Translations under genes and position numbers: made by a program
NCBI RefSeq assembly: GCF_964204865.1
Contig: NC_135261.1
Span: 10,664,001 to 10,728,000, forward strand
Reading direction: 5' to 3'
Origin: Styela clava
Lineage: Eukaryota
Length of the DNA: 64,000 nucleotides
The notes under the pieces: generated by a model
Told to the model about the DNA's origin: nothing
What the model saw: only the letters and a program-made list of their open reading frames with translations
Database searches by the model: none
In this document: positions 1 to 64,000 of the stretch, one piece after another
Position numbering within the stretch: the stretch's first letter is position 1
Layout of the letters: the number at the start of each line of letters is the position of its first letter

Positions 1-170
1 AAAAATAAAGCTCTTTGTGCTTTGCGAAGTATGTAACTGATGTTATTGCGTGATACAATTTTACATGTAAATGTATAGAAATAGTGTTCAATCCACACGT
101 ACTTTCAAATCCCGGTCACTAAGAATGCTTCTAACCACATTATAACACTTCTATTTGCATTTGCTTAGAA

Positions 171-176
171 TTTATT
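171..176 (-). promoter_or_regulatory. Putative polyadenylation signal AATAAA of the arrayed gene (conserved in all copies)
   Basis: tttatt on the + strand ~106 nt downstream of the TAA at 282-284. Confidence 0.55.
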
Positions 177-281
177 GTCAATATCAGCAGATGGTAAAGG
201 CAATTGGCATAAATTCATCAGCCTAATCTAAAACTAAGATATTTCCATGGTCGTTTGTCGTTCGGTTGATGTCGGCGGTGT

Positions 282-2937
282 TTATATACATCTGACATAT
301 CTGAAGCATCCGTCATACTTGACAATGCGGTAGGATTTGTACGTGCTGAAATAGGATTATGTTAAGCAGGAAAAACTCTGATTCAATTCAATTACAAAAC
401 TAACTAAGACTTACCAGAATTGCTTGTAAGCAAAGCAATAAGAAGAAGACGTGGGCAACACGCATCGATAATTATAGGTGATCTTAAGTTCTCGAAGTTG
501 CACACAGTATGTACATTTGAATCCACAAGCATAATGCTCCTTCAGATCACTGAGATGTTTCCCCCAGTCTTGTTCAATCTTGGTCACTATGTCGGTGTTT
601 TCTTTCTTCGTTTTCTCTTCGTAGGCGTTGTACAATTTTTGAGCTTCGTTGCCGAGTGGTTTGCCCATATAAAATTCAAGCAGTTTCAAATACTGTTCTG
701 TTCTGAGTTGGGCAATCTAAACATTTTTGCAAGAATTATATAAATATAAATTCATATTTTAAACAAAATGTCACGCTGTCAACCTTTTCCAATCTCTCTG
801 TAATGCATTTCAGTCTTCTTTCAAACCGTTCCGATAAGCACTTTACGTAGCTTTCGATCTTTGTCTTTCTGGTAGATAGGCATGTTGCATATTGTGCAAC
901 ATATTTGGCAATTCGCTCATTGAACCTTTGCTCGTGGCAACCAATCATGTCAGTGTATGCCTTGGAAGCGCGAGAAAGGCGCTCCCCAAGCTTTTTTTCA
1001 TACTCTGCAATCGCTTTTTTCTTTTGTTCGTCCAATGATTTCTGATATTCTTCTAGGGAAGTCAAGTTATCTGCTGTGATGCAATTGTTTCTAGAAATAT
1101 AAAGAGCAACTGAGCCAAATGTCATCTTATGATATACTTATTCACCGTGACACTTACTGTACTAAGTAATTTGCTTTATAATACGTTATCAAACATTTGT
1201 GTCTCTCATCAACAATCTTTTTGAAAGACTCCAATGCCTTCTGATTAGTTATTTTTGCTTGCGCATACCAATCATCATATGTTTTCTTCATGGATTCAAT
1301 TATTGTCTTAGCTTTATTATCAAGGTCTTCTTTGAATTTTTGTTCGGTGATATTAACTTCATCTTAAGTGTAATAAAAACATTAAATTCAGTGAAACATA
1401 AAGACAATTGAGCAAACGTTTTAGGACTTGCACTAACCGGTTACACATTTTTTCAGCTCCTTGTATTTGATTGTCCTGTATTGAAATTTGTAGGTCAAGA
1501 AACGGAAGCAACTTCTTTGGGTAGTAATTTTGTACGTCCACCATTTCCCGATACTTCGACTATAAAGAAAAAACCAAGAGTAGAATTATATTGATATATA
1601 CTATTTACCTGCCATTTATTTATAATTACCAATTGGTGTAAAATTGACTTCTGCCAAAACAGAGAGTTCCGCCGTATGCGCACTGATAAGCGCATGCGTA
1701 GCTTTTTACAAGTTCTCCGATAGCTGCAGTTAGCTTCGCGGTGTATTCGTCCAACTGTGTTTGATATGATTGAGTTTCTTTAGTTTTGAAAGCCTCCAAA
1801 ACTGCATTAACGTCTGCTCCGTTCCAATCCTCAGAACCTAGATGTAAAGTTCCATTGTGAATAAAATTATGTTCAAAATTCGAAAGAAAAGAAAAAACTT
1901 ACAATGGGCTCTGTATATCAGTTTTTGGAACACTTGAGATCTCTGTTTTACGATGGCTTCCATGACACATTTATATTTTGTCTCGTACTCTGTCACGCGC
2001 TTTTCGAGAGCTTTTTTGTATTCTTCTATTTTAGCTAAACGAGTGGTGAAGCATGTAACAGACCTGGAATAAGAAAGGTTCGAATTTTAGTTCTCTTGTA
2101 AACGAACTTTTAAACTTACAGTAACTCACCTCTCGACAAGTTTTTCGTGATATTCCAGCACACAAGCGTATCTTTTCTTCATGTCATCGTTATAATTTTT
2201 TTTTGCTTCTTCCAACAAAGAATCTAGTTTTGTATTATAATTTTCAATAGCCTTCTTGTTGGTCTGCTTCATTTCTTCTGACTCTTCCTGCAATCCCGTA
2301 ATTCTAAAAATTCACGATGTTAGTAATTTGAGTAAGAAAAGAATACGTAAGAAAGAATTGTAAGAAGAAATACAAACTTCAAATACTGCTTTGTATATTC
2401 CTCGATAGCGTCTTCGTGCTTTGTCTTTGCCTCGGTATTTTGATTTGTTGCAGTTTCAACCCAATCTTCATATTTTTGTTGCATATCAAGATCTATTTTA
2501 TCGGCCACTTCTTTCAATTGTTTTTTAACTTCAGTTTCAAAAACGGCGACCGTCATCTCTATAATACAAAAATTCATGCCTCAAAATGTGTGTTTCTCAA
2601 ATTATTCAGAAAAACTTATCAAGATACAATTCAGAATTACCTTCGAATCCATCCTCTGTGCATTTCTCTCCTGGATAGCTCTTCAGAACATTAGAGTAAT
2701 ATTTCGTTGTGAACCAAGCAGGACAGTAGTAGCTTCGGAAACTGTAGCATCCGTAATTTATTCGGTAAAATTGTCCGACATTGTAAGTAACATATCCGCA
2801 ATGACTCGGTTGGTATAGAGCGGCATTGGCAACCTGTAAACATTATAATTTAGGTAAAATTGATAAAAAGAAACGAAGGGCACTATTTATCAAATACTTA
2901 CGGCCAAACAGCCTAGAAGTAACAATAGAATCTTCAT
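282..2937 (-). CDS. Secreted, internally duplicated helical/coiled-coil Cys/Tyr-rich protein, 650 aa, 11 exons (copy 1). Exons: 2937-2902, 2833-2641, 2558-2378, 2303-2130, 2063-1903, 1837-1630, 1559-1438, 1362-1158, 1090-784, 716-415, 345-282
   Basis: All 10 introns are GT..AG, 65-82 nt, with compatible phases. Exons sum to 1953 nt with no internal stop. Starts MKILLLLLGCLA|VANA-ALYQPSHC (signal peptide-like) and ends DGCFRYVRCI*. AATAAA lies ~106 nt after the stop. Confidence 0.9.
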
Positions 2938-3473
2938 GATCGTCTTTATTCAGGTTGTTGAACAACGACTTGTCGAATCCCTGTTGTGCGCTTGTAGATA
3001 TAGGATTTCTTCCCTCTCTTCAAAATCCAAGTACCAGCTCCTTTATGTTTTAATGTTACTTTAGTGAGCTCTTATCTCGACCACAATGATTGAAATTGTC
3101 AGAAGCGCAACAAATGTTTACCTCGAATCGCTATGCCGTAGTTATAACAGAAAGTTCAGTTTATTTCATTTAAATCTTCCATCATTGTGCATTTAGTAAA
3201 AAGGTAATTGTTAATTAATCTTTTTATTGTGAAGTACATTATTTTTCAACTAATAAGATACCACTTCGACATAGCTATTCACTTCATCAGTACGCATTGT
3301 TTATATAAATATAACTTCAGGGTTGAAGATAGTTAGTCAATAGCTATTACATCCAATTGAACAGCATTACTAAAAAAATAGAAGTTTTTCAACAACACCT
3401 TATTTTTATTATTCACTCTTTGGTATACGCATACAATTGTTTTAACAGCAAAATGTACGACTTTTGAATCATA

Positions 3474-4482
3474 GATTGATTGACGTTCTCGTGCTTGACA
3501 GCGTCAATCAATCAGAAAAATTTCCTGATCATATAAGCATTAACAATGTATCTGGAATAGCCATAATGAATGGACACTGTAATATGAGTTATTCGGACAT
3601 GGATTGTGCACACGAAGAATATTTCACTCGTTGTCAGTGGTATTGGAGTTGGGAATTATCTTTTCACCTCCAAAATGATAAATCGGAAATTGGTGTAGAA
3701 TACTCCAATTAATTTAAAAATGAATTTTATGTTCTGTTTAATTGCTGGCATTTAAACATATATATATCTAACGCCAACGACAACCTCTAAATGAAAAGAT
3801 AACGATTGTATTAATATCGGGATCGACACAAAACAGGATTATACAGAACTCGACGACGTTCGTCGACAACACCAATAAAGTCGAAATATCCAGTTTCATA
3901 ACGTTTCGTCATAGGTCTCAAAGTCGAAAATTTTATTTCCGAATTCGGAATTCTCAAAACATTCGAATCCTACTTCAATATGATAAAGTTGGAAAGTACT
4001 AAATATTTTTAGTGTATTTCCATCATATTCAAAGCAAAAACACAAAATGTTGAGTTATAAATTATATTTTTAATCAAGAGCTGTCATATCCGTATAAATA
4101 ATATCACAAATAAACCATTTGTTTTTGACGAAGCACTTATATCCTTATGTTAGAACAAGCAGTTTATTTTGCATATTCGTATGCAAGTAAAACGTTGATG
4201 TTTCGATAGATTGATTGACGTTGTCATTCTCCGAGAATACTGAATCCCAAAAGAATATTTCAACTACTTACCTAGCATCTAGTGGACAGTTTCATATCGG
4301 ACGCCTTTAAATATATGGACTTCAAGATATTTTTTTGTAATTCGAAACAAATTTCCAAACATCATCAATATTTCCCGGATTCTCCTCATGCATAAATATT
4401 TCTATTTCTGAAAATATTCAATATGCTAATGTGCAGCTCGACTTTTGACGCGCGTCAAATATTGTTTGACAACGTCAATCAA
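3474..4482. repeat. Palindrome/inverted-repeat-rich segment upstream of the gene (all units); possibly a non-autonomous element
   Basis: Hairpin GATTGATTGACG-N16-CGTCAATCAATC (3474-3513); perfect 16-bp inverted pair TTGATTGACGTTGTCA (4211-4226) / TGACAACGTCAATCAA (4467-4482); palindrome TTTGACGCGCGTCAAA (4444-4459). Confidence 0.55.
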
Positions 4483-6746
4483 ACAAAACATGTAATTGTT
4501 TAGATAATAGATGCTCAAAAATTGTAAGCAAAACAATGTTTGTGATTACACCCTGTAGGAAGTGGATAATTCAGAACCGAAGATCAGCCATCATCAGAAT
4601 TTGTTAAAACTCGTCAGTTGTTAAATATCATATTAATTAAAAGGCTATATCATGATATTAGTTCATGAAATGGTTTATTTTTCTGGAGAGCCTGCTGATG
4701 GGTTAGAAAACTCTCTTGGAGATTTTCCTGACTGGTAACAGTATTCGTCACCATCAATGACAAAGCGGTATCTCGAAAGTATCCTCGAAACAATTTTCAG
4801 GGGATGAATCATGATTTTGATTAAGGTGAACTTATGATGAATAATTTGCCAATAATTAAATCATGAATTGAAATACATATTTATAACTGAACGTATTTGC
4901 AATCGTAGAGGTAGAAATTAATAACATACATATATTCAATTTAGAAAAAAAAAGGTTATGACCAACATGTCCTCATAATATCCTGAGCATCATTTTTTTT
5001 ATCGTCACTTTTCAATTCCCCAAGTTTTACGTTAACTTAAAATAACCAAATCGGTCTGACGTTAGCACATTGTACAGTTATACTATCAACTGCCGAGCAG
5101 GATAATGGTGTTCAGCACAACACCATCGTCGGCAATAGATTGTGTGCAGGCATGCATCTTTCAAAAATCCCATATTTTATTTCACCAAAGACCAAAATTT
5201 GATGAAAAATCCGATTTGTTAAAAAATCATCTAAATTAAGAAATGAAGACCTAAAATTGAACATTTCATATGACATTGAATTATTTTGCACAAATCCTGG
5301 AATAACATAATATAAATATGTACGATTCATAACATGCATTAAGTGGGAAAACTGTTCTAATCATAAAATATTAAATAGCTGATCCCACCTTTGGGGGTAG
5401 CCCACAGAATTTCTTTATTATTTCTCCTTTTTTTTAAGGGCTGATCCAAAGATGTCTAACTTGATTATCCGTTCATGTTGTAGTTTACAGGTGGCAAGAG
5501 TTATAGCTTGCATATTCTAAAATCGTTTAAATCTTCTAAACCATTTCATGATTTTTTTAAACGAAGTAACAACAAACCATGACTGGGAAAGTCTGCGAAT
5601 CAAAGCTCCGGAAGGGTGAAATTGAGGGAGGTATACGAGCAGGATATATGTGACTTGTGGTAAGGTATAGGATTCTGTATGGATTCAATACTGTTACCGA
5701 CAACAACAGCCACCGTAGTTGATGTAGAACGGATCCACCGATTCACCGAACGGATTCGGACAGGCCGAATGGATTCACCGATTTTCACAACGAGTAATGC
5801 AAGATCAGACTCTCAACATTCATTTATTTTTATTTTTTCCTGCCTGCTTTCACTTTTATGGTTGAACTTGAATGTCCAGGAAGAATAACCTATTATATTG
5901 ATAACTGATAATAATACGTCTTTTGGCTTAAATATATTATTTAATTACCTCATTAATTAATTACCTTTTCTTTAATGTACTTTATTTCAGCTATCTGAGA
6001 ATCACTCTACAATACATGAACTAACAACCTCTATTGACTTGAATAAAATACACGCAGTCAATACATCTTGCTATATGAAATCCTATTTCATAAATATATA
6101 TACCAAATAGGCTATGATGGATGCTTACCTGCCCTTTCACCCCAATTAATTCATTTATATATTTTACCATATTTCCATGCATATTTTTAGGTTGTTTTTT
6201 TGAGTTGCGCCTAAAAGTGGTTTGCGTGTTTAAAACTATAATTTCACATGACATTTAACGGTATTAATTCCGAATGTCAACCCAGGTAGATCCAAATTTT
6301 AACTTCGTTCCATGACTCCAATATTAGGAAATCGTTGCGTCTTCAAAAAGTTTGGGTTACTACTGTTTGATGAATAAAGTTGAATAAAATCCAGAAAAAC
6401 ACATTTAGTGTTACAACAACGTACAATGTTTTTGAAATTTGTTCCGGAGAATACAAGCAAACGAACAGTAACCCCAACACCTGTTTTGCATAGTCGTTCC
6501 CGAAGTTGGCGATTAATCATCAGTGGCTTTAAAAAACTATAATGACGTCATATTGGATATAACGCATTGAGCCAAATAAAAAAATAACGTTGTACTTAAG
6601 TTTTCAATTTCTAAACTGAATTTATTAAGATCGGATGCCCTTGATTCTTCTGATTATATTCTCCAAGTTTTTGTTACTCTAAGTTTAGGTAATGTTTCCT
6701 AATTATCAATAAAATACCAGTCTTTCGAAACAGGAATGTACTAGAG

Positions 6747-7595
6747 CAGGGGTCAGCCCACGGCCCGCGGGCCAGATCCTGTCCGCGGAGTAAAATAATC
6801 CAGCACGCCATACTTTACTGAATTATAGAAATCGGCTGTTTTGATGATTATATTCTTTACGTAACAGAATTTATTTTAAGTCACGTGTAGACTAATTTAT
6901 ACTATAACCTAACAAGTAAATAAGTAGGCTACTCGTTTATTAATTATAATTAGACAAATGGCAACAAACCGCAGAATAGTTTATGCTAAGTGCAAAGGGT
7001 TCAATGGCGCAGAAAATATTTAAATGAGTTTTATTGAGATGAAGAAATAAATTTATATTCCTTTTTAAGAAATGTATCTTTGCTTGATTTTTATAAAAAA
7101 GTATCTTCTTGAAAGAAAACCTTACCCCAATTTGAGTGACAAATCATGCGAATAACTTTCTATCGATGTTTGGAAGTACATATGTACGCAAACAATTATT
7201 TCAGAAAACGAACATTACAAAGAACAAGCTGAGAATTCGGATTAGTGATGCCCATTTATAAAATGTTTTTATCTTGGCTTCATTCAGTGTCCCATTCAGA
7301 AAACGTTTCCCATACAGTGACGTTGAAAACGTATTAAGCGGGTTGCAACAAAAAGTGTCACATTAAATGTCATTTGTAATCTTTCTTCTCAAGTAAAACG
7401 ATTAAGTTGAGTTCACGAGTTGTCGCAGTCTTCGCACGCTGCTTAAATCCTAAAATGTCAACATCTGATCTGATCAAAAAATTGCGATTAATCGGCCATA
7501 CCTTCGGTTTTTAACTTTCTAAAAATATGTGACACCCAACAAGACTCGCAACCTTTAGTTTTGGTCCGCGAGCGACAAAAGGTTGCCGACATCAT
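6747..7595 (+). mobile_element. Internally deleted, decayed hAT (Charlie/SPIN/GTF2IRD2-like) element, unit 1
   Basis: Left end CAGGGGTC..CGGCCCGCGGGCC preceded by TACTAGAG (NNNTANNN-type site); right end GGTCCGCG..AAAAGGTTGCCGAC. Transposase remnants MATNRRIVYAKCKGFN (N-term) and LSMFGSTYV.KQLF....TKNKLRIRISDAHL (C-terminal hAT dimerisation region). Right TSD not preserved. Confidence 0.75.
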
Positions 7596-8254
7596 AAAGT
7601 TTTCTTATATGGTGCACAAATATCACCAGTATGTTATTAAGATATACTAATTGTGGAATTTGGCAATAATATGATTGTTCTGAGACATTCTTTTTAATAT
7701 AATTCCATTTCTCATCCAACATTTGTCATTTCTGAACCTAACAATTTGACCTGTATTTCCCATTTTGATTTCTTGTGCATCGCTCAGAGTTTCATCTCAA
7801 GTTATCAATTTTTAGAAGTACAATTTCAATGAGAAGTTTGAAAGTATCGGTTGTGCTTTAATAGGGATTTGGGAAATGAATTTTCGGCACAACAGCTTTT
7901 TCTACTATTTGCACCCTGGCGTTACCGGGTCGCAAATAAAGGAGGTTACAAGGAGTATGAAGCATGCATGTTGAAAAATAAAGCGCCTTGTGCTTTGCGA
8001 AGTATGTAACTGATGTTATTGCGTGATACAATTTTACATGTAAATGTATAGAAATAGAGTTCAATCCACACGTACTTTCAAATCCCGGTCACTAAGAATG
8101 CTTCTAACCACATTATAACACTTCTATTTGCATTTGCTTAGAATTTATTGTCAATATCAGCAGATGGTAAAGGCAATTGGCATAAATTCATCAGCCTAAT
8201 CTAAAACTAAGATATTTCCATGGTCGTTTGTCGTTCGGTTGATGTCGGCGGTGT

Positions 8255-10910
8255 TTATATACATCTGACATATCTGAAGCATCCGTCATACTTGACAATG
8301 CGGTAGGATTTGTACGTGCTGAAATAGGATTATGTTAAACAGGAAAAACTCTGATTCAATTCAATTACAAAACTAACTAAGACTTACCAGAATTGCTTGT
8401 AAGCAAAGCAATAAGAAGAAGACGTGGGTAACACGCATCGATAATTATAGGTGATCTTAAGTTCTCGAAGTTGCACACAGTATGTACATTTGAATCCACA
8501 AGCATAATGCTCCTTCAGATCACTGAGATGTTTCCCCCAGTCTTGTTCAATCTTGGTCACTATGTCGGTGTGTTCTTTCTTCGTTTTCTCTTCGTAGGCG
8601 TTGTACAATTTTTGAGCTTCGTTGCCGAGTGGTTTGCCCATATAAAATTCAAGCAGTTTCAAATACTGTTCCGTTCTGAGTTGGGCAATCTAAAAATTTT
8701 TGCAAGAATTATATAAATATAAATACATATTTTAAACAAAATGTCACGTAGTCAACCTTTTCCAATCTCTCTGTAATGCATTTCAGTCTTCTTTCAAACC
8801 GTTCCGATGAGCACTTTACGTAGCTTTCGATCTTTGTCTTTCTGGTAGATAGGCATGTTGCATATTGTGCAACATATTTGGCAATTCGCTCATTGAGCCT
8901 TTGCTCGTGGCAACCAATCATGTCAGTGTATGCCTTGGAAGCGCGAGAAAGGCGCTCCCCAAGCTTTTTTTCATACTCTGCAATCGCTTTTTTCTTTTGT
9001 TCGTCCAATGATTTCTGATATTCTTCTAGGGAAGTCAAGTTATCTGCTGTGATGCAATTGTTTCTGGAAATATAAAGAGCAACTGAGCCAAATGTCATCT
9101 TATGATATACTTATTCACCGTGACACTTACTGTACTAAGTAATTTGCTTTATAATACGTTATCAAACATTTGTGTCTCTCATCAACAATCTTTTTGAAAG
9201 ACTCCAATGCCTTCTGATTAGTTATTTTTGCTTGCGCATACCAATCATCATATGTTTTCTTCATGGATTCAATTATTGTCTTAGCTTTATTATCAAGGTC
9301 TTCTTTGAATTTTTGTTCGGTGATATTAACTTCATCTTAAGTGTAATAAAAACATTAAGTTCAGTGAAACATAAAGACAATTGAGCAAACGTTTTAGGAC
9401 TTGCACTAACCGGTTACACATTTTTTCAGCTCCTTGTATTTGATTGTCCTGTATTGAAATTTGTAGGTCAAGAAACGGAAGCAACTTCTTTGGGTAGTAA
9501 TTTTGTACGTCCACCATTTCCCGATACTTCGACTATAAAGAAAAAACCAAGAGTAGAATTATATTGATATATACTATTTACCTGCCATTTATTTATAATT
9601 ACCAATTGGTGTAAAATTGACTTCTGCCAAAACAGAGAATTCCGCCGTATGCGCACTGATAAGCGCATGCGTAGCTTTTTACAAGTTCTCCGATAGCTGC
9701 AGTTAGCTTCGCGGTGTATTCGTCCAACTGTGTTTGATATGATTGAGTTTCTTTAGTTTTGAAAGCCTCCAAAACTGCATTAACGTCTGCTCCGTTCCAA
9801 TCCTCAGAACCTAAATGTAAAGTTCCATTGTGAATAAAATTATGTTCAAAATTCGAAAGAATAGAAAAAACTTACAATGGGCTCTGTATATCAGTTTTTG
9901 GAACACTTGAGATCTCTGTTTTACGATGGCTTCCATGACACATTTATAGTTTGTCTCGTACTCTGTCACGCGCTTTTCGAGAGCTTTTTTGTATTCTTCT
10001 ATTTTAGCTAAACGAGTGGTGAAGCATGTAACAGACCTGAAATAAGAAAGGTTCGAATTTTAGTTCTCTTGTAAACGGACTTTTAAACTTACAGTAACTC
10101 ACCTCTCGACAAGTTTTTCGTGATATTCCAGCACACAAGCGTATCTTTTCTTCATGTCATCGTTATAATTTTTTTTTGCTTCTTCCAACAATGAATCTAG
10201 TTTTGTATTAAAATTTTCAATAGCCTTCTTGTTGGTCTGCTTCATTTCTTCTGACTCTTCCTGCAATCCCGTAATTCTAAAAATTCACGATGTTAGTAAT
10301 TTGAGTAAGAAAAGAATACGTAAGAAAGAATTGTAAGAAGAAATACAAACTTCAAATACTGCTTTGTATATTCCTCGATAGCGTCTTCGTGCTTTGTCTT
10401 TGCCTCGGTATTTTGATTTGTTGCAGTTTCAACCCAATCTTCATATTTTTGTTGCATATCAAGATATATTTTATCGGCCACTTCTTTCAATTGTTTTTTA
10501 ACTTCAGTTTCAAAAACGGCGACCGTCATCTCTATAATACAAAAATTCATGCCTCAAAATGTGTGTTTCTCAAATTATTCAGCAAAACATATCAAGATAC
10601 AATTCAGAAGTACCTTCGAATCCATCCTCTGTGCATTTCTCTCCTGGATAGCTCTTCAGAACATTAGAGTAATATTTCGTTGTGAACCAAGCAGGACAGT
10701 AGTAGCTTCGGAAACTGTAGCATCCGTAATTGATTCGGTAAAATTGTCCGACATTGTAAGTAACATATCCACAATGACTCGGTTGGTATAGAGCGGCATT
10801 GGCAACCTGTAAACATTATAATTTAGGCAAAATTGATAAAAAGAAACGAAGGGCACTATTTATCAAATACTTACGGCCAAACAGCCTAGAAGTAACAATA
10901 AAATCTTCAT
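8255..10910 (-). CDS. Same 11-exon secreted helical Cys-rich protein, copy 2
   Basis: Colinear with copy 1 (+7973); splice dinucleotides and frame retained; a few missense changes (e.g. ENYNTK>ENFNTK, CLSER>CSSER). Confidence 0.88.
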
Positions 10911-10967
10911 GATCGTCTTTATTCAGGTTGTTGAACAACGACTTGTCGAATCCCTGTTGTGCGCTTG

Positions 10968-10973
10968 TATATA
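10968..10973 (-). promoter_or_regulatory. Possible TATA box of the arrayed gene (shown for copy 2)
   Basis: TATATA ~58 nt upstream of the ATG in copies 2-8; altered to TATATCTA in copy 1. Weak evidence in AT-rich DNA. Confidence 0.3.
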
Positions 10974-12699
10974 TGGGATTTCTTCCCTCTCTTCAAAATC
11001 CAAGTACCAGCTCCTTTATGTTTTAATGTTAATTTAGTGAGCTCTTATCTCGACCACAATGATTGAAATTGTCAGAAGCGCAACAAATGTTTACCTCGAA
11101 TCGCTATGCCGTAGTTATAACAGAAAGTTCAGTTTATTTCATTTAAATCTTCCATCATTGTGCATTTAGTAAAAAGGTAATTGTTAATTAATCTTTTTAT
11201 TGTGAAGTACATTATTTTTCAACTAATAAGATACCACTTCGACATAGCTATTCACTTCATCAGTACGCATTGTTTATATAAATATAACTTCAGGGTTGAA
11301 GATAGTTAGTCAATAGCTATTACATCCAATTGAACAGCATTACTAAAAAAATAGAAGTTTTTCAACAACACTTTATTTTTATTATTCACTCTTTGGTATA
11401 CGCATACAATTGTTTTAACAGCAAAATGTACGACTTTTGAATCATAGATTGATTGACGTTCTCATGCTTGACAGCGTCAATCAATCAGAAAAATTTCCTG
11501 ATCATATAAGCATTAACAATGTATCTGGAATAGCCATATTGAATGGACACTGTAATATGAGTTATTCGGACATGGATTGTGCACACGAAGAATATTTCAC
11601 TCGTTGTCAGTGGTATTGGAGTTGGGAATTATCTTTTCACCTCCAAAATGATAAATCGGAAATTGGTGTAGAATACTCCAATTAATTTAAAAATGAATTT
11701 TATGTTCTGTTTAATTGCTGGCATTTAAACATATATATATCTAACGCCAACGACAACCTCTAAATGAAAAGATAACGATTGTATTAATATCGGGATCGAC
11801 ACAAAACAGGATTATACAGAACTCGACGACGTTCGTCGACAACACCAATAAAGTCGAAATATCCAGTTTCATAACGTTTCGTCATAGGTCTCAAAGTCGA
11901 AAATTTTATTTCCGAATTCGGAATTCTCAAAACATTCGAATCCTACTTCAATATGATAAAGTTGGAAAGTACTAAATATTTTTAGTGTATTTCCATCATA
12001 TTCAAAGCAAAAACACAAAATGTTGAGTTATAAATTATATTTTTAATCAAGAGCTGTCATATCCGTATAAATAATATCACAAATAAACCATTTGTTTTTG
12101 ACGAAGCACTTATATCCTTATGTTAGAACAAGCAGTTTATTTTGCATATTCGTATGCAAGTAAAACGTTGATGTTACGATAGATTGATTGACGTTGTCAT
12201 TCTCCGAGAATACTGAATCCCAAAAGAATATTTCAACTACTTACCTAGCATCTAGTGGACAGTTCCATATCGGGCGCCTTTAAATATATGGACTTCAAGA
12301 TATTTTTTTGTAATTCGAAACAAATTTCCAAACATCATCAATATTTCCCGGATTCTCCTCATGCATAAATATTTCTATTTCTGAAAATATTCAATATGCT
12401 AATGTGCAGCTCGACTTTTGACGCGCGTCAAATATTGTTTGACAACGTCAATCAAACAAAACATGTAATTGTTTAGATAATAGATGCTCAAAAATTGTAA
12501 GCAAAACAATGTTTGTGATTACACCCTGTAGGAAGTGGATAATTGAGAACCGAAGATCAGCCATCATCAGAATTTGTTAAAACTCGTCAGTTGTCAAATA
12601 TCATATTAATTAAAAGGCTATATCATGATATTAGTTCATGAAATAGTTTATTTTTACTGCCTAATAACCGGTAACCAAGACTGAAACAAGCAAATTAAA

Positions 12700-13959
12700 T
12701 TCAGAGGAAACCCTACAGACGACGATCAATCTGTTGGGGTAGCTTTGCTCGTACTGGAGAGCCTGCTGATGGGTTAGAAAACTCTCTTGGAGATTTTCCT
12801 GACTGGTAACAGTATTCGTCACCATCAATGACAAAGCGGTATCTCGAAAGTATCCTCGAAACAATTTTCAGGGGATGAATCATGATTTTGATTAAGGTGA
12901 ACTTATGATGAATAATTTGCCAATAATTAAATCATGAATTGAAATACATATTTATAACTGAACGTATTTGCAATCGTAGAGGTAGAAATTAATAACATAC
13001 ATATATTCAATTTAGAAAAAAAAAGGTTATGACCAACATGTCCTCATAATATCCTGAGCATCATTTTTTTTATCGTCACTTTTCAATTCCCCAAGTTTTA
13101 CGTTAACTTAAAATAACCAAATCGGTCTGACTTTAGCACATTGTACAGTTATACTATCAACTGCCGAGCAGGATAATGGTGTTCAGCACAACACCATCGT
13201 CGGCAATATATTGTGTGCAGGCATGCATCTTTCAAAAATCCCATATTTTATTTCACCAAAGACCAAAATTTGATGAAAAATCCGATTTGTTAAAAAATCA
13301 TCTAAATTAAGAAATGAAGACCTAAAATTGAACATTTCATATGACATCGAAATATTTTGCACAAATCCTGGAATAACATAATATAAATATGTACGATTCA
13401 TAACACGCATTAAGTGGGAAAACTGTTCTAATCATAAAATATTAAATAGCTGATCCCACCTTTGGGGGTAGCCCACAGAATTTCTTTATTATTTCTCCTT
13501 TTTTTTAAGGGCTGATCCAAAGATGTCTAACTTGATTATCCGTTCATGTTGTAGTTTACAGGTGGCAAGAGTTATAGTTTGCATATTCTAAAATCGTTTA
13601 AATCTTCTAAACCATTTCATGATTTTTTTACACGAAGTAACAGCAAACCATGACTGGGAAAGTCTGCGAATCAAAGCTCCGGAAGGGTGAAATTGAGGGA
13701 AGGGTACGAGCAGGATATATGTGACTTGTGGGAAGGTATAGGATTCTGTATGGATTCAATACTGTTACCGACAACAACAGCTACCGTAGTTGCTGTAGAA
13801 CGGATCCACCGATTCACCGAACGGATTCGGACAGGCCGAACGGATTCACCGATTTTCACAACGAGTAATGCAAGATCAGACTCTCAACATTCATTTATTT
13901 TTATTTTTTCCTGCCTGCTTTCACTTTTATGGTTGAACTTGAATGTCCAGGAAGAATAA
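12700..13959 (+). pseudogene. Decayed type-B carboxylesterase-like C-terminal exons ending in a hydrophobic tail (shown for unit 2; also ~4683-5888, ~20775-22034, ~28844-30107, ~36920-38182, ~44986-49285 split by the transposon, ~56090-57277)
   Basis: ICWGSFARTGEP...FPDW*QYSS....RYLE resembles the family motif W.NFA.TG.P...W..Y...YL. LREGYEQDICDLWEGIGF resembles the terminal C.FW motif, followed by a Thr-rich stretch and SFIFIFSCLLSLLWL. Multiple in-frame stops. Motif recall only. Confidence 0.45.
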
Positions 13960-14818
13960 CCTATTATATTGATAACTGATAATAATACGTCTTTTGGCTT
14001 AAATATATTATTTAATTACCTCATTAATTAATTACCTTTTCTTTAATGTACTTTATTTCAGCTATCTGAAAATCACTCTACAATACATGAACTAACAACC
14101 TCTATTGACTTGAATAAAATACACGCAGTCAATACATCTTGCTATATGAAATCCTATTTCATAAATATATATACAAAATAGGCTATGATGGATGCTTACC
14201 TGCCCTTTCACCTCAATTAATTCATTTATATATTTTACCATATTTTCATGCATATTTTGAGGTTGTTTTTTCGAGTTGCGCCTAAAAGTGGTTTGCGTGT
14301 TTAAAACTATAATTTCACATGACATTTAACGGTATTAATTCCGAATGTCAACCCAGGTAGATCCAAATTTTAACTTCGTTCCATGACTCCAATATTAGGA
14401 AAACGTTGCGTCTTCAAAAAGTTTGGGTTACTACTGTTTGATGAATAAAGTTGAATAAAATCCAGAAAAACACATTTAGTGTTACAACAACGTACAATGT
14501 TTTTGAAATTTGTTCCGGAGAATACAAGCAAACGAACAGTAACCCCAACACCTGTTTCGCATAGTCGTTCCCGAAGTTGGCGATTAATCATCATTGGCTT
14601 TTAAAAACTATTATGACGTCATATTGGATATTACGCATTGAGCCAAATACAAAAATGACGTTGTACTTGTGTTTTTAATTTGTAAACTGAATTTATTAAG
14701 ATCGGATGCCCTTGATTCTTCTAATTATATTCTCCAAGTTTTTTGTTACTATAAGTTGAGGTAATGTTTCCTAATTATCAATAAAATACCAGTCTTTCGA
14801 AACAGGAATGTACTAGAG

Positions 14819-15671
14819 CAGGGGTCGGCCTACGGCCCGCGGGCCAGATCCGGTCCGCGGAGTAAAATAATCCAGCCCGCGATTCTTTACTGAATTATAG
14901 TAAGAAATCGGCTGTTTTGATAATTATATTCTTTACGTAACAGAATTTATTGTAAGTCACGTGTAAACTAATTTATACTATAACCTAACAAGTAAATAAG
15001 TAGGCTACTCGTTTATTAATTATAATTAGACAAATGGCAACAAACCGCAGAATAGTTTATTCTAAGTGCAAAGGGTTCAATGGCGCAGAAAATATTTAAA
15101 TGAATTTTATTGAGATGAGGAAATAAACTTATATTCCTTTTTAAGAAATGTATCTTTGCTTGATTTTTATAAAAAAGTATCTTCTTGAAAGAAAACCTTA
15201 CCCCAATTTGAGTGACAAATCATGCGAATAATTTTCTATCGATGTTTGGAAGTACATATGCACGCGAACAATTATTTCAGAAAACGAACATTACAAAGAA
15301 CAAGCTGAAAATTCGGATTAGTGATGCCCATTTATAAAAGGTTTTTATCTTGGCTTCATTCAGTGTCCCATTCAGAAAACGTTTCCCATTCAGTGATGTT
15401 GAAAACGTATTAAGCGGGTTGCAACAAAAAGTGTCACATTAAATGTCATTTGTAATTTTTCTTCTCAAGTAAAACGACTAAGTTGAGTTCACGAGTTGTC
15501 GCAGTCTTCGCACGCTACTTAAATCTTAAAATGTCAACATCTGATCTGATCAAAAAATTGCGATTAATCGGCCATACCTTCGGTTTTTAACTTTCTAAAA
15601 ATATGTGACACCCAACAAGACTTGCAACCTTTAATTTTGGTCCGCGAGCGACAAAAGGTTGCCGACATCAT
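14819..15671 (+). mobile_element. Decayed hAT element, unit 2
   Basis: Copy of 6747-7595; left end CAGGGGTCGGC is partly complementary to right GCCGAC. Confidence 0.75.
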
Positions 15672-16329
15672 AAAGTTTTCTTATATGGTGCACAAATATC
15701 ACCAGTATGTTATTAAGATATACTAATTGTGGAATTTGGCAATAATATGATTGTTCTGAGACATTCTTTTTAATCTAATTCCATTTCTCATCCAACATTT
15801 GTCATTCTTGAACCTAACAATTTGACCTGTATTTCCCATTTTGATTTCTTGTGCATCGCTCAGAGTTTCATCTCAAGTTATCAATTTTTAGAAGTACAAT
15901 TTCAATGAGAAGTTTGAAAGAATCGGTTGTGCTTGAAAAGAATTTGGGAAATGAATTTTTGGCACAACAGCTTTTTCTACTATTTGCACCCTGGCGTTAC
16001 CGGGTCGCAAATAAAGGAGATTACAAGGAGTATGAAGCATGCATGTTGAAAAATAAAGCGCCTTGTGCTTTGCGAAGTATGTAACTGATGTTATTGCATG
16101 ATACAATTTTACATGTAAATGTATAGAAATAGAGTTCAATCCACACGTACTTTCAAATCCCGGTCACCAAAGATGCCTCTAACCACATTATAACACTTCT
16201 ATTTGCATTTGCTTAGAATTTATTGTCAATATCAGCAGATGGTAAAGGCAATTGGCATAAATTCATCAGCCTAATCTAAAACTAAGATATTTCCAAGGTC
16301 GTTTGTCGTTCGGTTGATGTCGGCGGTGT

Positions 16330-18985
16330 TTATATACATCTGACATATCTGAAGCATCCGTCATACTTGACAATGCGGTAGGATTTGTACGTGCTGAAAT
16401 AGGATTATGTTAAACAGGAAAAACTCTGATTCAATTCAATTACAAAACGAACTAAGCCTTACCAGAATTGCTTGTAAGCAAAGCAATAAGAAGAAGACGT
16501 GGGCAACACGCATCCATAATTATAGGTGATCTTAAGTTCTCGAAGTTGCACACAGTATGTACATTTGAATCCACAAGCATAATGCTCCTTCAGATCACTG
16601 AGATGTTTCCCCCAGTCTTGTTCAATCTTGGTCACTATGTCGGTGTGTTCTTTCTTCGTTTTCTCTTCGTAGGCGTTGTACAATTTTTGAGCTTCGTTGC
16701 CGAGTGGTTTGCCCATATAAAATTCAAGCAGTTTCAAATACTGTTCCGTTCTGAGTTGGGCAATCTAAACATTTTTGCAAGAATTATATAAATATAAATA
16801 CATATTTTAAACAAAATTTCACACTGTCAACCTTTTCCAATCTCTCTGTAATGCATTTCAGTCTTCTTTCAAACCCTTCCGATAAGCACTTTACGTAGCT
16901 TTCGATCTTTGTCTTTCTGGTAGATAGGCATGTTGCATATTGTGCAACATATTTGGCAATTCGCTCATTGAGCCTTTGCTCGTGGCAACCAATCATGTCA
17001 GTGTATGCCTTGGAAGCGCGAGAAAGGCGCTCCCCAAGCTTTTTTTCATACTCTGCAATCGCTTTTTTCTTTTGTTCGTCCAATGATTTCTGATATTCTT
17101 CTAGTGAAGTCAAGTTATCTGCTGTGATGCAATTGTTTCTGGAAATATAAAGAGCAACTGAGCCAAATGTCATCTTATGATATACTTATTCACCGTGACA
17201 CTTACTGTACTAAGTAATTTGCTTTATAATACGTTATTAAACATTTGTGTCTCTCATCAACAATCTTTTTGAAAGACTCCAATGCCTTCTGATTAGTTAT
17301 TTTTGCTTGCGCATACCAATCATCATATGTTTTCTTCATGGATTCAATTATTGTCTTAGCTTTATTATCAAGGTCTTCTTTGAATTTTTGTTCGGTGATA
17401 TTAACTTCATCTTAAGTGTAAGAAAATCATTAAATTCAGTGAAACATAAAGACAATTGAGCAAACGTTTTAGGACTTGCACTAACCGGTTTCACATTTTT
17501 TCAGCTCCTTGTATTTGATTGTCCTGTATTGGAATTTGTAGGTCAAGAAACGGAAGCAACTTCTTTGGGTGGTAATTTTGTACGTCCACCATTTCCCGAT
17601 ACTTCGGCTATAAAGAAAAAACCAAGAGTAGAATTATATTGATATATACTATTTACCTAACATTTATTTATAATTACCAATTGGTGTAAAATTGACTTCT
17701 GCCAAAACAGAGAGTTCCGCCGTATGCGCACTGATAAGCGCATGCGTAGCTTTTTACAAGTTCTCCGATAGCTGCAGTTAGCTTCGCGGTGTATTCGTCC
17801 AACTGTGTTTGATATGATTGAGTTTCTTTAGTTTTGAAAGCCTCCAAAACTGCATTAACGTCTGCTCCGTTCCAATCCTCAGAACCTAAATGTAAAGTTC
17901 CATTGTGAATAAAATTATGTTCAAAATTCGAAAGAATAGAAAAAACTTACAATGGGCTCTGTATATCAGTTTTTGGAACACTTGAGATCTCTGTTTTACG
18001 ATGGCTTCCATGACACATTTATATTTTGTCTCGTACTCTGTCACGCGCTTTTCGAGAGCTTTTTTGTATTCTTCTATTTTAGCTAAACGAGTGGTGAAGC
18101 ATGTAACAGACCTGAAATAAGAAAGGTTCGAATTTTAGTTCTCTTGTAAACGGACTTTTAAACTTACAGTAACTCACCTCTCGACAAGTTTTTCGTGATA
18201 TTCCAGCACACAAGCGTATCTTTTCTTCATGTCATCGTTATAATTTTTTTTTGCTTCTTCCAACAATGAATCTAGTTTTGTATTATAATTTTCAATAGCC
18301 TTCTTGTTGGTCTGCTTCATTTCTTCTGACTCTTCCTGCAATCCCGTAATTCTAAAAATTCACGATGTTAGTAATTTGAGTAAGAAAAGAATACGTAAGA
18401 AAGAATTGTAAGAAGAAATACAAACTTCAAATACTGCTTTGTATATTCCTCGATAGCGTCTTCGTGCTTTGTCTTTGCCTCGGTATTTTGATTTGTTGCA
18501 GTTTCAACCCAATCTTCATATTTTTGTTGCATATCAAGATATATTTTATCGGCCACTTCTTTCAATTGTTTTTTAACTTCAGTTTCAAAAACGGCGACCG
18601 TCATCTCTATAATACAAAAATTCATGCCTCAAAATGTGTGTTTTTCAAATTATTCAGCAAAACATATCAAGATACAATTCAGAATTACCTTCGAATCCAT
18701 CCTCTGTGCATTTCTCTCCTGGATAGCTCTTCAGAACATTAGAGTAATATTTCGTTGTGAACCAAGCAGGACAGTAGTAGCTTCGGAAACTGTAGCATCC
18801 GTAATTGATTCGGTAAAATTGTCCGACATTGTAAGTAACATATCCACAATGACTCGGTTGGTATAGAGCGGCATTGGCAACCTGTAAACATTATAATTTA
18901 GGCAAAATTGATAAAAAGAAACGAAGGGCACTATTTATCAAATACTTACGGCCAAACAGCCTAGAAGTAACAATAAAATCTTCAT
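16330..18985 (-). CDS. Same 11-exon secreted helical Cys-rich protein, copy 3
   Basis: Colinear, frame intact; variants YNYRC>YNYGC, KKCVT>KKCET, SER>SEG. Confidence 0.88.
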
Positions 18986-21900
18986 GATCGTCTTTATTCA
19001 GGTTGTTGAACAACGACTTGTCGAATCCCTGTTGTGCGCTTGTATATATGGGATTTCTTCCCTCTCTTCAAAATCCAAGTACCAGCTCCTTTATGTTTTA
19101 ATGTTACTTTAGTGAGCTCTTATCTCGACCACAATGATTGAAATTGTCAGAAGCGCAACAAATGTTTACCTCGAATCGCTATGCCGTAGTTATAACAGAA
19201 AGTTCAGTTTATTTCATTTAAATCTTCCATCATTGTGCATTTAGTAAAAAGGTAATTGTTAATTAATCTTTTTATTGTGAAGTACATTATTTTTCAACTA
19301 ATAAGATACCACTTCGACATAGCTATTCACTTCATCAGTACGCATTGTTTATATAAATATAACTTCAGGGTTGAAGATAGTTAGTCAATAGCTATTACAT
19401 CCAATTGAACAGCATTACTAAAAAAATAGAAGTTTTTCAACAACACTTTATTTTTATTATTCACTCTTTGGTATACGCATACAATTGTTTTAACAGCAAA
19501 ATGTACGACTTTTGAATCATAGATTGATTGACGTTCTCATGCTTGACAGCGTCAATCAATCAGAAAAATTTCCTGATCATATAAGCATTAACAATGTATC
19601 TGGAATAGCCATATTGAATGGACACTGTAATATGAGTTATTCGGACATGGATTGTGCACACGAAGAATATTTCACTCGTTGTCAGTGGTATTGGAGTTGG
19701 GAATTATCTTTTCACCTCCAAAATGATAAATCGGAAATTGGTGTAGAATACTCCAATTAATTTAAAAATGAATTTTATGTTCTGTTTAATTGCTGGCATT
19801 TAAACATATATATATCTAACGCCAACGACAACCTCTAAATGAAAAGATAACGATTGTATTAATATCGGGATCGACACAAAACAGGATTATACAGAACTCG
19901 ACGACGTTCGTCGACAACACCAATAAAGTCGAAATATCCAGTTTCATAACGTTTCGTCATAGGTCTCAAAGTCGAAAATTTTATTTCCGAATTCGGAATT
20001 CTCAAAACATTCGAATCCTACTTCAATATGATAAAGTTGGAAAGTACTAAATATTTTTAGTGTATTTCCATCATATTCAAAGCAAAAACACAAAATGTTG
20101 AGTTATAAATTATATTTTTAATCAAGAGCTGTCATATCCGTATAAATAATATCACAAATAAACCATTTGTTTTTGACGAAGCACTTATATCCTTATGTTA
20201 GAACAAGCAGTTTATTTTGCATATTCGTATGCAAGTAAAACGTTGATGTTACGATAGATTGATTGACGTTGTCATTCTCCGAGAATACTGAATCCCAAAA
20301 GAATATTTCAACTACTTACCTAGCATCTAGTGGACAGTTCCATATCGGGCGCCTCTAAATATATGGACTTCAAGATATTTTTTTGTAATTCGAAACAAAT
20401 TTCCAAACATCATCAATATTTCCCGGATTCTCCTCATGCATAAATATTTCTATTACTGAAAATATTCAATATGCTAATGTGCAGCTCAACTTTTGACGCG
20501 CGTCAAATATTGTTTGACAACGTCAATCAAACAAAACATGTAATTGTTTAGATAATAGATGCTCAAAAATTGTAAGCAAAACAATGTTTGTGATTACACC
20601 CTGTAGGAAGTGGATAATTGAGAACCGAAGATCAGCCATCATCAGAATTTGTTAAAGCTCGTCAGTTGTCAAATATCATATTAATTAAAAGGCTATATCA
20701 TGATATTAGTTCATGAAATGGTTTATTTTTACTGCCTAATAACCGGTAACCAAGACTGAAACAAGCAAATTAAATTCAGAGGAAACCCTACAGACGACGA
20801 TCAATCTGTTGGGGTAGCTTTGCTCGTACTGGAGAGCCTGCTGATGGGTTAGAAAACTCTCTTGGAGATTTTCCTGACTGGTAACAGTATTCGTCACCAT
20901 CAATGACAAAGCGGTATCTCGAAAGTATCCTCGAAACAATTTTCAGGGGATGAATCATGATTTTGATTAAGGTGAACTTATGATGAATAATTTGCCAATA
21001 ATTAAATCATGAATTGAAATACATATTTATAACTGAACGTATTTGCAATCGTAGAGGTAGAAATTAATAACATACATATATTCAATTTAGAAAAAAAAAG
21101 GTTATGACCAACATGTCCTCATAATATCCTGAGCATCATTTTTTTTATCGTCACTTTTCAATTCCCCAAGTTTTACGTTAACTTAAAATAACCAAATCGG
21201 TCTGACTTTAGCACATTGTACAGTTATACTATCAACTGCCGAGCAGGATAATGGTGTACAGCACAACACCATCGTCGGCAATATATTGTGTGCAGGCATG
21301 CATCTTTCAAAAATCCCATATTTTATTTCACCAAAGACCAAAATTTGATGAAAAATCCGATTTGTTAAAAAATCATCTAAATTAAGAAATGAAGACCTAA
21401 AATTGAACATTTCATATGACATTGAATTATTTTGCACAAATCCTGGAATAACATAATATAAATATGTACGATTCATAACATGCATTAAGTGGGAAAACTG
21501 TTCTAATCATAAAATATTAAATAGCTGATCCCACCTTTGGGGGTAGCCCACAGAATTTCTTTATTATTTCTCCTTTTTTTTAAGGGCTGATCCAAAGATG
21601 TCTAACTTGATTATCCGTTCATGTTGTAGTTTACAGGTGGCAAGAGTTATAGCTTGCATATTCTAAAATCGTTTAAATCTTCTAAACCATTTCATGATTT
21701 TTTTACACGAAGTAACAACAAACCATGACTGGGAAAGTCTGCGAATCAAAGCTCCGGAAGGGTGAAATTGAGGGAAGGGTACGAGCAGGATATATGTGAC
21801 TTGTGGGAAGGTATAGGATTCTGTATGGATTCAATACTGTTACCGACAACAACAGCTACCGTAGTTGCTGTAGAACGGATCCACCGATTCACCGAACGGA

Positions 21901-22893
21901 TTCGGACAGGCCGAACGGATTCACCGATTTTCACAACGAGTAATGCAAGATCAGACTCTCAACATTCATTTATTTTTATTTTTTCCTGCCTGCTTTCACT
22001 TTTATGGTTGAACTTGAATGTCCAGGAAGAATAACCTATTATATTGATAACTGATAATAATACGTCTTTTGGCTTAAATATATTATTTAATTACCTCATT
22101 AATTAATTACCTTTTCTTTAATGTACTTTATTTCAGCTATCTGAGAATCACTCTACAATACATGAACTAACCACCTCTATTGACTTGAATAAAATACACG
22201 CAGTCAATACATCTTGCTATATGAAATCCTATTTCATAAATATATATACCAAATAGGCTATGATGGATGCTTACCTGCCCTTTCACCCCAATTAATTCAT
22301 TTATATATTTTACCATATTTTTATGCATATTTTGAGGTTGTTTTTTCGAGTTGCGCCTAAAAGTGGTTTGCGTGTTTAAAACTATAATTTCACATGACAT
22401 TTAACGGTATTAATTCCGAATGTCAACCCAGGTAGATCCAAATTTTAACTTCGTTCCATGACTCCAATATTAGGAAAACGTTGCGTCTTCAAAAAGTTTG
22501 GGTTACTACTGTTTGATGAATAAAGTTGAATAAAATCCAGAAAAACACATTTAGTGTTACAACAACGTACAATGTTTTTGAAATTTGTTCCGGAGAATAC
22601 AAGCAAACGAACAGTAACTCCAACACCTGTTTCGCATAGTCGTTCCCGAAGTTGGCGATTAATCATCATTGGCTTTTAAAAACTATTATGACGTCATATT
22701 GGATATTACGCATTGAGCCAAATACAAAAATGACGTTGTACTTGTGTTTTTAATTTGTAAACTGAATTTATTAAGATCGGATGCCCTTGATTCTTCTAAT
22801 TATATTCTCCAAGTTTTTTGTTACTATAAGTTGAGGTAATGTTTCCTAATTATCAATAAAATACCAGTCTTTCGAAACAGGAATGTACTAGAG

Positions 22894-23746
22894 CAGGGGT
22901 CGGCCTACGGCCCGCGGGCCAGATCCGGTCCGCGGAGTAAAATAATCCAGCCCGCGATTCTTTACTGAATTATAGTAAGAAATCGGCTGTTTTGATAATT
23001 ATATTCTTTACGTAACGGAATTTATTGTAAGTCACGTGTAAACTAATTTATACTATAACCTAACAAGTAAATAAGTAGGCTACTCGTTTATTAATTATAA
23101 TTAGACAAATGGCAACAAACCGCAGAATAGTTTATGCTAAGTGCAAAGGGTTCAATGGCGCAGAAAATATTTAAATGAATTTTATTGAGATGAAGAAATA
23201 AATTTATATTTCTTTTTAAGAAATGTATCTTTGCTTGATTTTTATAAAAAAGTATCTTCTTGAAAGAAAACCTTACCCCAATTTGAGTGACAAATCATGC
23301 GAATAACTTTCTATCGATGTTTGGAAGTACATATGTACGCGAACAATTATTTCAGAAAACGAACATTACAAATAACAAGCTGAGAATTCGGATTAGTGAT
23401 GCCCATTTATAAAATGTTTTTATCTTGGCTTCATTCAGTGTCCCATTCAGAAAACGTTTCCCATTCAGTGACGTTGAAAACGTATTAAGCGGGTTGCAAC
23501 AAAAAGTGTCACATTAAATGTCATTTGTAATTTTTCTTCTCAAGTAAAACGATTAAGTTGAGTTCACGAGTTGTCGCAGTCTTCGCACGCTGCTTAAATC
23601 CTAAAATGTCAACATCTGATCTGATCAAAAAATTGCGATTAATCGGCCATACCTTCGGTTCTTAACTTTCAAAAAATATGTGTCACCCAACAAGACTCGC
23701 AACCTTTAGTTTTGGTCCACGAGCGACAAAAGGTTGCCGACATCAT
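22894..23746 (+). mobile_element. Decayed hAT element, unit 3
   Basis: Copy of 6747-7595. Confidence 0.75.
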
Positions 23747-24405
23747 AAAGTTTTCTTATATGGTGCACAAATATCACCAGTATGTTATTAAGATATACTA
23801 ATTGTGGAATTTGGCAATAATATGATTGTTCTGAGACATTCTTTTTAATATAATTCCATTTCTCATCCAACATTTGTCATTTCTGAACCTAACAATTTGA
23901 CCTGTATTTCCCATTTTGATTTCTTGTGCATCGCTCAGAGTTTCATCTCAAGTTATCAATTTTTAGAAGTACAATTTCAATGAGAAGTTTGAAAGTATCG
24001 GTTGTGCTTTAATAGGGATTTGGGAAATAAATTTTCGGCACAACAGCTTTTTCTACTATTTGCACCCTGGCGTTACCGGGTCGCAAATAAAGGGGGTTAC
24101 AAGGAGTATGAAACATGCATGTTGAAAAATAAAGCGCCTTGTGCTTTGCGAAGTATGTAACTGATGTTATTGCGTGATACAATTTTACATGTAAATGTAT
24201 AGATATAGTGTTCAATCCACACGTACTTTCAAATCCCGGTCACCAAAGATGCCTCTAACCACATTATAACACTTCTATTTGCATTTGCTTAGAATTTATT
24301 GTCAATATCAGCAGATGGTAAAGGCAATTGGCATAAATTCATCAGCCTAATCTAAAACTAAGATATTTCCATGGTCGTATGTCGTTCGGTTGATGTCGGC
24401 GGTGT

Positions 24406-27054
24406 TTATATACATCTGACATATCTGAAGCATCCGTCATACTTGACAATGCGGTAGGATTTGTACGTGCTGAAATAGGATTATGTTAAACAGGAAAAAC
24501 TCTGATTCAATTCAATTACAAAACTAACTAAGACTTACCAGAATTGCTTGTAAGCAAAGCAATAAGAAGAAGACGTGGGCAACACGCATCGATAATTATA
24601 GGTGATCTTAAGTTCTCGAAGTTGCACACAGTATGTACATTTGAATCCACAAGCATAATGCTCCTTCAGATCACTGAGATGTTTCCCCCAGTCTTGTTCA
24701 ATCTTGGTCACTATGTCGGTGTGTTCTTTCTTCGTTTTCTCTTCGTAGGCGTTGTACAATTTTTGAGCTTCGTTGCCGAGTGGTTTGCCCATATAAAATT
24801 CAAGCAGTTTCAAATACTGTTCCGTTCTGAGTTGGGCAATCTAAACATTTTTGCAAGAATTATATAAATATAAATACATATTTTAAACAAAATGTCACGC
24901 TGTCAACCTTTTCCAATCTCTCTGTAATGCATTTCAGTCTTCTTTCAAACCGTTCCGATAAGCACTTTACATAGCTTTCGATCTTTGTCTTTCTGGTAGA
25001 TAGGCATGTTGCATATTGTGCAACATATTTGGCAATTCGCTCATTGAGCCTTTGCTCGTGGCAACCAATCATGTCAGTGTATGCCTTGGAAGCGCGAGAA
25101 AGGCGCTCCCCAAGCTTTTTTTCATACTCTGCAATCGCTTTTTTCTTTTGTTCGTCCAATGATTTCTGATATTCTTCTAGGGAAGTCAAGTTATCTGCTG
25201 TGATGCAATTGTTTCTGGAAATATAAAGAGCAACTGAGCCAAATGTCATCTTATGATATACTTATTCACCGTGACACTTACTGTACTAAGTAATTTGCTT
25301 TATAATACGTTATCAAACATTTGTGTCTCTCATCAACAATCTTTTTGAAAGACTCCAATGCCTTCTGATTAGTTATTTTTGCTTGCGCATACCAATCATC
25401 ATATGTTTTCTTCATGGATTCAATTATTGTCTTAGCTTTATTATCAAGGTCTTCTTTGAATTTTTGTTCGGTGATATTAACTTCATCTTAAGTGTAATAA
25501 AAACATTAAATTCAGTGAAACATAAAGACAATTGAGCAAACGTTTTAGGACTTGCACTAACCGGTTACACATTTTTTCAGCTCCTTGTATTTGATTGTCC
25601 TGTATTGAAATTTGTAGGTCAAGAAACGGAAGCAACTTCTTTGGGTAGTAATTTTGTACGTCCACCATTTCCCGATACTTCGACTATAAAGAAAAAACCA
25701 AGAGTAGAATTATATTGATATATACTATTTACCTGCCATTTATTTATAATTACCAATTGGTGTAAAATTGACTTCTGCCAAAACAGAGAGTTCCGCCGTA
25801 TGCGCACTGATAAGCGCATGCGTAGCTTTTTACAAGTTCTCCGATAGCTGCAGTTAGCTTCGCGGTGTATTCGTCCAACTGTGTTTGATATGATAAAGTT
25901 TCTTTAGTTTTGAAAGCCTCCAAAACTGCATTAACGTCTGCTCCGTTCCAATCCTCAGAACCTAAATGTAAAGTTCCATTATGAATAAAAGTATGTGCAA
26001 AATTCGAAAGAATAGAAAAAACTTACAATGGGCTCTGTATATGAGTTTTTGGAACACTTCAGATCTTTGTTTTACGATGGCTTCCATGACACATTTATAT
26101 TTTGTCTCATACTCTGTCACGCGCTTTTCGAGAGCTTTTTTGTATTCTTCTATTTTAGCTAAACGAGTGTTGAAGCATGTAACAGACCTGAAATAAGAAA
26201 GGTTCGAATTTTTTGTTCTCTTGTAAACGAACTTTTGAACTTACAGTAACACACCTCTCGACAAGTTTTTTGTGATATTCCTGCACACAAGCGAATCTTT
26301 TCTGCATGTCATCGTTATAATTTTTTTTTGCTTCTTCCAACAATGAATCTAGTTTTGTATTATAATTTTCAATAGCCTTCTTGTTGGTCTCCTTCATTTC
26401 TTCTGACTCTTCCTGCAATCCCGTAATTCTAAAAATTCACGATGTTAGTAATTTGAGTAAGAAAAGAATACGTAAGAAAGAATTGTAAGAAGAAATACAA
26501 ACTTCAAATACTGCTTTGCATATTCCTCGATAGCGTCTTCGTGCTTTGTCTTTGCCTCGGTATTTTGATTTGTTGCAGTTTCAACCCAATCCCCCTTTTT
26601 TTGTTGCATATCAAGATATATTTTATCGGCCACTTCTTTCAATTGTTTTTTAACTTCAGTTTCAAAAACGGCCACCGTCATCTCTATAATACAAAAAATC
26701 ATGCCTCAAAATGTGTGTTTCTCAAATTATTCAGAAAAACATACAATTCAGAATTACCTTCGAATCCATCCTCTGTGCATTTCTCTCCTGGATAGCTCTT
26801 CAGAACATTAGAGTAATATTTCGTTGTGAACCAAGCAGGACAGTAGTAGCTTCGGAAACTGTAGCATCCGTAATTGATTCGGTAAAATTGTCCGACATTG
26901 TAAGTAACATATCCACAATGACTCGGTTGGTATAGAGCGGCATTGGCAACCTGTAAACATTATAATTTAGGCAAAATTGATAAAAAGAAACGAAGGGCAC
27001 TATTTATCAAATACTTACGGCCAAACAGCCTAGAAGTAACAATAAAATCTTCAT
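24406..27054 (-). CDS. Same 11-exon secreted helical Cys-rich protein, copy 4 (variant exon 3-6 haplotype)
   Basis: Colinear, frame intact; QQKYEDW>QQKKGDW, KKRYACVLEYHEK>QKRFACVQEYHKK; 8-bp deletion in intron 2. Confidence 0.87.
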
Positions 27055-29287
27055 GATCGTCTTTATTCAGGTTGTTGAACAACGACTTGTCGAATCCCTG
27101 TTGTGCGCTTGTATATATGGGATTTCTTCCCTCTCTTCAAAATCCAAGTACCAGCTCCTTTATGTTTTAATGTTACTTTAGTGAGCTCTTATCTCGACCA
27201 CAATGATTGAAATTGTCAGAAGCGCAACAAATGTTTACCTCGAATCGCTATGCCGTAGTTATAACAGAAAGTTCAGTTTATTTCATTTAAATCTTCCATC
27301 ATTGTGCATTTAGTAAAAAGGTAATTGTTAATTAATCTTTTTATTGTGAAGTACATTATTTTTCAACTAATAAGATACCACTTCGACATAGCTATTCACT
27401 TCATCAGTACGCATTGTTTATATAAATATAACTTCAGGGTTGAAGATAGTTAGTCAATAGCTATTACATCCAATTGAACAGCATTACTAAAAAAATAGAA
27501 GTTTTTCAACAACACTTTATTTTTATTATTCACTCTTTGGTATACGCATACAATTGTTTTAACAGCAAAATGTACGACTTTTGAATCATAGATTGATTGA
27601 CGTTCTCATGCTTGACAGCGTCAATCAATCAGAAAAATTTCCTGATCATATAAGCATTAACAATGTATCTGGAATAGCCATAATGAATGAACACTGTAAT
27701 ATGAGTTATTCGGACATGGATTGTGCACACGAAGAATATTTCACTCGTTGTCAGTGGTATTGGAGTTGGGAATTATCTTTTCACCTCCAAAATGATAAAT
27801 CGGAAATTGGTGTAGAATACTCCAATTAATTTAAAAATGAATTTTATGTTCTATTTAATTGCTGGCATTTAAACATTTATATATATAACGCCAACGACAA
27901 CCTCTAAATGAAAAGATAACGATTGTATTAATATCGGGATCGACACAAAACAGGATTATACAGAACTCGACGACGTTCGTCGACAACACCAATAAAGTCG
28001 AAATATCCAGTTTCATAACGTTTCGTCATAGGTATCAAAGTCGAAAATTTTATTTCCGAATTCGGAATTCTCAAAACATTTGAATCCTACTTCAATATGA
28101 TAAAGTTGGAAAGTACTAAATATTTTTAGTGTATTTCCATCATATTCAAAGCAAAAACACAAAATGTTGAGTTATAAATTATATTTTTAATCAAGAGCTG
28201 TCATATCCGTATAAATAATATCACAAATAAACCATTTGTTTTTGACGAAGCACTTATATCCTTATGTTAGAACAAGCAGTTTATTTTGTATATTCGTATG
28301 CAAGTAAAACGTTGATGTTTCGATAGATTGATTGACGTTGTCATTCTCCGAGAATACTGAATCCCAAAAGAATATTTCAACTACTTACCTAGCATCTAGT
28401 GGACAGTTTCATATCGGGCGCCTTTAAATATATGGACTTCAAGATATTTTTTTGTAATTCGAGACAAATTTCCAAACATCATCAATATTTCCCGGATTCT
28501 CCTCATGCATAAATATTTCTATTTCTGAAAATATTCAATATGCTAATGTGCAGCTCGACTTTTGACGCGCGTCAAATATTGTTTGACAACGTCAATCAAA
28601 CAAAACATGTCATTGTTTAGATAATAGATGCTCAAAAATTGTAAGCAAAACAATGTTTGTGATTACACCCTGTAGGAAGTGGATAATTGAGAACCGAAGA
28701 TCAGCCATCATCAGAATTTGTTAAAACTCGTCAGTTGTCAAATATCATATTAATTAAAAGGCTATATCATGATATTAGTTCATGAAATGGTTTATTTTTA
28801 CTGCCTAATAACCGGTAACCAAGACTGAAACAAGCAAATTAAATTCAGAGGAAACCCTACAGACGACGATCCATCTGTTGGGGTAGCTTTGCTCGTACTG
28901 GAGAGCCTGCTGATGGGTTAGAAAATTCTCTTGGAGATTTTCCTGACTGGTAACAGTATTCGTCACCATCAATGACAAAGCGGTATCTCGAAAGTATCCT
29001 CGAAACAATTTTCAGGGGATGAATCATGATTTTGATTAAGGTGAACTTATGAAGAATAATTTGCCAATAATTAAATCATGAATTGAAATACATATTTATA
29101 ACTGAACGTATTTGCAATCGTAGAGGTAGAAATTAATAACATACATATATTCAATTTAGAAAAAAAAAGGTTATGACCAACATGTCCTCATAATATCCTG
29201 AGCATCATTTTTTTTATCGTCACTTTTCAATTCCCCAAGTTTTACGTTAACTTAAAATAACCAAATCGGTCTGACTTTAGCACATTG

Positions 29288-29293
29288 TAGGTA
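29288..29293. other. Transposon excision footprint TA-GG-TA (unit 4)
   Basis: cacattgTAggTAcagtt versus empty site cacattgTAcagtt; GG equals the first bases of the left TIR. Confidence 0.9.
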
Positions 29294-30974
29294 CAGTTAT
29301 ACTATCAACTGCCGAGCAGGATAATGGTGTTTAGCGCAACACCATCGTCGGCAATATATTGTGTGCGGGCATGCATCTTTCAAAAATCCCATATTTTATT
29401 TCACCAAAGACCATAATTTGATGAAAAATCCGATTTGTTAAAAAATCATCTAAATTAAGAAATGAAGACCTAAAATTGAACATTTCATATGACATTGAAT
29501 TATTTTGCACAAATCCTGGAATAACATAATATAAATATGTACGATTCATAACATGCATTAAGTGGGAAAACTGTTCTAATCATAAAATATTAAATAGCTG
29601 ATCCCACCTTTGGGGGTAGCCCACAGAATTTCTCTATTATTTCTCCTTTTTTTTAAGGGCTGATCCAAAGATGTCTAACTTGATTATCCGTTCATGTTGT
29701 AGTTTACAGGTGGCAAGAGTTATAGCTTGCATATTCTAAAATCGTTTAAATCTTCTAAACCATTTCATGATTTTTTTACACGAAGTAACAACAAACCATG
29801 ACTGGGAAAGTCTGCGAATCAAAGCTCCGGAAGGGTGAAATTGAGGGAAGGGTACGAGCAGGATATATGTGACTTGTGGGAAGGTATAGGATTCTGTATG
29901 GATTCAATACTGTTACCGACAACAACAGATACCGTAGTTGATGTAGAACGGATCCACCGATTCACCGAACGGATTCGGACAGGCCGAACGGATTCACCGA
30001 TTTTCACAACGAGTAATGCAAGATCAGACTCTCAACATTCATTTATTTTTATTTTTTCCTGCCTGCTTTCACTTTTATGGTTGAACTTGAATGTCCAGGA
30101 AGAATAACTTATTATATTGATAACTGATAATAATACGTCTTTTGGCTTAAATATATTATTTAATTACCTCATTAATTAATTACCTTTTCTTTAATGTACT
30201 TTATTTCAGCTATCTGAGAATCACTCTACAATACATGAACTAACAACCTCTATTGACTTGAATAAAATACACGAAGTCAATACATCTTGCTATATGAAAT
30301 CCTATTTCATAAATATATATACCAAATAAGGCAAATAGGCTATGATAGATGCTTACCTGTCCTTTCACCCCAATCAATTCATTTATATATTTTACCATAT
30401 TTCCATGCATATTTTGAGGTTGTTTTTTCGAGTTGCGCCTAAAAGTGGTTTGCGTGTTTAAAACTATAATTTTACATGACATTTAACGGTATTAATTCCG
30501 AATGTCAACCCAGGTAGATCCAAATTTTAACTTCGTTCCATGACTCCAATATTAGGAAATCGTTGCGTCTTCAAAAAGTTTGGGTTACTACTGTTTGACG
30601 AATAAAGTTGAATAAAATCCAGAAAAACACATTTAGTGTTACAACAACGTACAATGTTTTTGAAATTTGTTCCGGAGAATACAAGCAAACGAACAGTAAC
30701 CCCAACACCTGTTTTGCATAGTCGTTCCCGAAGTTGGCGATTAATCATCAGTGGCTTTAAAAAACTATAATGACGTCATATTGAATATAACGCATTGAGC
30801 CAAATAAAAAAATAACGTTGTACTTAAGTTTTCAATTTGTAAACTGAATTTATTAAGATCGGATGCCCTTGATTCTTCTGATTATATTCTTCAAGTTTTT
30901 GTTACTCTAAGTTTAGGTAATGTTTCCTAATTATCAATAAAATACCAGTCTTTCGAAACAGGAATGTACTAGAG

Positions 30975-31823
30975 CAGGGGTCAGCCTACGGCCCGCGGGC
31001 CAGATCCTGTCCGCGGAGTAAAATAATCCAGCACGCGATTCTTTACTGAATTATAGAAATCGGCTGTTTTGATGATTATATTCTTTACGTAACAGATTTT
31101 ATTTTAAGTCACGTGTAGACTAATTTATACTATAACCTAACAAGTAAATAAGTAGGCTACTCGTTTATTAATTATAATTAGACAAATGGCAACAAACCGC
31201 AGACTAGTTTATGCTAAGTGCAAAGGGTTCAATGGCGCAGAAAATATTTAAATGAATTTTATTGAGATGAAGAAATAAATTTATATTCCTTTTTAAGAAA
31301 TGTATCTTTGCTTGATTTTTATAAAAAAGTATCTTCTTGAAAGAAAACCTTACCCCAATTTGAGTGACAAATCATGCGAATAACTTTCTATCGATGTTTG
31401 GAAGTACATATGTACGCGAACAATTATTTCAGAAAACGAACATTACAAAGAACAAGCTGAGAATTCGGATTAGTGAAGCCCATTTATAAAATGTTTTTAT
31501 CTTGGCTTCATTCAGTGTCCCATTCAGAAAACGTTTCCCATTCAGTGACGTTGAAAACGTATTAAGCGGGTTGCAACAAAAAGTGTCACATTAAATGTCA
31601 TTTGTAATTTTTCTTCTCAAGTAAAACGATTAAGTTGAGTTCACGAGTTGTCGCAGTCTTCGCACGCTGCTTAAATCCTAAAATGTCAACATCTGATCTG
31701 ATCAAAAAATTGCGATTAATCGGCCATACCTTCGGTTTTTAACTTTCTAAAAATATGTGACACCCAACAAGACTCGCAACCTTTAGTTTTGGTCCGCGAG
31801 CGACAAAAGGTTGCCGACATCAT
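30975..31823 (+). mobile_element. Decayed hAT element, unit 4
   Basis: Copy of 6747-7595. Confidence 0.75.
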
Positions 31824-32482
31824 AAAGTTTTCTTATATGGTGCACAAATATCACCAGTATGTTATTAAGATATACTAATTGTGGAATTTGGCAATAATAT
31901 GATTGTCCTGAGACATTCTTTTTAATATAATTCCATTTCTCATTCAACATTTGTCATTTCTGAACCTAACAATTTGACCTGTATTTCCCATTTTGATTTC
32001 TTGTGCATCGCTCAGAGTTTCATCTCAAGTTATCAATTTTTAGAAGTACAATTTCAATGAGAAGTTTGAAAGTATCGGTTGTGCTATAATAGGGATTTGG
32101 GAAATGAATTTTCGGCACAACAGCTTTTTCTACTATTTGGACCCTGGCGTTACCGGGTCGCAAATAAAGGAGGTTACAAGGAGTATGAAGCATGCATGTT
32201 GAAAAATAAAGCGCCTTGTGCTTTGCGAAGTATGTAACTGATGTTATTGCGTGATACAATTTTACATGTAAATGTATAGAAATAGTGTTCAATCCACACG
32301 TACTTTCAAATCCCGGTCACCAAAGATGCCTCTAACCACATTATAACACTTCTATTTGCATTTGCTTAGAATTTATTGTCAATATCAGCAGATGGCAAAG
32401 GCAATTGGCATAAATTCATCAGCCTAATCTAAAACTAAGATATTTCCATGGTCGTTTGTCGTTCGGTTGATGTCGGCGGTGT

Positions 32483-35131
32483 TTATATACATCTGACATA
32501 TCTGAAGCATCCGTCATACTTGACAATGCGGTAGGATTTGTACGTGCTGAAATAGGATTATGTTAAACAGGAAAAACTCTGATTCAATTCAATTACAAAA
32601 CTAACTAAGACTTACCAGAATTGCTTGTAAGCAAAGCAATAAGAAGAAGACGTGGGCAACACGCATCGATAATTATAGGTGATCTTAAGTTCTCGAAGTT
32701 GCACACAGTATGTACATTTGAATCCACAAGCATAATGCTCCTTCAGATCACTGAGATGTTTCCCCCAGTCTTGTTCAATCTTGGTCACTATGTCGGTGTG
32801 TTCTTTCTTCGTTTTCTCTTCGTAGGCGTTGTACAATTTTTGAGCTTCGTTGCCGAGTGGTTTGCCCATATAAAATTCAAGCAGTTTCAAATACTGTTCC
32901 GTTCTGAGTTGGGCAATCTAAACATTTTTGCAAGAATTATATAAATATAAATACATATTTTAAACAAAATGTCACGCTGTCAACCTTTTCCAATCTCTCT
33001 GTAATGCATTTCAGTCTTCTTTCAAACCGTTCCGATAAGCACTTTACATAGCTTTCGATCTTTGTCTTTCTGGTAGATAGGCATGTTGCATATTGTGCAA
33101 CATATTTGGCAATTCGCTCATTGAGCCTTTGCTCGTGGCAACCAATCATGTCAGTGTATGCCTTGGAAGCGCGAGAAAGGCGCTCCCCAAGCTTTTTTTC
33201 ATACTCTGCAATCGCTTTTTTCTTTTGTTCGTCCAATGATTTCTGATATTCTTCTAGGGAAGTCAAGTTATCTGCTGTGATGCAATTGTTTCTGGAAATA
33301 TAAAGAGCAACTGAGCCAAATGACATCTTATGATATACTTATTCACCGTGACACTTACTGTACTAAGTAATTTGCTTTATAATACGTTATCAAACATTTG
33401 TGTCTCTCATCAACAATCTTTTTGAAAGACTCCAATGCCTTCTGATTAGTTATTTTTGCTTGCGCATACCAATCATCATATGTTTTCTTCATGGATTCAA
33501 TTATTGTCTTAGCTTTATTATCAAGGTCTTCTTTGAATTTTTGTTCGGTGATATTAACTTCATCTTAAGTGTAATAAAAACATTAAATTCAGTGAAACAT
33601 AAAGACAATTGAGCAAACGTTTTAGGACTTGCACTAACCGGTTACACATTTTTTCAGCTCCTTGTATTTGATTGTCCTGTATTGAAATTTGTAGGTCAAG
33701 AAACGGAAGCAACTTCTTTGGGTAGTAATTTTGTACGTCCACCATTTCCCGATACTTCGACTATAAAGAAAAAACCAAGAGTAGAATTATATTGATATAT
33801 ACTATTTACCTGCCATTTATTTATAATTACCAATTGGTGTAAAATTGACTTCTGCCAAAACAGAGAGTTCCGCCGTATGCGCACTGATAAGCGCATGCGT
33901 AGCTTTTTACAAGTTCTCCGATAGCTGCAGTTAGCTTCGCGGTGTATTCGTCCAACTGTGTTTGATATGATAAAGTTTCTTTAGTTTTGAAAGCCTCCAA
34001 AACTGCATTAACGTCTGCTCCGTTCCAATCCTCAGAACCTAAATGTAAAGTTCCATTATGAATAAAAGTATGTGCAAAATTCGAAAGAATAGAAAAAACT
34101 TACAATGGGCTCTGTATATGAGTTTTTGGAACACTTCAGATCTTTGTTTTACGATGGCTTCCATGACACATTTATATTTTGTCTCATACTCTGTCACGCG
34201 CTTTTCGAGAGCTTTTTTGTATTCTTCTATTTTAGCTAAACGAGTGTTGAAGCATGTAACAGACCTGAAATAAGAAAGGTTCGAATTTTTTGTTCTCTTG
34301 TAAACGAACTTTTGAACTTACAGTAACACACCTCTCGACAAGTTTTTTGTGATATTCCTGCACACAAGCGAATCTTTTCTGCATGTCATCGTTATAATTT
34401 TTTTTTGCTTCTTCCAACAATGAATCTAGTTTTGTATTATAATTTTCAATAGCCTTCTTGTTGGTCTCCTTCATTTCTTCTGACTCTTCCTGCAATCCCG
34501 TAATTCTAAAAATTCACGATGTTAGTAATTTGAGTAAGAAAAGAATACGTAAGAAAGAATTGTAAGAAGAAATACAAACTTCAAATACTGCTTTGCATAT
34601 TCCTCGATAGCGTCTTCGTGCTTTGTCTTTGCCTCGGTATTTTGATTTGTTGCAGTTTCAACCCAATCCCCCTTTTTTTGTTGCATATCAAGATATATTT
34701 TATCGGCCACTTCTTTTAATTGTTTTTCAACTTCAGTTTCAAAAACGGCCACCGTCATCTCTATAATACAAAAAATCATGCCTCAAAATGTGTGTTTCTC
34801 AAATTATTCAGAAAAACATACAATTCAGAATTACCTTCGAATCCATCCTCTGTGCATTTCTCTCCTGGATAGCTCTTCAGAACATTAGAGTAATATTTCG
34901 TTGTGAACCAAGCAGGACAGTAGTAGCTTCGGAAACTGTAGCATCCGTAATTGATTCGGTAAAATTGTCCGACATTGTAAGTAACATATCCACAATGACT
35001 CGGTTGGTATAGAGCGGCATTGGCAACCTGTAAACATTATAATTTAGGCAAAATTGATAAAAAGAAACGAAGGGCACTATTTATCAAATACTTACGGCCA
35101 AACAGCCTAGAAGTAACAATAAAATCTTCAT
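32483..35131 (-). CDS. Same 11-exon secreted helical Cys-rich protein, copy 5
   Basis: Colinear with copy 4, frame intact. Confidence 0.87.
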
Positions 35132-37362
35132 GATCGTCTTTATTCAGGTTGTTGAACAACGACTTGTCGAATCCCTGTTGTGCGCTTGTATATATGGAAT
35201 TTCTTCCCTCTCTTCAAAATCCAAGTACCAGCTCCTTTATGTTTTAATGTTACTTTAGTGAGCTCTTATCTCGACCACAATGATTGAAATTGTCAGAAGC
35301 GCAACAAATGTTTACCTCGAATCGCTATGCCGTAGGTATAACAGAAAGTTCAGTTTATTTCATTTAAATCTTCCATCATTGTGCATTTAGTAAAAAGGTA
35401 ATTGTTAATTAATCTTTTTATTGTGAAGTACATTATTTTTCAACTAATAAGATACCACTTCGACATAGCTATTCACTTCATCAGTACGCATTGTTTATAT
35501 AAATATAACTTCAGGGTTGAAGATAGTTAGTCAATAGCTATTACATCCAATTGAACAGCATTACTAAAAAAATAAAAGTTTTTCAACAACACTTTATTTT
35601 TATTATTCACTCTTTGGTATACGCATACAATTGTTTTAACAGCAAAATGTACGACTTTTGAATCATAGATTGATTGACGTTCTCATGCTTGACAGCGTCA
35701 ATCAATCAGAAAAATTTCCTGATCATATAAGCATTAACAATGTATCTGGAATAGCCATAATGAATGAACACTGTAATATGAGTTATTCGGACATGGATTG
35801 TGCACACGAAGAATATTTCACTCGTTGTCAGTGGTATTGGAGTTGGGAATTATCTTTTCACCTCCAAAATGATAAATCGGAAATTGGTATAGAATACTCC
35901 AATTAATTTAAAAATGAATTTTATGTTCTGTTTAATTGCTGGCATTTAAACATATATATATCTAAGGCCAACGACAACCTCTAAATGAAAAGATAACGAT
36001 TGTATTAATATCGGGATCGACACAAAACAGGATTATACAGAACTCGACGACGTTCGTCGACAACACCAATAAAGTCGAAATATCCAGTTTCATAACGTTT
36101 CGTCATAGGTCTCAAAGTCGAAAATTTTATTTCCGAATTCGGAATTCTCAAAACATTTGAATCCTACTTCAATATGATAAAGTTGGAAAGTACTAAATAT
36201 TTTTAGTGTATTTCCATCATATTCAAAGCAAAAACACAAAATGTTGAGTTATAAATTATATTTTTAATCAAGAGCTGTCATATCCGTATAAATAATATCA
36301 CAAATAAACCATTTGTTTTTGACGAAGCACTTATATCCTTATGTTAGAACAAGCAGTTTATTTTGAATATTCGTATGCAAGTAAAACGTTGATGTTTCGA
36401 TAGATTGATTGACGTTGTCATTCTCCGAGAATACTGAATCCCAAAAGAATATTTCAACTACTTACCTAGCATCTAGTGGACAGTTTCATATCGGGCGCCT
36501 TTAAATATATGGACTTCAAGATATTTTTTTGTAATTCGAGACAAATTTCCAAACATCATCAATATTTCCCGGATTCTCCTCATGCATAAATATTTCTATT
36601 TCTGAAAATTTCAATATGCTAATGTGCAGCTCGACTTTTGACGCGCGTCAAATATTGTTTGACAACGTCAATCAAACAAAACATGTCATTGTTTAGATAA
36701 TAGATGCTCAAAAATTGTAAGCAAAACAATGTTTGTGATTACACCCTGTAGGAAGTGGATAATTGAGAACCGAAGATCAGCCATCATCAGAATTTGTTAA
36801 AACTCGTCAGTTGTCAAATATCATATTAATTAAAAGGCTATATCATGATATTAGTTCATGAAATGGTTTATTTTTACTGCCTAATAACCGGTAACCAAGA
36901 CTGAAACAAGCAAATTAAATTCAGAGGAAACCCTACAGACGACGATCAATCTGTTGGGGTAGCTTTGCTCGTACTGGAGAGCCTGCTGATGGGTTAGAAA
37001 ACTCTCTTGGAGATTTTCCTGACTGGTAACAGTATTCGTCACCATCAATGACAAAGCGGTATCTCGAAAGTATCCTCGAAACAATTTTCAGGGGATGAAT
37101 CATGATTTTGATTAAGGTGAACTTATGATGAATAATTTGCCAATAATTAAATCATGAATTGAAATACATATTTATAACTGAACGTATTTGCAATCGTAGA
37201 GGTAGAAATTAATAACATACATATATTCAATTTAGAAAAAAAAAGGTTATGACCAACATGTCCTCATAATATCCTGAGCATCATTTTTTTATCGTCACTT
37301 TTCAATTCCCCAAGTTTTACGTTAACTTAAAATAACCAAATCGGTCTGACTTTAGCACATTG

Positions 37363-37369
37363 TAGGCTA
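37363..37369. other. Transposon excision footprint TA-GGC-TA (unit 5)
   Basis: cacattgTAggcTAcagtt; GG from the left end plus C from the right end of the unit-6 element. Confidence 0.9.
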
Positions 37370-39040
37370 CAGTTATACTATCAACTGCCGAGCAGGATAA
37401 TGGTGTTTAGCACAACACCATCGTCGGCAATATATTGTGTGCAGGCATGCATCTTTCAAAAATCCCATATTTTATTTCACCAAAGACCAAAATTTGATGA
37501 AAAATCCGATTTGTTAAAAAATCATCTAAATTAAGAAATGAAGACCTAAAATTGAACATTTCATATGACATTGAATTATTTTGCACAAATCCTGGAATAA
37601 CATAATATAAATATGTACGATTCATAACATGCATTAAGTGGGAAAACTGTTCTAATCATAAAATATTAAATAGCTGATCCCACCTTTGGGGGTAGCCCAC
37701 AGAATTTCTCTATTATTTCTCCTTTTTTTAAGGGCTGATCCAAAGATGTCTAACTTGATTATCCGTTCATGTTGTAGTTTACAGGTGGCAAGAGTTATAG
37801 CTTGCATATTCTAAAATCGTTTAAATCTTCTAAACCATTTCATGATTTTTTTACACGAAGTAACAACAAACCATGACTGGGAAAGTCTGCGAATCAAAGC
37901 TCCGGAAGGGTGAAATTGAGGGAAGGGTACGAGCAGGATATATGTGACTTGTGGGAAGGTATAGGATTCTGTATGGATTCAATACTGTTACCGACAACAA
38001 CAGATACCGTAGTTGATGTAGAACGGATCCACCGATTCACCGAACGGATTCGGATAGGCCGAACGGATTCACCGATTTTCACAACGAGTAATGCAAGATC
38101 AGACTCTCAACATTCATTTATTTTTATTTTTTCCTGCCTGCTTTCACTTTTATGGTTGAACTTGAATGTCCAGGAAGAATAACTTATTATATTGATAACT
38201 GATAATAATACGTCTTTTGGCTTAAATATATTATTTAATTACCTCATTAATTAATTACCTTTTCTTTAATGTACTTTATTTCAGCTATCTGAGAATCACT
38301 CTACAATACATGAACTAACAACCTCTATTGACTTGAATAAAATACACGCAGTCAATACATCTTGCTATATGAAATCCTATTTCATAAATATATATACCAA
38401 ATAGGCTATGATGGATGCTTACCTGCCCTTTCACCCCAATTAATTCATTTATATATTTTACCATATTTCCATGCATATTTTGAGGTTGTTTTTTCGAGTT
38501 GCGCCTAAAAGTGGTTTGCGTGTTTAAAACTATAATTTCACATGACATTTAACGGTATTAATTCCGAATGTCAACCCAGGTAGATCCAAATTTTAACTTC
38601 GTTTCATGACTCCAATATTAGGAAATCGTTGCGTCTTCAAAAAGTTTGGGTTACTACTGTTTGACGAATAAAGTTGAATAAAATCCAGAAAAACACATTT
38701 AGTGTTACAACAACGTACAATGTTTTTGAAATTTGTTCCGGAGAATACAAGCAAACGAACAGTAACCCCAACACCTGTTTTGCATAGTCGTTCCCGAAGT
38801 TGGCAATTAATCATCAGTGGCTTTAAAAAACTATAATGACGTCATATTGGATATAACGCATTGAGCCAAATAAAAAAATAACGTTGTACTTAAGTTTTCA
38901 ATTTGTAAACTGAATTTATTAAGATCGGATGCCCTTGATTCTTCTGATTATATTCTCCAAGTTTTTGTTACTCTAAGTTTAGGTAATGTTTCCTAATTAT
39001 CAATAAAATACCAGTCTTTCGAAACAGGAATGTACTAGAG

Positions 39041-39889
39041 CAGGGGTCAGCCTACGGCCCGCGGGCCAGATCCTGTCCGCGGAGTAAAATAATCCAGCAC
39101 GCGATTCTTTACTGAATTATAGAAATCGGCTGTTTTGATGATTATATTCTTTACGTAACAGAATTTATTTTAAGTCACGTGTAGACTAATTTATACTATA
39201 ACCTAACAAGTAAATAAGTAGGCTACTCGTTTATTAATTATAATTAGACAAATGGCAACAAACCGCAGAATAGTTTATACTAAGTGCAAAGGGTTCAATG
39301 GCGCAGAAAATATTTAAATGAATTTTATTGGGATGAAGAAATAAATTTATATTCCTTTTTAAGAAATGTATCTTTGCTTGATTTTTATAAAAAAGTATCT
39401 TCTTGAAAGAAAACCTTACCCCAATTTGAGTGACAAATCATGCGAATAACTTTCTATCGATGTTTGGAAGTACATATGTACGCGAACAATTATTTCAGAA
39501 AACGAACATTACAAAGAACAAGCTGAGAATTCGGATTAGTGATGCCCATTTATAAAATGTTTTTATCTTGGCTTCATTCAGTGTCCCATTCAGAAAACGT
39601 TTCCCATTCAGTGACGTTGAAAACGTATTAAGCGGGTTGCAACAAAAAGTGTCACATTAAATGTCATTTGTAATTTTTCTTCTCAAGTAAAACGATTAAG
39701 TTGAGTTCACGAGTTGTCGCAGTCTTCGCACGCTGCTTAAATCCTAAAATGTCAACATCTGATCTGATCAAAAAATTGCGATTAATCGGCCATACCTTCG
39801 GTTTTTAACTTTCAAAAAATATGTGACACCCAACAAGACTCGCAACCTTTAGCTTTGGTCCACGAGCGACAAAAGGTTGCCGACATCAT
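39041..39889 (+). mobile_element. Decayed hAT element, unit 5
   Basis: Copy of 6747-7595. Confidence 0.75.
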
Positions 39890-40548
39890 AAAGTTTTCTT
39901 ATATGGTGCACAAATATCACCAGTATGTTATTAAGATATACTAATTGTGGAATTTGGCAATAATATGATTGTTCTGAGACATTCTTTTTAATATAATTCC
40001 ATTTCTCATCCAACATTTGTCATTTCTGAACCTAACAATTTGACCTGTATTTCCCATTTTGATTTCTTGTGCATCGCTCAGAGTTTCATCTCAAGTTATC
40101 AATTTTTAGAAGTACAATTTCAATGAGAAGTTTGAAATTATCGGTTGTGCTTTAATAGGGATTTGGGAAATAAATTTTCGGCACAACAGCTTTTTCTACT
40201 ATTTGCACCCTGGCGTTACCGGGTCGCAAATAAAGGGGGTTACAAGGAGTATGAAGCATGCATGTTGAAAAATAAAGCGCCTTGTGCTTTGCGAAGTATG
40301 TAACTGATGTTATTGCGTGATACAATTTGACATGTAAATGTATAGAAATAGTGTTCAATCCACACGTACTTTCAAATCCCGGTCACCAAAGATGCCTCTA
40401 ACCACATTATAACACTTCTATTTGCATTTGCTTAGAATTTATTGTCAATATCAGCAGATGGTAAAGGCAATTGGCATAAATTCATCAGCCTAATCTAAAA
40501 CTAAGATATTTCCATGGTCGTTTGTCGTTCGGTTGATGTCGGCGGTGT

Positions 40549-43197
40549 TTATATACATCTGACATATCTGAAGCATCCGTCATACTTGACAATGCGGTAG
40601 GATTTGTACGTGCTGAAATAGGATTATGTTAAACAGGAAAAACTCTGATTCAATTCAATTACAAAACTAACTAAGACTTACCAGAATTGCTTGTAAGCAA
40701 AGCAATAAGAAGAAGACGTGGGCAACACGCATCGATAATTATAGGTGATCTTAAGTTCTCGAAGTTGCACACAGTATGTACATTTGAATCCACAAGCATA
40801 ATGCTCCTTCAGATCACTGAGATGTTTCCCCCAGTCTTGTTCAATCTTGGTCACTATGTCGGTGTGTTCTTTCTTCGTTTTCTCTTCGTAGGCGTTGTAC
40901 AATTTTTGAGCTTCGTTGCCGAGTGGTTTGCCCATATAAAATTCAAGCAGTTTCAAATACTGTTCCGTTCTGAGTTGGGCAATCTAAACATTTTTGCAAG
41001 AATTATATAAATATAAATACATATTTTAAACAAAATGTCACGCTGTCAACCTTTTCCAATCTCTCTGTAATGCATTTCAGTCTTCTTTCAAACCGTTCCG
41101 ATAAGCACTTTACATAGCTTTCGATCTTTGTATTTCTGGTAGATAGGCATGTTGCATATTGTGCAACATATTTGGCAATTCGCTCATTGAGCCTTTGCTC
41201 GTGGCAACCAATCATGTCAGTGTATGCCTTGGAAGCGCGAGAAAGGCGCTCCCCAAGCTTTTTTTCATACTCTGCAATCGCTTTTTTCTTTTGTTCGTCC
41301 AATGATTTCTGATATTCTTCTAGGGAAGTCAAGTTATCTGCTGTGATGCAATTGTTTCTGGAAATATAAAGAGCAACTGAGCCAAATGTCATCTTATGAT
41401 ATACTTATTCACCGTGACACTTACTGTACTAAGTAATTTGCTTTATAATACAATATCAGACATTTGTGTCTCTCATCAACAATCTTTTTGAAAGACTCCA
41501 ATGCCTTCTGATTAGTTATTTTTGCTTGCGCATACCAATCATCATATGTTTTCTTCATGGATTCAATTATTGTCTTAGCTTTATTATCAAGGTCTTCTTT
41601 GAATTTTTGTTCGGTGATATTAACTTCATCTTAAGTGTAATAAAAACATTAAATTCAGTGAAACATAAAGACAATTGAGCAAACGTTTTAGGACTTGCAC
41701 TAACCGGTTACACATTTTTTCAGCTCCTTGTATTTGATTGTCCTGTATTGAAATTTGTAGGTCAAGAAACGGAAGCAACTTCTTTGGGTAGTAATTTTGT
41801 ACGTCCACCATTTCCCGATACTTCGACTATAAAGAAAAAACCAAGAGTAGAATTATATTGATATATACTATTTACCTGCCATTTATTTATAATTACCAAT
41901 TGGTGTAAAATTGACTTCTGCCAAAACAGAGAGTTCCGCCGTATGCGCACTGATAAGCGCATGCGTAGCTTTTTACAAGTTCTCCGATAGCTGCAGTTAG
42001 CTTCGCGGTGTATTCGTCCAACTGTGTTTGATATGATAAAGTTTCTTTAGTTTTGAAAGCCTCCAAAACTGCATTAACGTCTGCTCCGTTCCAATCTTCA
42101 GAACCTAAATGTAAAGTTCCATTATGAATAAAAGTATGTGCAAAATTCGAAAGAATAGAAAAAACTTACAATGGGCTCTGTATATGAGTTTTTGGAACAC
42201 TTCAGATCTTTGTTTTACGATGGCTTCCATGACACATTTATATTTTGTCTCATACTCTGTCACGCGCTTTTCGAGAGCTTTTTTGTATTCTTCTATTTTA
42301 GCTAAACGAGTGTTGAAGCATGTAACAGACCTGAAATAAGAAAGGTTCGAATTTTTTGTTCTCTTGTAAACGAACTTTTGAACTTACAGTAACACACCTC
42401 TCGACAAGTTTTTTGTGATATTCCTGCACACAAGCGAATCTTTTCTGCATGTCATCGTTATAATTTTTTTTTGCTTCTTCCAACAATGAATCTAGTTTTG
42501 TATTATAATTTTCAATAGCCTTCTTGTTGGTCTCCTTCATTTCTTCTGACTCTTCCTGCAATCCCGTAATTCTAAAAATTCACGATGTTAGTAATTTGAG
42601 TAAGAAAAGAATACGTAAGAAAGAATTGTAAGAAGAAATACAAACTTCAAATACTGCTTTGCATATTCCTCGATAGCGTCTTCGTGCTTTGTCTTTGCCT
42701 CGGTATTTTGATTTGTTGCAGTTTCAACCCAATCCCCCTTTTTTTGTTGCATATCAAGATATATTTTATCGGCCACTTCTTTCAATTGTTTTTCAACTTC
42801 AGTTTCAAAAACGGCCACCGTCATCTCTATAATACAAAAAATCATGCCTCAAAATGTGTGTTTCTCAAATTATTCAGAAAAACATACAATTCAGAATTAC
42901 CTTCGAATCCATCCTCTGTGCATTTCTCTCCTGGATAGCTCTTCAGAACATTAGAGTAATATTTCGTTGTGAACCAAGCAGGACAGTAGTAGCTTCGGAA
43001 ACTGTAGCATCCGTAATTGATTCGGTAAAATTGTCCGACATTGTAAGTAACATATCCACAATGACTCGGTTGGTATAGAGCGGCATTGGCAACCTGTAAA
43101 CATTATAATTTAGGCAAAATTGATAAAAAGAAACGAAGGGCACTATTTATCAAATACTTACGGCCAAACAGCCTAGAAGTAACAATAAAATCTTCAT
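40549..43197 (-). CDS. Same 11-exon secreted helical Cys-rich protein, copy 6
   Basis: Colinear with copy 4, frame intact; private changes KCLITYY>KCLILYY and TRKTK>TRNTK. Confidence 0.87.
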
Positions 43198-45991
43198 GAT
43201 CGTCTTTATTCAGGTTGTTGAACAACGACTTGTCGAATCCCTGTTGTGCGCTTGTATATATGGGATTTCTTCCCTCTCTTCAAAATCCAAGTACCAGCTC
43301 CTTTATGTTTTAATGTTACTTTAGTGAGCTCTTATCTCGACCACAATGATTGAAATTGTCAGAAGCGCAACAAATGTTTACCTCGAATCGCTATGCCGTA
43401 GTTATAACAGAAAGTTCAGTTTATTTCATTTAAATCTTCCATCATTGTGCATTTAGTAAAAAGGTAATTGTTAATTAATCTTTTTATTGTGAAGTACATT
43501 ATTTTTCAACTAATAAGATACCACTTCGACATAGCTATTCACTTCATCAGTACGCATTGTTTATATAAATATAACTTCAGGGTTGAAGATAGTTAGTCAA
43601 TAGCTATTACATCCAATTGAACAGCATTACTAAAAAAATAGAAGTTTTTCAACAACACTTTATTTTTATTATTCACTCTTTGGTATACGCATACAATTGT
43701 TTTAACAGCAAAATGTACGACTTTTGAATCATAGATTGATTGACGTTCTCATGCTTGACAGCGTCAATCAATCAGAAAAATTTCCTGATCATATAAGCAT
43801 TAACAATGTATCTGGAATAGCCATAATGAATGAACACTGTAATATGAGTTATTCGAACATGGATTGTGCACACGAAGAATATTTCACTCGTTGTCAGTGG
43901 TATTGGAGTTGGGAATTATCTTTTCACCTCCAAAATGATAAATCGGAAATTGGTGTAGAATACTCCAATTAATTTAAAAATGAATTTTATGTTCTGTTTA
44001 ATTGCTGGCATTTAAACATATATATATCTAACGCCAACGACAACCTCTAAATGAAAAGATAACGATTGTATTAATATCGGGATCGACACAAAACAGGATT
44101 ATACAGAACTCGACGACGTTCGTCGACAACACCAATAAAGTCGAAATATCCAGTTTCATAACGTTTCGTCATAGGTCTCAAAGTCGAAAATTTTATTTCC
44201 GAATTCGGAATTCTCAAAACATTTGAATCCTACTTCAATATGATAAAGTTGGAAAGTACTAAATATTTTTAGTGTATTTCCATCATATTCAAAGCAAAAC
44301 ACAAAATGTTGAGTTATAAATTATATTTTTAATCAAGAGCTGTCATATCCGTATAAATAATATCACAAATAAACCATTTGTTTTTGACGAAGCACTTATA
44401 TCCTTATGTTAGAACAAGCAGTTTATTTTGAATATTCGTATGCAAGTAAAACGTTGATGTTTCGATAGATTGATTGACGTTGTCATTCTCCGAGAATACT
44501 GAATCCCAAAAGAATATTTCAACTACTTACCTAGCATCTAGTGGACAGTTTCATATCGGGCGCCTTTAAATATATGGACTTCAAGATATTTTTTTGTAAT
44601 TCGAGACAAATTTCCAAACATCATCAATATTTCCCGGATTCTCCTCATGCATAAATATTTCTATTTCTGAAAATATTCAATATGCTAATGTGCAGCTCGA
44701 CTTTTGACGCGCGTCAAATATTGTTTGACAACGTCAATCAAACTAAACATGTCATTGTTTAGATAATAGATGCTCAAAAATTGTAAGCAAAACAATGTTT
44801 GTGATTACACCCTGTAGGAAGTGGATAATTGAGAACCGAAGATCAGCCATCATCAGAATTTGTTAAAACTCGTCAGTTGTCAAATATCATATTAATTAAA
44901 AGGCTATATCATGATATTAGTTCATGAAATGGTTTATTTTTACTGCCTAATAACCGGTAACCAAGACTGAAACAAGCAAATTAAATTCAGAGGAAACCCT
45001 ACAGACGACGATCAATCTGTTGAGGTAGCTTTGCTCGTACTGGAGAGCCTGCTGATGGGTTAGAAAACTCTCTTGGAGATTTTCCTGACTGGTAACAGTA
45101 TTCGTCACCATCAATGACAAAGCGGTATCTCGAAAGTATCCTCGAAACAATTTTCAGGGGATGAATCATGATTTTGATTAAGGTGAACTTATGATGAATA
45201 ATTTGCCAATAATTAAATCATGAATTGAAATACATATTTATAACTGAACGTATTTGCAATCGTAGAGGTAGAAATTAATAACATACATATATTCAATTTA
45301 GAAAAAAAAAGGTTATGACCAACATGTCCTCATAATATCCTGAGCATCATTTTTTTTATCGTCACTTTTCAATTCCCCAAGTTTTACGTTAACTTAAAAT
45401 AACCAAATCGGTCTGACTTTAGCACATTGTAGGGGAAAGGCAGGTTAGTTGATGCTGTAGTTTAGATGATACAGCGCTTCTCACGGCCGTGCAATGCACT
45501 TTAAGAAACTAATGCGCCACCTGGTGTTTGGCTAGAATATGATCTTCCTTTCTGTTAGTCGTCTGACGATGTTGGTTGCAGCACGTGTAAAATTTTCGAA
45601 AAAAATCAATTTTTGAGATCTGGAGTGAAAACGTCAAATCAAGGTAAATTGATTATTTTTTCAGGCATTATAAATGAGCGATGCAAGCGAGTATTTCCTT
45701 GCAGTAGTGTATGATATCGCTTACATAACAGCCTACATGTTTCTGGATACTGATTTGATTTCTTCCCACTACGGGCCTTTTTTTCAAAATGGCCACAGGT
45801 TGACTAGTTGATACAATCGTGGTTCCATTAGTTGATACGTGTATCGACTAACCCTGTTATTTATTCCATGTATTTTTTTAGCATATTTTTCAGCAAATAT
45901 ATTTTCAGACTTTCTTTTAACCGGCTTTTATGGTTTGCAGCATTGTCAATATTTTTACGCTGCCAATATTGTTTTCAACGTATTTTAGGTG

Positions 45992-47301
45992 ATGCCTCAG
46001 TTCTAGAGAAGAAAAACAAACAGAGCCATAAGAACTCCCCCGGATGTGATGTCGAGGGCGGCTGACGATGTTGTTCGCGGGCGATCATTGAGGAGTGTAG
46101 CTGAAGCATTTGGCATCGATAAAATGACTTTGTCTCGTTTTATAGCCAAGCGCAAAAATAATCCTAACGCAATTACAGGTTACGCTGCTGTTGCTCATGC
46201 ACATTATGTTATTCCTCAGCAAATGGAAGAAGATCTGGGAAATCATGTCAAACGATTGGCCGACATGTTTTTTGGACTCTCTCTTGAAACAGTGTTGTAA
46301 ACTAGCTTATGAATTTACATTTCAAAACCAGCTGTATATGCCATTGTCTTGGAAAATCAACAAAAAAGCGGGAAAAGCTTGGTGGCTAGGGTTCAAAAAA
46401 CGACAAAATCTTTCCATACGGACTCCAGAGGCAACTTCACTCGGAAGGGCGACTGCATTTAATCGTCACACGGTTGGTGAATTTTTCGACAACTTAGCAC
46501 AGGTCATGGATGTGGACGATTTTCACCCTGAAGATATTTACAATCTCGATGAAACCGGGTGCACCACTGTTCAAACCCCATCTGATATTGTTACAGCCAA
46601 GGGTAAAAAACAAGTGGGTGCAGCTACGTCTGCTGAGCGTGGTGAACTGGTTACGGTAGTCTACACCATCTGCGCCTCTGGTAATGTGCTTCCACCTATG
46701 TTTATATTTCCGCGCGTAAACTTCCACAACCACTTTATCATTGAAGGGCCACCGGGCTGCATTGGACAAGCAACAAAGTCTGGCTAGATTAATGAAGAAC
46801 TTTTTCTCGTTTATCTAGAACATCTGGTGCGCCAGACTCGTTGTACTCCCGAAAGAAAAATTCTTTTGATTTTGGATAACCACGAGTCTCATATTTCTTT
46901 ACGTGCTGTTGAGATGGCAAGATCCAATGGAGTAGTTATGCTTACTTCACCACCTCACACATCTCATCGATTGCAACCGCTTGATAAAACGGTGTATGGT
47001 CCTTTCAAAGCCAGTTATAACAGAGCGATGGAGAGTTGGCTACGTAGTCATGCTGGGAAAACTGTTACAATATATGATGTTCCTGGCATTGTAAAAGAGG
47101 CTCAAATGTCAGCAATGACATCGAGGAATATTCTATCTGGATTTCAAAGCACTGGGATATACCCTTTCAATCGCGATATTTTTACTGATGCAGATTTTGC
47201 AGCTGCAACTTTAACGGACCGAGAAGTCGTTGGCGTTGATCGTAATGAACCAGGACAGTCCTCAAAATGCACGGATCCACTGACCCCATGCTGTAGTACT
47301 G

Positions 47302-47337
<36 letters not shown>

Positions 47338-48037
47338 CTGAAAATCGTTGCACTCCTAAACCGAGGGTTGATGAATCAGCGTTTCAGTTACAGAAAACGG
47401 GCAACCCAGATCCCGACTTATCAAATTCTTGCTCGTCGTACGTATCGCCAAGCGAGATTCAAAAAATCCCAAAAGCTCCACAAAGAAAGACCAAGCGCTC
47501 CCGAAAAAAGGAAAGACAAAGATTTTAACATCTACGCCTGTATTAAAAGAGATTTCCCTAGAGAATGAAAAAAGAAAGAAAAACAAGATATGCAGTTCGA
47601 GAAAAAAACTTTTCGCTACAAAAAATAGGAAAGTTCGCCCCCACAATACTAGCAATAGTTCAGAAGAGGAGCGTGCTGTTGTTAGATATGATGATACGAC
47701 TGATGAAGATGAATTATCTGCAGAAGAAATTATGGAAGGTGATTACGTGGTTGTCAAAGTTGACGGGAGATCTAGAAATGTACATTACATCGCTCGTATA
47801 GATTTGCTGGAAGATAATGAGTATGAGGGAGTTTTTCTAAAGAAAGTTTCTAGTCGAGTTTCTGTCGAAGGAGAGCACACTGGTTTTGTATTTGTTCCAA
47901 ATGAAGATGATGGGGCTTCATTCTCGCATGAGGACATAATATGCAGACTACCTCAGCCAACAATTCTTGCAGGATCAGCTCGGAGATGTGTTCGACTTAA
48001 ATTTGATTGCGATTTGAGTAAATGGAATGTAAATTAG
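45992..48037 (+). pseudogene. Disrupted pogo-like transposase (N-terminal HTH, CENP-B-like region, DDE_1 catalytic domain)
   Basis: Motifs SLRSVAEAFGIDKMTLSR, AGKAWWLGFKKRQNLSIRTPE, YNLDETG, LILDNHESH and HTSHRLQPLD..YGPFK (35 residues between the last two Asp), plus KKGKTKILTSTP. Lesions: TAG at 46004, frameshift ~46290, SG*IN at 46785 (expected SGWIN), frameshift ~47505. Confidence 0.92.
47295..47344 (+). mobile_element. Poly(A) insertion flanked by direct repeat AGTACTGAAAA (likely tail-only retroposon insertion with TSD)
   Basis: agtactg-(A)33-gtactgaaaa; net addition 39 bp, in frame (STEKKKKKKKKKKKSTEN). Confidence 0.6.
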
Positions 48038-50143
48038 AGGTTGTCTACCACCATCCAGCAAACCATTTCGTTAAATGAGTTATTTGTTCTTTTTTATTTT
48101 TTTTGCCGCCGTTTCTGGTGAAACTTTCTCTCTCGTTCTTTTGAAACAAGTTATAAGTGATATTTGTGCCTCGTTCCATTTCATTTTTGGAGTAATTGCC
48201 TGCTTTTAAAAACTTTATGCAGAGTGTATCAACAAAACTACCACTGCGCATCAAGTAACCTTACCAGGCAGGATATTTGATACGTTTGACAAGAAAACTT
48301 TAGCGACTGTAAGCGCTAAGTTAGGAAATGACTGAGAGCCCCATTTTGTGGTCATATGTGAGGGACCTATAAATGAATAAATAGGACAAACCAGAACGGC
48401 GATTATTCGAACGGTATTTTTTATGGATCAGTAAAACTAAATTATGTATCAACTTACCTGCCTCTCCCCTACAGTTATACTATCAACTGCCGAGCAGGAT
48501 AATGGTGTTTAGCACAACACCATCGTCGGCAATATATTGTGTGCAGGCATGCATCTTTCAAAAATCCCATATTTTATTTCACCAAAGACCAAAATTTGAT
48601 GAAAAATCCGATTTGTTAAAAAATCATCTAAATTAAGAAATGAAGCCCTAAAATTGAACATTTCATATGGCATTGAATTATTTTGCACAAATCCTGGAAT
48701 AACATAATATAAATATGTACGATTCATAACATGCATTAAGTGGGAAAACTGTTCTAATCATAAAATATTAAATAGCTGATCCCACCTTTGGGGGTAGCCC
48801 ACAGAATTTCTCTATTATTTCTCCTTTTTTTTAAGGGCTGATCCAAAGATGTCTAACTTGATTATCCGTTCATGTTGTAGTTTACAGGTGGCAAGAGTTA
48901 TAGCTTGCATATTCTAAAATCGTTTAAATCTTCTAAACCATTTCATGATTTTTTTACACGAAGTAACAACAAACCATGACTGGGAAAGTCTGCGAATCAA
49001 AGCTCCGGAAGGGTGAAATTGAGGGAAGGGTACGAGCAGGATATATGTGACTTGTGGGAAGGTATAGGATTCTGTATGGATTCAATACTGTTACCGACAA
49101 CAACAGATACCGTAGTTGATGTAGAACGGATCCACCGATTCACCGAACGGATTCGGACAGGCCGAACGGATTCACCGATTTTCACAACGAGTAATGCAAG
49201 ATCAGACTCTCAACATTCATTTATTTTTATTTTTTCCTGCCTGCTTTCACTTTTATGGTTGAACTTGAATGTCCTGGAAGAATAACTTATTATATTGATA
49301 ACTGATAATAATACGTCTTTTGGCTTAAATATATAATTTAATTACCTCATTAATTAATTACCTTTTCTTTAATGTACTTTATTTCAGCTATCTGAGAATC
49401 ACTCTACAATACATGAACTAACAACCTCTATTGACTTGAATAAAATACACGCAGTCAATACATCTTGCTATATGAAATCCTATTTCATAAATATATATAC
49501 CAAATAGGCTATTATGGATGCTTACCTGCCCTTTCACCCCAATTAATTCATTTATATATTTTACCATATTTCCATGCATATTTTGAGGTTGTTTTTTCGA
49601 GTTGCGCCTAAAAGTGGTTTGCGTGTTTAAAACTATAATTTCACATGACATTTAACGGTATTAATTCCGAATGTCAACCCAGGTAGATCCAAATTTTAAC
49701 TTCGTTCCATGACTCCAATATTAGGAAATCGTTGCGTCTTCAAAAAGTTTGGGTTACTACTGTTTGACGAATAAAGTTGAATAAAATCCAGAAAAACACA
49801 TTTAGTGTTACAACAACGTACAATGTTTTTGAAATTTGTTCCGGAGAATACAAGCAAACGAACAGTAACCCCAACACCTGTTTTGCATAGTCGTTCCCGA
49901 AGTTGGCGATTAATCATCAGTGGCTTTAAAAAACTATAATGACGTCATATTGGATATAACGCATTGAGCCAAATAAAAAAATACCGTTGTACTTAAGTTT
50001 TCAATTTGTAAACTGAATTCATTAAGATCGGATGCCCTTGATTCTTCTGATTATATTCTCCAAGTTTTTGTTACTCTAAGTTTAGGTAATGTTTCCTAAT
50101 TATCAATAAAATACCAGTCTTTCGAAACAGGAATGTACTAGAG

Positions 50144-50992
50144 CAGGGGTCAGCCTACGGCCCGAGGGCCAGATCCTGTCCGCGGAGTAAAATAATCCAG
50201 CACGCGATTCTTTACTGAATTATAGAAATCGGCTGTTTTGATGATTATATTCTTTACGTAACAGAATTTATTTTAAGTCACGTGTAGACTAATTTATACT
50301 ATAACCTAACAAGTAAATAAGTAGGCTACTCGTTTATTAATTATAATTAGACAAATGGCAACAAACCGCAGAATAGTTTATGCTAAGTGCAAAGGGTTCA
50401 ATGGCGCAGAAAATATTTAAATGAATTTTATTGAGATGAAGAAATAAATTTATATTCCTTTTTAAGAAATGTATCTTTGCTTGATTTTTATAAAAAAGTA
50501 TCTTCTTGAAAGAAAACCTTACCCCAATTTGAGTGACAAATCATGCGAATAACTTTCTATCGATGTTTGGAAGTACATATGTACGCGAACAATTATTTCA
50601 GAAAACGAACATTACAAAGAACAAGCTGAGAATTCGGATTAGTGATGCCCATTTATAAAATGTTTTTATCTTGGCTTCATTCAGTGTCCCATTCAGAAAA
50701 CGTTTCCCATTCAATGACGTTGAAAACGTATTAAGCGGGTTGCAACAAAAAGTGTCACATTAAATGTCATTTGTAATTTTTCTTCTCAAGTAAAACGATT
50801 AAGTTGAGTTCACGAGTTGTCGCAGTCTTCGCACGCTGCTTAAATCCTAAAATGTCAACATCTGATCTGATCAAAAAATTGCGATTAATCGGCCATACCT
50901 TCGGTTTTTAACTTTCAAAAAATATGTGACACCCAACAAGACTCGCAACCTTTAGTTTTGGTCCACGAGCGACAAAAGGTTGCCGACATCAT
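50144..50992 (+). mobile_element. Decayed hAT element, unit 6
   Basis: Copy of 6747-7595. Confidence 0.75.
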
Positions 50993-51651
50993 AAAGTTTT
51001 CTTATATGGTGCACAAATATCACCAGTATGTTATTAAGATATACTAATTGTAGAATTTGGCAATAATATGATTGTTCTGAGACATTCTTTTTAATATAAT
51101 TCCATTTCTCATCCAACATTTGTCATTTCTGAACCTAACAATTTGACCTGTATTTCCCATTTTGATTTCTTGTGCATCGCTCAGAGTTTCATCTCAAGTT
51201 ATCAATTTTTAGAAGTACAATTTCAATGAGAAGTTTGAAAGTATCGGTTGTGCTTTAATAGGGATTTGGGAAATAAATTTTCGGCACAACAGCTTTTTCT
51301 ACTATTTGCACCCTGGCGTTACCGGGTCGCAAATAAAGGGGGTTACAAGGAGTATGAAGCATGCATGTTGAAAAATAAAGCGCCTTGTGCTTTGCGAAGT
51401 ATGTAACTGATGTTATTGCGTGATACAATTTTACATGTAAATGTATAGAAATAGTGTTCAATCCACACGTACTTTCAAATCCCGGTCACCAAAGATGCCT
51501 CTAACCACATTATAACACTTCTATTTGCATTTGCTTAGAATTTATTGTCAATATCAGCAGATGGTAAAGGCAATTGGCATAAATTCATCAGCCTAATCTA
51601 AAACTAAGATATTTCCATGGTCGTTTGTCGTTCGGTTGATGTCGGCGGTGT

Positions 51652-54300
51652 TTATATACATCTGACATATCTGAAGCATCCGTCATACTTGACAATGCGG
51701 TAGGATTTGTACGTGCTGAAATAGGATTATGTTAAACAGGAAAAACTCTGATTCAATTCAATTACAAAACTAACTAAGACTTACCAGAATTGCTTGTAAG
51801 CAAAGCAATAAGAAGAAGACGTGGGCAACACGCATCGATAATTATAGGTGATCTTAAGTTCTCGAAGTTGCACACAGTATGTACATTTGAATCCACAAGC
51901 ATAATGCTCCTTCAGATCACTGAGATGTTTCCCCCAGTCTTGTTCAATCTTGGTCACTATGTCGGTGTGTTCTTTCTTCGTTTTCTCTTCGTAGGCGTTG
52001 TACAATTTTTGAGCTTCGTTGCCGAGTGGTTTGCCCATATAAAATTCAAGCAGTTTCAAATACTGTTCCGTTCTGAGTTGGGCAATCTAAACATTTTTGC
52101 AAGAATTATATAAATATAAATACATATTTTAAACAAAATGTCACGCTGTCAACCTTTTCCAATCTCTCTGTAATGCATTTCAGTCTTCTTTCAAACCGTT
52201 CCGATAAGCACTTTACATAGCTTTCGATCTTTGTCTTTCTGGTAGATAGGCATGTTGCATATTGTGCAACATATTTGGCAATTCGCTCATTGAGCCCTTG
52301 CTCGTGGCAACCAATCATGTCAGTGTATGCCTTGGAAGCGCGAGAAAGGCGCTCCCCAAGCTTTTTTTCATACTCTGCAATCGCTTTTTTCTTTTGTTCG
52401 TCCAATGATTTCTGATATTCTTCTAGGGAAGTCAAGTTATCTGCTGTGATGCAATTGTTTCTGGAAATATAAAGAGCAACTGAGCCAAATGTCATCTTAT
52501 GATATACTTATTCACCGTGACACTTACTGTACTAAGTAATTTGCTTTATAATACGTTATCAAACATTTGTGTCTCTCATCAACAATCTTTTTGAAAGACT
52601 CCAATGCCTTCTGATTAGTTATTTTTGCTTGCGCATACCAATCATCATATGTTTTCTTCATGGATTCAATTATTGTCTTAGCTTTATTATCAAGGTCTTC
52701 TTTGAATTTTTGTTCGGTGATATTAACTTCATCTTAAGTGTAATAAAAACATTAAATTCAGTGAAACATAAAGACAATTGAGCAAACGTTTTAGGACTTG
52801 CACTAACCGGTTACACATTTTTTCAGCTCCTTGTATTTGATTGTCCTGTATTGAAATTTGTAGGTCAAGAAACGGAAGCAACTTCTCTGGGTAGTAATTT
52901 TGTACGTCCACCATTTCCCGATACTTCGACTATAAAGAAAAAACCAAGAGTAGAATTATATTGATATATACTATTTACCTGCCATTTATTTATAATTACC
53001 AATTGGTGTAAAATTGACTTCTGCCAAAACAGAGAGTTCCGCCGTATGCGCACTGATAAGCGCATGCGTAGCTTTTTACAAGTTCTCCGATAGCTGCAGT
53101 TAGCTTCGCGGTGTATTCGTCCAACTGTGTTTGATATGATAAAGTTTCTTTAGTTTTGAAAGCCTCCAAAACTGCATTAACGTCTGCTCCGTTCCAATCC
53201 TCAGAACCTAAACGTAAAGTTCCATTATGAATAAAAGTATGTGCAAAATTCGAAAGAATAGAAAAAACTTACAATGGGCTCTGTATATGAGTTTTTGGAA
53301 CACTTCAGATCTTTGTTTTACGATGGCTTCCATGACACATTTATATTTTGTCTCATACTCTGTCACGCGCTTTTCGAGAGCTTTTTTGTATTCTTCTATT
53401 TTAGCTAAACGAGTGTTGAAGCATGTAACAGACCTGAAATAAAAAAGGTTCGAATTTTTTGTTCTCTTGTAAACGAACTTTTGAACTTACAGTAACACAC
53501 CTCTCGACAAGTTTTTTGTGATATTCCTGCACACAAGCGAATCTTTTCTGCATGTCATCGTTATAATTTTTTTTTGCTTCTTCCAACAATGAATCTAGTT
53601 TTGTATTATAATTTTCAATAGCCTTCTTGTTGGTCTCCTTCATTTCTTCTGACTCTTCCTGCAATCCCGTAATTCTAAAAATTCACGATGTTAGTAATTT
53701 GAGTAAGAAAAGAATACGTAAGAAAGAATTGTAAGAAGAAATACAAACTTCAAATACTGCTTTGCATATTCCTCGATAGCGTCTTCGTGCTTTGTCTTTG
53801 CCTCGGTATTTTGATTTGTTGCAGTTTCAACCCAATCCCCCTTTTTTTGTTGCATATCAAGATATATTTTATCGGCCACTTCTTTCAATTGTTTTTTAAC
53901 TTCAGTTTCAAAAACGGCCACCGTCATCTCTATAATACAAAAAATCATGCCTCAAAATGTGTGTTTCTCAAATTATTCAGAAAAACATACAATTCAGAAT
54001 TACCTTCGAATCCATCCTCTGTGCATTTCTCTCCTGGATAGCTCTTCAGAACATTAGAGTAATATTTCGTTGTGAACCAAGCAGGACAGTAGTAGCTTCG
54101 GAAACTGTAGCATCCGTAATTGATTCGGTAAAATTGTCCGACATTGTAAGTAACATATCCACAATGACTCGGTTGGTATAGAGCGGCATTGGCAACCTGT
54201 AAACATTATAATTTAGGCAAAATTGATAAAAAGAAACGAAGGGCACTATTTATCAAATACTTACGGCCAAACAGCCTAGAAGTAACAATAAAATCTTCAT
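51652..54300 (-). CDS. Same 11-exon secreted helical Cys-rich protein, copy 7
   Basis: Colinear with copy 4, frame intact; HEQRL>HEQGL. Confidence 0.87.

Positions 54301-64000: not shown

Follow-up and report, generated by a model that had tools for sequence, protein, structure and literature searches.

The window, which is the whole 64,000-nt stretch of Styela clava contig NC_135261.1 analysed here, contains a tandem array with one gene for an uncharacterised protein per unit, and the start codons of this gene are located at positions 2937, 10910, 18985, 27054, 35131, 43197, 54300 and 62270 (Table 1). The array is large, with a cluster of 25 proteins; no Pfam family was matched above the cut-off, and an Atlas search with the array gene gave no usable match. 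Using a 40-nt left-flank anchor, the homologous spacer site could be matched seven times in the 64-kb window. It is situated ~2.2 kb upstream of one ATG and ~3.2 kb past the end of the next gene, and as this TA site is intergenic, nothing points to an effect on the host. The site is empty in four of the seven units, while one unit contains GG and another GGC between two TA dinucleotides, and one is occupied by a 3038-bp element (TG TA-GGGG...CCCC-TA CAG, 45430-48471). A reading made from the sequence alone (the sequence-only reading) had described these three states at one TA beside four empty units, and the anchor matches bear this out in the assembly. A putative hAT remnant in the spacer had no Pfam match and was discarded.

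Table 1. Coordinates of the features in the window
Feature	Position	Strand	Remarks
Array gene, uncharacterised ~650-aa Styela protein	32486..35131	-	one per 8.07-kb unit
Minimal tract of the insertion-marked unit lineage	23671..53944	.	positions estimated from alignment columns
Site 1, empty TA	5073..5074	+	context TG TA CAG
Site 2, empty TA	13144..13145	+	context TG TA CAG
Site 3, empty TA	21219..21220	+	context TG TA CAG
Site 4, footprint TA-GG-TA	29288..29293	+	TG TAGGTA CAG; two left-end bases kept
Site 5, footprint TA-GGC-TA	37363..37369	+	TG TAGGCTA CAG; two left-end bases and one right-end base
Site 6, left TA of target-site duplication	45430..45431	+	run X1 contig 2 ends at 45431
Site 6, right TA of target-site duplication	48470..48471	+	run X1 contig 8 starts at 48470
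Site 7, empty TA	56534..56535	+	context TG TA CAG
Transposon assigned to the pogo superfamily, DD35D, Fot-like build, 3038 bp	45432..48469	+	only copy in the window
Left terminal inverted repeat, 22 bp	45432..45453	+	complementary to the right one at 20/22
Right terminal inverted repeat, 22 bp	48448..48469	-	2 mismatches
Transposase pseudogene, putative N-terminal HTH and DDE_1, DD35D	45992..48037	+	Pfam profiles, motif spacing
39-bp in-frame insertion in transposase	47295..47333	+	poly(A) run with duplicated flank (AGTACTG...)

The inserted element and its relatives

The 22-bp terminal inverted repeats (TIRs) of the element are bordered by TA on both sides, with a single TA at the four empty paralogous sites, as in pogo transposons. 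Its transposase matches DDE_1 (PF03184; E=6e-15) and contains the DDxD triad of the pogo superfamily, with a spacing of 35 between the second and third catalytic Asp residues. DD35D was found in 107/121 homologues, with the motif unmatched in the remaining 14. Fot-like elements combine DD35D with HTH_psq and/or HTH_Tnp_Tc5 domains; the N-terminal HTH of the window transposase matches HTH_psq at E=0.012, which is under the Pfam cut-off in this copy, and among the eight homologues scanned HTH_psq was above the cut-off in two and HTH_Tnp_Tc5 in one. On the basis of the DDE_1 domain, spacing, TIR and target-site duplication, the element can be assigned to the pogo superfamily, with DD35D and a Fot-like build, the latter term referring to domain build and description and not to a phylogeny shared with the sequences of Gao et al. 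(2020; PMC7386202). In the excerpts of that study, Cisa-Fot-like of Ciona savignyi likewise has a TA duplication and a tunicate host, and is of comparable length (2982 bp versus 3038 bp; TIRs of 24 versus 22 bp), while Fot-like transposases of 600-700 aa with a HTH_psq-type DNA-binding domain, DDE_1 and 35-residue spacing are also described. However, Cisa-Fot-like is DD35E with CCGTG ends, whereas the Styela element is DD35D with GGGGA ends; in the supplement, GGGGA is absent as a whole word from file 3 and Styela occurs in none of the eight files. The occurrence of DD35D and Fot-like elements in animals is supported in general terms by passages of PMC8472432 and PMC7325037. The pogo element Passer, as excerpted from PMC9976928, is similar in its DD35D motif, TA duplication, TIRs of less than 30 bp and excision footprints of 0-4 bp. 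Membership of this family was rejected, as Passer transposases comprise 400-500 aa with BrkDBD/HTH_Tnp_Tc5, whereas BrkDBD was matched in none of four window pieces and eight homologues, and the full-length relatives are 620-740 aa in length.

The transposase at site 6 lacks the intact frame of an autonomous element, being interrupted by stops at 46004-46006 and 46785-46787 and by frameshifts near 46287 and 47503. The frameshift near 46287 is also present in contigs of runs X1 and X6 and in the sister protein P0121, while two stops and one deletion of the site-6 copy are absent from the sister copies and the 39-bp in-frame insertion is not found in P0121. The P0121 chain is without the HTH segment, which is joined to the DDE core in one chain in 66/121 homologues (local BLAST). 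No intact S. clava transposase was found, with the HTH segment in neither of the two S. clava proteins examined. The in-frame form at 46287 occurs in 4/10 run X18 reads and one X5 contig, these being unphased and the X5 contig bearing other frameshifts. As the resident transposase is broken and one of its frameshifts is common to sister copies, the element was likely excised in trans, in line with the sequence-only reading. The family has inserted elsewhere, with loose ends at both termini joined to other flanks in runs X18, X1 and X5, and two internally deleted copies occur in run X1. The site-6 copy differs from the run X1 majority by at least 7 substitutions (0.23%) among the matches listed, and 16/7960 private SNPs (0.20%) are found in the flanks of unit 6. 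Run X1 may represent the source sample.

Relationships of the marked units and their footprints

In the site-to-site segment alignment, eight SNPs between -1614 and +1305, on both flanks, are exclusive to sites 4-6. Four of these (alignment columns 39, 341, 636 and 816) had been picked out beforehand and all are real, with the correction that the clade-specific base of 'acagATacc' is the A alone; the further four are located at +1305 on the right and at -825, -1223 and -1614 on the left. Sites 4-6 group together in the spacer phylogeny, with SH-aLRT/bootstrap support of 98.8/100 at ±1.5 kb and 96.6/98 at ±4 kb, the clade being judged by support values and SNP counts; a fourth tree, which broke two clades at once, is no clean test of this grouping. 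Since the clade is evident on both flanks, the claim that units 4-6 share one insertion is upheld. Repeated local hopping into a hot-spot TA, with separate insertions in the three units and re-excision of two, would agree with the adjacency of the three sites. However, the marked sites are exactly the clade, one of 35 possible triples, 675 TA dinucleotides are available per unit and the footprints use the same one as the element of the neighbouring unit, and no second insertion was found elsewhere in the 64-kb window, so that this alternative is largely refuted and hardly credible.

The fillers at sites 4 and 5 consist of left-end G and right-end C only, a make-up shared by 3/16 dinucleotides and 4/64 trinucleotides, and each chance filler would additionally require a TA duplication at exactly that one TA. 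Excision footprints of the ITm group, to which the pogo superfamily belongs, take the form of TA, 0-4 terminal bases of the element and TA, and here an element-bearing sister unit lies in the same clade. The proposed footprint type thus holds, as both size and make-up fit the IS630/Tc1/mariner/pogo group in the portions of PMC2170065, PMC9976928 and PMC7913693 consulted. In Tc1/mariner/IS630 elements, which belong to a different superfamily branch from the Styela element, the 5' cut is made 2-3 nt inside and the 3' cut exactly at the ends, and repair likewise leaves TA, 0-4 terminal bases and TA (excerpts of PMC2170065 and PMC7913693). Passer footprints were obtained from plasmids in cultured cells (PMC9976928, in part), whereas those of Styela are chromosomal and inherited. 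The three states in related units are a natural record of ordinary cut-and-paste excision, and no new mechanism is involved.

Within ±4 kb no SNP groups sites 4 and 5, while two group sites 5 and 6 (one of them triallelic) and four group sites 3, 5 and 6; pairwise differences amount to 31/7958 for sites 5-6, 46/7959 for 4-5 and 47/7961 for 4-6, a divergence of 0.4-0.6%. As no SNP joins sites 4 and 5, two separate excisions can be supported as previously suggested, and one insertion with two independent excisions is the best reading. Alternatively, a single excision may have come first, the unit with the footprint then being duplicated and a 1-bp indel, or an error in the consensus, converting GGC to GG or the reverse, given that the footprints differ by one base at adjacent sites. 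The tree grouping sites 4 and 5 is not rejected at ±1.5 kb (p-AU 0.117), where the three resolutions of sites 4-6 are equally likely (delta logL 0.003) and the tree is star-like, and one SNP, at column 5440, unites segments S4 and S5 and is readable as the far right flank of sites 4 and 5. Against this, the same tree has p-AU 0.046 at ±4 kb (p-KH 0.08, with recombination violating the tree model there), site 5 is nearer to site 6, and the extra base is exactly the 3' terminal base of the element. Four 1-bp indels occur in segments S3-S6, three of them in homopolymer runs, leaving a background of one per about 24 kb outside homopolymers and a chance of about 1e-4 that an indel falls on the footprint C; the per-base estimate is about 4e-5, with a Poisson upper bound of some 4e-4. 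Because such indels are so sparse, chance conversion between GG and GGC is improbable, as is this alternative as a whole.

The footprint joints were recovered from none of four runs, out of 18 listed; next to the site, run X18 reaches a depth of only about 1-2, and minor bubble paths are lost from contigs, which makes this absence uninformative rather than negative. The array is large and hard to assemble. The missing joints and the size of the array would both suit an assembly artefact, in which element-bearing reads were placed wrongly and left the footprints in the consensus, or the array consists of concatenated haplotypes. This is very improbable, considering that every segment S1-S6 carries 16-35 private substitutions and that two haplotypes of one unit cannot give three states. 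Furthermore, the contigs of run X1 break exactly at TA on both sides of the element, and the depth of the empty path is roughly half that of the flanks (48.6 versus 94-102), although contig depth gives no copy number. The empty joint is present in one run X18 read and one run X1 contig.

Amplification, proposed excisions and their probable order

The lineage marked by the insertion is entered at ~22520 to 23670 on the left and left at ~53940 to 54940 on the right (estimated from alignment columns), and mosaic tracts indicate exchange between units. No crossover was found at the TA site in the site-to-site segment alignment. The sequence-only reading had further proposed that excision breaks drove recombination of the array; this is not supported, because the diagnostic SNPs at -825 and +38 remain in phase across all three marked sites and the lineage switches lie at least 1.3 kb from the site. 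A related explanation holds that the breaks made the extra units, with a cut end invading the sister chromatid, copying a unit and rejoining, so that footprints and amplification arose together. The ages of insertion and amplification are similar (at least 0.23% versus 0.20-0.33%) and the amplified units are precisely those of the marked lineage; however, no lineage switch falls within -825 to +38 of any marked site, the switches are 1.3-2.6 kb from the nearest TA sites, which are empty, and no empty site has clade alleles on its near flanks as a sign of template repair, which makes such an origin highly improbable. It is also improbable that the insertion triggered amplification of its own host gene unit through such repair, that a recently mobile Fot-like family drives the copy number of a large, tunicate-specific secreted-protein array, and that two excisions among three copies within 0.2-0.3% mark a still-active S. 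clava family.

The preferred reading, with a probability of about 0.62, is that of one insertion, triplication and then two germ-line excisions in trans. A pogo-superfamily element, probably already non-autonomous, would have entered a single 8-kb gene unit once, at a TA in the spacer, which was duplicated in the process. Unequal exchange, its breakpoints well away from the insertion, would soon have raised the marked unit to three copies. Transposase from another copy may then have excised the element from two of the three units in two germ-line events, each cut leaving 2 (or 3) terminal bases per flank as 3' overhangs. As G-ends cannot pair with G-ends, end-joining could have trimmed and filled these differently, giving GG plus nothing at one site and GG plus C at the other; non-annealing GG ends would fit heterogeneous footprints. 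The third copy, at site 6, would have stayed and decayed further. Every step of this history is known biology, with the mechanism unchanged.

That triplication preceded the excisions is a tentative part of this history, as the 0.4-0.6% divergence of the units is below the S. clava heterozygosity of 1.72% (PMC7540406, in excerpt), and the array is read from one haplotype, which does not record this order. The same comparison, the star-like tree at ±1.5 kb and the mosaic tracts would also accommodate two excisions in allelic lineages after a single insertion, with the element, GG and GGC alleles later stacked by unequal crossing-over between homologues. Stacking otherwise shares its excision mechanism with the preferred reading. 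It would need two exchanges, each catching a different and presumably rare state, and is therefore unlikely, though a serious candidate.

The loss of the element from two of three copies within about 0.2-0.3% divergence suggests that excision occurs at a high rate, and thus that this ascidian family has recently been mobile. In the open-access literature, no earlier account was found of footprints left by germ-line excision of an animal Fot-like (DD35D) element. The maize P1-wr array (excerpts of PMC2686159) is comparable in that its tandem repeats are nearly identical and the size of a gene, with a mosaic structure from unequal crossover and conversion; there too, a transposon present in only some repeats was used to order events, and excision was proposed as a source of a break. 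In contrast, its element is hAT-like and occupies 2/11 repeats, with no excision footprints in sister repeats reported in those excerpts. In Styela, the paralogous units allow the site before insertion, the element and two repair outcomes to be compared within one array, as is rarely possible at single loci, and their flanking SNPs act as a clock.

Site states and the marked lineage

The array consists of head-to-tail units of ~8.07 kb that share 98-99 % identity, or ~96 % for the last unit, and its sole interruption is an insert of 3 kb with a higher GC content. A homologous TA site is present seven times in the window, and the empty, footprint and full states described in the sequence-only reading were all found in the assembly exactly as described.

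Homologous TA sites, array gene and deleted element copies (window positions)
Feature	Position	Strand	Description
Site 1	5073		TA, empty
Site 2	13144		TA, empty
Site 3	21219		TA, empty
Site 4	29288		TA-GG-TA
Site 5	37363		TA-GGC-TA
Site 6	45430-48471		TA + 3038 bp (GGGG to CCCC) + TA
Site 7	56534		TA, empty
Array gene	32486-35131 plus 7 further copies	minus	uncharacterised protein, ~650 aa
Internally deleted element copies in sequencing run X1	45633-45953 and 46036-47205		joined via 1 and 3 filler bases

In the site-centred alignment, the marked sites 4, 5 and 6 have eight SNPs in common (three left and five right of the site, spanning -1614 to +1305 bp) that occur at 0/4 other sites. In trees centred on the site the three grouped together both at ±1.5 kb (support 98.8/100) and at ±4 kb (96.6/98), and this clade includes 3/3 marked and 0/4 empty sites. 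Given that each unit contains 675 TA dinucleotides and that the clade coincides exactly with the marked sites, repeated independent insertion at sites 4-6 is not credible, and the single insertion originally proposed is borne out by exclusive SNPs on both flanks.

The window copy differs from the majority sequence of run X1 by at least seven substitutions among those listed (at least 0.23 %), close to the divergence that is private to the flanks of unit 6 (16/7960; 0.20 %), with 15 and 26 private differences in units 5 and 4, respectively. The insertion probably took place not long before the three units diverged. The distances between units also fall below the heterozygosity of 1.72 % given for S. 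clava in the accessible text of PMC7540406 and come from the one haplotype at hand, and therefore the three states may have arisen as alleles that were stacked in tandem later.

Footprint joints were listed in none of the four sequencing runs compared (X1, X5, X6 and X18), of which X18, the sole raw run, has a depth of ~1-2 beside the site and contigs drop minor paths. One X18 read crosses an empty site. In X1, contigs break at the element boundaries, with one end at 45431 and one start at 48470, and the empty path has a depth of 48.6 against 94-102 on the flanks, a ratio that fits about half of the sites being non-empty, although depth is no copy number and X1 may be the source sample.

Two probable excisions

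The real rival to two independent excisions is a single excision whose footprint was later duplicated and then altered by an indel of 1 bp, under which sites 4 and 5 are expected to be sisters. None of the SNPs within ±4 kb groups sites 4 and 5, whereas two (one triallelic) group 5+6 and four group 3+5+6, and sites 5 and 6 differ at 31/7958 positions, compared to 46/7959 for 4 and 5 and 47/7961 for 4 and 6. The (4,5) tree is rejected only marginally at ±4 kb (p-AU 0.046; p-KH 0.08) and not at ±1.5 kb, where sites 4-6 form a star with a long unit 4 branch. In addition, S4 and S5, two of the site-to-site segments of the array alignment, are joined by a single SNP that lies 5.4 kb to the right of the sites. 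The tree by itself is weak evidence against a single excision and is outweighed by the stronger argument from indel rate. Segments S3-S6 contain four 1-bp indels, three of them in homopolymer runs, and bounds and arithmetic from these counts therefore place the chance of an indel at the one footprint base at ~4e-5, at most ~4e-4. By contrast, a single excision in three copies is itself enough to imply a sizeable rate of such events. The extra C of GGC is also the last base of the element. Given the absence of SNPs grouping 4+5 and the improbability of such an indel, the two independent excisions suggested previously are supported.

Transposases of the IS630/Tc1/mariner/pogo group cut the 3' ends exactly and the 5' ends 2-3 nt inside (PMC2170065, accessible text), while the accessible portions of two further reports give footprint sizes of 2-4 bp (Tc1/mariner) and 0-3 bp (ZB) in PMC7913693, and 0-4 bp for the pogo-superfamily transposon Passer (PMC9976928). 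After such cutting, each flank would retain GG (or GGG) as a 3' overhang. As these would be unable to anneal, end-joining would trim and fill them, leaving GG alone at site 4 and GG plus C at site 5. Both footprints would most simply fit a 2-nt cut, with a 3-nt cut also possible.

The element and its transposase

The element carries 22-bp TIRs with two mismatches, and its transposase gene pieces span 45992-48037. The catalytic part matches DDE_1 (E=6e-15) with a DD35D triad, the HTH_psq match is weak and under cut-off (E=0.012), and the DDE region is 98 % identical to an S. clava protein. Together with the matches of the array gene, this identity points to S. clava or a very close relative as the host. 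The element is probably a member of the Fot-like family of the pogo superfamily, on the basis of its resemblance in length, TIR, TA duplication and domain build to a Ciona savignyi Fot-like element (PMC7386202, supplement file 3, accessible part) and its difference from Passer as described in the available text of PMC9976928, BrkDBD being absent from the element pieces and homologues scanned.

The transposase frame contains two stops and two frameshifts, together with an in-frame poly(A) insertion of 39 bp. This insertion (47295-47333) comprises a pure run of ~30 nt with a duplicated flank of 7-11 bp, and is presumably a tail-only retro-insertion via target-primed reverse transcription; the read comparison of the family skipped this repeat. 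The stop at 46004-46006 is replaced by a different base in 11/11 X18 reads and in X1 contigs, that at 46785-46787 is not found in 26/26 X18 reads nor in X1, X5 and X6, and the base that the window copy lacks near 47503 is present in X1 and X6 but not shown by the two X18 reads there. These three lesions are absent from the bulk of the other copies and may have arisen after the excisions. The S. clava sister transposase protein P0121 lacks the second stop, the frameshift near 47503 and the poly(A) insertion.

The frameshift near 46287 also occurs in X1 and X6 contigs, P0121 begins in the shifted frame, and neither S. clava protein carries the HTH segment, which 66/121 homologues have on the same chain as the catalytic core. 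These features suggest that the window copy was probably already non-autonomous on arrival. The in-frame form at 46287 occurs in 4/10 X18 reads and one X5 contig, which bears other frameshifts. The proposed excision in trans is thus supported by the shared 46287 frameshift, while the other three breaks may postdate excision and no intact helper transposase was demonstrated among the family reads, contigs and S. clava proteins compared. Foreign sequence flanks loose ends of the element at both termini, and two copies carry internal deletions, which shows that the family is dispersed and recently mobile. The two deleted X1 copies, joined through filler bases, have the form usually left when gap repair aborts after excision.

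Exchange within the array and its gene

The marked lineage extends from 1.3-2.5 kb to the right of empty site 3 as far as 1.6-2.6 kb to the left of empty site 7, and clade alleles occur beside 0/4 empty sites in the site-centred alignment. The suggestion that excision drove array exchange found no positive sign, as the SNPs at -825 and +38 are in phase at 3/3 marked sites and lineage switches lie 1.3 kb or more from the nearest site. Between 2.5 and 2.9 kb to the right of site 4 (~31748-32171; S4, alignment columns 2460-2883), four successive markers return to non-lineage alleles; this short foreign tract is a probable gene conversion from a unit or allele outside the window. Columns 1000-3000 of S4 contain 13 private SNPs.

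The case is a real, unusually tidy record of already known events. The open-access literature searched contained no report of this case, nor of a gene array with footprints in sister units; the nearest parallel found is the maize P1-wr array (PMC2686159, accessible text).

Each unit encodes one multi-exon gene. Its largest exon matched 2/198 candidates, both uncharacterised S. clava protein clusters (93-95 % identity), with matches in this protein search confined to S. clava. One cluster has 25 members, with 14 of the 15 listed on a single 21-Mb contig, and the window may be only part of a larger array. The protein has Cys/Tyr-rich ends and middle, long charged helical stretches and a hydrophobic N-terminus, by eye a likely signal peptide; it matched no Pfam family above cut-off and gave no usable Atlas match. 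The gene represents a large lineage-specific family of uncharacterised function.

Unit 1 lacks 98 bp found in the other units (~4680, left of site 1). Segment S6 carries 14 private substitutions in columns 7000-8000 (~55400-57050), and the unit after it is ~4 % divergent with a shorter spacer; this region is the junction with an older unit type. The sequence at ~30964-31820, recurring in each unit, resembles a decayed hAT/Charlie-type element in its short frame (FGSTY...EQLF) and its ends (CAGGGGTCAGCC...CGGCCCGCGGGCC); a 41-aa piece had no Pfam match. At 36405-36675, 239 nt separate the arms of a perfect 16-bp inverted repeat, and a related short palindrome lies upstream (35668-35707). The repeat may be what is left of a MITE-like element in the spacer on the promoter side of each unit.
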